IMG/VR virus record: IMGVR_UViG_3300034101_001322 | Coordinates: 1-64,000 of that record | DNA: 64,000 nt | Source of the DNA: a virus | Direction: 5' to 3' (one strand) | Part shown: positions 1 through 64,000 of the stretch, in pieces | How the letters are laid out: every line of letters starts with the position of its first letter | How positions within the stretch are numbered: position 1 is the stretch's first letter | The notes under the pieces: generated by a model | What the model was told of the DNA's origin: nothing | The model's input: only the letters and a program-made list of their open reading frames with translations | Databases searched by the model: none | Translations under genes and position numbers: made by a program

Positions 1-224
1 ACAGGAATTATTATTTTTGATCTACATGAAACAAGAATTGACCCATGTCAATGTCCACCAGATAACATGCTAGTGTTATAGGATAGGGGGTACCCCCACC
101 CCCTTTCTGCAGTGTGCTCACTAAAATTTATGCATTTTATTTTTACAATCATGTATCATACATCTGACAAAAATATTCAGATTTTGGGGAAATGAAAAAT
201 TTTTCAGATTTTGCCAGGGACAGA

Positions 225-233
225 TGATACAAT
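225..233 (+). promoter_or_regulatory. extended -10 promoter (TGATACAAT), leaderless
   Basis: TGn-TACAAT 6 nt upstream of ATG 240, no SD. Confidence 0.6.
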
Positions 234-239
234 AAATCT

Positions 240-380
240 ATGGGAATATTAGACAATCTAGAAAACTCCTGGGATGACTTTGAATTTGAGTCCAAACCTC
301 TAATCGAGACAAATAACCTAGGTGAAAAGATCCAGGGTACACAAGAACTCACTCTGGACGAAGAAGTAATAGACCTATAG
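240..380 (+). CDS. small acidic hypothetical protein (46 aa, not in ORF track)
   Basis: ATG240..TAG380, MGILDNLENSWDDFEFESKPLIETNNLGEKIQGTQELTLDEEVIDL, directly behind an extended -10. Confidence 0.65.
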   Translation: MGILDNLENSWDDFEFESKPLIETNNLGEKIQGTQELTLDEEVIDL

Positions 381-419
381 CCAGTTACAAGGTTTGAAGG
401 TTTGGCAGGGTATAAAAAC

Positions 420-632
420 CTACCACTTACCTATAGGACACTTAGCCTTTTCAAGTGTAGTCTTTAACTTCATAAAACATCCACACTTCTTACAGGTTTG
501 AGTCTTTGGTCTAAACCATTCACAGGTTTGGCATATTTTCAAACGGTATGCAGCCAATTCATCTGGCGACTTAGGTGATCCATTAATCAAATCCCAAGGC
601 TTAACATCACGGTCATCCTGATCATCATTCAT
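420..632 (-). CDS. Cys-rich putative zinc-binding protein (70 aa, DUF6171-like)
   Basis: RLKICQTC..CKKCGC..K..CPIGKW pattern; start reassigned to ATG 632 because TATACT lies 6 nt upstream. Confidence 0.7.
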   Translation of the reverse strand: MNDDQDDRDVKPWDLINGSPKSPDELAAYRLKICQTCEWFRPKTQTCKKCGCFMKLKTTLEKAKCPIGKW

Positions 633-694
633 CAAACCAGTATACCTTATCTGGATCATATGTAGATATAACAAAACGTTACAAACCTTATATT

Positions 695-726
695 TGGCTA
701 TCGGGGATAAATGGCTATCGGGGATA
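695..726. repeat. 15-bp direct repeat TGGCTATCGGGGATA x2
   Basis: exact copies at 695-709 and 712-726. Confidence 0.85.
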
Positions 727-841
727 CGGAGATAGCAGAGAATATATTCCATACCAGACATATGTGGTTTGTTAAACCATTGTTGTCTGTAGGGAGGTTT
801 GTTATCTCTATTTTCGCCTTTGTTGTTTCCCGCCAAAATAA

Positions 842-850
842 TGCTATAAT
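842..850 (+). promoter_or_regulatory. extended -10 promoter TGCTATAAT, leaderless
   Basis: 6 nt upstream of ATG 857. Confidence 0.75.
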
Positions 851-856
851 AACGAT

Positions 857-1132
857 ATGACCCAACACTCACTAACTGCTCTTAGCAACGCTACATCAAC
901 TCGCATGACTCCTCCAGGTTCACACGGTGGAATGGATATTACGCTTCAAAATGTTAATGCTACGGGCTACATCTATATTGGCGGCGAAGGAGTTACCTCT
1001 TCTAATTACGGCTTTAGGATTTTGCCAAACCACTCAATTTCTTTCGAACTTTCATCCAACGACGCTTTATATGCAATCTCTTCAGTAGACGCTATGAACA
1101 TTGCTATGATTCAAATCGGCTTGGAGCCTTAA
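857..1132 (+). CDS. hypothetical small beta-rich protein, possibly virion-associated
   Basis: ORF with promoter; ITLQN..IYIGG..VT...G.RI.P pattern. Confidence 0.65.
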   Translation: MTQHSLTALSNATSTRMTPPGSHGGMDITLQNVNATGYIYIGGEGVTSSNYGFRILPNHSISFELSSNDALYAISSVDAMNIAMIQIGLEP

Positions 1133-1579
1133 GTGGCAAGATTTACTCATCCCGCCTTTGGTGATGTCGGCGGACTCACAACCGAAATAAAATCTTATTC
1201 TCCAGTATGGTCTGGAACTGGACTAGCCTTTACTGGAACTCCTGCGACAGGAACATATATAAAAATCGGAAATCTTATTCAAGTTCAAATTAGTGTTGAC
1301 TTTGACAATGTAAGTAATTTTGGAACTGGACAATATTCGTTGACTTTACCTTTCCCGTCAAAATACCACACCGATGTTTATGGTGGCTCTGTTCATGATG
1401 TTGTTAATCAAGGAGTAGATCATTATAGTATTAAAGGGCACTTAACTGATGCCAGTTCTACCTTTACAATTTGGAACATTAAGTCTTCCGCAGCAGATGA
1501 ACCATTTGACCACAACAGTCCTATTAACTTGACAACATCAGACTTATTTCACATGTCTTTTTCATACATTTGTGAATAA
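1133..1579 (+). CDS. putative tail fibre tip / receptor-binding beta-sandwich protein
   Basis: YSPVWSG..GTYIKIGNLIQV..SLTLPF resembles fibre C-terminal domains. Confidence 0.55.
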   Translation: MARFTHPAFGDVGGLTTEIKSYSPVWSGTGLAFTGTPATGTYIKIGNLIQVQISVDFDNVSNFGTGQYSLTLPFPSKYHTDVYGGSVHDVVNQGVDHYSIKGHLTDASSTFTIWNIKSSAADEPFDHNSPINLTTSDLFHMSFSYICE

Positions 1580-1593
1580 TTAATCTCAAATAG

Positions 1594-1602
1594 TGATATA
1601 AT
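1594..1602 (+). promoter_or_regulatory. extended -10 promoter TGATATAAT, leaderless
   Basis: 7 nt upstream of ATG 1610. Confidence 0.75.
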
Positions 1603-1609
1603 AAAACTT

Positions 1610-1825
1610 ATGACTCCACAAGACTGGGCAGCGCTAATATTATCTATAGCATCTATTTTTGCAATTGTTGCTGGTGGAATCAAATGGCTCGTAAAACATT
1701 ATTTAAACGAACTTAAGCCCAATTCAGGATCCAGTCTAAAAGATTCTGTTACAAGACTTGAAGAAAAAACTGACAAGATGTTCGATCTATTAATTGAACA
1801 TATCAAAGATCATAATAAAAAATAA
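1610..1825 (+). CDS. membrane protein, holin-like
   Basis: N-terminal TM helix then PNSGSSLKDSVTRLE coiled coil, typical of actinophage membrane proteins. Confidence 0.6.
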   Translation: MTPQDWAALILSIASIFAIVAGGIKWLVKHYLNELKPNSGSSLKDSVTRLEEKTDKMFDLLIEHIKDHNKK

Positions 1826-2051
1826 TCTTCTATATATAATATATTCTAAAAACTAAGTTTAGATATAGTTCTTTTCTTTATATATTTTAAGTATACACCA
1901 TCTACACTCTGGGCTATTGAGACTTATAGGTATAAAACGGACATTGTAATTATAACAATTAGATAACGAATTTTATATACCTGGATTTTTAAACGTTTTA
2001 TGCGTAAAGGTAACAAAAAGTTATACAATCAATAAAAGTATAATATTTCAA

Positions 2052-2060
2052 TGATATAAT
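2052..2060 (+). promoter_or_regulatory. extended -10 promoter TGATATAAT for candidate sRNA
   Basis: consensus motif followed by a hairpin and T-tract with no ORF in between. Confidence 0.65.
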
Positions 2061-2066
2061 CTAAAC

Positions 2067-2127
2067 AGATTAGTCCCTAGGTTGCTCTCTACCCCACCCC
2101 ACTGCTCCTAGGGATTAATCCTTTTTT
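2067..2127 (+). ncRNA. candidate small RNA: 14-bp stem, 25-nt C-rich loop, U-tract
   Basis: GATTAGTCCCTAGG(2068-2081)/CCTAGGGATTAATC(2107-2120), loop TTGCTCTCTACCCCACCCCACTGCT, T6 at 2122-2127, own promoter. Confidence 0.55.
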
Positions 2128-2128
2128 A

Positions 2129-2137
2129 TGGTATAAT
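2129..2137 (+). promoter_or_regulatory. extended -10 promoter TGGTATAAT
   Basis: 8 nt upstream of ATG 2146, no SD. Confidence 0.7.
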
Positions 2138-2145
2138 CAATTATT

Positions 2146-2550
2146 ATGTGTACCTCTACAATCCAAAAATATGGCGCTAACCCAATAAGCGTAAAATGGA
2201 ACGTTGTCCGTGGAGACACTGCCCAACTTTTTATTGACTTCCTTGAGTTGGATGAAACTACAGGGTTTGACTGCTCTGACTGGACCTATAAGGCTACAGC
2301 ATATGATACCAATGGTGATGTCCTAGATGAACTTGTTACAGAGTCTGAGGGGCATTCTGTGACCATTAAAGCCCCTGCCTCACTTACGCTTAACTGGGGA
2401 TCTTCATATAAAACTGTTGTAGCAGAACTGCCATTTGATTTACAGGTAGTTATTGAAGCAGGTAGCGGTGCAGGAGAAGACACAGTTTGGACTCCAATTA
2501 TTGGTACAATTACTGTCATAGGAGATGTTTCTCCAGGAGGTAGTCTATGA
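2146..2550 (+). CDS. virion structural protein, RGDT-motif (BppU N-terminal-like)
   Basis: VVRGDTA..FDLQV..GTITVIGDV; paralogue of 2651 and 16441. Confidence 0.6.
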   Translation: MCTSTIQKYGANPISVKWNVVRGDTAQLFIDFLELDETTGFDCSDWTYKATAYDTNGDVLDELVTESEGHSVTIKAPASLTLNWGSSYKTVVAELPFDLQVVIEAGSGAGEDTVWTPIIGTITVIGDVSPGGSL

Positions 2551-2651
2551 GTATTCCAACAGACATAGTAATTGCTATTACATCTAAGACAGATGTTCTA
2601 CCACCGATTGTAAAAGTTGATGATATTATTTATAAGGTACAGGAGTTGTAA
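2547..2651 (+). CDS. small hypothetical protein (34 aa, not in ORF track)
   Basis: AGGAGG SD, ATGA overlap upstream and TAATG overlap downstream; MSIPTDIVIAITSKTDVLPPIVKVDDIIYKVQEL. Confidence 0.7.
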   Translation: MSIPTDIVIAITSKTDVLPPIVKVDDIIYKVQEL

Positions 2652-2995
2652 TGGCGTTTCCAGGAACATTTAATTTTAGTTACTACCGTGGTGATACAAA
2701 TCAGTTTGTAGTTCGCCCTAAGACTGCCAATGGATCAGCATTTGACTTGACTGGATATACCGCTCAATTTATAATTGCAAACCGTCGTGGTGCAACTGGC
2801 ACACAGTATGAAGCACAGGCTGTAGTAGATACAGTAAATGATTTAATTACATGCACAATCTTGCCAGGTGTAGGACGACAACTTTCAGCAGGAACCTTTG
2901 TATATGATATTCAGATTACAACAGGTGCTGCAAATATTTTAACAATTTTAACTGGATCAATTACAGTAACGGATGATATTACAGGTGCCGTCTAA
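2651..2995 (+). CDS. virion structural protein, RGDT-motif (BppU N-terminal-like)
   Basis: YYRGDT..FDLTGY..YDIQI..GSITVTDDIT. Confidence 0.65.
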   Translation: MAFPGTFNFSYYRGDTNQFVVRPKTANGSAFDLTGYTAQFIIANRRGATGTQYEAQAVVDTVNDLITCTILPGVGRQLSAGTFVYDIQITTGAANILTILTGSITVTDDITGAV

Positions 2996-3570
2996 TGCCT
3001 GATGTTTTATTGTCTAACGATGATGTAACTGTTTTAGGTCCCCCAAATACCGTTGAGGTTTTAGTAGACATTGGTCCAACTGGAACTCGTGGTAGCCAGG
3101 TATTCGTTGGTATCGGAGATCCAAACCTTGTAGAAATTGGTCAAACACCAATTCTTAATGATTTATATATTAATACATCTCCAGGCGCAGATTATGGATA
3201 TATGTATCAATATGTTTCTGAGCCTGGTGGAGATACTTGGATTCAGATTTTAGAAATTAGTCCAACCCTATATAGCGAACTTCATACTACAACATATGTT
3301 GACGGAGTTGCACAAATAGTAATACCTATTTCAAACATTGTTACAGTTACTGGCTCCCCGCTAGTTTCTACTAACTTTGTAGTTCAATATAGCATTGCCC
3401 ATACTAACCCAGTTGCTTCATCTGTTGTTGTCCCCGCCCTAGTTGGAGAAGGTACAAACTTAGTCTTAGACTTTGCAGCAGTAGAATATACTGGATCAGC
3501 ATGGCAAAATTTAGATGAGGAGGTAACCACTCATATCTTTATATCAATTGTTCTGGACGAAGAGTCATAA
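2995..3570 (+). CDS. putative virion structural protein
   Basis: coupled ORF; short collagen-like GPTGTRGS and GDP..DLYIN motif. Confidence 0.55.
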   Translation: MPDVLLSNDDVTVLGPPNTVEVLVDIGPTGTRGSQVFVGIGDPNLVEIGQTPILNDLYINTSPGADYGYMYQYVSEPGGDTWIQILEISPTLYSELHTTTYVDGVAQIVIPISNIVTVTGSPLVSTNFVVQYSIAHTNPVASSVVVPALVGEGTNLVLDFAAVEYTGSAWQNLDEEVTTHIFISIVLDEES

Positions 3571-3584
3571 AGACAATAAGATTA

Positions 3585-3593
3585 TGGTATAAT
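3585..3593 (+). promoter_or_regulatory. extended -10 promoter TGGTATAAT (cassette 1)
   Basis: consensus, followed by SD GAGGTG and ATG 3613. Confidence 0.7.
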
Positions 3594-3612
3594 TTTGGAG
3601 AGGTGATATATT

Positions 3613-4710
3613 ATGGCAGTTGAATCAATTGGAGCGCTCTACCCAACAAAGATCCCAGGGTATGCAGACGCAGCAGACATTCAGGCAGCATTACGTGCCT
3701 ATCATTATGGATCATACACATATGACACAGCGAATACCTCAACAGCAGCACTAGAGGCAAACTCTATTGCAAAAATTTTATTTGATATCGAAACAGATAT
3801 TACAGCACTTGAAAATCGTCCATCATCAGGTGGAGAAGTTGATACAACAGCACCTGCCGCAGGAGACTTTACACCAACAGAAATTCCAGATGGTTTTATT
3901 TGGGTTGACGAAGACGGTTCACTTGGTGGAGCACCAGTCGGTGCAACAGCGGTATTTACAAACTCAGCACCTACAACATCACTTACAACTGGAACAGTTT
4001 GGGTAGATAAAGATGCAACAGCAGTTTTAAGTAATCCTTTTATTCCTCAAGCAATTATTGCAGCAAAAGGTGATTTGCTAGCAGGTACTGCAAATGACAC
4101 AGTAGCAGTTCTCTCAGTTGGATCAAATGGACAGGTACTTAAGGCTAATTCAGCAACAACATCTGGTCTTGAATGGGCAGCAGATTCAACATACTCAGCA
4201 CCAACACTTGGATCAACATCAATTGCTTCTGGTGCAACAGTTACAACAGTTGCAGGTTTGACATTAACAGCACCAACTCTAACATCTCCAACATTTACTG
4301 GTACATCAAAGATTGCACAAATTTTAGAAACAACAACTCTTTCAACATCAGCACCTACATCAACAACAAACTATGATGTTCTTACAAATGGCGCTGTAAC
4401 ATATGTTACTGCTTCAAATACAAGTAACTACACACTCAATGTTCGTGGGGATGGATCAACAACTCTTAACTCAGTAATGTCAACTGGACAAGCATTAACA
4501 ATTGCATTCTTGGTTACAAATGGTGGAACTGCTTATTATCAAACAGCCCTTCAAATTGATGGAACAACATCAGGAGTAACACTTGAATGGCAGGGCGGAA
4601 CAGCACCTTCTTCAGGAAATACAAACTCAGTTGATATTTATTCAATTACAATCATTAAAACAGCATCAGCCACCTTTACAGCATTCGCTGCACAAACAAA
4701 GTTTGCGTAA
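3613..4710 (+). CDS. tail fibre/adaptor protein
   Basis: Thr-rich; AKGDLLAGT fibre repeat; C-terminal ~125 aa paralogous to 12269 gene. Confidence 0.65.
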   Translation: MAVESIGALYPTKIPGYADAADIQAALRAYHYGSYTYDTANTSTAALEANSIAKILFDIETDITALENRPSSGGEVDTTAPAAGDFTPTEIPDGFIWVDEDGSLGGAPVGATAVFTNSAPTTSLTTGTVWVDKDATAVLSNPFIPQAIIAAKGDLLAGTANDTVAVLSVGSNGQVLKANSATTSGLEWAADSTYSAPTLGSTSIASGATVTTVAGLTLTAPTLTSPTFTGTSKIAQILETTTLSTSAPTSTTNYDVLTNGAVTYVTASNTSNYTLNVRGDGSTTLNSVMSTGQALTIAFLVTNGGTAYYQTALQIDGTTSGVTLEWQGGTAPSSGNTNSVDIYSITIIKTASATFTAFAAQTKFA

Positions 4711-4719
4711 GGTGATCTA

Positions 4720-5316
4720 GTGAGTCCATTACTAGATTCAATAGGTTCAGTTAAAGGTTTTGGATTTGGATCTTTTGTACCTTCAGCAGAAATTCTAGGA
4801 TCATTTGATGCTCTATCTGCTGTAAATTTAACCACAACTACAGCATCTGTAACACTATCTAGCATTCCAGGTTCATACAGACATTTACAACTTCGTGGTA
4901 TAGCAAGAAGTAATGCTGCTGGTGCTGGAGGTAATGCTGGAATATATGTTCAGTTTAATGGAGACACTGGATCAAGTTATTCGTTTCACTATTTTCTTGG
5001 AAGTGGGTCAGGTAATGCAGGAGCAGGAGCACTATCAAGCCAAACCTCTATATTCACAGCACCTATGAATCCAAGAGCAGGAGATACTGCTAATATGTTT
5101 GGTTCTTATATTACTGATATATTTGATTATTCTTCGGGAATAAAAAATAAAACAGTATCTACTTTGGCTGGTTCAAGCACTAACAATTCAACTGGTGAAA
5201 GAATTTCTTTAAACTCTGGTTTATGGAGAAGCACAACGCCAATCACATCTATAACATTATATATGGAAGGCGATTTTGCTGCAAATTCAAGATTCGCACT
5301 TTATGGGGTGAACTAA
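4720..5316 (+). CDS. putative virion protein (SIPxxYxxL domain)
   Basis: same domain as N-termini of 5318 and 6629 products. Confidence 0.6.
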   Translation: MSPLLDSIGSVKGFGFGSFVPSAEILGSFDALSAVNLTTTTASVTLSSIPGSYRHLQLRGIARSNAAGAGGNAGIYVQFNGDTGSSYSFHYFLGSGSGNAGAGALSSQTSIFTAPMNPRAGDTANMFGSYITDIFDYSSGIKNKTVSTLAGSSTNNSTGERISLNSGLWRSTTPITSITLYMEGDFAANSRFALYGVN

Positions 5317-5317
5317 T

Positions 5318-6616
5318 ATGGGACTTAATACTTATGTGGCTTTATATACAACAACACTTGCATCTCCAGCAGCATCTATAGTATTTAACTCTATCAGCCA
5401 AAATTATACAGACCTTGTTTTAGTTTCTAGAATTATTGGTGGATCTGGTGGAAATGATTGTCTTGTAAGATTAAATTCTGATACTGGAACTAACTATTCG
5501 AATACAGTTTTATATGGATCTGGAAGTTCAAATGCACTCTCTACTAGAGGTGTAAATGTTACCTACCTTGCTGGAAACATTACTTCAATTGAAACAGGCG
5601 AAGTTAATAATATGGTTATGTCTTTTAATAATTACTCAAACACGGTCACACATAAAACTTGTTTAACTAGACATAACTCAACACATAGCGGAAAGTATGT
5701 AACTGCCAGCGCTGGTCTTTGGCGTAATACAAATGCGATTACATCGATTGAAATTAATACAAATAATAATGGTACTTGGGCTGCTGGTACTAGCATATCT
5801 TTATATGGAATAGTTGCTGCAGGAGCAAACCCAACTCCAAAAGCAACTGGTGGAGTTATTTCTACTGACTCTCTATATTACTATCACACCTTCCCCAGCA
5901 GTGGAACATTCACTCCATCACAAGCACTTACATGTGACTACTTTATAGTTGCTGGTGGCGGTGGTGCAGGAGCAACAGTAGGTGGAGGTTGGTCTGGTGG
6001 TGGTGGAGGTGCAGGTGGTTACAGAAGTTTTAATTCAGTTAGTTTTGCTAGCGGAACTACATATACAGCAACAATTGGTGCTGGAGGCAATGGTGGGTCT
6101 GGATCAGGTGGTACTGGTTCCAATGGTTCCACTACAAGTTTGATTGGTGGAGCAATATCTAGTTCATCATCTGGTGGTGGAGGTGGTGGTACTTCTAAAG
6201 AAAATGGTAACACTCAAACAAACGGAGCAGCAGGTGGTTCAGGTGGTGGTGCACCACAGAATACTGTAAATGTTAACGGTGGTGCTGGTAACTCTGGTGG
6301 CTATACCCCTGTAGAAGGCTACGCAGGATTTTCAAATACTACAGGAGGATTTACTGGAACTGGTCAAGGTGGTGGAGCAGGCGGTATAGGTATTGCTGGA
6401 ACTTACTTATTAGAATATCCATTTAATGGAGTAGTAGCCTTTGACGGAAATCGTTATGCCAATGGTGGTGGTGCTAGATGGCTTACTGCTGACGTTATGA
6501 CTGGAGATCAGGCAACAGGCAATGGTGGCTATAGTAAAAATGACGGGACTGGAACTAACTATACTGGTGGTAAAGGTGGATCTGGAACTGTTGTGATTAG
6601 ATACTTGAAGGCTTAA
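5318..6616 (+). CDS. glycine-rich adhesin-like virion protein
   Basis: SIxQxYTDL domain + YYYHTF.SSGTF + VAGGGG..GGSGTVVIRY module. Confidence 0.7.
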   Translation: MGLNTYVALYTTTLASPAASIVFNSISQNYTDLVLVSRIIGGSGGNDCLVRLNSDTGTNYSNTVLYGSGSSNALSTRGVNVTYLAGNITSIETGEVNNMVMSFNNYSNTVTHKTCLTRHNSTHSGKYVTASAGLWRNTNAITSIEINTNNNGTWAAGTSISLYGIVAAGANPTPKATGGVISTDSLYYYHTFPSSGTFTPSQALTCDYFIVAGGGGAGATVGGGWSGGGGGAGGYRSFNSVSFASGTTYTATIGAGGNGGSGSGGTGSNGSTTSLIGGAISSSSSGGGGGGTSKENGNTQTNGAAGGSGGGAPQNTVNVNGGAGNSGGYTPVEGYAGFSNTTGGFTGTGQGGGAGGIGIAGTYLLEYPFNGVVAFDGNRYANGGGARWLTADVMTGDQATGNGGYSKNDGTGTNYTGGKGGSGTVVIRYLKA

Positions 6617-6628
6617 AGGGAGATATAT

Positions 6629-7990
6629 ATGTCAGCAAATTATGTACTACTAGAAACTATAGAACTTACTACAAGTGCTGCATCTGTCACCTTTGATAAC
6701 ATACCTCAAACTGGATATACAGACTTAGTTTTAAAGTGTAGTGCAAGAACAACATATGCTTCTGCTTATGGAGACTCCTTTTATGTTTCTTTTAATGGTT
6801 CATCATCAAATATGTCACGCAGAAGAATGTATGGTTTAGGCGCTGGAACACCTGGATCAGATTCAGCATCAAATTCTTATGGAGGGTTTGGATCTGCTGC
6901 ATCTCAAACATCTAATGTTTTTGGAATTTCTGAGTTATATATACCAAACTATACTTCAGATAAATTAAAAACTTCATCTTTATATGCAGTTTCAGAAAAT
7001 AATGCTGCAGAAGCCCAGATAATCCTTAATGCAAATCTTTGGAGTAGCACTGCTGCTATCAATTCAATAACTTTAACTTCTGAAACATCTTCTAATTTTG
7101 TTCAATATAGTTCGTTTTCTCTTTATGGAGTGGCAGATTTAAATACAACTCCTACCACAGTTCCAAAGGCTAGTGGTGGAAATATTGTCACTAGCGATGG
7201 TACATATTGGTATCACACATTTTTGTCATCAGGATACTTTATTCCACAAGCCAATATCACCTGTGATTATTTAGTAGTTGCTGGTGGTGGCGCTGGAGGA
7301 GAAGGATATTCAACAAGAACAGGTGGCGGTGGTGCAGGTGGTTTACGATCAACTGTAGGTGCAACTGGTGGCGGTGGAACTCTTGAAACTCCTGTTCTTT
7401 TAAGTTCTGGAACAAGTTACGCAATTACAGTAGGCGCTGGGTCAGTCGGAGGAAATGGAAGCAATTCATCTATTGCAGGAACAGGATTAACAACTATCAC
7501 TTCATTAGGTGGTGGCGGTGGAACACAGTCTCCAGCCACTGCAAATAGTGGAGGCTCAGGAGGTGGTGCAGGTTGGAACCCAACAAACGGAATTGGAATT
7601 GGCGGTGCTGGAACTGCTGGACAAGGTTTTGCAGGTGGTAATTCATCAACAGGCGCATCATACGCTGCGGGTGGCGGTGGAGGAGCAGGTGCAGTTGGTC
7701 AAGCAGCACCTAATAATTCTACTGGTGGTGCAGGTGGCGCAGGAGTTTCTATTTCCGCTTTGGCTACTGCAACAGGAACAGGTGTGAGTAATTATTATGC
7801 AGGCGGCGGAGGCGGTGGCGGAAGCACAGCAGGAGCAGGCGGAGCAGGTGGTGGTGGTAACGGAAGTAGTGGAAGTATTGGAACTGCTGGTAGAGCAAAT
7901 ACAGGCGGTGGTGGTGGAGGACAACTTGGAGAAGGTTATTCCGCTAAAGGTGGTTCTGGTATTATTATAATTAGATATGCAATGGTATAA
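6629..7990 (+). CDS. glycine-rich adhesin-like virion protein
   Basis: NIPQTGYTDL domain + YWYHTF + YLVVAGGG..GGSGIIIIRY module. Confidence 0.7.
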   Translation: MSANYVLLETIELTTSAASVTFDNIPQTGYTDLVLKCSARTTYASAYGDSFYVSFNGSSSNMSRRRMYGLGAGTPGSDSASNSYGGFGSAASQTSNVFGISELYIPNYTSDKLKTSSLYAVSENNAAEAQIILNANLWSSTAAINSITLTSETSSNFVQYSSFSLYGVADLNTTPTTVPKASGGNIVTSDGTYWYHTFLSSGYFIPQANITCDYLVVAGGGAGGEGYSTRTGGGGAGGLRSTVGATGGGGTLETPVLLSSGTSYAITVGAGSVGGNGSNSSIAGTGLTTITSLGGGGGTQSPATANSGGSGGGAGWNPTNGIGIGGAGTAGQGFAGGNSSTGASYAAGGGGGAGAVGQAAPNNSTGGAGGAGVSISALATATGTGVSNYYAGGGGGGGSTAGAGGAGGGGNGSSGSIGTAGRANTGGGGGGQLGEGYSAKGGSGIIIIRYAMV

Positions 7991-8002
7991 AGGAGAATAT
8001 AA

Positions 8003-8338
8003 ATGTCACATTGGGCAGAAGTAGACGAAAACAACATAGTTCTTAGAGTGCTTGTTGGAAATAACAGTGAGTCAGACGAAGGCGAAGCCTTTATGAACTC
8101 ACTTGGCGGTACCTGGATAAAAACCAGTTATACCGATAGCATTAGAAAGAATTTTGCGGGAATTGGTTATTCATATGACCCATCTCGTGATGCATTCATT
8201 GCCCCCAAGCCATTTGAGTCTTGGGTACTGAATGAAGATACCTGTATATGGGAAGCACCAGTTGCATACCCAGAAGGTGGTATTATGTATACATGGAACG
8301 AAGAACTTGTCAATTGGGAGGAAATTGTAAATGACTGA
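8003..8338 (+). CDS. Trp/Pro-rich partner of glycine-rich protein (copy 1)
   Basis: W..TSY..RKNFAGIG..YD...DAFI.P.P..SW.LNE.T..WEAP; paralogue of 11900 and 14041. Confidence 0.7.
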   Translation: MSHWAEVDENNIVLRVLVGNNSESDEGEAFMNSLGGTWIKTSYTDSIRKNFAGIGYSYDPSRDAFIAPKPFESWVLNEDTCIWEAPVAYPEGGIMYTWNEELVNWEEIVND

Positions 8339-8564
8339 TGTACCTAAAAAATTGGTAGTAAACCTTGAGACTGGAATCCAGTCATACATCGATCTTACAC
8401 CAGAAGAAATTGAACAGCGTGAACTTGATGCTATTGCTTTTGCAACAGCACAGGCAGAGCGTGAAGCAGCAGAAGAAGCAGCACAGGCTGCTAAAGAGTC
8501 TGCAAATTCTAAGTTAACAGCACTAGGGTTAACTGCAGAAGAGATTGCTTCACTAACCAAGTAG
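8331..8564 (+). CDS. small helical protein, possible fibre assembly chaperone
   Basis: LTPEEI..Ala/Glu coiled coil..KLTALGLTAEEI. Confidence 0.55.
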   Translation: MTDVPKKLVVNLETGIQSYIDLTPEEIEQRELDAIAFATAQAEREAAEEAAQAAKESANSKLTALGLTAEEIASLTK

Positions 8565-8570
8565 CATTTT

Positions 8571-8590
8571 AGAATAAATCTGCTATAATA
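8571..8590 (+). promoter_or_regulatory. cassette-boundary promoter AGAATAAATCTGCTATAATA
   Basis: TGCTATAAT at 8581-8589; 19/20 identical to 12244-12263. Confidence 0.75.
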
Positions 8591-8607
8591 AGTAACGAGG
8601 AGAAATA

Positions 8608-9177
8608 ATGCCAACTTTTAACACCACAGATCCGAAGCCAGGGTATGTATATGATGCAGCAGTCGATACATGGTTCCCTTTAGCAGGTATAGCAACACAG
8701 ACTCTTGATGGTTTGACGGATGTCATTATTACTTCCGCTTCAACAAACCAGGTTCTTGCATATAATGGAACTAACTGGGTAAACTCTTCTGAGGCTGGAA
8801 ACGTAGATTTATCTAGTGCTCAAACCTTAACAAATAAAACTTTAACTGATCCAAAAATTAATCTAAGTATTAATGAACAAACAGGAACAACATATACTCT
8901 TGTATTAGCAGATAATGGTAAGTTCATTACATCTTCTAATACCTCGGCAATTACAGTTACTATACCGCCCAGCACATCAGTTGCTTATGCAACAGGTGCA
9001 CAGGTCAATATAATTCAGAAAGGAGCGGGACAAGTAACAATCTCACAAGGTTCAGGAGTAACAATTCGTTCAACAGGCGCTACAGCGACTGCTCCTAAAC
9101 TTCGTGCACAGTATTCATCTGCAACTTGTATTTATGAAGGTTCAGATATTTGGTATGTAGTAGGAGACATTGCATAA
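8608..9177 (+). CDS. tail fibre/adaptor protein
   Basis: LDGLTDV, QTLTNKTLT, QTGTTYTLVLAD..IQKGAGQVT..WYVVGDIA fibre motifs. Confidence 0.65.
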   Translation: MPTFNTTDPKPGYVYDAAVDTWFPLAGIATQTLDGLTDVIITSASTNQVLAYNGTNWVNSSEAGNVDLSSAQTLTNKTLTDPKINLSINEQTGTTYTLVLADNGKFITSSNTSAITVTIPPSTSVAYATGAQVNIIQKGAGQVTISQGSGVTIRSTGATATAPKLRAQYSSATCIYEGSDIWYVVGDIA

Positions 9178-11705
9178 TGCCTATTATTGGAACTACTGCA
9201 TCTGCTATAACTGGTAATTTAGGTTTACTTGTTAATTACCTTGTAGTTGCAGGCGGAGGTGGCGGAGCATCTGAATCTGTTGGAGGCACACAAAATGTTG
9301 AAGGTGGTGGAGGTGGAGCAGGAGGTTTACGCTCCACAGTTACAGCAACTGGCGGTGGTGGTTCTCTAGAGTCACCACTTACTTTGGCATTTGACACTTC
9401 TTATACTGTTACAGTTGGTGCAGGTGGTGCAGGAGGTGCAAGTGGTGGTGCTAATTCAGGATCAGTTGGCTCTAATTCAGTTTTTTCAACAATAACTTCT
9501 AATGGCGGCGGTTTTGGTGGTGCTCGTGCAATCGGTGGTAATGGAGGCTCAGGTGGTGGTGGTGGTACAGCAGGCAATTACGCTGGAGGTACTGGTACAT
9601 CAAACCAAGGTTACGCAGGCGGTACTGGATTTTGGGTAAATGAATCTAACGGCGGAGGCGGAGGCGGAGGCGGTGCTGGCGCTGTTGGTGGTAACGGATC
9701 AAGCGGTACAGGCGGTAACGGTGGTGCTGGTGTAGCAACTTCTATTTCAGGTTCTTCTGTAACTTATGCAGGTGGTGGTGGTGGCGGTGGTTATCCAACC
9801 GCAGCAGGTACAGGAGGCTCAGGTGGTGGCGGTGCAGGTGGTTATGTAAGCAATAACAATGCAGCAGCAGGAACAGCAGGAACAGCAAATCTTGGTGCAG
9901 GTGGCGGTGGTGGTGCAACTCATCGCACTGGTAACGGAGCATCAGGTGGCAACGGCGGATCAGGAATTGTTATTGCTAGTTATTCAGGTACTACACAAAA
10001 AGCCTTAGGCGGTGCCATTACATTTTCTGGTGGAAATACAATTCACACTTTTACTTCATCAGGTACATTCCAAACTGGAACAACATTTGGTAGCGCAACA
10101 GGTGGCGTTGTCTATACAGACGGTAATTATTGGTATCACACATTCTATTCATCAGGCACATTTACACCTTTACAATCTTTAACTGCTGATATTCTTGTAG
10201 TTGGTGGTGGAGGTGGAGGTGGAAATGGTTATTACGCAGGTGGCGCAGGCGCTGGCGGTATACTTTCTTTTACAGATCAAAGCATAACAACCGCTTCTGC
10301 AGTAACTGTTGGTGCTGGTGGTGCTGGTGCAACCGTTGGCAACGATTCTCAATTTGCTTCATTAACTCTTGTTAAGGGTGGCGGTAGAGGTGGAAGTCAA
10401 GAAACTGCTGGTGGAAATGGTGGCTCTGGAGGTGGTTCTGGTGGAGTTGGCACTAATGGTGCTCGTTTACCAGGTGGAACTGCAACGGCAGGTCAAGGTA
10501 ACGACGGTGGTACAGGTTTTAACAGATTTGAAAGCATTGGTGCAGGTGGCGGCGGTGGAGGTGCTGGTGCTGTAGGATCAAATGCTAGTTCATCAACTGG
10601 TGGTGCTGGTGGTATTGGAACATCAAGTTTTTCAACTTATGGTGCAGTAACAGGAACTGGTCAAAACATAGATGGAACTCGTTGGTTTGCAGGCGGTGGC
10701 GGTGGATCGGGTGCAGGCTCTGCTGGCGTAGGAGGTTCTGGTGGCGGTGGCGCTGGTTTAAGTGGCTTCCCAATTATAACTGGAAATCCTGGTTTAGCAA
10801 CTACTGGTGGAGGCGGTGGCGCTGCAAATAATGGCGAAACCCCTGTGCAACAAGGTGGAACTGGTGGTAGCGGTGTTGTGATTGTTCGTTACTCAGCAGC
10901 AAAAGCGGTAGGTGGAACAATTACAAATGATGGAACATATTATTATCACACATTTAGATCATCAGGAACTTTTACTCCTAAACAATCATTAAGCGTTGAT
11001 TACTTAGTGGTTGCAGGCGGAGGCGGAGGTAATGCTGGTGGCGGTGGCGCAGGTGGATATCGCACAGCAACATCACAATCTGTTACTGCAACTAACTATA
11101 CTGTTACAGTTGGCGCTGGCGCTACTTGGGGCGCAAAAGGTTCGAACAGTAGTTTCTCTTCTTTTGCTGCTACAGGTGGTGGCTCTGGTGGAAATGACAC
11201 TGGTGTAAATAGTGGTGGTTCTGGCGGTGGTGGAGGACGAGACGGTGGCTCAACTCCTGGTTCTGGAAACCAGGGTGGTTATTCACCAATAGAAGGTCGT
11301 AATGGTGCTGGTAACAATAATACTGGTTGGTGTGGTGGTGGTGGCGGTGGCGGTATTGGAGCCGCTGGATCACCTGGATCAGGTAATGGAGCACCAAGTG
11401 GTGAAGTAGGCGGTAATGGCGGTATTGGTTCATTTACATCAATTTCAGGTGGTGCAACCACTGGTGTAGGGCAGTTATCGTCAGGTAACTATTATTTTGC
11501 AGGTGGTGGTGGCGGTGCCGTTGGTTCATCTAGTGGAACCGCATCATCAGGTGGTATAGGCGGTGGAGGTCGTGGTGGTAATCAAAGTAGCATTACTGCA
11601 GACAATGGAACCGCTAATACTGGAGGCGGCGGAGGCGGTGGAGCATCAGGCTCTAACTCAGGCTCAGGCGGTTCTGGTGTAGTCGTAGTAAGATATGCAA
11701 TCTAA
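9177..11705 (+). CDS. large glycine-rich adhesin-like protein with three tandem Gly-rich modules
   Basis: three (Y/I)LVV(A/G)GGGG..GGSG(I/V)V units separated by HTF.SSGTF linkers; start at TAATG 9177. Confidence 0.75.
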   Translation: MPIIGTTASAITGNLGLLVNYLVVAGGGGGASESVGGTQNVEGGGGGAGGLRSTVTATGGGGSLESPLTLAFDTSYTVTVGAGGAGGASGGANSGSVGSNSVFSTITSNGGGFGGARAIGGNGGSGGGGGTAGNYAGGTGTSNQGYAGGTGFWVNESNGGGGGGGGAGAVGGNGSSGTGGNGGAGVATSISGSSVTYAGGGGGGGYPTAAGTGGSGGGGAGGYVSNNNAAAGTAGTANLGAGGGGGATHRTGNGASGGNGGSGIVIASYSGTTQKALGGAITFSGGNTIHTFTSSGTFQTGTTFGSATGGVVYTDGNYWYHTFYSSGTFTPLQSLTADILVVGGGGGGGNGYYAGGAGAGGILSFTDQSITTASAVTVGAGGAGATVGNDSQFASLTLVKGGGRGGSQETAGGNGGSGGGSGGVGTNGARLPGGTATAGQGNDGGTGFNRFESIGAGGGGGGAGAVGSNASSSTGGAGGIGTSSFSTYGAVTGTGQNIDGTRWFAGGGGGSGAGSAGVGGSGGGGAGLSGFPIITGNPGLATTGGGGGAANNGETPVQQGGTGGSGVVIVRYSAAKAVGGTITNDGTYYYHTFRSSGTFTPKQSLSVDYLVVAGGGGGNAGGGGAGGYRTATSQSVTATNYTVTVGAGATWGAKGSNSSFSSFAATGGGSGGNDTGVNSGGSGGGGGRDGGSTPGSGNQGGYSPIEGRNGAGNNNTGWCGGGGGGGIGAAGSPGSGNGAPSGEVGGNGGIGSFTSISGGATTGVGQLSSGNYYFAGGGGGAVGSSSGTASSGGIGGGGRGGNQSSITADNGTANTGGGGGGGASGSNSGSGGSGVVVVRYAI

Positions 11706-11716
11706 GGGGGAATAAA

Positions 11717-11899
11717 ATGAAAAAAGAAAAAGATTTAACTCAGTGCTTTAGTTTTGAAGTCAAGATGTTAGTACATGTAATTGCTGACAATGAAACAACA
11801 GCAAAAACACAACTTGATGAAAAAGGTGGTATTGTAACTAAGCGTGATGTAAAGTTACTTAATACAATAACTCTCTACGGAGAAGATAAGGATAAATAA
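11717..11899 (+). CDS. hypothetical protein
   Basis: SD AAGGGGG, tightly packed ORF. Confidence 0.6.
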   Translation: MKKEKDLTQCFSFEVKMLVHVIADNETTAKTQLDEKGGIVTKRDVKLLNTITLYGEDKDK

Positions 11900-12241
11900 A
11901 TGGCACACTTTGCAAAAGTAGTAGATGGCATTGTTGAGCAAGTAATTGTTGCCGACACCAAAGAATGGTGTGAATCTAACCTTGGTGGAACCTGGGTTCA
12001 GACTTCATACAATACACATGGCAACGTCCATACATTAGGTGGCACACCTATGCATAAGAACTATGCAGGTATTGGATACACATGGGATGGCACAGGGTTT
12101 GCAGCCCCTCAGCCATACGCTTCATGGACACTTAATGATGAGTCCTATCTTTGGGAAGCACCAACACCTATGCCAACAGACGGCGGTATATATCAATGGG
12201 TAGAAGACGATCTTAACTGGCAATTAATAGAAGGAGAGTAA
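11900..12241 (+). CDS. Trp/Pro-rich partner of glycine-rich protein (copy 2)
   Basis: MAHFA..WVQTSYN..KNYAGIG..PQPYASWTLN. Confidence 0.7.
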   Translation: MAHFAKVVDGIVEQVIVADTKEWCESNLGGTWVQTSYNTHGNVHTLGGTPMHKNYAGIGYTWDGTGFAAPQPYASWTLNDESYLWEAPTPMPTDGGIYQWVEDDLNWQLIEGE

Positions 12242-12243
12242 GC

Positions 12244-12263
12244 AGAATAATTCTGCTATAATA
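12244..12263 (+). promoter_or_regulatory. cassette-boundary promoter AGAATAATTCTGCTATAATA, leaderless
   Basis: TGCTATAAT 12254-12262, 6 nt before ATG 12269. Confidence 0.75.
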
Positions 12264-12268
12264 GCACT

Positions 12269-13132
12269 ATGGCAATCACATTCGATAATGACGGCAAACC
12301 AGCCTATATGTTTAAGCAGGGTGCTTCGTCATCCGATGGTGTTTGGTACGCAGTAGGAGCAAAGGTTGATACCTCTGCTGCTTATGAGTTTACTGGAGCC
12401 AATAGTTTTACCAATACCGTTTTATTTGACGATGCTGTTACAGCAACGAATGGTTGGAATAACTTCCTAAACCCTGCTGCTAGAGATGCAGCACTTGCTA
12501 CTCCAGTGCGTGGAACAATTTGTTTTGTTCGACAAGATGCAGGTGGATCAGCATTAAACCAGATTCAATCATATGATGGTTCTGCTTGGGTTGCAAGCGG
12601 TGACGTTTTTGGAGTTACAGCAGGAACAGGTATTTCTGGTGGCGGTACATCAGGAACAGTAACAGTATCAGTAGATACAGCCGTAGTAGCAACAACAAGC
12701 AACACTCTTACAATGAGTGGAAAAACACTAACATCGCCAGTTTTGGTATCACCAGAAGAGCGTACAAGTGTTTCAACATCTGCTCCAACTTCTACAACAA
12801 ACATTGATGCAGTAACTGCGGGTACACATTTATTTACAGCAAATACAACATCAAACGTAACATTAAATATTCGTGGTGACGGATCTACCACACTTAACAC
12901 ACTAGTTGCTACAGGAGACTCAATATCTATTGCAGTTCTTCTTACAAATGGTGGAACAGCATACTACCCATCAACAATTACAATTGATGGAACTACAGTC
13001 ACTCCAAAGTGGCAAGGTGGTACTGCTCCAAGTTCAGGAAACACATCAAGTATTGATGCATATGTATTTAACATTATTAAGACAGCATCTGCAACATATA
13101 CGGTTTTGGCAAGTCAAACAAAGTTTGCATAA
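12269..13132 (+). CDS. tail fibre/adaptor protein
   Basis: C-terminus (TSAPTSTTN..RGDGSTTLN..WQGGTAPSSGNT..QTKFA) paralogous to 3613. Confidence 0.65.
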   Translation: MAITFDNDGKPAYMFKQGASSSDGVWYAVGAKVDTSAAYEFTGANSFTNTVLFDDAVTATNGWNNFLNPAARDAALATPVRGTICFVRQDAGGSALNQIQSYDGSAWVASGDVFGVTAGTGISGGGTSGTVTVSVDTAVVATTSNTLTMSGKTLTSPVLVSPEERTSVSTSAPTSTTNIDAVTAGTHLFTANTTSNVTLNIRGDGSTTLNTLVATGDSISIAVLLTNGGTAYYPSTITIDGTTVTPKWQGGTAPSSGNTSSIDAYVFNIIKTASATYTVLASQTKFA

Positions 13133-13144
13133 GGGGTAAAGTAA

Positions 13145-14041
13145 ATGCCATTTTTAGGAACTCGTGGTGGTGGTTCGGTAATAGGCTATGGTAGGTTTGG
13201 TGGATCTTCTAGACCTTCAACAGTAGAGGTTCTTGTAATTGCTGGTGGAGGAAGTGGTGGAGCAAATAATACAGGTGGCGGTGGTGGTGCAGGTGGTTAT
13301 CGTTACAACTCTGCACTAGCAACTCCTTCTGGTTCATTTACAGTAACTGTTGGTGCTGGCGGGGCAAGCAGTTCTACTAGAGGTGGTAACTCAACATTTA
13401 GCACCTATGCAGCAACTGGTGGTGGTAGAGCCTATGGTGACTCTAGCGGTGGTGGAAGTTCAGGTGGCTCAGGTGGTGGTGCTGGTGGTAACTACTCAGG
13501 TGGATCTCCAAATCCAGACCAAGCGGCTCAAGCAGGTAACGCTGGAGGGTATACTCCAGTAGAAGGATATGCTGGTGGAAATGCAAAGGGAAATGGTCCC
13601 TATCCTTGTGGTGGTGGCGGTGGTTCTAGTGCGGTAGGAAATAACTGGGGCGGAAATACTGGTGGCTCAGGCGGAGCAGGAACTGCTTCTTCAATTACAG
13701 GTACTTCGGTAACAAGAGCAGGCGGTGGTGGAGGCTCTGGATATTCACCTGAAGGTGGCTCTGGCGGTGGCGGTGGTTCAGGCGGAGGCGGAAGCGCTGG
13801 TGGCGCTGGCGGTAACGCAGGATCTACAAACACAGGTAGCGGTGGCGGTGGGTCAAGCGGTGGAAACGCTGGTGGCTTGCCAGGTGCTGGTGGTTCAGGT
13901 CTTGTTGTTCTTGCTTACCCTAACTCTTTCCCAGAACTAACAAGTGTTGGCGCAGGACTTACTTATTCTTTATCTAATACTTCAAGGTCAGGGTATCGTG
14001 TTTATCAGTTCACACAAGGAACAGGATCGGTGACTTTCTAA
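13145..14041 (+). CDS. glycine-rich adhesin-like protein
   Basis: VLVIAGGGSGG..GGSGLVVLAYP..VYQFT module. Confidence 0.7.
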   Translation: MPFLGTRGGGSVIGYGRFGGSSRPSTVEVLVIAGGGSGGANNTGGGGGAGGYRYNSALATPSGSFTVTVGAGGASSSTRGGNSTFSTYAATGGGRAYGDSSGGGSSGGSGGGAGGNYSGGSPNPDQAAQAGNAGGYTPVEGYAGGNAKGNGPYPCGGGGGSSAVGNNWGGNTGGSGGAGTASSITGTSVTRAGGGGGSGYSPEGGSGGGGGSGGGGSAGGAGGNAGSTNTGSGGGGSSGGNAGGLPGAGGSGLVVLAYPNSFPELTSVGAGLTYSLSNTSRSGYRVYQFTQGTGSVTF

Positions 14042-14409
14042 TGGCTCACTATGCTTTCTTAGATGAAAATAATATTGTCACTGATGTAATTACTGGCAAA
14101 GATGAAAATGAACTTCTTGATGGTTTAGACCCAGAAACTTGGTATGGTAATTTTCGTGGTCAAGTCTGTAAAAGAACTTCTTATCATACGCATGGAAATC
14201 AACATTCTTTAGGTGGTACTCCGTTTAGAAAAAACTATGCAGGTGTTGGAATGACTTACGATCCTGCAAAAGATGCTTTCATTCCTGAAAAACCATATCC
14301 CTCTTGGACATTAAACGAAGAAACATGTCTTTGGGAAGCCCCTGTACTATATCCTGATAGTGAACTACTTCATTTTTGGGACGAAGCAACTTTGTCTTGG
14401 ATAAGATAA
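14041..14409 (+). CDS. Trp/Pro-rich partner of glycine-rich protein (copy 3)
   Basis: MAHYAFLDENN..RTSY..RKNYAGVG..DAFIP.KPYPSW. Confidence 0.7.
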   Translation: MAHYAFLDENNIVTDVITGKDENELLDGLDPETWYGNFRGQVCKRTSYHTHGNQHSLGGTPFRKNYAGVGMTYDPAKDAFIPEKPYPSWTLNEETCLWEAPVLYPDSELLHFWDEATLSWIR

Positions 14410-14438
14410 AAATAATATAAAAAAAGGGGGGGTGTGTT

Positions 14439-15149
14439 ATTAAAAATATAATAACTTTTGTAGAACTAAATGAATTATCAAATTATGAACCAGTACCTGC
14501 TAAGACTATAATTCCTGATTGGTATAAAAAATTAGAATCTTACGTTGGTGGTAAAAAAACTTTTAACATAAATAATCAAGATGGGCATCCAACAGCAAAA
14601 AAATGTATGCCATTATTTGATGCAATTACATCAGGATATATCATGTTTTCTCCAGTAGATTACTATTTTAGAATAAATGAGCGTGGAGAGCAAGAATATA
14701 GTTATGCCAACTCTGTAAAAGAGTGGATTCCTATAAACTTGCATAATCCTGCAACGATAGGGGATTATCCTAACTTGGTATCACCAACATATAGAATGGA
14801 TAGTCCGTGGACAATAAAAACTCCAAAAGGATATTCTGTAATGGTTCTTAATCCTTTACATAGAGAAAATTCTGTATTTAGAATATTTGAAGGAATAGTT
14901 GACACAGATAATCATCCAAGTCCACTTAATTTCCCATTTACCCTGCTTGAACCTAATTTTGAAGGTTTGATTCCAGCAGGAACTCCATTTGCTCAAATTA
15001 TTCCCTTTAAAAGAGATAGTTGGAAAATGAAAATTGAAGAACTTGGGAGTCCTTTACAAAAACACTTTGTTAAAGAAAACTATAAGTTGCAGTCATCATT
15101 TTGGAACTTTTATAAAAATAAGATATGGGCTAGAAAAAGTTTTGAATAG
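14439..15149 (+). CDS. conserved hypothetical protein, possible dUTPase-like fold; probable ATT start
   Basis: frame open from 14421 with no ATG/GTG/TTG before 14607; EPVPAK.IIPDWYK and TAKKCMP upstream of annotated Met; GIVDTD..IPAGTPFAQIIPFKR. Confidence 0.55.
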   Translation: MKNIITFVELNELSNYEPVPAKTIIPDWYKKLESYVGGKKTFNINNQDGHPTAKKCMPLFDAITSGYIMFSPVDYYFRINERGEQEYSYANSVKEWIPINLHNPATIGDYPNLVSPTYRMDSPWTIKTPKGYSVMVLNPLHRENSVFRIFEGIVDTDNHPSPLNFPFTLLEPNFEGLIPAGTPFAQIIPFKRDSWKMKIEELGSPLQKHFVKENYKLQSSFWNFYKNKIWARKSFE

Positions 15150-15154
15150 CAAAT

Positions 15155-15195
15155 AATAAAACCCCCCAAGCCAAAAGCAAGGGGGGTCTTTTATT
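15155..15195. terminator. bidirectional intrinsic terminator
   Basis: ACCCCCC/GGGGGGT stem with A/T tails between convergent genes. Confidence 0.8.
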
Positions 15196-15200
15196 AAATT

Positions 15201-15752
15201 TTATGCTTTACATGGATATTTGTTGTACCACTCGTGATACCGTTTCCCATTTAGGGATGACCATGATGACCAATCTGTTCCGCTTTTTGTCATGTGAAGC
15301 GCCACCTGTGCATTAGTAACTGGGTTAAATAACTCAGCGTTTGAACTTAAGTCAAACTTCTCTCTACGATCTGGACCTAGACCACCTATCATGTTTATTT
15401 GAAACATGCCATATGAACTATCTCCAGTTTTTAAGTTACCATTAAAAGCAAGTGGGCGACCATTAGATTCAGCCTTGGCGATTGCACAAGCAGATCGTAA
15501 AGCCTTTCCTTTGAAGCCTACAGCCTTTAGTAGTTCAACTAACTGCCCATCACTTAAGTTATGAGCATTTTCGTACTTCTCTAACATTTTCTCCTTAGAA
15601 ACCAAAAAAGCCCCTTTGAGGGCTGGTTCAGACTTCTGGGTAGTTTTTATTAGAGTTTTAGTTTCAAGAGCATTAGCGGCATTGCTAAAAGGTGCAATCA
15701 ACCCAACTAGTGCTATCAAACCTAACCAAACCCCTGTTTTATTTTCTCTCAT
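15201..15752 (-). CDS. secreted lytic transglycosylase / lysozyme-like protein
   Basis: signal peptide ending NAANA; AIAKAESNG catalytic Glu, SYGMFQIN, LFNPVTNA..W..W. Confidence 0.8.
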   Translation of the reverse strand: MRENKTGVWLGLIALVGLIAPFSNAANALETKTLIKTTQKSEPALKGAFLVSKEKMLEKYENAHNLSDGQLVELLKAVGFKGKALRSACAIAKAESNGRPLAFNGNLKTGDSSYGMFQINMIGGLGPDRREKFDLSSNAELFNPVTNAQVALHMTKSGTDWSSWSSLNGKRYHEWYNKYPCKA

Positions 15753-15802
15753 TGTATATTACCTCCTAGAGCAAAATAACTACCTTGCGGTAGCATATCT
15801 TA

Positions 15803-15832
15803 ATTGTAGCACGGATTTGTTCTCAAAAGCAA
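15803..15832 (-). promoter_or_regulatory. sigma70-type promoter of transglycosylase
   Basis: TTGCTT-18 nt-TACAAT (TG extended); leader has a GCAA hairpin and AGGAGGT SD. Confidence 0.7.
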
Positions 15833-15898
15833 GTTTTAATGACATTTTATTTAATTTCTTATAAATTTACGCCAGGAAGTGGTATAATAATAATTACT

Positions 15899-16441
15899 AT
15901 GGCTACTGGTGCAACGACTATTTATGATTTACCATACCCGATACTAACAGATCCTGTCAATGTACACGGAGATATTCAGTCATTAGCAGAACAGATTGAA
16001 CTTGTACTTCCTGGTTTAGGATTACCTTATTTTACATATGAGGTTAAAAATTCTAGCGGGGTAACAATTAATAAGGGTGATCCAGTATATGCAACAGGAT
16101 ACTCAACTAAGACTACAGTTGCAAAGTCTGTTTCTGGAACGTTAGCAACATTTCCAGTTCTTGGTTTAGCACAAACAAATATTTCAAACGGCAGTGATGG
16201 AGTTGTTATTGTTTCTGGTATTTTTGCAGGTACCGCTGATATTCCACTAAACACATCTTCGTATACCGCTGGAAATATACTTTATGTAGGAACCTCTGGA
16301 GGTCTTACTGCAACACAGCCAGCAGGCGGTTCAGGGGCTGTAGGAGTTGTTTTAAGATCAAATGCATCGCTAGGTGTCATAATGGTTGGACAACCAAAAG
16401 GTAACGGAACTTGGGGATCAATGAAAGCAGGTTTGGCATAA
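15899..16441 (+). CDS. virion decoration/fibre protein (DUF2190-like)
   Basis: KNSSGVTINKGDPVY..GLA..G..LYVG..GGLT.TQP; start at ATG 15899 after TGGTATAAT 15880-15888. Confidence 0.6.
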   Translation: MATGATTIYDLPYPILTDPVNVHGDIQSLAEQIELVLPGLGLPYFTYEVKNSSGVTINKGDPVYATGYSTKTTVAKSVSGTLATFPVLGLAQTNISNGSDGVVIVSGIFAGTADIPLNTSSYTAGNILYVGTSGGLTATQPAGGSGAVGVVLRSNASLGVIMVGQPKGNGTWGSMKAGLA

Positions 16442-16824
16442 TGGCAACATATAGAGGACAAGGCACAGATTCTTTTTCAATTGGATCAGCCCCACCAAAT
16501 GTTCTTTGGACATTAGTTCGTGGAGACACAGCAGCATTTAGAGTTTATGTTACAGATGAAAATAGAGTGCCACTTACAATTAGTGAGTGGACTATCTCTA
16601 TGGATATTGTTAGACCACCAAGTACATTAATAGTTTCACTTAGTCCAGAAGTAACTTTACAAGACGATGACGGTGAATTTACAGTTTCACTATCTTCTGG
16701 AGAATCTGAAGATCTTGAAACAGGAGATATTTTTGATATTCAATTATCTGATGCTACCCGCACATGGACAATTTGCAAGGGTACAATAACAGTAATTGAA
16801 GACGTAACTGCTGCTGAGAGTTAA
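16441..16824 (+). CDS. virion structural protein, RGDT-motif
   Basis: WTLVRGDTA..FDIQL..WT..GTITVIEDVT; paralogue of 2146. Confidence 0.65.
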   Translation: MATYRGQGTDSFSIGSAPPNVLWTLVRGDTAAFRVYVTDENRVPLTISEWTISMDIVRPPSTLIVSLSPEVTLQDDDGEFTVSLSSGESEDLETGDIFDIQLSDATRTWTICKGTITVIEDVTAAES

Positions 16825-16825
16825 A

Positions 16826-17050
16826 ATGCCAGTAGAAAAAGTTACGACCCTAGAAGTTGTCAAGGTATCAGTAAAGCCAACTGAGTACACAGACATTAAT
16901 ATAACTAGAATCGGAACCACTCTTTCTGAGGTTCAAGGAGTTTATCCATTCAAAGTTAGGTTTAAAGATATCGGATATCCTGGTTTTTCTACCAATACTA
17001 CGCCAGGCATTGGCATAGCAGTCATCGGTAGTACATTCTATATTTTATGA
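16826..17050 (+). CDS. hypothetical virion protein
   Basis: tightly packed ORF; PGIGIAVIGSTFYIL C-terminus. Confidence 0.6.
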   Translation: MPVEKVTTLEVVKVSVKPTEYTDINITRIGTTLSEVQGVYPFKVRFKDIGYPGFSTNTTPGIGIAVIGSTFYIL

Positions 17051-17063
17051 TATAATCACATAT

Positions 17064-17501
17064 ATGGCTATCGTACCAATTAATACGCTGAAAACAAAAT
17101 TTGAGTCTGGAGATAGACCTACTGGACAAGATTTTGCAGATTTAATTGATACTACTTCATACCGTGCAGAAGCGCTTGGTGGAGATGGAAATAACTCAGC
17201 AACAATAACAGGTATTGAAACAGCCACGGTATTTGACACAATTGATACAACTGTATGGAGAACCATAAAGTATCTAATTCAGGTTGCACACCCATCCACA
17301 AACGTATATAAAAGCACAGAAATAAACATAGTTTTTGATGGAACAAATCAAAACATAACAGAGTTTGGCACGGTATCTAATACGGCAAATGCTATTGGAA
17401 ATATCACTGCTAATTTAAATTCTGGTATAATCAGTATGACGGTAACACCCGTATTAACCCCGATGACCATTCGGTATTATCGAACTGGTTTAAAGGCATG
17501 A
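17064..17501 (+). CDS. tail fibre-associated protein
   Basis: LKTKFESGDRPTGQDFADLID; C-terminal domain similar to end of 17518; leaderless after TGATATAAT 17048-17056. Confidence 0.65.
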   Translation: MAIVPINTLKTKFESGDRPTGQDFADLIDTTSYRAEALGGDGNNSATITGIETATVFDTIDTTVWRTIKYLIQVAHPSTNVYKSTEINIVFDGTNQNITEFGTVSNTANAIGNITANLNSGIISMTVTPVLTPMTIRYYRTGLKA

Positions 17502-17517
17502 CCCAAAGGAGCAACAA

Positions 17518-19692
17518 ATGGCAACAGTAGACAAAGCCTTTAGAGTAAAAAATGGCTTGGTGGTTGAGGGTGCTACGGCTACCGTCAATACACATGATGT
17601 AATTACAAAAGAAATCTTTGACGCAAAAGGTGACTTGTTAGTTGGTACAGGATCAAACACTGGTACCAAAGTTGCAGTAGGAACAAACGGATATGTTCTT
17701 ACAGCAGATTCATCAGAAACAAATGGCGTTAAGTGGGCAGCAGCCCCAGCAGTCGGAGCATTTGAAACTTCAATTGTATTTGAAGGCACAACTGCAAATG
17801 ATTTTGAAACAACTCTTACAGTAACTGACCCAACAGCAGACCGCACAATTACATTCCCAGACGTAACAGGAACTGTAATTACAAGTGCTGATTCTGGGAC
17901 AGTAACTAGCGCAATGATTGAAAATGGAACAATTGTTGATGCAGACATCAACGCTTCAGCAGCGATTGCTGCTAGTAAGATTTCTGGAACAGCCGTAACT
18001 CAGGCTGACTCAGGAACAGTTACATCCACAATGATTGCTAATGACACAATTGTAGATGCAGACATTAACTCTGCTGCAGCAATTGCACAGTCTAAGATTT
18101 CAGGACTTACCACTGATCTTTCAAACAAGGCTTCAGCATCAGACCTTACAACTCACACTGGTGCCTCAACAGGAGTACACGGTGTAACTGGTTCAGTGGT
18201 TGGAACAACTGACACACAAACACTTTCAAGTAAGACTCTAACAAGCCCAGTAGTTTCAGGACTTGCACTTTCAGATTCAAGCATTGTCTTTGAAGGTTCA
18301 TCAGCAGATGATAACGAAACAACTCTTACAGTAACAAATCCTACAGGAGATCGTACTATTACTTTGCCAGATGCTACAGGTACTGTTATTACAACTGGCA
18401 ACCTTCATAACATTACTGAGTTTGGAGTACTGACTTCAGCAATCGTAATGGAAGGTACAACAGCAAATGATTTTGAACTTACAATTTCTGCAGGTGACCC
18501 TACAGCAGATCGTACAGTAACTTTCCCAGATGCTACAGGTACTGTTGCTCTTACAAATAATAAGTTAGATGTTTTTGCAGCAACTACTTCAGCAGAACTT
18601 CGTACAGTAATCTCTGATGAGACTGGTACTGGCGGACTTGTCTTTGCTGATACCCCAACACTTATAACACCAAATATTGGTGTAGCAACTGGTACATCTT
18701 TGGTTCTTTCAGGGGACCTAACAGTTAATGGTACAACAACTACAATTAACTCAACAGAAATCACAGTTGATGACAAGAACCTTACACTTGGTTCAGTAGC
18801 AACACCAACAGATGCAGGCGCTGACGGTGGTGGTATTACTCTTAAGGGTGCTACAGATAAGACCATTAACTGGGTAGATGCAACTGATGCGTGGACATTC
18901 TCTGAGCACGTCAACCTTGCTTCTGGAAAGTCATACTATGCAAATGGTACACTACTTAAAGATGTATCAGAAACTCTTACAAACAAGACTCTTACATCAC
19001 CAACAGTTTCAGGACTTACACTTTCTGATGCAAGTATTGTTATTGAAGGTTCTACAGCAAATGACTTTGAGACTACACTTACAGTAACTGATCCAACTGG
19101 AGACCGTACAATTACATTCCCAGATGCAACTGGTACTGTAGCCCTTACTTCAGATATTACAGTAAGTGCATCATCAACAAATACATTCACAAACAAGTCA
19201 ATTGCATTAGGAACAAATACAGTATCAGGAACACTTGCAGAGTTTAACACTGCAGTTACAGATGCTGATCTTGTTTCAATTGCAGGAACAGAAACACTTA
19301 CAAACAAAACTTTAACATCTCCAATACTTACTACTCCAGACATTGGAGCAGCAACTGCAACATCTATTACACTTGCAGATGCTCTTATGGGTTCTGCTAC
19401 AACTAGCCTAAGCACAACTAGTGCAACAGTAGTTGATTCATGGTCAGCAACAACCTATTCATCTGCAAAGTATATTGTACAAATGAAAAACGGTGGCGAC
19501 ATTGAGGTTCTAGAAGTTCTAGTAACTGTTAATGGAGCAAACAACGTTTACATCACAGAATATGCAGATATTCAGAGCAATGCACAAATTGGAACAACAG
19601 ATGCAGATTACTCAGGCGGCAACGTTCGCTTGTTAGTAACAGCAACAGATGGTACAACAGTAAAGGTTCACAAGACGCTTATCGAAGCGTAA
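17518..19692 (+). CDS. long tail fibre with internal repeats
   Basis: 4x IV.EG..A.D.E.TLT...PT.DRT.T.PD.TGTV; TLTNKTLTSP; IVDADIN repeats. Confidence 0.75.
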   Translation: MATVDKAFRVKNGLVVEGATATVNTHDVITKEIFDAKGDLLVGTGSNTGTKVAVGTNGYVLTADSSETNGVKWAAAPAVGAFETSIVFEGTTANDFETTLTVTDPTADRTITFPDVTGTVITSADSGTVTSAMIENGTIVDADINASAAIAASKISGTAVTQADSGTVTSTMIANDTIVDADINSAAAIAQSKISGLTTDLSNKASASDLTTHTGASTGVHGVTGSVVGTTDTQTLSSKTLTSPVVSGLALSDSSIVFEGSSADDNETTLTVTNPTGDRTITLPDATGTVITTGNLHNITEFGVLTSAIVMEGTTANDFELTISAGDPTADRTVTFPDATGTVALTNNKLDVFAATTSAELRTVISDETGTGGLVFADTPTLITPNIGVATGTSLVLSGDLTVNGTTTTINSTEITVDDKNLTLGSVATPTDAGADGGGITLKGATDKTINWVDATDAWTFSEHVNLASGKSYYANGTLLKDVSETLTNKTLTSPTVSGLTLSDASIVIEGSTANDFETTLTVTDPTGDRTITFPDATGTVALTSDITVSASSTNTFTNKSIALGTNTVSGTLAEFNTAVTDADLVSIAGTETLTNKTLTSPILTTPDIGAATATSITLADALMGSATTSLSTTSATVVDSWSATTYSSAKYIVQMKNGGDIEVLEVLVTVNGANNVYITEYADIQSNAQIGTTDADYSGGNVRLLVTATDGTTVKVHKTLIEA

Positions 19693-19719
19693 TGTGGGCT
19701 GAGGGGACAGTGAACTTCA

Positions 19720-20085
19720 GTGGCAACTAACAATAAAGACTTTGTTGTAAAACAAGGTATTAAGGTTGCTACTGGAGTCACCTTTCCTGATAACTCTGTA
19801 CAAACAACAGCATTTACAGGATCTGCCCTAACTGTTGGAAGCACATTTCCAGCAACTCCATCTAATGGTCAATTATTTTTGTACACTGTTACAGAAAGAA
19901 TTTACTACTATTTAAATAGTGAGTGGAACCCCATAGCAACATATTTTGATGCTCAGTCTGAGTATAATGGAAATGGAATGACTTACCCAACATTATTTGC
20001 TAGACTTAATGGTGGCGCTCCAAACACTACTTTTACAAACGCTTTACCTTCAGCAGATGGCGGTAGTCCAAGTGAACAATTCTGA
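19720..20085 (+). CDS. virion fibre-associated protein
   Basis: KDFVVKQG like 17518 N-terminus; TFPDNSVQTTA; FPATPSNG. Confidence 0.6.
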   Translation: MATNNKDFVVKQGIKVATGVTFPDNSVQTTAFTGSALTVGSTFPATPSNGQLFLYTVTERIYYYLNSEWNPIATYFDAQSEYNGNGMTYPTLFARLNGGAPNTTFTNALPSADGGSPSEQF

Positions 20086-20111
20086 TATAATAAACGTTGG
20101 AGGATTAATAA

Positions 20112-20858
20112 ATGGCAACTAGAATTCAAGTTCGTAGAGGTACTACCTCCGAGTGGAATACAGCAAATCCAATCCTTGAAGAAGGAGAGATTGGATATAA
20201 CAGTACCCTTGGTCAAATGAAAATTGGAGATGGGTCAACATCTTGGGGAAACCTAGACTATCTAGTTAGTGATGGAAGTTTAGATACAAGTCTTGGCAAC
20301 TATATTGAGTCTACTGAAAAAAGTGCAATAGATGGTATTGCTGAATTAGACGGATCTAAAAATATCCTTGCGCCAGCAGGTATTATTTTTGAAGGTACAG
20401 AAAACGATTTTGAAACAACTTTAGCGGTAACAGACCCTACTGGTGATAGAACAATCACTCTTCCAAATATAACTGGAACAGTCATTACAACAGGAAACCT
20501 TTCAGATATTACATCTGTAGGAACTCTGGCTAGTTTAACAGTTACTGGTGACTTTACAGTAAATGGAACTACTACAACAATCAACTCTACAACTCTTACA
20601 GTTGATGATATAAACATCTTGTTAGCACAAGGAAATACTTCTGATGCCGCAGCAAATGGTGGTGGAATTACTCTTGCAGGTGCAACAAATAAAACTTTTG
20701 AATGGATAGATGCAACAGACGCTTGGACATCTTCTGAACATATGAACCTTCTTAGTGGAAAGTCATATAAGATTAACAATACTGCAATATCAGCAGCCTT
20801 ACCAGCCCTTACATGGGGAGAAGTTAAAAATGGTAAGTCTGGTATGGTAATTAGTTAA
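20112..20858 (+). CDS. tail fibre protein with Mtd N-terminal-like domain
   Basis: RIQVRRGT..EW..ANPIL.EGEIG..KIGDG.T.W..L.Y; shares repeats with 17518; promoter TGATATAAT 20083-20091. Confidence 0.7.
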   Translation: MATRIQVRRGTTSEWNTANPILEEGEIGYNSTLGQMKIGDGSTSWGNLDYLVSDGSLDTSLGNYIESTEKSAIDGIAELDGSKNILAPAGIIFEGTENDFETTLAVTDPTGDRTITLPNITGTVITTGNLSDITSVGTLASLTVTGDFTVNGTTTTINSTTLTVDDINILLAQGNTSDAAANGGGITLAGATNKTFEWIDATDAWTSSEHMNLLSGKSYKINNTAISAALPALTWGEVKNGKSGMVIS

Positions 20859-20922
20859 ACTACTTTGTAAAAGAAAAAGTACTTAACGTTAAACTTAACA
20901 TTTAGTGTCCACTTTATGCGTA

Positions 20923-20950
20923 TTTACATTGTTTAAATTTGTGATATACT
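20923..20950 (+). promoter_or_regulatory. promoter of RNR gene
   Basis: TTTACA..TGATATACT (20942-20950). Confidence 0.6.
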
Positions 20951-21011
20951 AAGAGTACTTTGCATTTAGCAAAGTATTAACTATTTTTTTTATTAGAAAG
21001 TTGGAAATTTA

Positions 21012-23042
21012 ATGTCAGAGGTCTTTTCTTTTCGTTTATCAGATGAGTTTGTAACAAAATACGCAGCAGCACCAGCCCCATTTGGGTTTTCCGATGCTGG
21101 ATCTAACTCATTAGGCGAGATTACGTTTATTCGTACTTACTCTCGTGTTAAAGAAGACGGAACTAAAGAACGTTGGCATGAGGTTTGCCGTCGTGTAATC
21201 GAGGGTATGTATTCAGTGCAAAAGAACCATGCCAAGGACAATCGTCTACCATGGAACGATAACAAAGCACAGAAGTCTGCACAAGAAGCATTCCAAAGAA
21301 TGTTTGAATTAAAGTGGACTCCACCAGGTCGTGGTCTCTGGGCGTTTGGAACTCCTATGACTATGGAAAAGCGCAACTCTGCATCCCTTCAAAACTGTGC
21401 AATGGTCTCTACTCGTGATATTGATCGTAATGATCCTGGTGCCCTTTTTGCTTGGGTAATGGATGCACTTATGCTGGGTATTGGAGTAGGGTTTGACACT
21501 ATTGGTCAAGATAAGCAAATGTCTATTTATGCACCCACAGAGCCAGCCTCTATCTATGAAATCCCAGATACTCGTGAAGGATGGGTAGAATCTGTTAGAT
21601 TACTTATTAACTCATTCTTGCGTCAAAACCAGCCTATCCAAGAGTTTAACTATGACCTTATCCGTCCACTAGGAGCCCCTATTAAGGGCTTTGGAGGCGT
21701 TGCAAGCGGTCCAGCACCGCTCATTGATCTCCATACACGGATTCGCAATGTAATTGGCTCTAGAGCGGGAGAAGTATTAGATAGCCGTGCTATTGTAGAT
21801 ATCGTAAACCTTATTGGTACATGTGTTGTTTCTGGCAATGTTCGTCGTTCTGCTACCCTTGCACTTGGCGCACCAGGAGATAAAGATTTTATTAATCTAA
21901 AAAACCCAGAAGTCTTTGCAGACCGTAATTCATATGATCCAGAAAAGCCAGGTTGGGCGTGGATGAGTAACAACTCAATCGCTGCTGAAGTTGGAACTAA
22001 ATATGAAGACTATGTAGATTTAATTGCAGATAATGGAGAACCAGGTTTTATCTGGCTTGATGTTGCTAGAAACTTTGGTCGTCTTGCAGATCCTGCAGAT
22101 GGTAAAGATTCTAGAATTATGGGCTTCAATCCTTGTGCGGAGCAGCCATTGGAATCATACGAACTTTGTACACTTGTAGAAGTGCACTTAAATCGTCATG
22201 AGTCCAAGGAGGACTTCCTCAAGACATTGAAGTTTGCATACTTATATGGTAAGACTGTTACTCTTATGCCAACACATTGGCAACAGACAAACGGCATCAT
22301 GCAACGTAATCGCCGTATTGGTACTTCACTTACAGGCATTGCTGCATTTGCTGATGAGCACGGTCTTCCAGTTATTCGTGAATGGATGGACGAAGGATAC
22401 AATACAATTCGTAAATACGATCACTCATATTCAGAATGGCTATGTGTTCGTGAATCAGTTCGTGTAACTACTGTTAAACCATCAGGATCAGTATCACTTC
22501 TTTCTGGTGCTACCCCTGGAGTTCACTGGGGACCTGGTGGAGAGTTCTACCTTCGTGCTATTCGTTTTGGTGATCAAGATCCAATGCTTCATTTGTTTAA
22601 AGCAGCGGGATATAAGATTGAACCAGATTTAGTATCAGCAAATACACAAGTAGTCTACTTCCCTGTAGCATCTGGACATAAGCGTTCAGAGAAGCAGGTA
22701 AGTCTATTTGAAAAAATTGGTTTGGCAGCAACTGCTCAAAAGTACTGGTCAGATAACGGAGTTTCTGTAACACTTTCATTTGACAAGGAGAATGAAAAGA
22801 AGTTTATTGCTCCTGCTCTCAATATGTACGAGGGACAGTTAAAGGCAGTATCATTCTTACCAATGGGAGACAAGGTTTATCCACAACAGCCGTACTCAGA
22901 AATTACAAGAGAAGAGTACAACGCTTACGTTGGAACTATCGGTAAGATTGACTGGTCTGCCATTTATGATGGTAAGGACAATTTAGATGCCGAGTCTGAA
23001 AAGTATTGTTCTACAGACGCATGTGAAATTAAACTATATTAG
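21012..23042 (+). CDS. nrdJ: class II (adenosylcobalamin-dependent) ribonucleotide reductase
   Basis: PPGRGLW, NC, GNVRRSA, NPCAEQ..ELCTL, TTVKPSG, C-terminal CSTDAC; no beta subunit gene. Confidence 0.9.
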   Translation: MSEVFSFRLSDEFVTKYAAAPAPFGFSDAGSNSLGEITFIRTYSRVKEDGTKERWHEVCRRVIEGMYSVQKNHAKDNRLPWNDNKAQKSAQEAFQRMFELKWTPPGRGLWAFGTPMTMEKRNSASLQNCAMVSTRDIDRNDPGALFAWVMDALMLGIGVGFDTIGQDKQMSIYAPTEPASIYEIPDTREGWVESVRLLINSFLRQNQPIQEFNYDLIRPLGAPIKGFGGVASGPAPLIDLHTRIRNVIGSRAGEVLDSRAIVDIVNLIGTCVVSGNVRRSATLALGAPGDKDFINLKNPEVFADRNSYDPEKPGWAWMSNNSIAAEVGTKYEDYVDLIADNGEPGFIWLDVARNFGRLADPADGKDSRIMGFNPCAEQPLESYELCTLVEVHLNRHESKEDFLKTLKFAYLYGKTVTLMPTHWQQTNGIMQRNRRIGTSLTGIAAFADEHGLPVIREWMDEGYNTIRKYDHSYSEWLCVRESVRVTTVKPSGSVSLLSGATPGVHWGPGGEFYLRAIRFGDQDPMLHLFKAAGYKIEPDLVSANTQVVYFPVASGHKRSEKQVSLFEKIGLAATAQKYWSDNGVSVTLSFDKENEKKFIAPALNMYEGQLKAVSFLPMGDKVYPQQPYSEITREEYNAYVGTIGKIDWSAIYDGKDNLDAESEKYCSTDACEIKLY

Positions 23043-23077
23043 TCTTTGCCCTGCTATAATAAGGGTATAGGAGAAAT

Positions 23078-26000
23078 ATGTCTAACCCATCAAACTTATA
23101 TGCAGAAAAGATATACTCAGAGCACCCATTAGTTCTTTGGGCGTTAGACGATAAGGCTGATTACGTAGACCTTATATCTGAAGCAAATAGAGATGTAGAA
23201 ACTGATTGGTCTGTTTCTGGCGGCACAGCAGTAGAAGGATCCGCTGCTAATGAGCCATTTCCTGATAGCATAACTACTGAAATTGAAGGAAATGTTCCAG
23301 TTGGAAGTACAAACGACATTATTTGTATTAGTCCAGATTTAATTAATTTTACAGACTTAAACTCTGAACTTGGTACATTCTCTGTTGGCGGGTATTTTTA
23401 TTCAAATAGCGCATACCTAGACTCAATATCTATTGGGTATGAATATACAGATACAACAACCTCTTTAGTTGTTCAAAAACTAAAAACTTTTCCAACCACA
23501 ATATTTCAAAACTGGGCATTTGTATCTGAAACATTTGAAATTCCTGATGAGAATACAGAATTACGGGCTGTTGTTAAGATAGTTACTAATACTGGTGGGG
23601 CAAGCACAGCAGATTATCAATTTTATATCAATGGAATAACAGTTGGTCAATGGGCTGAAGACTTCAATGCAATTTCCCTTGGCGTAGTGCCAGAGGCTTT
23701 TCCAAACACAATAGCGCTCACCACAACAAGCCAGGCAATTCCAACAGCCCCTTACGGAATATCTTCTGACGAAGGTTACTATCTTGTAGATAATAATTCT
23801 ATTGTTGCAAAAAACTCAAGTGTTCCTATGGTCTTTGGAGCATCTGGAGTAACAGTTGTCACACCCAACTCTGGAGGAGACCCGTCTCTCATTGTTCCAG
23901 GAAAAGGATTTTTAAATGAACTTGGAAGATACAAAGATTATACTGTAGAGTTTTGGGCAAGAATAAGTTGCGACTCTTCAACCCCTAAAAGAATATTTGG
24001 TCCAATAAACAGTACAGATGGACTTTACGTTGAAGGTGGCTTTTTAACATTTGTTCTTGGTAGTGAATTTGGATCACACTTTGTGGGCGAGTGGTTTAGA
24101 CCAATGCTTATTCATATTCGTGTAATTAGAAACTCTGTTAGCATATTACTTAACGGAGAAGAAGTTATTTCTTTTCCTGTCGACACAGAGTCTTTAGAGT
24201 TGCCAGAACCATTAAACTTAGGAAAGTCACAAGACTGGCTTGGCTTCTATGCTTATGCAGACGTTACTCCAGTAGAGATTGACTGTGTTGCAATTTATCC
24301 ATACCAGGTTCCAGTAACAGTTGCTAAGCGTAGATGGGTATATGGTCAGGGAGTTTTATCTCCTGAAGGAATTAATTCCGCATATGGAGGAACATCTGCA
24401 TTTATTGATTATCCATTTGCAGACTATACAGCCAACTATAATTATCCAGATTTTGCCTCATGGCAGCAGGGTACATTTGACAACCTTGTAACAACAAACA
24501 CTGCATTAACAACGCCAGAATACACTTTGCCAGAAATCTTTTTAGACTCAAAGACTATCAATGACCTTTATGTTGATAATCAAGAAATCCAAGAGGTTGC
24601 ATCTGGTATAACAGTGCCTAAAAAATTTATAACATTTAGACCAAATAATACTTGGAGTTCAAAACAGTGTTATTTTAATTTCCCACAACTTAATGTTTTA
24701 AATGATCAAGTTAGATCTGTTTATGCAGTTTTTAGTACAACCGACATAGGACCAGAATCTGGACCAGTGCAGTCACAGACACTTATTAAGATATATAACT
24801 CTTTAACTAGTGATTTTTTTATTGTTAGACAAGAAGAAGATTTAATTAAATATGCTTTAAATTATAACGGAGTAGAAGAGTTACTTTACACAACAGCAAG
24901 TCTTGAATCAGATCAGTTATTTTCAGTAGGACTAAATTTTCAAACAATATCAAATACATTTGGAGAAAATGTTTCATCATTTTTTGGAAATCAAAATGGA
25001 TTAAAACTATACATAGGAGGAGATGAAGAGGCAGAAAATACATTTACTGGTAAAATTTATTCTGTTGGATTATCTACTGCATCTAATACGGTTGAAATAG
25101 CAGATTACTTTGATGAAAATGGCTTTATATTATTTGATGATTTGTTAGAAAGCGGAGTAACGGAAGAAACCTCTGCAGCATTAATAGATCACACTGCAAG
25201 TTATACCCTGCTACCAACAGAGTCTTATGAAAAATTTTTTTTAGACATTGGTGTTTCAGGATATTGGCAAGATTATATGCCGCTATCATATTTTGCCAAA
25301 TATGTAGCAAATGATGTTGGAAATCAATTTTATGATCTTGACTTTTTGCAATTTAACATAGGATACCCTGGACCATCTTCTAGTTCTCAGTCTGAAGAGG
25401 TTGCTGAGTCCTGGACATATGCTGATTTAAAATCACAGTTTGAGCACCCAGAACAAAAGACCTATTATCAGTTTGATAATTTCCTATTTACTGGCTGGTC
25501 TAATTATGAAGATATTGAACAAAAGTCTGTTAAGTTCTACCAATATGATACAGAAAATGCCTCTATTAGAAGTTATGTAACCTTTCAATATGTCATGGAA
25601 GGTGCTAACTCACCACAAACAAGTTTTGATAGAGTTGAAGCAGCAAAGTCTACACGTATAGTAGACATTGACGAGCACCCACTTTGGGCAACAACAAAGT
25701 TTGAAGTTGTTGACAATACAATTATTTATCCAACAAAGACCATTGACTTTAACGAGTTAGCCATAGTTTATCACCTTGAGTTTAACATTAGAAATATTCT
25801 TACAAAACCAATTGCCTTGCGTAGACTAGAAGTTGCATCTCAGGCACTTAATGCAAACTCCTTTAATCCAATAGGAACTAGATTTAGCCTAAACATGTTT
25901 CCCTATAAAAGAGCAGGGCTGTACTACGACTATAAATCTAAAAACCCATTTAGCATTTACAAGGGAAGTACTCCATATCTATATCTAAATAGAAAGAGTG

Positions 26001-26728
26001 GAATTGAAGTGCGTGGCTCTTTTGATCCACAGGTTAGCCGTGGTATTGCTGTTCCAATCAATCAAACATCGGCTGCAAATTATCGTATTAGTGCGGCTCA
26101 GATTTGGATGAGATATGATGATGACTTTTTCCCAGGCACACCAACAGAATTGTTTGAGATCGAGTATAAGGCTGACACAATAAAGTTTTATATGGTTGCA
26201 GATAGTTCAAAGGGCTCTAGGGCTAGAATATTTGCTAGAAGCCAAAACACTGGACTAGAGTTTAACGGTCTTGCTTATTTCTGGAACGGAGCACTTGTTC
26301 GTGAACCAGTAATCACCAAGAAGGAGTGGGGAGTGCTTGGTATTGCTTTCTCAACAGCCCTAAACTTTGATGGATACCTAGGCGGTATTAACCTAACTGG
26401 TCCAATGCTATTCAATAATATTGCCTACTATCAGGCTAATAACCTACAGCAGGTACAGAGTGCTTTAACACGACCATGGCTACAAGTTAAAACAGACGGA
26501 GTGACAAACTTTGATTGGCAGTATTGGTTAAATAACTTTACTTGGGAAGGTGTTTTGGTTATCTCAGCCTCAGACCTGTATGGTGTAAGCCCACAGGATG
26601 TATATAAGACCTATACAGGAACTAATAAGATTATTATTGATGACGATGAAGGCATGATCTTTGATGCAGAGAAATTAAAGATCTATGCAGATACAACTTG
26701 GCAGACCACTGTCAAGATTCCAGTATAG
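23078..26728 (+). CDS. large virion protein with LamG/concanavalin-like domain
   Basis: HPL.LW.LD, YTVEFW.R, EW.RPM..HI; promoter TGCTATAAT 23052-23060 and SD AGGAG. Confidence 0.6.
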   Translation: MSNPSNLYAEKIYSEHPLVLWALDDKADYVDLISEANRDVETDWSVSGGTAVEGSAANEPFPDSITTEIEGNVPVGSTNDIICISPDLINFTDLNSELGTFSVGGYFYSNSAYLDSISIGYEYTDTTTSLVVQKLKTFPTTIFQNWAFVSETFEIPDENTELRAVVKIVTNTGGASTADYQFYINGITVGQWAEDFNAISLGVVPEAFPNTIALTTTSQAIPTAPYGISSDEGYYLVDNNSIVAKNSSVPMVFGASGVTVVTPNSGGDPSLIVPGKGFLNELGRYKDYTVEFWARISCDSSTPKRIFGPINSTDGLYVEGGFLTFVLGSEFGSHFVGEWFRPMLIHIRVIRNSVSILLNGEEVISFPVDTESLELPEPLNLGKSQDWLGFYAYADVTPVEIDCVAIYPYQVPVTVAKRRWVYGQGVLSPEGINSAYGGTSAFIDYPFADYTANYNYPDFASWQQGTFDNLVTTNTALTTPEYTLPEIFLDSKTINDLYVDNQEIQEVASGITVPKKFITFRPNNTWSSKQCYFNFPQLNVLNDQVRSVYAVFSTTDIGPESGPVQSQTLIKIYNSLTSDFFIVRQEEDLIKYALNYNGVEELLYTTASLESDQLFSVGLNFQTISNTFGENVSSFFGNQNGLKLYIGGDEEAENTFTGKIYSVGLSTASNTVEIADYFDENGFILFDDLLESGVTEETSAALIDHTASYTLLPTESYEKFFLDIGVSGYWQDYMPLSYFAKYVANDVGNQFYDLDFLQFNIGYPGPSSSSQSEEVAESWTYADLKSQFEHPEQKTYYQFDNFLFTGWSNYEDIEQKSVKFYQYDTENASIRSYVTFQYVMEGANSPQTSFDRVEAAKSTRIVDIDEHPLWATTKFEVVDNTIIYPTKTIDFNELAIVYHLEFNIRNILTKPIALRRLEVASQALNANSFNPIGTRFSLNMFPYKRAGLYYDYKSKNPFSIYKGSTPYLYLNRKSGIEVRGSFDPQVSRGIAVPINQTSAANYRISAAQIWMRYDDDFFPGTPTELFEIEYKADTIKFYMVADSSKGSRARIFARSQNTGLEFNGLAYFWNGALVREPVITKKEWGVLGIAFSTALNFDGYLGGINLTGPMLFNNIAYYQANNLQQVQSALTRPWLQVKTDGVTNFDWQYWLNNFTWEGVLVISASDLYGVSPQDVYKTYTGTNKIIIDDDEGMIFDAEKLKIYADTTWQTTVKIPV

Positions 26729-26746
26729 TATGCTATACTTGTAGTT

Positions 26747-27118
26747 ATGGATAACGAAATTCTTAAAAAAGTTGGCAATGTCCGACGCAAAGTAATAGAA
26801 AAAGACTATAATTGGGGTCTCTATGTGTACAAAAAGTCAGATGGAAACTGGTTTACTGACGGTAGCGGAAGCGTTTTAAACATTCCATCAGAGCGTGGTG
26901 ACATTTCAAAGATTGCAGAGTTACGTAAGGTTGCTGCTTACTATGGAGATGATGGTGAAGGCAAGGCTGTCTTTGTACCTGGTTTGACAAGAATTAGCGA
27001 AGAAGAGCACTCAGAACAAATGGATAGAATGAAGAACGGTTTGATTCCTTCTATGAATGACCACGGTGCTTGGGTAGCAGCACGACAAACCTATGACAAG
27101 TATGGTAGCGATGACTGA
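26747..27118 (+). CDS. hypothetical protein upstream of portal
   Basis: leaderless after TGCTATACT 26731-26739. Confidence 0.7.
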   Translation: MDNEILKKVGNVRRKVIEKDYNWGLYVYKKSDGNWFTDGSGSVLNIPSERGDISKIAELRKVAAYYGDDGEGKAVFVPGLTRISEEEHSEQMDRMKNGLIPSMNDHGAWVAARQTYDKYGSDD

Positions 27119-28706
27119 TGATTATGTAAGAGTTGGGTTAAATACTCAACCAAAAGAAGATAGTCCATTTAACGAACAAGATCCGTTTAATAAGTCTTGG
27201 GAAAATCTAAAAGATTACAATGGGTTAAATCAAAACTTTCGTAGAAAAACTTCACGCAATGTTGCGAAGGCAGTAATAATTCCAACAGATGCGTATTTAG
27301 ATTCAGCAAATGCAACGCCTTCAGGTGTAGATGCATCATCAAAGGCTATCAATCCTGGAACTGTATATCGTAATGGATACGGATTATTTGATGTAATCAC
27401 ACCACCATATAATATGTATGAGTTGGCTAATTTTTATGACACATCTTTTGCAAACCACGCTGCTATTGATGCTAAGGTAGAAAACGTTGTTGGTCTTGGA
27501 TATCGTTTTGATATTGCAGATAGAACGATGCTAAGGTTTGAGATGAATGCTGATCAGTCAGCAGTTGAACGTGCTCGTAATCGTATTGAAAGAATGAAAC
27601 TTGAACTAAAGGATTGGCTTGAAAATCTTAACGATGATGATTCATTTACCAAGACTATGGAAAAGTTTTACACAGATGTTCAGGCAACAGGAAATGGCTA
27701 CCTAGAAATTGGTAGAACTGTAACTGGAGAAATCGGATATGTCGGACACATTCCAGCAACCACAGTTCGTGTACGTAGACTCCGTGATGGATTTGTTCAA
27801 ATCATTGGAAACTCTGTTGTTTACTTCAGAAATTTTGGGGCAAGAAACCCAAACCCAATGACTGGAGATACTCGTCCAAACGAAATCATTCATTACAAAG
27901 AATACTCTCCACTAAACACATACTATGGAATTCCAGACATTGTTGCTGCTCTTCCATCTCTTATTGGTGACCAACTTGCCTCACAGTATAATATTGATTA
28001 CTTTGAGAACAAGGCTGTTCCAAGATATATTGTAACTCTTAAAGGCGCAAAACTATCATCAGATGGTGAAGACAAGATGTTTAGATTCTTGCAGACAGGA
28101 CTTAAGTCTCAGTCACACAGAACACTCTACATCCCACTTCCTGGAGACACTGATCAGAATAAGGTTGAGTTTAAAATGGAGCCAATTGAAAACGGTATCC
28201 AAGATGGCTCATTTAAAGAGTATCGTAAACAAAACCGTGATGACATTTTAATTGCTCATCAGGTTCCAATCTCTAAACTTGGTGGTGCTGACTCAGGCAT
28301 TGCTGCAGCACTTTCACAAGATCGTACCTTTAAAGAGCAGGTTTCTCGTCCAGCACAGAAGCACCTTGAAAAGGTAGTCAATAAGATTATTAAAGAAAAG
28401 ACAGACATTCTTGAACTTAAGTTTAATGAACTTACGCTTACAGATGAAATTGCTCAATCTCAGATTATTGAGCGTTATGTTAAGACACAGGTTATGACTC
28501 CAAATGAGGCTCGTGAGAAGTTAGATCTTCCACAAAGAGCAGACGGAGATGAGCCATTTGTAATGTCACCACGTCAAGCAACTGATTCAAGAGCAAACTT
28601 GGCGGGTAACAGACAAAGAGATGCTGAAAGAACAAATAACAACTCAGACTCTACAACAACCGTCTCTGGACGCAATGCACAAGGAGAGGGTAGGGCATCT
28701 CAATAA
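27111..28706 (+). CDS. portal protein
   Basis: TGNGYLEI.R, EIIH.K, YYG.P, YFEN.A.P, MTPNEAR..L.LP; position before protease and capsid. Confidence 0.9.
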   Translation: MTDDYVRVGLNTQPKEDSPFNEQDPFNKSWENLKDYNGLNQNFRRKTSRNVAKAVIIPTDAYLDSANATPSGVDASSKAINPGTVYRNGYGLFDVITPPYNMYELANFYDTSFANHAAIDAKVENVVGLGYRFDIADRTMLRFEMNADQSAVERARNRIERMKLELKDWLENLNDDDSFTKTMEKFYTDVQATGNGYLEIGRTVTGEIGYVGHIPATTVRVRRLRDGFVQIIGNSVVYFRNFGARNPNPMTGDTRPNEIIHYKEYSPLNTYYGIPDIVAALPSLIGDQLASQYNIDYFENKAVPRYIVTLKGAKLSSDGEDKMFRFLQTGLKSQSHRTLYIPLPGDTDQNKVEFKMEPIENGIQDGSFKEYRKQNRDDILIAHQVPISKLGGADSGIAAALSQDRTFKEQVSRPAQKHLEKVVNKIIKEKTDILELKFNELTLTDEIAQSQIIERYVKTQVMTPNEAREKLDLPQRADGDEPFVMSPRQATDSRANLAGNRQRDAERTNNNSDSTTTVSGRNAQGEGRASQ

Positions 28707-28746
28707 TTGAGATAACCTTTAAAATGTTTGGTATAATGGTTACGAT

Positions 28747-30066
28747 ATGTTAATAAATAAGGCTCATTGGGTGACTGATGGCGACAACGTTCGTCTATCG
28801 ATGCCTATTGGAAAAGTTGATATTGAGCGCCGCATGGTGTCAGGTTTTGCAACCCTAGACAACATCGATAAGCAAGGCGACATTGTTACCACAGAGTCCA
28901 GTATAAATGCATTTAAGAATTTCCGTGGAAATCTCCGTGAGATGCACCAGCCTTCAGCAGTCGGCAAGATTGTTTCATTTAAAGAGGATCGTTACTTTGA
29001 TCCAAATACAAAAAAGTTTTATAGTGGAGTATATGTTTCAGCATATGTCTCAAAGGGTGCACAAGATGCCTGGGAAAAGGTTCTTGATGGAACCTATACT
29101 GGTTTCTCAATTGGTGGAAACATCAAGACTTGGGATGATGCATTCAACGAAGAGATGGACAAGTCAATCCGTGTTATTAAAGAGTACGATTTATTCGAAC
29201 TATCTCTTGTAGATTCACCAGCAAATCAGTTCGCAAACATTATATCAATTGAAAAGCAGAATGGTCACAACGTAATCGGTGGCTTAATTTCAAAGGTAGA
29301 TACAGAAAATATTTTTTATGACCAAGAGTCAGGCATGGTAATCGTATCAGATGCTGAATCAGTTAACCATCCAGTTACAGAGAAGCAAATGAAGAACATC
29401 GGTTTTGTTGAAAAGAATGATAATGAAAAAGCAGAAATGATAAAGTTCTTAGTTGATAGTGCTAAAGGCATTAGTACAATTAAGATTACAAAGGAGGTAA
29501 ACCCTATGACAGAAGCAACAGAAACAGCAGTTGATGCTGCAGTTGAAGAAGTTCAGGTCGCTCCAGAGGCACAACCAGCAGAGGTTGTTGAAACTCCTGC
29601 AGTCGTTGATGAGGCACCAGTAGCGGAGGCTACAGATGCAGAGAAGTCAATCGATGGTAGTGCAGATTCTTCTATTGAAAAATCAGAAGAGGGAGAAGTT
29701 GTTGCAACAGAAACTGTTGTAGCAAAGTCTGATGAGGCAGTTGTTGAGGCAGTTGCTGAAATCAAAAATTCTCTTACAAATGCCTTTGGCGATCTTGCAA
29801 CAACTATCAAGTCTCTTCATGAGCAAATTGTTGCACTAAATAAATCTCTTGACACAGTATCAGGTGAAGTTAAGTCCGTATCTGATGATGTAAAAAACGT
29901 CAAGGGAGTCTTTAATGAGTTTGGTAAGCGAGTAGATGCCGTTGAGCAAGACACCGCTTTCCGCAAGTCTGGCGATCTAGGCGAGATCGTGCAGTTTGAG
30001 CCTGAAAAGGTTCAGAAATCCCTATGGGGCGGTCGTTTCCTCACAAATACCGACCTATTTAACTAA
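28747..30066 (+). CDS. prohead protease (HK97-like) fused to scaffold domain
   Basis: V.GFAT..NIDKQGD, REMH, GFSIGG, ELSLVDSPAN; acidic coiled-coil C-terminus; TGGTATAAT 28729-28737. Confidence 0.85.
   Translation: MLINKAHWVTDGDNVRLSMPIGKVDIERRMVSGFATLDNIDKQGDIVTTESSINAFKNFRGNLREMHQPSAVGKIVSFKEDRYFDPNTKKFYSGVYVSAYVSKGAQDAWEKVLDGTYTGFSIGGNIKTWDDAFNEEMDKSIRVIKEYDLFELSLVDSPANQFANIISIEKQNGHNVIGGLISKVDTENIFYDQESGMVIVSDAESVNHPVTEKQMKNIGFVEKNDNEKAEMIKFLVDSAKGISTIKITKEVNPMTEATETAVDAAVEEVQVAPEAQPAEVVETPAVVDEAPVAEATDAEKSIDGSADSSIEKSEEGEVVATETVVAKSDEAVVEAVAEIKNSLTNAFGDLATTIKSLHEQIVALNKSLDTVSGEVKSVSDDVKNVKGVFNEFGKRVDAVEQDTAFRKSGDLGEIVQFEPEKVQKSLWGGRFLTNTDLFN
29506..30066 (+). CDS. nested in-frame scaffolding protein (predicted internal start)
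   Basis: AAGGAGGT SD 29491-29498 then in-frame ATG 29506. Confidence 0.6.
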   Translation: MTEATETAVDAAVEEVQVAPEAQPAEVVETPAVVDEAPVAEATDAEKSIDGSADSSIEKSEEGEVVATETVVAKSDEAVVEAVAEIKNSLTNAFGDLATTIKSLHEQIVALNKSLDTVSGEVKSVSDDVKNVKGVFNEFGKRVDAVEQDTAFRKSGDLGEIVQFEPEKVQKSLWGGRFLTNTDLFN

Positions 30067-30093
30067 GGTAAAAATCACTAGGAGGTGAACAAT

Positions 30094-31245
30094 ATGTCGG
30101 AACAAAATAACAATCTAGAAAAGAACTATCCAGGATCAGGCGGAGCAGGCAATGAGATTAACTCTCAGGGCGGTTTCGTTTCTGGTGGTATTGGTAGTGC
30201 AACTGGTCTTGACGCAGACGGAGCATCCGTTGGCGCACAACTTGGAAACACTGCTACTGCAGCATTCGGATCAACATCTGGTGCAAACGCAGTAAACCCA
30301 ACAGGCGTGGCTGGTGGTATTCTAGCACCAGAGCAGGCTCGTCGCTTCATCGACTACGTGTGGGATGCAACAGTTCTCGCCAAAGATGGACGTAGAGTTA
30401 CAATGCGTGCTAACACAATGGAAATCGAAAAGGTTAACGTTGGAGAGCGTGTTATCCGTGCAGCAGCACAGGGTGCACCAGATTACACAAACGCAGGCGC
30501 TACATTTACTAAGGTAGAACTTACAACCAAGAAGATTCGTCTTGACTGGGAAGTTTCTACAGAAGCACTTGAAGACAATATTGAAGGCGGAGCACTTGAA
30601 GATCATCTAGTTCGCTTGATGACAAATGCATTTGCTAACGATATCGAAGATCTTGCTATTAATGGTGAAGGATCAGGCGCAGATGCCTTCCTATCTATCA
30701 TGCCTGGCTTCGTAAAGCAGACTCGTGGAACAGTAGGAAATGCTGCTCATGAGTACGCTGCAACAGTTGCAGACAATAACTACACAACATCAGTAATGCA
30801 GGGCTTGCTTCTAGCAATGCCACGCAAGTACCGTGCACTTAAGTCAAACCTTAAGTTCTACGCAGGCACTGATGCATTTGCTGGTATTGTCCGTAACAAC
30901 GGTACACTAGCGGATGCTATTTCAGCAGCCTTCTCAGACCGTACTGGTAGCACACAAGCAAACCGTCAAGAATTCCTTGATGGTGGCGCACAAACACTTG
31001 GTAACACACGTACAACTCGTGTACTTGGTGTAGATGTTCTTGAGGTTCCTTACTACCCTGCAGGTTATGTCGACTTGACATTCCCTCAGAACCGTGTATG
31101 GGGCTTCCAGCGTGATATCACAGTAAATCGTGAATATCGTGCGAAGAAGGACACAATCGAATACACAGTATTCGTACGCTTTGGTATCCAATGGGAAGAA
31201 CTAGATGCAGTCGCTTATGTCGACTCAGATAGTGCCGATTCCTAA
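30094..31245 (+). CDS. major capsid protein (HK97 fold)
   Basis: GGIL.PEQA.RFID, VEL.TKK.RL.WE.S.EALEDNIEG, FANDIEDLAING; SD GGAGGTG favours ATG 30094. Confidence 0.9.
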   Translation: MSEQNNNLEKNYPGSGGAGNEINSQGGFVSGGIGSATGLDADGASVGAQLGNTATAAFGSTSGANAVNPTGVAGGILAPEQARRFIDYVWDATVLAKDGRRVTMRANTMEIEKVNVGERVIRAAAQGAPDYTNAGATFTKVELTTKKIRLDWEVSTEALEDNIEGGALEDHLVRLMTNAFANDIEDLAINGEGSGADAFLSIMPGFVKQTRGTVGNAAHEYAATVADNNYTTSVMQGLLLAMPRKYRALKSNLKFYAGTDAFAGIVRNNGTLADAISAAFSDRTGSTQANRQEFLDGGAQTLGNTRTTRVLGVDVLEVPYYPAGYVDLTFPQNRVWGFQRDITVNREYRAKKDTIEYTVFVRFGIQWEELDAVAYVDSDSADS

Positions 31246-31261
31246 GATTTAACCAATCACT

Positions 31262-31302
31262 AATAGGGAGGGTAGCGTAAAAACTACCCTCCTTATTCTT
31301 TT
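31262..31302 (+). terminator. intrinsic terminator after capsid gene
   Basis: AATAGGGAGGGTAG/CTACCCTCCTTATT stem followed by CTTTT. Confidence 0.85.
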
Positions 31303-31334
31303 CTGGTATAATTACAAATGAGCACTGGAGAATT

Positions 31335-31685
31335 ATGAATCTAACAATAGAAGAGTTATCAACAAAAACTGTTATGTCTTTAAAGTCATATGCAAAGAAA
31401 AATAATATTGAACTATTTGAAGCAAATACTAAACTTGAAATTTTAGAAATTTTGGCTAGTTGGATTCCACCAGAGCCAAAAGAAGAAGTAGAACAAGCAG
31501 ACAAAGCAAAAACTTTAATTAATAAGGTAGCCCTATATTCAGAAAGAAACCTACATATGGATAACCTGGGTGCTTTAAAGGTAGGTTACAACATAGTCTC
31601 AAAGGAGGCATCGGAAAAGTGGCTAACACACAGGCTGGTTAGAATTGCACCGCCTGAAGAGGTAGCCTCATACTACGGTAAATAA
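31335..31685 (+). CDS. protein with Rho-N/HeH-like helical domain
   Basis: ELSTKTV..LKSYAKKNNI....TK.EI; promoter TGGTATAAT 31304-31312. Confidence 0.6.
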   Translation: MNLTIEELSTKTVMSLKSYAKKNNIELFEANTKLEILEILASWIPPEPKEEVEQADKAKTLINKVALYSERNLHMDNLGALKVGYNIVSKEASEKWLTHRLVRIAPPEEVASYYGK

Positions 31686-31687
31686 AT

Positions 31688-32677
31688 ATGAACATTTTAA
31701 GACTTCCACCATACCCGCTATCTGTTACGTATACAGTTCCAGATGCAAACACAGACTATATCATTGTTATTGAAGATGTTGCTGATTTGACAGAGATAGA
31801 AGAGTCTATAACCTCTAATGCAAACTCCAAGATCACCTACTCATTAACAGGTGATTTTGTTAAATATGATAAGTCATATGCTGTTAGCATTTATGAAGAT
31901 GCTGGCTCTTCTGGTGCAGACCTAGTACGTGGAGATATTGTTGTTGAAGACAACTTAAATATTGAAAGACCATATGTAAACCCAATCACCTTAGCAACTT
32001 CTGGAACTGCAACAGATATTGCAGCCTATACAGAGTATGAAGGTTTAGCAAGATCAATTATTGATTCAATTACTGGTGGGTTCTACTACAACAGAACATA
32101 CTTAGAAGTTGTTGGTCAAGGAACTGATTATGTTCCGCTTTGGAAAAAAACACATAAAATTTTAAAGGCATATGAAAATGCAGAACTAGTCTATGATTTA
32201 AGTGATACAGTTAATGGTCCAGCACTAAAGTCCTATACGTATGTAATAACAAAAGACAAGTCTGCAATTACAAAAGATCCAGTAGAAAATACTGACTCAT
32301 TGAATCGTGCTGAAAGAAAATACCCTAATATTCCAGTTGCACCATCAGATTCTATTAGTCTTTTTGACACTGAAGATAGCGGAAACGTTCAGACAATTGT
32401 TCCAGCAGTAGCCTTTCCACAAGGAATAGACTGCATCTTTTTACTAGAGACTGGCTACAAAGTAGTTCCAAACGATATTACAGATGCTACAAAAATGTTA
32501 ATTGAAGATATTAAGTGTGGCAAACTAGATTATTACAAGCGCTATATTAAGAACTATAGTACAGATCAATTTAAAATTGAATATGACAAGAGAATGATTG
32601 ATGGTACTGGTAATATTCTTGTTGATAAAATTCTTGACAAGTACATAGAAACGATTATCCGTCCAGGAGTATTATAA
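31688..32677 (+). CDS. head-tail adaptor
   Basis: AR.IID.IT, GYK.VP.DI..AT..LI, VDKIL.KY; synteny. Confidence 0.65.
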   Translation: MNILRLPPYPLSVTYTVPDANTDYIIVIEDVADLTEIEESITSNANSKITYSLTGDFVKYDKSYAVSIYEDAGSSGADLVRGDIVVEDNLNIERPYVNPITLATSGTATDIAAYTEYEGLARSIIDSITGGFYYNRTYLEVVGQGTDYVPLWKKTHKILKAYENAELVYDLSDTVNGPALKSYTYVITKDKSAITKDPVENTDSLNRAERKYPNIPVAPSDSISLFDTEDSGNVQTIVPAVAFPQGIDCIFLLETGYKVVPNDITDATKMLIEDIKCGKLDYYKRYIKNYSTDQFKIEYDKRMIDGTGNILVDKILDKYIETIIRPGVL

Positions 32678-33126
32678 TGGAATGCTGCCCAGAAACAGAT
32701 TTCATGTATCCGATGAAGGCAGATATCTATTATCCAATTATTAAACAAACCCAGTATGGTCAGGCTACAAAAGACTGGGTTTTTGATAGAACGATTATTT
32801 GTAATGCAACAAGCGTAGGTGGAGCAGGTACAGAAGATATTAAACCAGAGACATTTCTTCAGTACGAAAATAAACTTATTGCTAGAACTAAAAATGATCC
32901 AAGAATATCCTCTAATAGTTCAGAAAATGCCATAACAAATATTTTAGTAACTAACATTCGTAATGCACATGATGACATGATTTACAAAGAAACTGCGGGA
33001 CCGAGATCTGGCAGAGGAACCATATACGAAATGGCTACAGTAGAACCATTTACTGGACCATTTGGCAATGTTGAATATTTTAAGATGCTCTGGCGTAGAA
33101 CAGAGAATCAGACAATAGGTGACTAA
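32677..33126 (+). CDS. head closure/stopper protein
   Basis: synteny and size; Q.QYG....W motif. Confidence 0.55.
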   Translation: MECCPETDFMYPMKADIYYPIIKQTQYGQATKDWVFDRTIICNATSVGGAGTEDIKPETFLQYENKLIARTKNDPRISSNSSENAITNILVTNIRNAHDDMIYKETAGPRSGRGTIYEMATVEPFTGPFGNVEYFKMLWRRTENQTIGD

Positions 33127-33803
33127 TGAGAGTAACAACCAACTCAAAACAATTTGAATTACAGATGAATAATATCATCAAGTATTCTGTTGGGTTTTTA
33201 GATGGCGTTCAAAATGGAAAGTCTTTATTTTTAAAAAACCTTGGGGCTGGTGTTATTCAAGCACTAGCGGCATATGTCGATGTTTCAGCAAAAGGTAATC
33301 CAAGAGCGCTTCATCATATGTACGAGTGGTATCAAACTGGAAGTCCAAGCGCAAGATTGTTTGACCTAGACTATACAGTTAGTAATCTAGGGTTAAGCAT
33401 TAATTCAAAGTTCAAACAGTCAAGAACTTTAAAAGAAGATTCAAATGAGCCATTTTATAATAAAGCAGAAATAATGGAACGTGGTATACCAGTTACAATA
33501 ACTCCAAAAAGATCATCAGTTTTAGTATTTGAAGAAGGTGGAGAAACCATCTTTACAAAAAGTCCAATTACAGTTAGAAGCCCAGGTGGTGACGAGGTAC
33601 GTGGGTCATTTGAAAGAACAGTCGATGAGTTTATACTTAGATACTTCAAACAATCATTCTTAAGAGCAAGCGGAATTTATGACTACATTAAGAAGCCAAC
33701 CTTGTACAAGAAGAACCTTAAGGTTGGATCTAGGGCTGGAAGATCTAAGGGACTTGAAACTGGTTTTAAATGGATTGCAAATGCAAAGATTAGTGTAGAA
33801 TAG
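33126..33803 (+). CDS. neck protein
   Basis: synteny; KA.IME.G.P motif. Confidence 0.5.
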   Translation: MRVTTNSKQFELQMNNIIKYSVGFLDGVQNGKSLFLKNLGAGVIQALAAYVDVSAKGNPRALHHMYEWYQTGSPSARLFDLDYTVSNLGLSINSKFKQSRTLKEDSNEPFYNKAEIMERGIPVTITPKRSSVLVFEEGGETIFTKSPITVRSPGGDEVRGSFERTVDEFILRYFKQSFLRASGIYDYIKKPTLYKKNLKVGSRAGRSKGLETGFKWIANAKISVE

Positions 33804-33807
33804 GCAT

Positions 33808-34386
33808 ATGACTCTTAACATTAATGCCCAAACTGGCTTTCCTCCAACATTTCTTAATGCTTATATTAATAGCGAATTAAAGGAGTTTGGATTAATTCCA
33901 GACGGTCCAAACCCATTCCAACCATTTTTTCCAGCACAGAGCCCAATAAACATTGAGGACATTTACAACGATAGCGTATACATCAAGAATAACCCTGATG
34001 CTATAGTTGTTATGTTTGATAGGCTTATTAGGTTTAGACCAAATGCATTTTATAGAAATAAGCGTGAGCAACTTGTATACTTTATTTATGCTCCAAACCT
34101 AAGCAAGTTGTTTGATGCAACCAGAGTTATTATTGAGTGCCTTGATAGAGAAGATGCTGCAGCCCAAGATCTCAATCTCTGGATAGCAACAAATGACGTT
34201 GAGGACGATAATGGAGTTGCTATTACTCCAAATGTAATGTTCCATAATGTAAAGGTTTATCAGGCAGATGAGGCAAGGGATATAGCCGAACTAGCCTCAG
34301 CCAGAACCCTATTTTTGAACAAATTGGTTATAGAGTATGACTACCATACAACCGATAGCCTAGGAATCTCCCAAAGATACACATAA
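33808..34386 (+). CDS. putative tail terminator/completion protein
   Basis: immediately upstream of tail tube gene. Confidence 0.5.
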   Translation: MTLNINAQTGFPPTFLNAYINSELKEFGLIPDGPNPFQPFFPAQSPINIEDIYNDSVYIKNNPDAIVVMFDRLIRFRPNAFYRNKREQLVYFIYAPNLSKLFDATRVIIECLDREDAAAQDLNLWIATNDVEDDNGVAITPNVMFHNVKVYQADEARDIAELASARTLFLNKLVIEYDYHTTDSLGISQRYT

Positions 34387-34462
34387 AATGCTGTTATACT
34401 TATCATGAGGAAACACAAACGCCGTACAACTTAATATCTATTCTTAAGGAAGAGGTGAATAA

Positions 34463-35101
34463 ATGGCATACAGTCGTGGAACGTCGTCCAACATTATCGT
34501 TGGTGCAGCAGCACTTTTTGTTGCAGACACAACCCTAACTCCAAATACATTGGAGAACTTTAGTACTGAAGTATCATTCAGAGAGACACTCTCAAATGAT
34601 GCAGATTATACAAACGTAGGTTACACCATGAACGGTCTAGAAATGCAGTTCCAACCAGACTTCGGTGAAGTCCAGGTAGACCAAATTCTTGACGTTGCAA
34701 AACTTTACAAGCAGGGCATGCAGGTTAATCTTGCAACTGCTTTTGCTGAAGCAACACTAGAGAATCTTCTCTTGGCTTTGGCATTCGGTTCAGACGAACT
34801 AACTGGCTCAGTCGCAACTCACACAGGTAAGACATTAAACTTATCTGCAGGAGATATCGGCGAGTGTCCAGTAGAGCGTGGAATTGTTGCAGTAGGACCT
34901 GGTACAGGTGACTGCGTAAACTCTCCATTCGTGGAGCGTGTTTACACAGCATACCGTGCTTTGTCAATCGAAAACGTAACAGTTTCAGCAAAGCGTGATG
35001 AGGCTTCAATGTTTGAAGTTTCTTTCCGTTTGCTACCAGAAGATACTTCAGGCTCATACGGTAAGATCGTTGATCGTACCTTCGGAGACCTATTGTCTTA
35101 A
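34463..35101 (+). CDS. major tail (tube) protein
   Basis: NIIVGAA.LF, VGYT..G.E....P, T.FAE.TLENL; promoter TGTTATACT 34392-34400. Confidence 0.85.
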   Translation: MAYSRGTSSNIIVGAAALFVADTTLTPNTLENFSTEVSFRETLSNDADYTNVGYTMNGLEMQFQPDFGEVQVDQILDVAKLYKQGMQVNLATAFAEATLENLLLALAFGSDELTGSVATHTGKTLNLSAGDIGECPVERGIVAVGPGTGDCVNSPFVERVYTAYRALSIENVTVSAKRDEASMFEVSFRLLPEDTSGSYGKIVDRTFGDLLS

Positions 35102-35120
35102 TAGTTTAATTACTCAGCAT

Positions 35121-35154
35121 AGCCCATGTCTTCGGATGTGGGCTTTGTTGTTTT
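35121..35154 (+). terminator. intrinsic terminator with UUCG tetraloop
   Basis: AGCCCATGTC-TTCG-GATGTGGGCT then TTGTTGTTTT. Confidence 0.85.
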
Positions 35155-35173
35155 ATGGTAGAATAGAATTTCC

Positions 35174-35866
35174 ATGGCAACTACAATATATAAAAGTGAA
35201 ATAATACATTTATTTGACGGAACAGAATTAGAAATAACTCCATTAAAGATCAAGTATCTTCGTGAGTTTATGGTGGCATTTGAAGATGTCAAATTAACTA
35301 AAAATGACGACGAAGCAATAGCGGCATTAGTTGAATGCGTAAGAATTTGCATGAAGCAGTATCACCCATCTATATCTGGAACGGTAGAAGAGATTGAAGA
35401 TAGTTTAGACATGCCAACTATCTATAGAGTGTTAGACATATCTGCTGGTATTAGAATCAATAAGAAGTCTGAAGAGCCAGTTAAAGATCAAGCAGTTGAA
35501 AGCGGATCTACTTGGGATGATCTAGATTTAGCAAAACTTGAGTCAGAGGTTTTTTTGCTAGGAATTTGGAAAGACTATCAGGAACTAGAAAAATCTTTAT
35601 CCATGCCAGAACTAATGGCAACCTTAGAGGTTAGTAGGGAACTAGATTATGCTGAAAAGAAATTTATGGCTGCTATTCAAGGTGTTGATTTAGATAAAGA
35701 GTCTGGAAAAGGCAAGGGACAGCAAGAGTGGGAAGACATGAAGGCAAGAGTATTTAGTAAGGGTCAAACAAATGACTCAAATGACATTCTATCCTTACAA
35801 GGACCAAAAGCCCAGAAGTTGGGGTTTGGAATAGGTATGGGATTAGATTACGAAAATTTAACATAA
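35174..35866 (+). CDS. tail assembly chaperone, long (GT-like in-frame fusion)
   Basis: N-terminal ~95 aa paralogous to 35912 plus extra C-terminal domain; between tube and tape measure. Confidence 0.7.
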   Translation: MATTIYKSEIIHLFDGTELEITPLKIKYLREFMVAFEDVKLTKNDDEAIAALVECVRICMKQYHPSISGTVEEIEDSLDMPTIYRVLDISAGIRINKKSEEPVKDQAVESGSTWDDLDLAKLESEVFLLGIWKDYQELEKSLSMPELMATLEVSRELDYAEKKFMAAIQGVDLDKESGKGKGQQEWEDMKARVFSKGQTNDSNDILSLQGPKAQKLGFGIGMGLDYENLT

Positions 35867-35911
35867 TAAGCGTTTTATGCTATAATTGAGTTAACCTATA
35901 TAGGAGGAACA

Positions 35912-36244
35912 ATGGCAACAACAGTACATGAGGGCACAGAACTAACTCTTATGGATGGGTCAAAGATTAAGGTACGTCCACTTAAAATCTCTTTGCTTCG
36001 TCCATTTATGAAGAAGTTCGAACAGGTAGCAGGGGTGGCAGAAGATAACGAGAAGTCAATGACTCTTCTTATTGAATGTGTACAAATTGCGATGGAGCAG
36101 TACAACCCAGACTTGTCTACAGATATTAACAAACTAGAAGAGATCCTAGATCTCCCAACAGTCTACAAGGTTATTGAAGCCGCTTCTGGAGTTAAGTTAA
36201 CAGATGCAAACAACTTGTTAAACACAGTTCTTGCAAATAACTAA
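35912..36244 (+). CDS. tail assembly chaperone, short (G-like)
   Basis: directly before tape measure; TGCTATAAT 35878-35886 and AGGAGG SD. Confidence 0.75.
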   Translation: MATTVHEGTELTLMDGSKIKVRPLKISLLRPFMKKFEQVAGVAEDNEKSMTLLIECVQIAMEQYNPDLSTDINKLEEILDLPTVYKVIEAASGVKLTDANNLLNTVLANN

Positions 36245-36266
36245 TTAATAAAAGAGGTGTAAATGA

Positions 36267-39200
36267 ATGGCTGATGTAAATGCTAATATTGGCGTACATA
36301 TTGATACGTCAGCGGCACTGGCAGAACTTAAAAACTTACAGCGTCAATTAGCGACATTTCATTCATCTGTAGCAAAGAATAGTGCAGCCTCAGCAGCAGC
36401 ACAAAAGAATCTACAGACAAACCTTTTAAATTCTATCAATGCCACTGGCAAATTTTCTGCCCAAATGGGGTTGGTAAGAACTTCAACGGAGTCGTTTACT
36501 CACGCACTGGAGAAAAATAAACTCTCTATGCGTGAGTATTTCCGTTATGCAGGCGGATCTACTAGAACATTCGGAAAGTTATTTAAGCAAGAGTTTGACA
36601 CAATTGGCAAGGTAGCCGAAGAGCGTGTCAAGAAGATGCAGACCCAATATATCAAGATGGGTCGTGACGCATCTGGTGCAATGAAGGCTATGGCAATTAC
36701 GCCAAGATCATTGGACATGAATGACTATGCTACTAAGACAGCCTTAGCAGCACAAAAGCAAGCACTATTTAATCAGTTAGTTAGACAAGGTTCTACTAAC
36801 CTTCTAAACTTTGGTAAGAACACTCAGTGGGCTGGTCGTCAGTTGATGGTTGGCTTTACTGTACCTCTTGCATATTTTGGTACCGCAGCAGCAAAAACAT
36901 TTATGGACCTTGAAACACAGGCTATTAAGTTTAGACGTGTTTATGGCGATATGTTTACAACAACAGATGAAACAACTAAGGCTCTTAGTGATATTGAAAA
37001 GATAGCAAAAGAATTTACAAAATATGGTGTTGCTGCTGTTAAAACCATGGAACTTGCATCTCAGGCTGCTGCGATGGGTAAAACAGGTGCAGAACTTACA
37101 GCCCAGGTTGTAGAAGCAAATAGACTTGCAGTCCTTGGCGGGGTAGAGCAAACAGAAGCACTAGAGACAACTATCTCAGTAACAAATGCATTTGGTATTG
37201 CAGCAGAAGACTTAGCAAATAAAATTAACTTTCTTAACGCAGTTGAAAACCAGACAGTTACAAGTATTGAAGATCTAACAATTGCTATTCCAAAGGCTGG
37301 ACCAGTTGTAAAGCAACTTGGCGGTACAGTAGAAGATCTAGCCTTCTTCCTTACAGCAATGAAGGAAGGCGGAATCAATGCATCAGAAGGTGCTAACGCA
37401 CTCAAGTCTGGTCTTGCATCTTTAATTAACCCAACTAAAAAAGCATCAGCAATGCTCCAAGACTATGGCATTAACATTAAGGCAATCGTTGAAGGTAATC
37501 AGGGAAATGTTAGACAGACTGTAATTGATTTTTCTAGAGCACTAGATACACTAGATCCACTAAACCGTGCTCGTGCAATTGAACAACTGTTTGGTAAGTT
37601 CCAGTTCTCACGTTTGTCAACACTATTCCAGAACGTAACAAAAGATGGAACACAGGCAAGCAAGGTTTTAGGGCTTGCTGGAGCATCTATTGAACAACTT
37701 GCAATCTTGTCAGAGCGAGAATTAAAAACTGTAGAAGACTCAGTTGGAGTTCAGTTTAAGTCTGCAGTAGAAGAATTAAAGTTAGCAATTGCTCCAATAG
37801 GAAAAACATTCTTAGAAGCAGTAACCCCAATTGTTAAGGTTATTGGAAATCTTCTTGAAAAGTTTAACGGTCTTGGAGATGGCACAAAGAAGTTTATAGT
37901 TATTGCATCAACTCTTGTTGGTATTATTGGACCTACACTATTGATGACATTTGGTCTTGTTGCTAACGGTGTAGCAAACATTATCAAGATGTTCCTAGCA
38001 ATGCGTATTGGATTCTTAAAACTTGGTGGAAACTCAAAGGTTCTTGCACAGCAAACAGGTTATTTAAATACTGAACAGATGGAAGCAGCAACTGTTGCAG
38101 CATCTCTAAATCAAGCACACACAAGATTAACTCAATCATTTACAGCAGAAACATCAGCAGTTAGATTATTGCGTCAAGCATATATTGATGCTACCGTAGC
38201 AGCAGCAAACTTTGCTAGAGCAAATCCAGGCATGATGATGCCAGGCAAGGGTGGTGCCCCAAAGAAGGGAGCAGCACCAAAGAAGTTTGCAACAGGAACA
38301 ACTGGACTACCAGGACCAAAGGGAGCGGGAGATATTATTCCTATCCTTGGTGCACCTGGAGAAGCAATTATTCCAGCAAACGTTGCACAAGATGATAGAT
38401 TTAAACCAATTATTGATGCAATGGTTAATGGAAATCTACAAGGTTTTGAAGAAGGAACAGTAAATTTAGGTGGTAAAACATTTACAACACGAAGCCAGTC
38501 TACTGCTCTAAATCTTCAGAACAAGATTTCTGAATTAATTTCTAAGGGATATTCAGAAGATAGAATTATCAAAGCATTAGAAACAAATGTTCAGCGTGGT
38601 CGTCCAATGACTGCATCACAACTTGAAAGAAGATTGTCAATTGGTCGTGGTGCTTCAACTGGATCATCTGCACCTTCATCTATTAGATCTCTTGCCAAGC
38701 AGTCTCAATCAGGATTTATGCAAGAAACCAATGCAATTAAGGAAGCACTTAAGCGCCAAGGAGTAGTATTAACACCAGCACAAGAAAAGAATTTGTTTAA
38801 TGTTCAGGCTTCTCATATTGAAGAAGTTAGAAATGCTGGAGTAAAAGAGTGGAAAACTAACAACCTTGTTGCAGATCTTGGATATGTTAATAATTATCTT
38901 AATACTGTAAAGGGTAAACTTGGTCAGACTCTTATGGGAATGTCTGATGAACAACTTAAGTCTATGGGCATTGATAGAAATGAACTTAAAAAACTTCAGT
39001 CTGGAACACACCCAACAAATGCAAGAGCAGCAGAAACACTACGTGCAGTTGCTAGATACGATGCATCGATTAATCCAAACTCATATCAAGCAAGGGCTGT
39101 TCTGGCTGGTTTAGAATATCGCTCAAAGAGCAATTTCTATTCTCAACCAATGAAGACTTTGGCTGACATGGTTGTATCAAAGGGCAAGAAGACTAAGAGC

Positions 39201-42200
39201 GGTGTTGTTGATGGTCAAACAGGAAGAGCAAAGTCTCCAGCAGTAAGTGTATCTGGTGGAGGTGTTGGAGACCGTCGTCAAGTTGCAGTTGGCAAGGGCG
39301 AAACAATTCTTAATAAGAAAACAACCACTGCTATTCGTGGTGGAAGAGCAGCGTTTATTCCAGGACTTGGAAGACTAAGAATTGCTGGAGCAGAAGATGG
39401 TATTCCTACTGGTCAAAAGACAGGAAGCACTACTGTTGGAGCGGTATCACAATCAGCACAACTATCAAGAGCACAGTTAATTGCTGCAACAGAAAGAATA
39501 AGTTTAAAGGAAGCAAAGCGTCGCATTGCTGCAGAGGGTAGACTAGCGAATGCAATGGATGATTCTACAAAGGCTCAAATTACAACAAAAGAAAAACTAT
39601 CAGAGTTTAGTAAAAAAGCAGGAATGGGCATAGGCGCAGTATCTGGTCTTACAATAGCAGCATCTTTTGCTGGTGGTAAAGTTGGAGAGATGGCTCAAGC
39701 CATAATGCCATTTGTATTTGGTCTTCAAGGAATTATAACTTTACTTCCATTACTTGCAAACCCTTGGGTTGCAGCCATTGCTGCTATTGCAGCAGTTGGT
39801 GGAGTAATGTGGAAGATGGCTAAAGATGTTGAAAAGGCTAGACAGGCTGGAGTTGATCTTGCTAAGTCTATGAACATGACATCTGAAAAATTACAAAACC
39901 TTTCAGTTCTTACGGCAACAGTTAGTGCTACTGAAGAAGCAGATAGAAAACGACAAAACATTCTTACTGGCGAAGATGCTGTTCAAAGAAAGTTTGGTCA
40001 AAATATTCTTGGTAGTGAATTTGGCAAGGGTCTTATGGCTGACATTGAGAAGCAAGCAAAATCTGGTCAGGGTATTCAAGAAATTGGAAGAAATATTTCT
40101 AATAGTCTTGCCTATGCAATCGTACAAGGTGTAATAACAACCGATCAAGCAAAAAGCATATCTTCTGCACTTGGTGAAGAATTAAAGAGTTATGAGATTC
40201 CAGCAATCATTAGTGGAAGATTGACAACTTTACTTGGACCAAATGGTGAAAATCTAGCAACAGACCCGCTAAAGATTACTCTTGCAATTCAAGAAGAGTC
40301 TATGCAAAGACAGGCTGATTTCTTTAAGACTGCTTTAGAAGGCTCCATGAGCACGGTTACATTTACAAATGTTGGACAGGTTATTGGTGGAGGAATTACC
40401 GCTGCTGTTGGAGGACTTATGGCAGCAGCAGGAGTTCCAGCACTTGCAGCAGGTGGAGTTCCAGGTGCTGGTATGTTGGCTGGTGGAACTGCTTTAGCAG
40501 GTGTAGGTGCAGCAAATGTAAGGGCTGGTCTATCAGATCAAAATCAAAGAAGAGAAGTAAATGCTAATCTTGGTGCAGCAGCACTTCAACTTGGACTAGA
40601 GCAAGTAACAATGAATAATGGTTTAGTTGATTCACTTAACAAGCAATATGACATTAAAGTTAAAATGGCTAAAACAGATGCAGAAATTGAAGAGATTGAA
40701 AAGAAAAGAACTGCAGCACTTGATACACTTAATGCAAAAAATGCAGAAGCGCTAAATCTTCTTATTGCACAAAAAGATAATTTTGGTGCTGATGTATTTA
40801 CAAAGGGAATTAATGCAGCAATAGATACACTTTACAAAGATGGACCAATGAAGGTTTTTGCTGATGAAGCAAAGAAAGAACTAGAAGGAATTAAAGACGC
40901 AGACTTTAAAGCAATGCTTCAGGTTCAATTTGCTAGCGGATCTATTGATCCAATAACAGTTACAAAACTTGCTAATAATGAAGAATTACAAAGTCAGTTT
41001 ACAATAATGGTTGAAAGCCAAGGTAGTGAGCAGGCAAACCTAGTAATGCAACTACTTATGAAGGCGGGAACAAATGAAACCAACCTTCCAATCTTTATGG
41101 ACATTATAAATAAAGATAAAAAGAATTTTGATAAAAATATGAAGGCAATAGCAATTCTTGGTAATATGCAACAAAAGTATGGCATATCCGTTAACATGAA
41201 TGTTAATGGTCAAAAGAAAATGGAAGATGTCGTTAAGATTACTGAAGATCTTAAGGGTATTTCTCAAGAAGAAATAACCAAAGAAGGATTGCTTGATCTT
41301 AAAGTAAAGGATCCTGCAACTTATAATGCACTTATGGCTAACTGGAATACTTTGGTTGGAACATCAAGTACAATTAATAAAACTGTAATTATTGACTTTG
41401 TTGCTTCACAAGATGAAAATACTGTAAATGCATATATGGCTGCTATGGGCATTACTGCTCCAAAGGGTAGACTGGGTGCAACACTTCGTAAAGGACTTGA
41501 AGAAAAAGCAGCGGCATGGAAAATTGGAAGACAAGGTAGAGTTACTCCCAACCCTATCCCTGGAGGAACTGGTGGCGGTGGAGATACAGGATCTAAGTCA
41601 AGAGATACAACACTTGATGATCTTTTGAACAGACTAAAGATGACAAGAAAAGCATCTATAAATGCTGCAGGTGGACTTGATGAATTGATGAAGCGCACAA
41701 AGGGTAAGGGTTTGACAAACTTTGGCGGAGTAATAAATAACCTCATGAACCAGTCTCCTGGCAGAATAAATAGAGAGTTCCTTGATTTTATTTCACAAAT
41801 GGATGATAAAACACGTAAAACATATCTAACTATTAAAGATGGAAAGGCTGTTCTTACAGCGCAAGGCAAGGCTCTTAAAGAAGGATTTGATGAAGCAGCA
41901 ATTGGTGATTATCTAACAACACAAACAAAGAGTCTTGATACTACAAAGGCTCAGGAAAGTGCTTTTAACAAGTTAAGGGCTGCTGGAGTAGGCACAGCAC
42001 AAGCAATTGAAATGGTTTCAGATGAACTGCTTGCAGTAGCCATCAATGGGAAAGACATTGATTCTAGAGAATTAAAAGTCATGGCAGACACTGCTAAGGC
42101 AGCAGCAGATGCTGCAAAAGACTTACAACAAAATTTAAACATGCAAACACGTCAAGGAAGGTTTGCAATCTTTAAGGAGTCTTTCAATGAAGCCATGGAT

Positions 42201-43721
42201 TATTTTGATGCACAGGAAGAACTTGTAAGACAACAAAGAGAAGCAACACCAGAATTTAAGGCTATAAATGCTGAGATAGATGCTCAGACCGCTGCAATTG
42301 ATGCAGCAGAAAAGGTAATCACTGATTATCAAAATAAGATTGGCGACTTACAGTATGACCTTGAAAACAACACTGTCTATGGAAGTCGAGTAATTGATAA
42401 TCTTAATGCACAGATTGACACACTAGGTAGAACTGCTGAAATTGATTTTGATAGACCACTTGCAGCACTAAGCGAAGAGTCTGCAATTATCTCAAACACA
42501 CTTGGACTTATTGATAAAGCAGAAGAAGAGATTAATAAAAAGTATGATGCTCAAGAGCAAGCATTATCTAAGATTTCTCAACTTAACTCAGAGATTGCAG
42601 CACAAGAAAAACAAAGACTTACACTTGCAGATGCACTAAGCCAAGGAGATATTTCTGCAGCAGCAGCAGCCGCTCAGGAAATGAGAGCAACTGCAGCAGA
42701 GGCTGCAACAAGAAGATCATCTGGAACCCTTGCCGCAGCAAGAGAGTCAGAGTTGGGTACCGTAACTGTAAATGGAATGACAAGAATTCAAATTGAAGAG
42801 CGTCAGTTCCAAATAGGACAGCAAACATTTGCTTTAGAACAACAACGTAAGGTAATTGAACAACAAATTTTATCTATTCAAGATCAAATTTATGCAAAAG
42901 AACTTTTGCGTGAACCAATTAACAGACAGATTAGAGACTATCAGTTTGAAATTGAAAAAACTCAGCGTAACTCACTTGAGCCTGCACAGCAGGCTCTTGA
43001 AAAAGCAACATTTGCAAAAGAGCAGTATCAAAAACAAACAGAATCAATTATTAAAACTTTTGAATATTTAGGTAAATCAAAAGACGAATGGATTACGATA
43101 AATGTAGAAGCAACTGCTGTTGAAAAAAGTGCAGATGCTATTGAAAAGTCAACTGCTAAATCTGCTACAAATACTGCTGCAATTCTGGAATCTTGGGAAA
43201 AGTTAAAAGATAAAACAATTACACTTACAGAAAAGATTAATAGAATAGTTACAACAACTAATATAGTTACTACTGTTTATGCTCCTGGCAGTACCCCACC
43301 ACCTGGTGGTCTTACTACAAAAATGTACGGTGGAGTAATTAAGAAGATGGCAGTTGGTGGCTTTGTTCCAGGAATTGGAATGACAGATAAGGTTCCTACG
43401 CTGTTAACACCAGGTGAGTTTGTTGTTAATAAGGCTGCTACAAAGCAGTTTGGTCCACTTCTGTCAGATATTAATAATTCTAAATTCCCATCAATGGTTA
43501 ATGAATTAACTCCCGCAGTCTATTCATCTAATAATTCATCTATATTTACACCAAATATTATTTCAAATAATGCATCTCTGTCAGATAACTCCAGCACCAT
43601 GTATAATTATAATATTGGAATAACTGTTCCACAAACAAATGCAAGTTCTGACGATATTGCTAGATCAGTAATCAGTCAGATTAGACATGTTGACGCACAA
43701 AGAATTAGAGGACAAAGGTAA
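36267..43721 (+). CDS. tail tape measure protein
   Basis: 2484 aa helical Ala-rich, TP901-like core, TM-like segments, PGEFVVNK motifs. Confidence 0.9.
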   Translation: MADVNANIGVHIDTSAALAELKNLQRQLATFHSSVAKNSAASAAAQKNLQTNLLNSINATGKFSAQMGLVRTSTESFTHALEKNKLSMREYFRYAGGSTRTFGKLFKQEFDTIGKVAEERVKKMQTQYIKMGRDASGAMKAMAITPRSLDMNDYATKTALAAQKQALFNQLVRQGSTNLLNFGKNTQWAGRQLMVGFTVPLAYFGTAAAKTFMDLETQAIKFRRVYGDMFTTTDETTKALSDIEKIAKEFTKYGVAAVKTMELASQAAAMGKTGAELTAQVVEANRLAVLGGVEQTEALETTISVTNAFGIAAEDLANKINFLNAVENQTVTSIEDLTIAIPKAGPVVKQLGGTVEDLAFFLTAMKEGGINASEGANALKSGLASLINPTKKASAMLQDYGINIKAIVEGNQGNVRQTVIDFSRALDTLDPLNRARAIEQLFGKFQFSRLSTLFQNVTKDGTQASKVLGLAGASIEQLAILSERELKTVEDSVGVQFKSAVEELKLAIAPIGKTFLEAVTPIVKVIGNLLEKFNGLGDGTKKFIVIASTLVGIIGPTLLMTFGLVANGVANIIKMFLAMRIGFLKLGGNSKVLAQQTGYLNTEQMEAATVAASLNQAHTRLTQSFTAETSAVRLLRQAYIDATVAAANFARANPGMMMPGKGGAPKKGAAPKKFATGTTGLPGPKGAGDIIPILGAPGEAIIPANVAQDDRFKPIIDAMVNGNLQGFEEGTVNLGGKTFTTRSQSTALNLQNKISELISKGYSEDRIIKALETNVQRGRPMTASQLERRLSIGRGASTGSSAPSSIRSLAKQSQSGFMQETNAIKEALKRQGVVLTPAQEKNLFNVQASHIEEVRNAGVKEWKTNNLVADLGYVNNYLNTVKGKLGQTLMGMSDEQLKSMGIDRNELKKLQSGTHPTNARAAETLRAVARYDASINPNSYQARAVLAGLEYRSKSNFYSQPMKTLADMVVSKGKKTKSGVVDGQTGRAKSPAVSVSGGGVGDRRQVAVGKGETILNKKTTTAIRGGRAAFIPGLGRLRIAGAEDGIPTGQKTGSTTVGAVSQSAQLSRAQLIAATERISLKEAKRRIAAEGRLANAMDDSTKAQITTKEKLSEFSKKAGMGIGAVSGLTIAASFAGGKVGEMAQAIMPFVFGLQGIITLLPLLANPWVAAIAAIAAVGGVMWKMAKDVEKARQAGVDLAKSMNMTSEKLQNLSVLTATVSATEEADRKRQNILTGEDAVQRKFGQNILGSEFGKGLMADIEKQAKSGQGIQEIGRNISNSLAYAIVQGVITTDQAKSISSALGEELKSYEIPAIISGRLTTLLGPNGENLATDPLKITLAIQEESMQRQADFFKTALEGSMSTVTFTNVGQVIGGGITAAVGGLMAAAGVPALAAGGVPGAGMLAGGTALAGVGAANVRAGLSDQNQRREVNANLGAAALQLGLEQVTMNNGLVDSLNKQYDIKVKMAKTDAEIEEIEKKRTAALDTLNAKNAEALNLLIAQKDNFGADVFTKGINAAIDTLYKDGPMKVFADEAKKELEGIKDADFKAMLQVQFASGSIDPITVTKLANNEELQSQFTIMVESQGSEQANLVMQLLMKAGTNETNLPIFMDIINKDKKNFDKNMKAIAILGNMQQKYGISVNMNVNGQKKMEDVVKITEDLKGISQEEITKEGLLDLKVKDPATYNALMANWNTLVGTSSTINKTVIIDFVASQDENTVNAYMAAMGITAPKGRLGATLRKGLEEKAAAWKIGRQGRVTPNPIPGGTGGGGDTGSKSRDTTLDDLLNRLKMTRKASINAAGGLDELMKRTKGKGLTNFGGVINNLMNQSPGRINREFLDFISQMDDKTRKTYLTIKDGKAVLTAQGKALKEGFDEAAIGDYLTTQTKSLDTTKAQESAFNKLRAAGVGTAQAIEMVSDELLAVAINGKDIDSRELKVMADTAKAAADAAKDLQQNLNMQTRQGRFAIFKESFNEAMDYFDAQEELVRQQREATPEFKAINAEIDAQTAAIDAAEKVITDYQNKIGDLQYDLENNTVYGSRVIDNLNAQIDTLGRTAEIDFDRPLAALSEESAIISNTLGLIDKAEEEINKKYDAQEQALSKISQLNSEIAAQEKQRLTLADALSQGDISAAAAAAQEMRATAAEAATRRSSGTLAAARESELGTVTVNGMTRIQIEERQFQIGQQTFALEQQRKVIEQQILSIQDQIYAKELLREPINRQIRDYQFEIEKTQRNSLEPAQQALEKATFAKEQYQKQTESIIKTFEYLGKSKDEWITINVEATAVEKSADAIEKSTAKSATNTAAILESWEKLKDKTITLTEKINRIVTTTNIVTTVYAPGSTPPPGGLTTKMYGGVIKKMAVGGFVPGIGMTDKVPTLLTPGEFVVNKAATKQFGPLLSDINNSKFPSMVNELTPAVYSSNNSSIFTPNIISNNASLSDNSSTMYNYNIGITVPQTNASSDDIARSVISQIRHVDAQRIRGQR

Positions 43722-44362
43722 TGGCAACAGCAGCGTATTTAACAGGAAGACGTAGATACCAAAGACCACAGGCTCTGTTGTGGTCTGAGAATGCTGGAAC
43801 ATTGACAGATGGACTTTATGTACCAACAGGGTATGAAATAGGCGCAGATGCCCCAGAGGGGGCTAACGAAGCCCTTCTAGACCAGTTCTTAATCCTTTCA
43901 GATCATAATCGTGGGGAACTACAGTTTAGCCCAACTAGAATTGAGCAACGTCAAAGAACAATCAATGGCAGGATGAGGTCTTATCACATTGCAGATAAAC
44001 TAAATATGTCTCTTAATTGGACGAACCTTCCATCAAGAGGATACCATCTTCCAGCAGATTTTGATGATGAGACTGGAGCATCCGCCTATAAAAATGTTTC
44101 TGGTCAAGAATATACAACAGACGGCGGAGCAGGTGGAGTTGAACTATTAGATTGGTATGAGAACCACAAGGGTCCATTCTGGATGTTTTTGGCATACGAT
44201 AAGTATAATAATTTTGGTAAAGACAGTGCTGCATATGGTCACTTAGCGCAATACAATCAAATCATACAAGTGTATTTTGCAGACTTTAATTATACGGTTG
44301 TAAAACGTGGTGGGGGCAACCATGACCTTTGGAATATTTCGGTAACCTTGGAAGAGGTCTAA
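43721..44362 (+). CDS. distal tail protein
   Basis: follows tape measure; RIE.R.RT.NG.MRSY.IADK..W..LP. Confidence 0.65.
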   Translation: MATAAYLTGRRRYQRPQALLWSENAGTLTDGLYVPTGYEIGADAPEGANEALLDQFLILSDHNRGELQFSPTRIEQRQRTINGRMRSYHIADKLNMSLNWTNLPSRGYHLPADFDDETGASAYKNVSGQEYTTDGGAGGVELLDWYENHKGPFWMFLAYDKYNNFGKDSAAYGHLAQYNQIIQVYFADFNYTVVKRGGGNHDLWNISVTLEEV

Positions 44363-47300
44363 ATGTTTGTTAATGAAGCATTAAAGACACACCTAGAAAC
44401 ATCTTCAACAATTCGACTTCAGTCATTAGTTTTGGCTGAGTGGAATATGAATATGCCAGATAATATTTATAAGTTAGGTAATTACAGATATCGACCAACA
44501 GATACAACATCACAATATTTTACATTGCCAAATGACTTTGATCAGTTAGACGCTGGAAATTATTATACAAATGCAACAGATGCCGATGTAATAATCGATG
44601 GAGGTTTTACAAACTCCAACGTTCCACAGTTGTTTACATCTAAAAAAGATAAAATGAAAATGATTTATTCGCTAGAAGACTGCCTAAAACCTTTTAGACC
44701 TAGATCTGGAATTAATAAGGTATCATATTTTAATAATAGATTTTTGGCAAACTCAGGTGCTTCTATGGCACAACGTCCAAGATACTACATGGCTTCAAGG
44801 TATGATGAGTTTAAGTATTGGACATCTTACAGAACAGAAAATAATATTGAGCGGGGTATTGCAAAGAACATCTCTAATAACCTATATTACATAGACGATG
44901 CAGCACCATTTGTTGTTTATAAAGAAAACGTTCCAGCAAATAGACTTGTGGTTAAAATGCAGACAAATGTTGGTGACGTAGACCTGGGTCCTTTTACAAC
45001 AGCAACAACGTCTATCAGCGATCCATTATTTGCTTCAGCAAATAAGACAACCCCAACAAGATGGAAAATTCAATATTTAAATAATAATAGTTGGGTAGAC
45101 GCTTATTCTTTTAGAGAAACAGACACAAGAAGTTCTGGGGCACCAATTATTGGAACTGACGGATACGTAGAACTTGAGTACGGACTTATAATTCCAGAGG
45201 AATACATATCTTCATTTGTGTTTGCAGAAAGACTATCTTCTGATACTTTGCTTCCAGAAACAAGTATTGAAGGTTATGCTTATCTAGTTATAGAAAATGA
45301 AGGTGAGCGAGGAACTTTTTATATCTGGACAAATGGAGACTATGCAACTTTTGCACCAGAGTATGGTTGGAGCCTTGGATCTGAAGAGGTTGCAAACAAC
45401 ACAAACTTTATATCAGACCTGACATCTCCAGATTATTTTAATAATGACACCATTGGTGGAATAACCTACAGAGACTTTTCATACATTCGTGGAATTAGAG
45501 TAGTTGTAGATACCATGAATAAGTTTGACTCAACATTTGACCTTATTGAGATGTCTCCAAGACTTGCAGTAGATATATCAGATAAAGTAATTGACTTTAG
45601 AATTAACAAGACTCTTTCTGATATTGGAGTAACATCGATGCCAGTTGGACAACTCCTTGCTTCAAATGGTCAATTGTCTTTGTTTGATGATGACCAGGCT
45701 TTTAATCCAGAGAACTCAAACAGCATAATTGCAGACTATATAAGAAAAAATATTAAGTTTAACTTTTATGAAGTTGTAATTGATGTAGATGGATTTGATT
45801 ACTATGTTCCAATAAAAACATTATACTCAGAAGGATTTCCACAGGCAGATGCTACTGGCGGAACAGTGTCTATCGAACTTAGAGACTTCTTCTTCTTTTT
45901 AGAGTCAATGCCAGCACCAAGACTTTTAACAACCCAAGCATCTTTAAGTTATGCAATAACAACACTACTTGACTATATTGGTTTTACAAACTATGTATTT
46001 AGACGTGTTGATGGAGAATCTGATCCAGTAATTCCATTCTTTTTTATTGCTCCAGATCAAAACGTTGCACAGGTTTTAAACCAACTTGCCCTAGCCACAC
46101 AAACAGCAATGTTTTTTGACGAGTACAACAATTTTATTGTTATGAGCAAAGACTACTTAATGCCAACAGAGGCTCAGAGAACTACAGACTTTGTGCTTTC
46201 GGGTTCAAATAATCAAACAGATACAGGTGTTACAGAAAATGCATCTTCTGGCAATCTACCAAATATTTTATCAATAGCCTCACAAGATAAAAAGATTTAT
46301 AATGATGGAAAGATTAACTATACAGCCAGATATATTCAAAGATCTTATGGAACAATAAGGCAATCATCTATGATTGACCAAGAAAAAACTTGGATATACA
46401 AGCCAGCACTATTGTGGGAAGTTTCGGGAACTGAGGCTACTAAAAGCATAAATGAACTTGCTGCAAAGCAGGGTAGTTATGTTTTAGGAGCAATGCCATT
46501 AAACTCAAATTTATCAGCAACTCCACCAATTGTAGCAAACAACGTGGTAATAAATAATATTATGGACCTTGGAGAGAACGTTTATTGGTTAACTAGATAT
46601 CAAGGATATCTATATTCTAATGGTGAAATTATTAGGTATGATGCAGCGGAGTTTAATATTACTGGAACTGGAAATGTTTGGATATCAAGCAACCAGGAGT
46701 ATCAAAAGTATTTTGCATCTTTGCCATTTAATGGAAAGATTTACCCAACGGGTCTTATTCGCATATATTCTGTTCCCTATTATGAAGTAGTTGATGGAAT
46801 CACTAGACTACAAGGTGGGGCAGTAGTAGAGCATGGTCGTGCACAATTTGGAACAACAATTACAACACATACAGCAGGCATAGATAATTATTGGTCAAAC
46901 AATGAATATGTTCGTGGATGCAATATGCAGGCTGGACTTATGTTTACTACACAGTTAGATGAGGATGTTGTGTACCCGCCAACTACCATTGGAGCAGCAG
47001 GAGTAGACAATGTTCTTGCAAGACAGACAACTCGTAATGGTGTTATTAAAAACTTTATGGCAAACAATTACTTAACAGAAACACAGGTCAATAACTTAAA
47101 GAGTACTGAAAGTGGAACCATTCAATCTTCAGCACTTGTAATGAATGGTCCGTCATTTAAAACTACAGAAACTCCACTAAATTTTGTTTCTTACGTTTAT
47201 AAGCAATTAGACAACGCTTATAGGCATTTTGGAACTAGAATGCGTATTGTTGGTAAAGTTGAAAATAATGTAAGTAGAACTCAAACTCCTATTGGGTCTA

Positions 47301-48673
47301 CATCTTATTATCAAGTTACAGGCTCACAGACAGACCAGAACGTAAGTATCGGTGGTGGTTCAGGTGGCTTAGCCGTTTTGTTAAATCCAGAAACAAATAA
47401 TGGATATTACTTTGAGATTATTGCATTAACGGAAGATAATATAAACTCTTATCTAAAATTAAATACAAGAGGGCAGGCTGAAAAGTCTATTAACAACATT
47501 GTTTTTTATAAAGTTAAAAAAGACTCTTCAAACAATAACGCCATTCCAATAAAACTTTGGGGTGGTCTATCAAAGATTCTTGTTGACGACGGAAGATTTA
47601 CAGGTCAGTACAGAATGTCTGGAGAAGATAATCCAACAGTTTATGACTTATCTGTAGAATATCAAGACATCGGAAAGACTAGAAGATTCTTTTTATACAT
47701 TAACAACAAGTTAATTAAAGTCGTAGATGATACAGATCCACTTCCAATCTATAACAATATGGCACTATTTACTCGTGGCTCATCAAGGGTTATGTTTGAA
47801 AATATATATGCTCTTTCAGAAAACTATTCACAAAACAGCGTATTCACGGTAGGAGAAACACTTGCTGCATCTTTAGCAGAAGGAAAGATTAACGCAAATG
47901 AATCTTTTAGAAAATATGCAATGAGTGGAATTATACAGTCAACCTATCTGTCTGGAATCAGCGCACAAGAACCACCAAAATACAACATGTATTTTGAAGA
48001 GTTTGGATCAATTATGCGTGAGTGTGCTTATTTTGATATTAGATATAATCGTGCATACCCAGCACTTTATGCTCAGATATCACCAACATTTAATAGGATT
48101 AAAGGCTATACCACGTCTGGGTTTAATGCTGATTCTTACGGTGCAGAGTTCTTAATATTTAATGCAACAGATAAAGCCCTTAGCCTAGATGAAACAACTG
48201 GAAACTTTTTAAGAATTCAAGGTGTAACATTTACACAGGATACAACGCATGAGTTAAGTGTAGATGAATATTTTAAAAAACGTGGAAATCTTTCTGATCC
48301 AGAGTTTAAGGGTGACACTTTAATTTATTCTCCATTAGTTGAAAAAAATAAGTATGATGAGATTAGGCAAAGTAGAATGTTATATGGGAAAAATGAATTC
48401 TCCATTGATAGCGTATATATTCAAACTCAAGATGATGCTGAAGCCTTAATGGGATGGATCATAAACAAAGTTATGCATCCTAAAAAATCAATTGGCATAA
48501 GTCTTTTTTCAATACCAACACTTCAACTTGGTGACATTGTTACGGTTGATTACAAGGACTCAGATAACATAAACCTGGTTGCGCTAGATACCGCTAGGTT
48601 TGTTGTGTATAATATAGAGTATTCAAGAGGAAACTCTGGTCCAAACATGTCCATTTATTTGAGTGAGGTGTAA
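44363..48673 (+). CDS. large baseplate hub / tail tip protein
   Basis: size and synteny; LA..TQ.AM.FDE, P.LQLGDIV.V. Confidence 0.65.
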   Translation: MFVNEALKTHLETSSTIRLQSLVLAEWNMNMPDNIYKLGNYRYRPTDTTSQYFTLPNDFDQLDAGNYYTNATDADVIIDGGFTNSNVPQLFTSKKDKMKMIYSLEDCLKPFRPRSGINKVSYFNNRFLANSGASMAQRPRYYMASRYDEFKYWTSYRTENNIERGIAKNISNNLYYIDDAAPFVVYKENVPANRLVVKMQTNVGDVDLGPFTTATTSISDPLFASANKTTPTRWKIQYLNNNSWVDAYSFRETDTRSSGAPIIGTDGYVELEYGLIIPEEYISSFVFAERLSSDTLLPETSIEGYAYLVIENEGERGTFYIWTNGDYATFAPEYGWSLGSEEVANNTNFISDLTSPDYFNNDTIGGITYRDFSYIRGIRVVVDTMNKFDSTFDLIEMSPRLAVDISDKVIDFRINKTLSDIGVTSMPVGQLLASNGQLSLFDDDQAFNPENSNSIIADYIRKNIKFNFYEVVIDVDGFDYYVPIKTLYSEGFPQADATGGTVSIELRDFFFFLESMPAPRLLTTQASLSYAITTLLDYIGFTNYVFRRVDGESDPVIPFFFIAPDQNVAQVLNQLALATQTAMFFDEYNNFIVMSKDYLMPTEAQRTTDFVLSGSNNQTDTGVTENASSGNLPNILSIASQDKKIYNDGKINYTARYIQRSYGTIRQSSMIDQEKTWIYKPALLWEVSGTEATKSINELAAKQGSYVLGAMPLNSNLSATPPIVANNVVINNIMDLGENVYWLTRYQGYLYSNGEIIRYDAAEFNITGTGNVWISSNQEYQKYFASLPFNGKIYPTGLIRIYSVPYYEVVDGITRLQGGAVVEHGRAQFGTTITTHTAGIDNYWSNNEYVRGCNMQAGLMFTTQLDEDVVYPPTTIGAAGVDNVLARQTTRNGVIKNFMANNYLTETQVNNLKSTESGTIQSSALVMNGPSFKTTETPLNFVSYVYKQLDNAYRHFGTRMRIVGKVENNVSRTQTPIGSTSYYQVTGSQTDQNVSIGGGSGGLAVLLNPETNNGYYFEIIALTEDNINSYLKLNTRGQAEKSINNIVFYKVKKDSSNNNAIPIKLWGGLSKILVDDGRFTGQYRMSGEDNPTVYDLSVEYQDIGKTRRFFLYINNKLIKVVDDTDPLPIYNNMALFTRGSSRVMFENIYALSENYSQNSVFTVGETLAASLAEGKINANESFRKYAMSGIIQSTYLSGISAQEPPKYNMYFEEFGSIMRECAYFDIRYNRAYPALYAQISPTFNRIKGYTTSGFNADSYGAEFLIFNATDKALSLDETTGNFLRIQGVTFTQDTTHELSVDEYFKKRGNLSDPEFKGDTLIYSPLVEKNKYDEIRQSRMLYGKNEFSIDSVYIQTQDDAEALMGWIINKVMHPKKSIGISLFSIPTLQLGDIVTVDYKDSDNINLVALDTARFVVYNIEYSRGNSGPNMSIYLSEV

Positions 48674-48674
48674 G

Positions 48675-49535
48675 ATGCCAGTATCAGCAGCAGAAATTAT
48701 AGCAAGTAAAGCAGCAATCGAAGCAAACAAGCAAAGAGCAGAAGAACGTGCAGCCCTTGCTGCTTCACAGGGAAATTCTGCCAGAGAACAAACTTGGTTA
48801 GCCAGCGCTGCAAGATATCAAAATCTTTTAGACATAAAAGACAGACTTGCTGCTTCTGCTGCTAGACAAGAACAGGCAAAAGAAGATGCTGAAGCAAGAA
48901 GACAGGCTGCAATTGAAGCAGCCAGACGTGCCGAAGAAGAAAGACAAAGACAACTAGAAGAAGCAAGAAAGAGAGCAAAGATTGATGGAGAAGTTGAACC
49001 ACCTTTTCGTGGAGGATATGTTGCTCCAGCAATCAGCCCAACACCTTTAACACCTTCATTAATTTCTAACCCAATTGTTTCTACTCCACCACCGCCTCCA
49101 GTTAAAACTGCTCCAATTGATACTGTTTTATTTAATGACGAAGAGGTACCAATTGAGGTTATGACTGACCTAATCTTTGAAGATATTGGTGGTCAAGAAC
49201 TAATTAATATTGCACGTAATGACATTATTAATGGTCAACAAGTTTCATATCAACCAATTAAAAACCTGTCTTCTATTCAGCAACAGTATAATCCAAACAA
49301 CATTCTTAGCCTACAGTCTACATCTGATAAATACTTTGCCAATTTTCCAATTAAACTTGAGAATAAGATACCTACTCCTGGAACTGGTCCTAGCGGAACC
49401 CACGTTTACATAGATTCTGCAAACGGAAACCTTGTTATTGAGGCTATAAATATTGAGCCTGATGAGCAGATTGAAATAGAAATCACGGTAAGTGGTACAA
49501 TATATGAAGCGGAATTTGGAGAAATAGTCTCATGA
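48675..49535 (+). CDS. tail protein with N-terminal coiled coil
   Basis: SD GAGGTG then ATG 48675; charged helix, Pro-rich linker, FEDIGGQELI domain. Confidence 0.55.
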   Translation: MPVSAAEIIASKAAIEANKQRAEERAALAASQGNSAREQTWLASAARYQNLLDIKDRLAASAARQEQAKEDAEARRQAAIEAARRAEEERQRQLEEARKRAKIDGEVEPPFRGGYVAPAISPTPLTPSLISNPIVSTPPPPPVKTAPIDTVLFNDEEVPIEVMTDLIFEDIGGQELINIARNDIINGQQVSYQPIKNLSSIQQQYNPNNILSLQSTSDKYFANFPIKLENKIPTPGTGPSGTHVYIDSANGNLVIEAINIEPDEQIEIEITVSGTIYEAEFGEIVS

Positions 49536-50686
49536 TAACTAATACAGGTAAAAGCATTATTGGTAAATATATGCTTGGTCAAGCACCAGCATATGCTTCA
49601 TTTATTGCTGTAGGTTGCGGTCCAACACCACTAGATGTCGGAGATGTTCAGGGAGATTTTTCTACAAAAGCAGCCTTAGACTTTGAAATGTTCAGAGTTC
49701 CAGTTTCATCAAGAGGGTTTGTTAATGAAAACGGTGTGAACAAGATTGTTCTAACAGCAGAACTGCCAACAGAAGAAAGATATGAGATTACCGAAGTTGG
49801 TATTTATTCAGCAGGGTCAAACCCATCTGCTGGAGCATACGATAGTAAGACTGTCTTTGCTTTTACTACTGCAGAAAACTGGCAACATCATACAGCAGAA
49901 GCAGTTACGGCTATTGATTCATATTCTGCTCCACTAGATGATCCAGAAGATGACAACGTTATCTCTGTGGCTGATGCTGTGTTTCAAACAAATGCAGACA
50001 ACTCTATATTTTATAAACCATCTCGTGCAGGAAGATATGAAAGATGTAGATTTTTAAATAATACAATTTTTATACAAGGGGATGATTCTGACATTACAAT
50101 CAGTGAAGACAGTGGTCCAACAGAGGATCACTTTGTTGTTGAGTCTGGATCAAATCATATTCACCTAACTGGAGCAAGTGTTGATTTTACTAGAAACTCT
50201 CCAATTGATGAACTTAAGTTAGCATTTTCTTTAATAAACAAAGATGGAGATTCTAACGCAATTCCAGATACTGTTAGAATTCTTGTAGATTTTGCAGAAA
50301 CCGATACCCTAGGTGGAGAGTTTGCAAGGTTTGAAGCAGAAATCAATCATGGAACATCTGGAAATCCAGATTTAGTTCAAGACTTTTCTACTAATAGATA
50401 TTTTGTAGTATCAAAACAATTACAGGAGTTGTACACAAGTGCAAACTTTACCTGGAATGCTGTAACAGTGGTTAAAATTTATGCTTGCGTTATTGATGGT
50501 GGAATTCCTTCAGAAGATTACTATGTTGCTCTTGATGCAATTAGACTAGAAAATGTTGCAACTGTAAATCCTTTATACGGTCTTACTGGATATTCGCTAA
50601 TTAAAACAGAAGGCGCTGAATCAATCATAAAGTCTCCTAATACAAGTAATTATATTGAATTTAGATTTTCAATAGGAGTTACGTAA
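49532..50686 (+). CDS. baseplate/tail structural protein
   Basis: MITNTGK..YA..IAVG.G, EITEVGIYS typical of baseplate/fibre-attachment proteins. Confidence 0.6.
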   Translation: MITNTGKSIIGKYMLGQAPAYASFIAVGCGPTPLDVGDVQGDFSTKAALDFEMFRVPVSSRGFVNENGVNKIVLTAELPTEERYEITEVGIYSAGSNPSAGAYDSKTVFAFTTAENWQHHTAEAVTAIDSYSAPLDDPEDDNVISVADAVFQTNADNSIFYKPSRAGRYERCRFLNNTIFIQGDDSDITISEDSGPTEDHFVVESGSNHIHLTGASVDFTRNSPIDELKLAFSLINKDGDSNAIPDTVRILVDFAETDTLGGEFARFEAEINHGTSGNPDLVQDFSTNRYFVVSKQLQELYTSANFTWNAVTVVKIYACVIDGGIPSEDYYVALDAIRLENVATVNPLYGLTGYSLIKTEGAESIIKSPNTSNYIEFRFSIGVT

Positions 50687-51186
50687 TGGCTAATGAGTTT
50701 ATTAAAAAAGTTAAAGTTGAACAAGATAGCCTTCCAACATTAAGCAGTCTTACAGAAAAATATGATGTTAGATACAGAATAGTTTCTGAGGATAAAAATA
50801 GAATCTCTCATTGGTCTCCAATAGTTACTATTGATCCACAGTATGTTTATGTTTCAGGAAACATTTCTATTGTCTCTTCGGGGATAACAACGGTTGTTTG
50901 GGATACAGTTACTATTAAAATAGGAGCACAAGTTATTCGTCAAGCAAAAGATTATGATGTTTGGGTAAAGTGGAGTAGAGCAGCAGGAAATGGTGACTGG
51001 AATTATGTTCAAAGAATCTCTGGTAATTCTATTAGTCTTGTTCATCCATCAACATTTTATATTAATGGTGTAGATCAGGCGCAGTCTCCAAACAGAATAA
51101 CAGTAGAAGTTTACTTAAAGGGTGAACCAATAACAAGAGATTCAACAAATCTTTTAGTTTATAGTCCTGCAATGCATACGATCTAA
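50686..51186 (+). CDS. putative tail protein (Fn3-like)
   Basis: YDVRYRIVS....SHWSP. Confidence 0.5.
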   Translation: MANEFIKKVKVEQDSLPTLSSLTEKYDVRYRIVSEDKNRISHWSPIVTIDPQYVYVSGNISIVSSGITTVVWDTVTIKIGAQVIRQAKDYDVWVKWSRAAGNGDWNYVQRISGNSISLVHPSTFYINGVDQAQSPNRITVEVYLKGEPITRDSTNLLVYSPAMHTI

Positions 51187-51204
51187 TGATATAATGGAGA
51201 TATA

Positions 51205-51648
51205 ATGGCTAAAGTACCGCTACCAGAACGAGGACAACCACTAGATGTTACTTACATCTATCAGTTGGCTGATACTATTAATGATCTGTCTACACAGGTT
51301 TCATCAGCAACCTATAACTATACAACAGTTGATACGGTTAGTGCGGGTAAGCAGAGTGTAAAGACTTCTGAGGCTCGTATGATTGGTGGATACGTAGAAG
51401 TTGCTAACAACTCTACAGTAAGCGCAGGAAACGAAAAAACCTTTTCTTATGACTTTCCAAGCGACTTTAAGTATCAACCAATAGCAACGGCTACCCCAGT
51501 AAACATAGGAAACACTCCTGCTGGACAAAATGTAAGCGTTATCTTAAAGACAGTAACAACATCAAGAGTAGAAGGAATTGTAAGATTTGGTGCTTCTGGA
51601 GATTTATCTCTAGCAATTAATTTAATTATTCTTGGTATACCAAACTAA
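51205..51648 (+). CDS. putative minor tail protein
   Basis: F..DFK..P...AT fibre-type domain; TGATATAAT 51187-51195. Confidence 0.55.
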   Translation: MAKVPLPERGQPLDVTYIYQLADTINDLSTQVSSATYNYTTVDTVSAGKQSVKTSEARMIGGYVEVANNSTVSAGNEKTFSYDFPSDFKYQPIATATPVNIGNTPAGQNVSVILKTVTTSRVEGIVRFGASGDLSLAINLIILGIPN

Positions 51649-51663
51649 CATTAAGGGTGGGAA

Positions 51664-51855
51664 ATGGTTTTTTGCAAAAAATGCAAAGGTCGTATGCTTG
51701 TTGATAGACAATATAGCACAACTGAGCATATTGAGATATTCTGTATACTGTGTGGTGCAAGAACATTCTTTCACCCACCATCAGAGAGTGAGCAAGGTAG
51801 ATGGATACTGCTAAGGGAAAGATCCAGAGCGAACAATACAATAACGAGTCTGTAA
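51664..51855 (+). CDS. zinc-ribbon protein
   Basis: CKKCKG..CILCG. Confidence 0.7.
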   Translation: MVFCKKCKGRMLVDRQYSTTEHIEIFCILCGARTFFHPPSESEQGRWILLRERSRANNTITSL

Positions 51856-52343
51856 TAAAAGGAAACAAAAAGATTTGGTTTCTTAATGGAGATTTAGTTA
51901 GACTGTATCACAGTTCACGCTCTACTGGAATGGTAACTGTCTATAACATTAATAAAGATAGAATTGAAACATGCTTAAGGTCTGATTTTAGAAAAAATAG
52001 ACAAAGAGCCTATACTATTGCTGAGACTGCTAAATTAGTTAATCGTCATAGAAAGTATATGCCAAGTCTAATTAAACGAGGAGTTATCCCTAAGCCAGTT
52101 GGATCTAGCATTGATGGCAAAACTGGTTTTCAAATTAGGGCTTATTACTCAGAAGATCACGTTAGGGAGATACGTGCTATACTTGCAAGTATACATATTG
52201 GTCAACCAAGAAAAGACAAATTAATAACAAATAATATGACTCCTACAAGTCAAGAATTGACAAGACGCATGGGAGACGGTATACTTACATATACGAAGAC
52301 AGAAGATGGAAGGTTTATTCCAACTTGGTCTGAAAGCATTTAA
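51801..52343 (+). CDS. DNA-binding protein with MerR-like HTH
   Basis: YTIAETAKLVNRH....LIKRGVIP....R.YYSEDHV. Confidence 0.6.
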   Translation: MDTAKGKIQSEQYNNESVIKGNKKIWFLNGDLVRLYHSSRSTGMVTVYNINKDRIETCLRSDFRKNRQRAYTIAETAKLVNRHRKYMPSLIKRGVIPKPVGSSIDGKTGFQIRAYYSEDHVREIRAILASIHIGQPRKDKLITNNMTPTSQELTRRMGDGILTYTKTEDGRFIPTWSESI

Positions 52344-52362
52344 ACTATGAAATGGGTGGGTA

Positions 52363-52596
52363 ATGGAAAATAGCAATTACGTAGTAACAAACGAACCAAC
52401 AAAGATTAATGTAACACTAGGATATACGCTTAACCTTGGTAACTTTCAATCACTTAGACTCGATCTAGGCGTTGTAGATAGCAAGCGTGATGGAGAAACC
52501 ACAGCAGACGCTTTTGAGCGTGTCTATAAGTTTGTAGAAGACAAACTAACAGAAAAGATTCAAGAAGCACAATCAGAGGCTGCTGAAAAAGAATAA
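52363..52596 (+). CDS. hypothetical protein
   Basis: GYTLNLGNFQSLRLD motif common in phage replication regions. Confidence 0.7.
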   Translation: MENSNYVVTNEPTKINVTLGYTLNLGNFQSLRLDLGVVDSKRDGETTADAFERVYKFVEDKLTEKIQEAQSEAAEKE

Positions 52597-52904
52597 TGGC
52601 TGAACGCAAAGACCGAATGGCTTTGCTTAGTAGGTACAGTAAGTTCCATACAGCAAAGTATGAGCAAAAGCCATCTTTAAATTTAAATGTTGAGCAGTGG
52701 GCTTCCGATGCACTCATAGAGTCATACGGAATCAGCAAGTGCTATGACATATTGGAATATTACTTTAGCGTAGCACAAGATCCAAGTTGGAACTACTTTG
52801 CATACAATGCAGAAAAAATTCTAAATGGTAAAATTGAAGTAGATAAAGATAATGAAGAACGAATTGAGCGCAGACGATTAGCAAGGAAGTGGCTAAGTGA
52901 ATAA
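52596..52904 (+). CDS. hypothetical protein, possible replication initiator/helicase loader
   Basis: overlaps start of helicase. Confidence 0.55.
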   Translation: MAERKDRMALLSRYSKFHTAKYEQKPSLNLNVEQWASDALIESYGISKCYDILEYYFSVAQDPSWNYFAYNAEKILNGKIEVDKDNEERIERRRLARKWLSE

Positions 52905-54120
52905 TACAGAGGCAAGAGTTATATCAGCATTACTTGAAGATAAGCAGATGCATGTTTTACTGCAGGCAAATGTAGATAATCTTCTTAGAACTCATAATGA
53001 TATCTGGAATTTTATTCGTTTATACTTTGAAAACAATGGAAGCGTACCACCTGTATCTCTTGTTGTTGAAAAGTTTAGAGACTTTCAACCAGTTGCTGGT
53101 ATTGGTGCTACTAAGCACCACCTAGAAGAACTTCAGACAGAGTACTTAAACGATAGCCTTAAAGATATTCTACGATCTGCAGCAGGTGAAGTACAAGGCG
53201 GTGAAGGTTCAAAGGCATTAGAAGAACTAATTACAAAAACATCAGAGTTAAAAAAGAATACTTCTGCTATCCGTGACATTGATGCTACAGACTTAGAGTC
53301 TGCACTTGCATATTATGAAAATGTACAAAAGCAAAAAGAAACTGGTCAGATTGGCATTAAAACAAATCTTCCAGGGTTTGACAATTACCTGCCTTCTGGC
53401 ATTATGCCTGGGCAACTTGGAGTATTCCTAGCCTATCCTGGTATTGGTAAGTCTTGGATGGCTCTATACTTTGCAGTACAGGCATGGAAGCAAGGTAAGT
53501 CCCCATTAATCATTAGTCTTGAAATGTCTGAAACAGAAGTTCGTAACCGTGTATTTGCAATTATGGGTGAAGGTGTTTGGTCACACAGAAAGTTGAGTAA
53601 CGGAGAAGTAGAACTTGATATGCTAAAGAATTGGCATAAAAATAAAGTTGAAGGAAAGCCAGAGTTTCATATTATCTCAAACGATAATGGTGGAGAGGTT
53701 ACTCCATCTGTTATTCGTGGAAAAATCGATCAATACAAGCCAGACTTTATTGTTGTAGACTACCTACAACTTATGAGTCCAAATCAAAAGTCAGACAATG
53801 AAACGGTACGAATGAAGAACCTTTCACGAGAACTTAAACTTATGGCTATTAGCGAAGAAGTGCCCATCATTGCTATCTCTTCTGCTACACCAGACGATGT
53901 TAAGGACCTTAGTAGTGCGCCAACGCTGGGTCAAACATCTTGGTCTAGACAGATTGCTTACGATGCAGATTGGGTTATGGCTCTTGGTCGTGCTACCAAC
54001 AGTGATATTATTGAGTGTGTCTTTAGAAAGAATCGTAATGGTTTTATGGGTGATTTCTTAGTACAGGTAGATTTTGATAAAGGTTATTACAGATATAAGG
54101 ATTACGAAGACGGTAAATAA
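52897..54120 (+). CDS. dnaB: replicative DnaB-like helicase
   Basis: AYPGIGKS Walker A, SLEMS, VVDYLQLM, IAYDAD, KNRNG. Confidence 0.9.
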   Translation: MNNTEARVISALLEDKQMHVLLQANVDNLLRTHNDIWNFIRLYFENNGSVPPVSLVVEKFRDFQPVAGIGATKHHLEELQTEYLNDSLKDILRSAAGEVQGGEGSKALEELITKTSELKKNTSAIRDIDATDLESALAYYENVQKQKETGQIGIKTNLPGFDNYLPSGIMPGQLGVFLAYPGIGKSWMALYFAVQAWKQGKSPLIISLEMSETEVRNRVFAIMGEGVWSHRKLSNGEVELDMLKNWHKNKVEGKPEFHIISNDNGGEVTPSVIRGKIDQYKPDFIVVDYLQLMSPNQKSDNETVRMKNLSRELKLMAISEEVPIIAISSATPDDVKDLSSAPTLGQTSWSRQIAYDADWVMALGRATNSDIIECVFRKNRNGFMGDFLVQVDFDKGYYRYKDYEDGK

Positions 54121-54121
54121 A

Positions 54122-55042
54122 ATGACAGACATATATACAGAAGATCAAATTAGACGAGTCCTAAACGGAATTGGTGTAGATGTTGAGGCAGAGTTTGGTA
54201 ACGAGTTAATTGTATACTGTCCATACCACAACAATAGTAGAACTCCAGCAGGAGAAGTATCAAAAGAGCATGGTAGATTCTTTTGTTTTGGATGCCAGGT
54301 TACTAAAAGCCTAGAAGAGTTTGTAATGACATCTTCAAACAGAACATACTTTGAGGCTGTTAGATATATTAAAAGTAAAGGTCAAGAGACTGATCTAACT
54401 AGTGTTATAAATAAAACATTGTATTCACCTCCAGACTTTGTTCAGTATGATGAACTACTGATTAAAAGATTAAACAATCAGGCTATGGAGTCACCTAGAG
54501 CAGTAAGATACTTTGAAGGTAGAAAGATCACAAAAGAATCTATGACAAAGTTTTCTCTTGGCTACTCAGAAAAACAAGACTCTGTTACTGTTCCAATGCA
54601 CAACCATGATGGAATGTGCTTGGGTTTTGTTGCTAGAACTATTGAAGGTAAAGAGTTTAAGAACACACCAGGACTTCCAAAGAGTAAGATCCTGTTTAAC
54701 CTTAACAGAATAAAAACATCAAGTACGGTCTATGTAGTAGAATCGTCTTTTGATGTTATAAGGTTGGACCAAGTAGGTTTCCCAGCAGTTGCAACTCTGG
54801 GTGCTAATGTGTCTGTATCACAGATCAGACTATTAGAAAAGTACTTCAATAATGTTGTGCTTATAGCAGACAATGATGAAGCAGGAGTTATTATGACAGA
54901 CAAGTTAATTGAAAAACTTGGCTCAAGAGTAACTGTTATTCATCTAGATAAAAAATACAAAGACATCGGAGATATGGATGATGAGTCAATAAGAAAACTT
55001 GAGTTTCAGTTTGACAATTCTATATCTGCTATGCTAAAATAA
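54122..55042 (+). CDS. dnaG: DNA primase (zinc finger + Toprim)
   Basis: CPYH..CFGC, VVES.FD, ATLG, ADNDEAG, KDIGD. Confidence 0.85.
   Translation: MTDIYTEDQIRRVLNGIGVDVEAEFGNELIVYCPYHNNSRTPAGEVSKEHGRFFCFGCQVTKSLEEFVMTSSNRTYFEAVRYIKSKGQETDLTSVINKTLYSPPDFVQYDELLIKRLNNQAMESPRAVRYFEGRKITKESMTKFSLGYSEKQDSVTVPMHNHDGMCLGFVARTIEGKEFKNTPGLPKSKILFNLNRIKTSSTVYVVESSFDVIRLDQVGFPAVATLGANVSVSQIRLLEKYFNNVVLIADNDEAGVIMTDKLIEKLGSRVTVIHLDKKYKDIGDMDDESIRKLEFQFDNSISAMLK
55011..55040 (+). promoter_or_regulatory. sigma70-type promoter for SSB/polymerase genes
   Basis: TTGACA-18 nt-TAAAAT with TG extension. Confidence 0.7.
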
Positions 55043-55066
55043 ATATAACAAACAAAGGAGAAACAT

Positions 55067-55723
55067 ATGAGCGTAGTAAAGGGACTCAAAAACATTAATG
55101 CCCTGCTCGACAAGCCAAAGTATGACGAAAACTCACCAAAGGTAAAGTGGCTAAAACTTGCCGATGGTCAATCAGTAAAAATTCGTTTCATTGAGGAACT
55201 AGATGAAGACTCTGCAAACTATAATGCAGAACGTGGTCTTGCTCTAGTTGTTAAGGAACACACAAACCCAAAGGACTATAAGCGTAAGGCTGTAGATACT
55301 ATGGAGTCAGAAGGACGTGACTGGGCAGAAGAAATGCACCGCAAGGATCCAAAGGCAGGCTGGAGAGGTCGTCTTCGTTTCTATTGCAACGTTCTAGTAG
55401 ACGATGGCATTGAAGCACCATACGTGGCTATCTGGTCAATGGGTGTTAGCAAGCAATCTGCATTTAATACAATTCGTGAGTATGCTCTTGAAACAGGAAG
55501 CATATCTAACGTACTATGGAAAGTCAAGCGCAATGGTCAGGGAACTGAAACATCTTATACAATCATTCCAGGTTCACCAGACAAAGAACCATTTGATTGG
55601 GCAGAGATTAAGCCATATCCTCTTGAGTTAGCATTGAAGAATATTCCATATGCTGAACAAGAAGCATTCTATTTGGGCTTTGATGGTCCATCAACTTCTT
55701 CTGCTACCAACATCGACTGGTAA
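55067..55723 (+). CDS. single-stranded DNA-binding protein (gp32-like)
   Basis: LKL.DG.S..IRF, K.KR.G.G.ET.Y, acidic/aromatic C-terminus; between primase and polymerase. Confidence 0.65.
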   Translation: MSVVKGLKNINALLDKPKYDENSPKVKWLKLADGQSVKIRFIEELDEDSANYNAERGLALVVKEHTNPKDYKRKAVDTMESEGRDWAEEMHRKDPKAGWRGRLRFYCNVLVDDGIEAPYVAIWSMGVSKQSAFNTIREYALETGSISNVLWKVKRNGQGTETSYTIIPGSPDKEPFDWAEIKPYPLELALKNIPYAEQEAFYLGFDGPSTSSATNIDW

Positions 55724-55726
55724 TAG

Positions 55727-58700
55727 ATGAGTTACGTAGGCTTACACGTACACACACACTATTCATTATTTGATGGTGTTGCTACTCCAGAAGAATATGT
55801 AGACCGAGCAGTTGAACTTGGTATGCCAGCATTGGCTATCACAGATCACGGAACCTTATCTGGGCATCGGGAACTGTACCGCATTGCAAAAGCAAAAGGT
55901 GTAAAGCCTATTCTTGGCGTAGAAGGATATTTTTGTGCTGATAGATTTGACAAGAGGGCAAAGGCAGAACGCACTGAGCCAACTGATATGGTCTATAACC
56001 ACATTATCCTTCTCGCTAAGAACCAACTTGGTTTAGAGAATCTAAACAAGATTAATGAAATCGCTTGGACTGAAGGATATTTTAGTAAGCCACGCTTTGA
56101 CTTTGAAGTTCTTGAAAAGTACAGCGAAGGAATTATTGTTTTATCTGGATGTCTAAGCGGTATCATTGCAAAAGCCTTAGAGCACGGAGAGTATGCTCAG
56201 GCAAAAAAGCACATTGAATGGTTTAAGAAAGTGTTTAAAGATGACTTCTATATGGAGTTAATGCCACACAATGGAGCAGAAGTTAATAAGCAACTAGCAG
56301 ATCTTGCAGATGAGTTTAAGATTCAGACTGTTGTTACTCCAGATTGCCATCATGTTGATGAATCGCAAAAAGAAATTCAAGAGTTTAAACTTCTTATGAA
56401 CTCACATGCTAAGGTTCAAAAAGATGTAACATATGAAAAGTCAAAGAAGCAAGATGGAATGATGAAGCGTCTTGACTATCTCTATGGAGAAGATCGACAA
56501 ATGTCGTTTAATAAGTTTGACATTCACCTACTATCTTATGATGAGATGAAAGTTGCCATGGAATCGCAGGGGATAGTAAGAGAAGACATGTATGTCAACT
56601 CTATCTCTATTGCAGACAAGGTTGAGGATTACGATATTAAAGATGGTCTAAACCTGCTACCAGTTCAGTATAAGAATCCAGACAAAGAGTTAAAGGCTCT
56701 TGCCCTTGAGGGTTTAAAGGCTAGAGGGTTTGACACAAACAAAGAATATTTAGACAGACTTGATGAAGAATTGCAGATTATTAAAGATAAATCATTTGGT
56801 CCATACTTTCTTGTTGTAAGTAACATGATTTCTTGGGCAAAGAAAGAAGGCATCATGGTAGGTCCAGGTCGTGGATCTGCTGCTGGCTCTTTGGTTTGTT
56901 ATACTCTTGGCATTACAGAGATTGACCCAATCGAACATGGACTACTGTTCTTCCGTTTTATTAACCCAGATCGAAATGACTTTCCAGATATCGATACAGA
57001 TATTCAAGATAACAGACGTGAAGAGGTCAAAGATTATCTTGTTAGACAGTATAGACACGTTGCATCTATTGCTACATTCTTACAGTTTAAAGATAAGGGA
57101 GTAGTTCGAGATGTTGCACGAGTACTAGACATTCCGTTAACAGATGTTAACAAGGTACTTAAACTTGTAGATACTTGGGATGAATACTGTTCATCAAAGA
57201 CAACTGCATGGTTTCGTGAAAAATATCCAGAGGTGGAAGTTTATGGAGACAGGTTGCGAGGAAGAATTCGTGGAACAGGAATCCATGCTGCTGGAGTTGT
57301 AACAAGTAAAGAGCCTATATTTAGGCATGCACCAATGGAGACACGCTCAAGCACTGGAAGCGATGACCGTATTCCAGTTGTTGCTGTAGACATGGAAGAA
57401 GCAGAAAGAATTGGTTTAATTAAGATTGATGCACTTGGTCTTAAGACGCTAAGTGTTATTCAAGATACATTGCAGATGATTAAAGAGAATCACTTTAAGG
57501 ATATTAAGTTACTTGATATTGATTTAAAAGATGCAAATGTTTATGAAATGCTTTCAAGTGGATACACAAAGGGTGTATTTCAGTGTGAAGCAACTCCATA
57601 CACCAACCTTTTAGTTAAGATGGGTGTAAAGAATCTAAATGAATTAGCAGCATCAAATGCATTAGTTAGACCAGGCGCTATGAATACTATTGGTAAAGAC
57701 TACATTGCACGTAAACATGGAAAACAGTCTGTATCATATACTCATCAGGTCATGAAGCAATTTACGGAGGATACTTATGGGTGTGTTTTATACCAGGAGC
57801 AAGTTATGCAAGCATGCGTATACCTTGGCGGTATGTCCATGTCGGAAGCAGATAAAGTTAGAAAAATCATTGGCAAGAAGAAGGATGCTAAAGAGTTTGA
57901 CGTATTCAAAGACAAGTTCGTTAAGGGTGCTTCTGCCTATATTAGTCCCAATCAGGCTCTTGATCTATGGCATGACTTTGAAGCGCATGCGGGATACTCG
58001 TTCAACAAGTCTCATGCGGTTGCTTACTCTACGGTCTCGTATTGGACGGCGTGGTTAAAGTACCACTATCCTCTGGAGTTTATGTTTGCCCTTCTTAAGA
58101 ATGAGAAGGATAAAGATGGTCGTACAGAGTATTTAATTGAGGCTAAGCGTATGGGTATTCCAATTAAGTTGCCACATATTAATGACTCTAGTGCTGACTT
58201 TAAGATTGAAGGTAAGGGTATTAGGTTTGGTCTAACTGCCATTAAGTATATTTCTGATAACATTGCTTCTAAATATATTGCTGCTCGTCCTTTTAAATCA
58301 TATAAAGAGTTAGAAGAGTTTACATTTACTAAAGGTAATGGAGTAAATAGTCGTGCACTGCAGGCTTTAAGAGTAATCGGTGCTGCAAATTTTCCAGATA
58401 ATCCACGTAATGAGCAAGAGATTAAAGAAAATCTTTATGATTATTTAAATCTACCAGAGTTTAATATTACAGTTCCTTCACACTATCATGCTTTCATACA
58501 GGAGGTTTGTGATTTTGAGGAAAAGGGTTCTTACATTTTGATGGGTATGGTTAAAGCAATTAAGCGTGGCAAAGGCTGGTCAAGAGTAGAGGTTCTTGAT
58601 AAAACTGGTAGTGTTGGCATATTTGACGAAGAGCAAACAACAATTGAGCCAGGTAAAACTTATTTACTTCTTGCAACAGATAACAGAATTGTTTCTGCTA

Positions 58701-59002
58701 TTCCTATTGATGAGATTAAGGGATCTTCAAATGCACTGATTAAGTTTTTAAATTATAAGCAGTTGCCATTTACAGATGAAGAAATGTTTGTTGTTTCATT
58801 TAAGCCAAGAATTACAAAGACTGGAAAGAAAATGGCTTCTCTTACACTTGCAGACACAAGTAGAGATTTGCACCCAGTAACAGTATTCCCAACATCATTT
58901 GCACAAGCATATATGCATATTGAAGAGGGCAATGCTTACAAGTTTAAGTTTGGAAAGACAAAGGATGGAACAGTGATAATGGAGGAAGTAAATGTTCGAT
59001 GA
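55727..59002 (+). CDS. dnaE: DNA polymerase III alpha subunit
   Basis: LHVHTHYS.FDG, AITDHG PHP domain; GPGRGSAAGS; PDIDTD; HAAG; KIDALGL; YSFNKSH. Confidence 0.95.
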   Translation: MSYVGLHVHTHYSLFDGVATPEEYVDRAVELGMPALAITDHGTLSGHRELYRIAKAKGVKPILGVEGYFCADRFDKRAKAERTEPTDMVYNHIILLAKNQLGLENLNKINEIAWTEGYFSKPRFDFEVLEKYSEGIIVLSGCLSGIIAKALEHGEYAQAKKHIEWFKKVFKDDFYMELMPHNGAEVNKQLADLADEFKIQTVVTPDCHHVDESQKEIQEFKLLMNSHAKVQKDVTYEKSKKQDGMMKRLDYLYGEDRQMSFNKFDIHLLSYDEMKVAMESQGIVREDMYVNSISIADKVEDYDIKDGLNLLPVQYKNPDKELKALALEGLKARGFDTNKEYLDRLDEELQIIKDKSFGPYFLVVSNMISWAKKEGIMVGPGRGSAAGSLVCYTLGITEIDPIEHGLLFFRFINPDRNDFPDIDTDIQDNRREEVKDYLVRQYRHVASIATFLQFKDKGVVRDVARVLDIPLTDVNKVLKLVDTWDEYCSSKTTAWFREKYPEVEVYGDRLRGRIRGTGIHAAGVVTSKEPIFRHAPMETRSSTGSDDRIPVVAVDMEEAERIGLIKIDALGLKTLSVIQDTLQMIKENHFKDIKLLDIDLKDANVYEMLSSGYTKGVFQCEATPYTNLLVKMGVKNLNELAASNALVRPGAMNTIGKDYIARKHGKQSVSYTHQVMKQFTEDTYGCVLYQEQVMQACVYLGGMSMSEADKVRKIIGKKKDAKEFDVFKDKFVKGASAYISPNQALDLWHDFEAHAGYSFNKSHAVAYSTVSYWTAWLKYHYPLEFMFALLKNEKDKDGRTEYLIEAKRMGIPIKLPHINDSSADFKIEGKGIRFGLTAIKYISDNIASKYIAARPFKSYKELEEFTFTKGNGVNSRALQALRVIGAANFPDNPRNEQEIKENLYDYLNLPEFNITVPSHYHAFIQEVCDFEEKGSYILMGMVKAIKRGKGWSRVEVLDKTGSVGIFDEEQTTIEPGKTYLLLATDNRIVSAIPIDEIKGSSNALIKFLNYKQLPFTDEEMFVVSFKPRITKTGKKMASLTLADTSRDLHPVTVFPTSFAQAYMHIEEGNAYKFKFGKTKDGTVIMEEVNVR

Positions 59003-59309
59003 TCTAGCAATAACAATACACAAAAATGCAGTAGAAAAAGGCTTCTGGGACCGTACAGCAGATGAGATATTTGTTACAAAACAAATGATGATGATTGTCT
59101 CTGAGGTTGTTGAAGCCATGGAAGCACTTAGAAAAGACATGGATCCAAACCAGTTATCTGATGAGTTTGCTGACATTATCATTCGTACATTAGATCTGTA
59201 CGCAGGCATGGTAGAAGCAGGGTACATGACTAAATCTTTAGACGCAGCAATTAAAGAAAAGATAGAAAAGAACTCTAGTAGACCAAAGAAGCATGGAGTA
59301 AGATTCTAA
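58992..59309 (+). CDS. MazG-like nucleotide pyrophosphohydrolase
   Basis: SEVVEAMEALRK..DEFADIIIR..N..RP..HG. Confidence 0.8.
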   Translation: MFDDLAITIHKNAVEKGFWDRTADEIFVTKQMMMIVSEVVEAMEALRKDMDPNQLSDEFADIIIRTLDLYAGMVEAGYMTKSLDAAIKEKIEKNSSRPKKHGVRF

Positions 59310-60325
59310 TGGCTGTAACAATGGAAGAAGTATTAGCACAACTTAACCCTAAGTTGCGTAAGACTATTATGATTGGGGACTCGGTTCCTCCAACAGAGTA
59401 TGCTGAAACGCCTAGTTTTGGTTTAAACCGTGCCCTAGCAGGAGGACTCCCTTACGGTAGACAAGTACTCATTTGGGGTTCAAAGTCCTCTGCAAAGTCC
59501 TCTCTGTGCCTTCAGATGATAGGTCTAGCACAGAAGGAAGGAAAGATCTGTGCATGGATTGATGCAGAAATGTCATATGATCCAAAGTGGGCAGAAAGAC
59601 TTGGCGTTGATTCATCTAAGTTAATTTACTCACAGGCTCGTACCATTAATGAAATGGTAGATGTAGGAACTAACCTTATTAATGCTGGAGTAGACATTGT
59701 TGTTGTTGACTCAATTACTTCATTGCTGCCAGCGATTTATTTTGAAAAGGATTCAGATGAACTTAAGCAACTTGAAAATACAAAACAAATTGGTGCAGAG
59801 TCTCGTGACTTTTCTAATGCTTGGAAGATGATTAATTATGCTAATAATAAGGTTAAGCCAACGCTATTTGTTCTTATTAGTCAAAGCCGTAACAATATTA
59901 ATGCTATGTATACTAGCCAGCAGCCTACTGGTGGTCAGGCTACTAAGTTCTATTCTTCTACTGTTATTAAACTTTTTTCATCCGAGTCGGATAATCAAGC
60001 CATTAAAGGCAAGATAAAAATTGGTGACAAGTTGATTGAAGAAAAGGTTGGCAGAAAGATTCGTTGGGAATTGCAGTTCTCCAAGACATCTCCAGGATTC
60101 CAATCAGGAGAGTATGACTTCTACTTTAGAGGTGACGATATTGGCATTGACTCTATTGGCGATCTTGTAGATACAGCAGAAGCATCTGGTCTTGTTAATA
60201 GAACTGGTGCTTGGTATCAACTAGATGATGGAACAAAGGTTCAGGGTAGAGATGGTTTTATTTCTCGTGTTAGAGAAGATCTCACATTACAAGAAGAACT
60301 TAAGAATAAGTTAATCAATGGCTAA
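59309..60325 (+). CDS. recA: RecA-like recombinase
   Basis: GGLPYGR, WIDAE, VVVDSI, ISQ.R, GG.A.KFYSS, GAWY. Confidence 0.9.
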   Translation: MAVTMEEVLAQLNPKLRKTIMIGDSVPPTEYAETPSFGLNRALAGGLPYGRQVLIWGSKSSAKSSLCLQMIGLAQKEGKICAWIDAEMSYDPKWAERLGVDSSKLIYSQARTINEMVDVGTNLINAGVDIVVVDSITSLLPAIYFEKDSDELKQLENTKQIGAESRDFSNAWKMINYANNKVKPTLFVLISQSRNNINAMYTSQQPTGGQATKFYSSTVIKLFSSESDNQAIKGKIKIGDKLIEEKVGRKIRWELQFSKTSPGFQSGEYDFYFRGDDIGIDSIGDLVDTAEASGLVNRTGAWYQLDDGTKVQGRDGFISRVREDLTLQEELKNKLING

Positions 60326-60500
60326 AGAGTTTACAGTCTATCCTGGAAAGTTTCCATGTAAAAAGTGTGGCGCTGAGGTAACATCTTTAAGGTATTGGGG
60401 CGAAAGCGGAGATGCAACTTGGATGTGTGAAAACAAACATGTTTCTAAGGTCAACTTAATACCACCAAAGAAAAAGAAAAAGGACTTTGCCAATGAGTGA
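60318..60500 (+). CDS. small zinc-finger protein
   Basis: CKKC..C...H. Confidence 0.6.
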   Translation: MAKEFTVYPGKFPCKKCGAEVTSLRYWGESGDATWMCENKHVSKVNLIPPKKKKKDFANE

Positions 60501-60777
60501 AAGAGGAGAGTCTAAAAGAATTGGTGCCAAGCAGCACAAGAATTCTGGTAGAAATAATACTAAGGGAGATGCATCTTGGCATAACTTTGTCTTAGATTTT
60601 AAAGAGTGCTCTAAATCCTTTACTCTTAATCAAGACGTATGGGCTAAGGCAGTTACAGATGCACTCAAGAAGAGTATGGATCCAGCCTTAGTTATTGTGT
60701 TAGGCGAGGGGACAAAGAAGGTGCGTCTGGCTATTATAGAGTTAGAACTACTAGAACAGTTAATAGAAGGAGAATAA
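60493..60777 (+). CDS. PD-(D/E)xK nuclease, Holliday-junction resolvase-like
   Basis: E......NSG....GD.......DFKE. Confidence 0.65.
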   Translation: MSERGESKRIGAKQHKNSGRNNTKGDASWHNFVLDFKECSKSFTLNQDVWAKAVTDALKKSMDPALVIVLGEGTKKVRLAIIELELLEQLIEGE

Positions 60778-60778
60778 A

Positions 60779-61090
60779 ATGACAGAAGGCACAGGACAGA
60801 CAACGCTAGAGATGATTAATGGTTTGGCAGAAATTGCCGAGTTTATGGAAGATGAAGAACTCAATATAGCCTTAACAATGATTGCTAAGTTAATCATTAA
60901 ACCAGACATTCCTGCCCCAGTAGCAAGCATTGAGATTGTAAGACTTCAAGCAATTGCAGGAAAGTTAGCATTAAAGGCTACCTGGATGGCAAATGTTGAT
61001 AAGAATAACAGAGCAAAGAAGAACATTTACTACACGGCTGCAGAGGCAGTTAACAACTTGGTATCAGCACTTAAATACATAATGCGCTAA
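60779..61090 (+). CDS. hypothetical protein
   Basis: SD AAGGAG, helical protein. Confidence 0.7.
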   Translation: MTEGTGQTTLEMINGLAEIAEFMEDEELNIALTMIAKLIIKPDIPAPVASIEIVRLQAIAGKLALKATWMANVDKNNRAKKNIYYTAAEAVNNLVSALKYIMR

Positions 61091-61120
61091 ACCTGCTATA
61101 CTTATATAAAACAAGGGGAT

Positions 61121-61939
61121 ATGATGACGAAGAGTTTACTACAGCAAGTTATGCTTAAAAGTGTTTCGAAGAAGAGTACTATTATTGATGCAGATGCTTT
61201 GATCGAAAAGATCAAGTCTGGATATATCATTAATCGTGGTCCTAAATTCCAGACAAAGAAGACGTTTGCTCCATCTACAATTGCCTATAGCCACGGAGAA
61301 TGTCCACGCTATTGGTATTTGGCATTTGATGGTGCTACATTTGAAGATAATGCAGATGCTTATGGTGCAGCAAATATGACTGCAGGCACATTATCACACG
61401 CACGAATTCAAGATGCAATGATGAATTCTGGAGTAGCAAAGATTTATCGTGATGATGATAATCAACCAACAACAGAGTTTAAAATTAGATATGACGATCC
61501 ACCGATCTTTGGCTACGGCGATGCAATGCTTGAGTGGGAAGGCGAAGAGATTGTCGGAGAAATTAAGACAATGCTTAACGAAGGATTTGAGTATCGTAAG
61601 AACTCTATGAAGCCTAAGACTGGTCACCTGATTCAGTTACTTATTTATATGAAGATTCTTGGAAAAAAGAAGGGTGTTCTTATTTATGAAAACAAAAACA
61701 ACCATGAGTTATTGGTTCTTCCAGTAGAGGTAGACGATAACTATCGTGAATGGATTGACAATGCTTTTGCTTGGATGCGTGAAGTACGCAAGGCTTGGGT
61801 AGATCGTACACTTCCAACCAAAAACTATCGTGCTAACTCAAAGATTTGCAAGACATGCCCTATTAAGGCAGCATGTGATGAAGCAGGTGCTGGAGTAGTT
61901 AAGATAAAATCCATGGAGGGGCTGATTGAAACTTTGTGA
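61121..61939 (+). CDS. Cas4-like PD-(D/E)xK exonuclease
   Basis: PS....CPR..Y, GT..H, G..D, EIKT, QL..Y, C..C.....C; promoter TGCTATACT 61094-61102. Confidence 0.8.
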   Translation: MMTKSLLQQVMLKSVSKKSTIIDADALIEKIKSGYIINRGPKFQTKKTFAPSTIAYSHGECPRYWYLAFDGATFEDNADAYGAANMTAGTLSHARIQDAMMNSGVAKIYRDDDNQPTTEFKIRYDDPPIFGYGDAMLEWEGEEIVGEIKTMLNEGFEYRKNSMKPKTGHLIQLLIYMKILGKKKGVLIYENKNNHELLVLPVEVDDNYREWIDNAFAWMREVRKAWVDRTLPTKNYRANSKICKTCPIKAACDEAGAGVVKIKSMEGLIETL

Positions 61940-62216
61940 CAGATGTGATATATACTTTGACCCTAAAGTAAGTTATCAAATTTATTGTAGCATTGAATGT
62001 AGAGATGCTGCAACAAAAGATAAGATTACTGAAAGGTATCAGGTTACTCGTCGTCAAAAAAGAAAAGGCAAGGTTAGACGTTGTTTAGGTGGTTGTGATA
62101 CACAACTATCGATCTACAATGATTCTGGATTTTGCTCTAACTGCAACGTTAGTGAAAAAGCAGTTGCAAAAATGCTAAAAGAGTTGAAGGGATTTATTGA
62201 ATATGAGCAAGAATAA
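61926..62216 (+). CDS. Cys-rich zinc-binding protein
   Basis: CDRC..YCS..C..C..C..CSNC. Confidence 0.65.
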   Translation: MKLCDRCDIYFDPKVSYQIYCSIECRDAATKDKITERYQVTRRQKRKGKVRRCLGGCDTQLSIYNDSGFCSNCNVSEKAVAKMLKELKGFIEYEQE

Positions 62217-62796
62217 GTGGGGATTAGAACTTCCACCTAAGACTATTTGTGCAATAGATGCAAGTACAAACAGTCTTGCTTTTGCATTATTTGATACTGA
62301 ACAAAAAACATTGGGTGTAGTTGGAAAGATAACCTTTGATGGTAACGACACATATCAGAAAGTTATGGATGCTGGGGCTAAGGTCAAAGCATTCTTTACT
62401 TACTATGGTGGTTTTGAAGCAATCATTATTGAGCATACAGTTTTTATGAATAGTCCAAAAACTGCTGCAGATTTAGCACTTGTTCAAGGAGCAATTCTTG
62501 GTGCTGCAGGTCAGTCTGGAACAACAGTGATAGGTAAAGTATCTCCAATAACCTGGCAAAATTTTATTGGAAATAAAAAAATATCAAAAGATGAGCAACT
62601 ATTTATACGTTCTCAACACCCAAATAAATCATTATCTTGGTATAAATCACATGAAAGAAACCTTAGAAAAGAAAGAACTATAAGGTTTATTAATACTATT
62701 TATGATAGATCAATTACTGATAATGATGTGGCTGACGCTTGTGGCATTGGTCATTGGGCACTAAGTAATTGGGACAAAGCAATAGGAAATGTTTAA
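62203..62796 (+). CDS. RuvC-like Holliday junction resolvase
   Basis: AIDAS, IIIE, V.P..W, D.ADA.GI. Confidence 0.8.
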   Translation: MSKNKWGLELPPKTICAIDASTNSLAFALFDTEQKTLGVVGKITFDGNDTYQKVMDAGAKVKAFFTYYGGFEAIIIEHTVFMNSPKTAADLALVQGAILGAAGQSGTTVIGKVSPITWQNFIGNKKISKDEQLFIRSQHPNKSLSWYKSHERNLRKERTIRFINTIYDRSITDNDVADACGIGHWALSNWDKAIGNV

Positions 62797-62969
62797 TGGA
62801 CAGAGATACTTTTAGTTTTAAAGAAGAAGATGAAAAAGTTATTTTAACAGTCAATACACTTGTGCCAACAAAATGGTTATTGGTTGATAGAGAAACGGGT
62901 CAAGTTTATCAGGGTAATCCACAAGGATATTGGGATAAACTAAAAACAGTAGAAAGAGATAAGCAATAA
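62796..62969 (+). CDS. hypothetical protein
   Basis: TAATG-coupled; T..P.KW.LVD.ETG..Y.G. Confidence 0.6.
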   Translation: MDRDTFSFKEEDEKVILTVNTLVPTKWLLVDRETGQVYQGNPQGYWDKLKTVERDKQ

Positions 62970-63613
62970 TGCCAGAGTTAAATGCAAACATACCACCTAT
63001 TGAATGCTATGTGCGTGGTAATTTTTTAAGAGATCAGTTAGATAGTCATGATCAATATTTTCCATGTGTAATCTTTGGAGTATCAAGTATTAAGGCAAGA
63101 AGCCCACTGTTTCATTTTATGATGGAAGATGGTGGTATTTGGTGGCGTATGCCAATAAATGCCTTCTGTTCTAAGCCAGGAGTTCCAGAAGAACCAATTC
63201 ATAATCTTGTTCTATGGAATTCTTTTAGTCCACATGTTTCTGTTACAAAGTTTCAAGCATTAAGCAATATGAGAATGTCCTACATTGACAGAAACAAAAA
63301 TACTATTCCTGGAACATATCTTTTTACTTTAGATTGGCACAGCCCAGAAACAAATATACTGGACGACGGTTATTCTGAAAACCCAGGGCAGCATAAATGT
63401 GGGCATGTTATTCAAAGAGATGATGGAAATTTTGCGGTACAGCCAAACAACAGAGTGAGAATTAAAGAGCCGTCATTTGTTACTAAGAAAGATCTAGTCA
63501 TAAACAGGTTAATTAATACAAATAAGTGGGATGTTGAGAGTTACGACAAGTGGATACTTGAAGACTCCAATGCATATAATTATGATGTTATTGATACGGA
63601 AGTTGACAAATAA
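62969..63613 (+). CDS. conserved phage hypothetical protein
   Basis: LNANIP, W.RMPI.AF, YLFTLDW, HKC.H, QPNNR. Confidence 0.7.
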   Translation: MPELNANIPPIECYVRGNFLRDQLDSHDQYFPCVIFGVSSIKARSPLFHFMMEDGGIWWRMPINAFCSKPGVPEEPIHNLVLWNSFSPHVSVTKFQALSNMRMSYIDRNKNTIPGTYLFTLDWHSPETNILDDGYSENPGQHKCGHVIQRDDGNFAVQPNNRVRIKEPSFVTKKDLVINRLINTNKWDVESYDKWILEDSNAYNYDVIDTEVDK

Positions 63614-63631
63614 CACTATGACTGGTAAACT
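63603..63631 (+). promoter_or_regulatory. consensus-like promoter overlapping HTH gene start
   Basis: TTGACA-17 nt-TAAACT with TG extension. Confidence 0.55.
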
Positions 63632-63773
63632 ATATACAAGTGAGGTTTGGCTACGAAAGCGGTATTTGATGGACAAGAAGAGTCCAGAAGATATTGCTAA
63701 AGAGTGTGGGGCAAGCGTAGAGACAATCTATGTTTACCTTGCTAAATTTGGACTAAGGAAGTCAAGGCGATGA
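63618..63773 (+). CDS. small HTH DNA-binding protein
   Basis: WLRKRY...KSPEDIAKECGASVETIY.YL.KFGL; start at ATG 63618. Confidence 0.7.
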   Translation: MTGKLYTSEVWLRKRYLMDKKSPEDIAKECGASVETIYVYLAKFGLRKSRR

Positions 63774-63904
63774 ATAAATTACAAAAGGTTGTTGTTGCAG
63801 TTGGTATTGCTGGCGCAGTGGGTTTGACCTACGTAATTACAGCACTAAAGGGTATGCCTGAAGCATTTGATTGGGAAGATGACGAAGAGGAAAACTATGA
63901 GTGA
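63770..63904 (+). CDS. small membrane protein with acidic tail (44 aa, not in ORF track)
   Basis: ATGA overlap; MNKLQKVVVAVGIAGAVGLTYVITALKGMPEAFDWEDDEEENYE. Confidence 0.65.
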   Translation: MNKLQKVVVAVGIAGAVGLTYVITALKGMPEAFDWEDDEEENYE

Positions 63905-64000
63905 TAATCTAACTATTACGGTAGATCAGGTTAATCACCCACGCCATTACACTACAGATCCTTCTGGTGTTGAGTGCATAGAAATTACACGTCATCGTAA
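63897..64000 (+). CDS. DUF3310-like protein, truncated by window edge
   Basis: DQVNHPRHY....GVECIEI. Confidence 0.75.
   Translation, partial: MSDNLTITVDQVNHPRHYTTDPSGVECIEITRHR

Follow-up and report, generated by a model that had tools for sequence, protein, structure and literature searches.

At the head of the tail-fibre cluster of a lake phage, a perfect extended -10 promoter points at a hairpin with a 25-nt loop instead of at a gene, and a second promoter follows the hairpin almost at once. This raises the question of whether the hairpin ends or regulates transcription on the spot, or is itself the product, a small RNA whose C-rich loop has a partner elsewhere. The reading best supported, to which we assign a probability of roughly 0.55, is that of a phage-internal RNA that would pair with a ribosome-binding site (RBS) at the head of the helicase-primase block, about 50 kb from the RNA gene. 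The structure of the hairpin, its conservation, the promoter and terminator signals around it and the co-variation between its loop and that RBS were computed here.

The window, i.e., the whole stretch of DNA that was analysed, covers the opening 64 kb of an IMG/VR record 94.5 kb long (about 87% complete; ~38% GC). It encodes a portal, a prohead protease, a capsid protein, a class II ribonucleotide reductase, a DnaB-like helicase, a primase and a DnaE-type polymerase. Among the tail genes, an ORF of 2484 aa (36267-43721) probably specifies a tape-measure protein. The genome contains a WhiB gene that scores above the Pfam cut-off, its capsid protein is closest to those of large Streptomyces phages (about 43% identity), and the 71-aa gene just upstream of the hairpin (1610-1825) has 73% DNA identity to ‘Ca. 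Planktophila’ phage E7 (PMC10202952). Together, these three lines of evidence indicate an actinobacterial host, which is probably a low-GC freshwater actinobacterium. The preliminary description was thus right in its actinobacterial frame, whereas the mycobacterial setting that it implied was wrong for this lake phage of ~38% GC. All of the 24 public runs that hold this DNA are DNA runs, and where a habitat is given it is mostly lake water. The product of the 71-aa gene appears to be a single-pass membrane protein with the motif ELKPNSGSSLKD, and the gene is syntenic before the RNA gene. Its relatedness to a gene of the ‘Ca. Planktophila’ phages E7 and F5 is a clue to the host. In these phages a different gene follows the 71-aa homologue, and phage E7 contains no such hairpin, though it shares the upstream membrane-protein gene.

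The elements of the cassette follow each other closely (Table 1). The stem comprises 14 bp, including one G·U pair, and starts seven bases past P1, while a single C separates its 3' arm from the T6 run. P2 begins two bases past that run, and the ATG of its gene follows 8 nt after the hexamer; P2 belongs to the conserved cassette and lies outside the RNA itself. An inner 2-bp GC clamp (2084-2085 with 2104-2105) reduces the open loop to 18 nt. The predicted folding energy of the hairpin is -23.5 kcal/mol (z = -5.6 against shuffles), and none of 200 shuffled sequences folded as well. The nearest plus-strand ORF upstream ends at 1825, the predicted transcript contains no ORF, and no ORF starts within 60 nt behind P1. 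Every element that the preliminary description had listed here, from the -10 box, stem and loop to the U6 tract and the second promoter, agreed exactly in both coordinates and sequence. As sequence signals, a promoter and a terminator of its own would define a short non-coding transcript, as expected of a small RNA gene.

Table 1. Positions in the window of the small RNA cassette and of its candidate partners.
Feature	Position	Strand	Basis or remark
P1, extended -10 promoter of the small RNA (TGATATAAT)	2052..2060	+	Phage gene-promoter consensus class
Hairpin 5' arm, GATTAGTCCCTAGG	2068..2081	+	Fold, stem covariation, homologues fold alike
C-rich loop, proposed seed, 25 nt, UUGCUCUCUACCCCACCCCACUGCU	2082..2106	+	G-free in 56 distinct homologue loops
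Hairpin 3' arm, CCTAGGGATTAATC	2107..2120	+	Fold and covariation
U6 tract	2122..2127	+	With the stem, an intrinsic-terminator-like 3' end
P2, extended -10 promoter TGGTATAAT of leaderless gene 2146-2550	2129..2137	+	Present in 57/57 distinct loci
Other candidate site, RBS of 63-aa zinc-ribbon ORF 51664-51855	51655..51661	+	Conservation as a target not supported
Proposed target, G-rich RBS (GGGTGGG) and start codon of 77-aa gene	52354..52365	+	Loop complementarity in 10/10 genomes
77-aa gene, phrog_5189 (no assigned function)	52363..52596	+	ORF; PHROG assignment

The promoter itself is of a kind that recurs throughout this phage. Boxes of the form TGNTATAAT occur at 19 sites in the window against 4.3 expected, 16 of them on the plus strand, and judged by this distribution they are a real promoter class of the phage. 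Genome-wide, they fall into two groups, situated either 17-30 nt before a start codon with a Shine-Dalgarno (SD) sequence in between, or just 6-9 nt before the start. The latter predict leaderless mRNAs (box/start at 842/857, 1594/1610, 2129/2146, 12254/12269, 17048/17064 and 51187/51205). Further leaderless examples between positions 225 and 51205 of the window are 26731/26747, 28729/28747 and 35156/35174; the predicted leaderless mRNAs sit at operon heads and have no SD, and genes internal to operons have GGAG-type SDs. P1 is a perfect member of this class, yet unlike most of its perfect intergenic boxes it has no trailing ORF. Across 57 distinct related loci, the -10 hexamer always lies 5-8 nt before the first base of the stem (57/57), where it reads as a perfect TATAAT in 48 and is TG-extended in 52; a T-rich tail follows the stem in 49, and P2 follows the tail in every one. 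With initiation about 7 nt after the hexamer, the 5' end of the RNA would fall on the first bases of the stem (about 2066-2068).

Conservation of the hairpin was assessed in the relatives of this phage. The gene downstream of the hairpin has relatives in at least 570 IMG/VR stretches, and each of the 57 distinct related loci amenable to scoring carries the cassette. Covariance models built from 21 hairpins gave 46-84 bits in relatives and recovered the hairpin in 57 of 60 further loci. It is single-copy in its own genome, and each related locus has one match, on the plus strand, where the score reaches 82-84 bits against 21 bits for the minus strand. Homologues folded individually, with no alignment, adopt a common shape. 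Ten of the 14 stem pairs have changed on both sides in a set of 23 sequences, as have nine of 16 in a second set of 38 distinct sequences; in both sets, the number of double-change cells and the covariation score exceeded those of all 500 shuffles, and shifting the partners by one to three columns makes the pairing collapse. A one-base bulge in many sequences leaves some misalignment among the outer pairs, which lowers the covariation counts and does not raise them. G·U pairs make up 37 of 381, and the plus-strand fold is the more stable in 20 of 23 sequences. Given that such pairs are confined to the plus strand and that this strand folds better, the hairpin appears to be read as RNA from the plus strand and not to be a DNA palindrome.

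The locus invariably follows the 71-aa membrane-protein gene and precedes the P2-driven cluster, and the order of promoter, hairpin, tail and promoter is kept in distant syntenic relatives (G002, G171, G172 and G176), whose stems and loops differ. A search against Rfam returned no family anywhere in the window at gathering thresholds, nor at the locus at E ≤ 10. The preliminary description had proposed an independent small RNA gene and had suggested looking for stem covariation and loop conservation in related phages. Both were found, the loops of distant relatives falling into other classes, and with promoter, hairpin, U tract and loop conserved and the stem covarying, the comparison supports the proposal. 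By this evidence, the hairpin appears to be a real, conserved and previously uncatalogued small RNA gene of an abundant group of lake actinophages.

The loop provides the most direct clue to its function. Across 56 distinct homologues, the open loop bases (12-19 per loop) comprise 600 C, 175 A, 130 U and not a single G, with a conserved core of ACCCC(C)ACCCCACUGC. That the loop stays free of G in all of these while the stems diverge indicates that it is under selection. Two of its segments, UACCCCACC and CCCACCC, are complementary to the proposed target RBS. The preliminary description had pointed to GGGTGGG just before two start codons, and the motif is indeed present at both 51655 and 52354. 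Considered within the window alone, a target assignment of this kind is at chance level, since GGGTGGG shows no enrichment (4 sites, with 3.25 expected), 7-nt sites are common and a duplex scan performed no better with the loop than with shuffles. Checking the motif for co-conservation in other genomes, as had been suggested, separated the two sites.

At the first site (51653-51666), the G-rich RBS is kept only in the two closest genomes, G000 (the genome of this phage) and G001. The homologous start region has just 0-3 nt of complementarity in G165-G167 despite a near-identical loop, and the gene is absent from G002; site 51655 was rejected on these grounds.

At the second site (RBS 52353-52365), complementarity to the loop is preserved and changes class along with it. 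Ten genomes hold both the hairpin and the 77-aa gene, both elements being read from their own DNA, and in all ten the loop and the start of the 77-aa gene share at least 7 nt of complementarity, in three sequence classes that switch together. In class I (G000, G001, G179 and G165-G167), the loop (C)UACCCC(C)ACCCCAC faces an RBS (G)GGUGGG(G)UA just before the AUG, with 7-10 nt of complementarity through loop UACCCCACC(C) and RBS (G)GGUGGGGUA. Class II (G171 and G172) combines the loop UAUACCC with the RBS GGGUAUA in a perfect 7-nt match, and class III (G002 and G176) combines (U)CAUACCC with GGGUAUG(A) in a perfect match of 7-8 nt. A core of UACCC:GGGUA is common to all three, and classes II and III are distinguished by a C:G to U:A exchange at its edge. 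The longest perfect match between loop and RBS is 7-10 nt within a class and mostly 4-6 nt across classes. In G001, the match extends to a perfect 10 nt, and only one other site in that genome is equally long; of the class I matches, that in the phage's own genome is the poorest, at only 7 nt (CCCACCC:GGGUGGG) and with one G less than G001 has.

Measured by duplex energy, no other start region equals that of the 77-aa gene in seven of the ten genomes (58-170 predicted starts each), and those that do at least as well number two in G172, three of 134 in G002 and ten of 163 in G171, so that the support from class II is mediocre. By longest match, 0-8 other start regions tie with it or beat it. 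The target region is predicted to be moderately open in the mRNA, with an unpaired probability of about 0.4-0.65. The weight of this co-variation is limited by the small number of events on which it rests, there being only about three independent classes of loop and RBS, and by the low complexity of pairing a run of C with a run of G, which is easily achieved by chance. Complementarity to the loop over 7 nt or more occurs at 65 sites in the phage's own 94.5-kb genome, where six other start regions reach 7 nt, and 25-100 such sites are present per genome among the five genomes listed. Moreover, the RBS in the window would pair with the loops of classes II and III over 7-8 nt, no worse than with its own loop. 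Within these limits, the proposed seed is conserved and its complementarity to the target is kept or co-varies. Ten further relatives, fragmentary and without the replication block, add no pairs of loop and RBS. Eight long contigs carry the 77-aa gene and have no hairpin detected by the RNA model; G176 is among them, and its divergent hairpin was located via the neighbouring gene.

The 77-aa gene heads a series of overlapping genes, which encode a 102-aa protein (52596-52904), the DnaB-like helicase (52897-54120; Pfam domain DnaB_C) and the primase (54074-55042; Toprim and zinc-ribbon domains). Stop and start are joined in UAAUG at 52594-52598, the GTG start of the helicase lies in an overlap at 52897-52904, and the primase ORF overlaps the end of the helicase. 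Owing to these overlaps at 52596, at 52897-52904 and between helicase and primase, a block at the 52363 start could spread down the chain.

From sequence, we infer that the RNA is made, where it ends, that it pairs, and that its effect is repressive rather than activating. Initiated from P1 at the foot of the stem (about 2066-2068), transcription would run as far as the U tract (about 2127) and yield an RNA of about 55-60 nt that is hardly more than one hairpin. The stem would protect the 5' end and terminate transcription, and the open C-rich loop would act as the seed, pairing with the G-rich SD and start region of the 77-aa gene at 52363. Such pairing would most likely mask the RBS and reduce translation of the 77-aa gene and, through translational coupling, probably that of the helicase-primase block as well. 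Were the RNA produced with or after the structural genes, it could act as a late brake on translation of the replication genes, although this timing is a guess. Repression is presumed as the usual outcome of pairing at an RBS, by analogy with the mycobacterial 6C sRNA, which represses panD and dnaB in this manner (PMC6486639); activation is also possible. In this model the unusual trait is economy, in that one hairpin would serve as 5' cap structure, as display for the seed and as terminator.

Of the other explanations, the one that fares best, though we consider it unlikely, is a trans-acting small RNA with its main targets elsewhere, either in G-rich leaders of the host (a mimic of 6C) or in other phage genes, so that the match to the 77-aa gene would be secondary. 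The CCCCACUGC word in the 3' half of the class I loop is its most conserved part, and the pairing with the 77-aa gene does not make full use of it. As the word is not needed at that RBS, its conservation is left unexplained and there may be another partner, be it phage, host or protein. The word is complementary to GCAGUGGGG, a universal stretch of 16S rRNA; this match was set aside, being only 9 nt long, with CACAGC, CAUUGC or CUCUGC replacing the word in some relatives and the distant relative G002 being without it. Beyond the window, the 5' part of the loop has a complement in the RBS (77692-77699) of a 62-aa ORF (77702-77890). This recurs in four genomes, over 8 nt in each of G000 and G001, five in G165 and six in G166, making the ORF a possible second target. 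An 11-nt perfect complement of the loop (AGCAGTGGGGT) is present at 72391-72401 of G000, also beyond the window, in codons 4-7 of a predicted exported-protein gene; 10 nt of it are kept in G001 only, and it was not found in G165-G167. This gene starts GTG AAA AAA ATA, resembling a signal peptide. Many targets would also be in keeping with 6C, which reaches a large number of them through its C-rich loops (PMC6486639). Against this, the other phage sites are not kept across the loop classes, whereas that of the 77-aa gene is kept in ten of ten genomes.

A genome-wide duplex scan with the loop gave its best matches in glycine-repeat (GGTGGTGG...) codons of the tail-fibre genes, and these were dropped as no better than those of shuffled loops. 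The tail-fibre genes (window 5900-14000) contain long GGT/GGC glycine-repeat stretches that dominate searches for G-rich partners of the loop.

A hairpin that is mainly an intrinsic terminator or insulator, stopping transcription from the upstream lysis-type genes and from P1 ahead of the separately promoted tail-fibre cluster and having no function in trans, appears rather unlikely to us. As in ordinary intrinsic terminators, a G+C-rich stem is followed immediately by a U tract; the position between the 71-aa gene and the P2-driven cluster is constant; and the 243-nt gap shows no other terminator. The loop, however, is 25 nt long (18 nt open) and conserved in sequence, where such terminators usually have a short, nonconserved loop of about 3-8 nt, and a scan with a terminator consensus allowing loops of 3-8 nt does not list the hairpin. 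Other terminators of this phage do have ordinary small loops (e.g., 31247-31312, with a loop of 8 nt). A terminator would need neither a conserved G-free loop of 12-19 nt nor a consensus promoter at a set distance of 5-8 nt upstream in all 57 loci, and the change of loop class along with a distant RBS would be left unexplained.

The proposed anti-RBS RNA might also double as a stand-in for host 6C, timing translation of the helicase and primase while binding G-rich host leaders such as that of dnaB and so shutting down host replication and growth in the very abundant lake actinobacteria that are infected, all by means of one hairpin with its terminator loop as the seed, but we regard this dual role as quite improbable.

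Still less credit is due to a cis-acting leader, in which P1 would be the tail-fibre promoter and the hairpin would attenuate transcription, its loop being bound by an antiterminator protein or RNA. In lambdoid late control (lambda pR'-tR' with Q, nut/put), a promoter is followed directly by a terminator and then by the late structural genes. The layout here matches this, and the conserved loop could be a binding site. No candidate for the antiterminator was identified, however, and the leader would leave the co-variation of loop and RBS unexplained; moreover, readthrough from P1 is not needed, given that in all loci P2 follows the terminator and drives a leaderless mRNA. A DNA-level element (a protein-binding palindrome, an origin or a packaging signal) is very improbable, for although the hairpin is the longest inverted repeat of the 64-kb window and extends at 74% identity over both -10 boxes, its G·U pairs would turn into A-C mismatches on the opposite strand and make a weak pairing as DNA, its U tract and promoter are strand-specific, and its conserved loop is not palindromic.

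Small RNAs with C-rich loops are known from other bacteria. In Staphylococcus aureus, sRNAs with a UCCC motif (the hairpins of RNAIII, RsaA/RsaE) pair through such loops with SD regions and block initiation; these belong to a different phylum, are chromosomal, larger and composed of several hairpins, and are unrelated in sequence to the phage RNA. The actinobacterial 6C sRNA (B11, RF01066) pairs in mycobacteria through its C-rich loops with G-rich RBSs, including that of dnaB, in a chaperone-free manner and on many targets (PMC6486639). The phage RNA resembles it in its actinobacterial setting, in an exposed, pyrimidine-rich loop with runs of C (UCCUCCCCCCCU in loop L3 of 6C), unpaired and free of G over the 56 distinct homologues, and in a proposed pairing with G-rich ribosome-binding regions that would need no Hfq. 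Furthermore, where 6C targets dnaB, the proposed target of the phage RNA heads a block that contains a DnaB helicase. Unlike 6C, it is phage-encoded, its seed loop is that of the terminator hairpin itself, and its predicted length of about 55-60 nt compares with 75 positions in the Rfam model. Where 6C has two adjacent C-rich-loop hairpins, there is a single hairpin here and in all 56 distinct homologues. The 6C model has no match in the window at its gathering score (47 bits) and none in 1800-2300 at E ≤ 10, so the Infernal search against Rfam that had been suggested turned up nothing for 6C even at this lenient threshold. The label ‘6C-like’ given in the preliminary description therefore survives as a working analogy based on the G-free, C-rich loop, and fails as a statement of homology. 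A further comparison is offered by the lambda sRNA LPR1/PreS, which base-pairs at host dnaN and enhances its translation, as verified by experiment in E. coli (10.1101/2024.10.31.621285). Both are phage-encoded, and the RNA proposed here would likewise base-pair where translation of a replication gene begins. In contrast to LPR1/PreS, the phage RNA has an operon of its own phage as the proposed target and repression as the presumed effect, and LPR1/PreS works in E. coli, where pairing of sRNAs typically uses chaperones such as Hfq.

A literature search found no C-rich-loop RNA and no base-pairing small RNA described for actinophages, and to our knowledge phage-encoded base-pairing small RNAs have been little studied outside the phages of E. 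coli. Our reading of the hairpin is that of a new candidate anti-RBS small RNA, 6C-like but not homologous to 6C. The phage group carrying it is very common in lake metagenomes (hundreds of contigs), and the bacteria that it probably infects rank among the most abundant in freshwater. Should this interpretation be correct, it would establish a minimal design for a regulatory RNA, consisting of a promoter, one hairpin and a U tail; it would provide a concrete pair of RNA and target with natural compensatory variants; and it would parallel the link between 6C and dnaB in mycobacteria, here applied to the phage's own replication genes.

Several minor observations concern the surroundings of these elements and their relatives. 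Contigs L062-L069, which come from metagenome-assembled genomes (MAGs), encode a ribonucleotide reductase 81-93% identical to that of the phage group; only phage contigs are involved, and the MAGs belong to unrelated phyla (labelled Chitinophagaceae, Flavobacterium, Bifidobacterium, Gammaproteobacteria, Luteolibacter and others). As most likely binning errors, these labels are uninformative about the host. The RNA covariance model had no match in four of those MAGs, nor did a search for 6C yield one in 151 genomes from the same class as one MAG. Upstream of P1, many relatives (L004, L011, L016, L022, L025 and L040) have a palindrome, TTATAAC-N5-GTTATAA, which is not enriched within the window and may be an operator. 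The window contains a degenerate version at about 1940-1975, TTATAACAATTAGATAAC, and the gap upstream of P1 in relatives holds the further conserved words GTATACAC and TAAAACGGACATTGTAA. In G001 (L150; G1r 53173-53190), the proposed target RBS provides an additional AUG upstream and in frame (AUG GGU GGG GUA AUG), and the equivalent frame in the window stops at once (AUG GGU GGG UAA). Finally, a second CCCCACCCC occurs at 78-117 of the window within GGGGGTACCCCCACCCCCTTTCT, which resembles a small G5/C5 hairpin with a T-rich tail.
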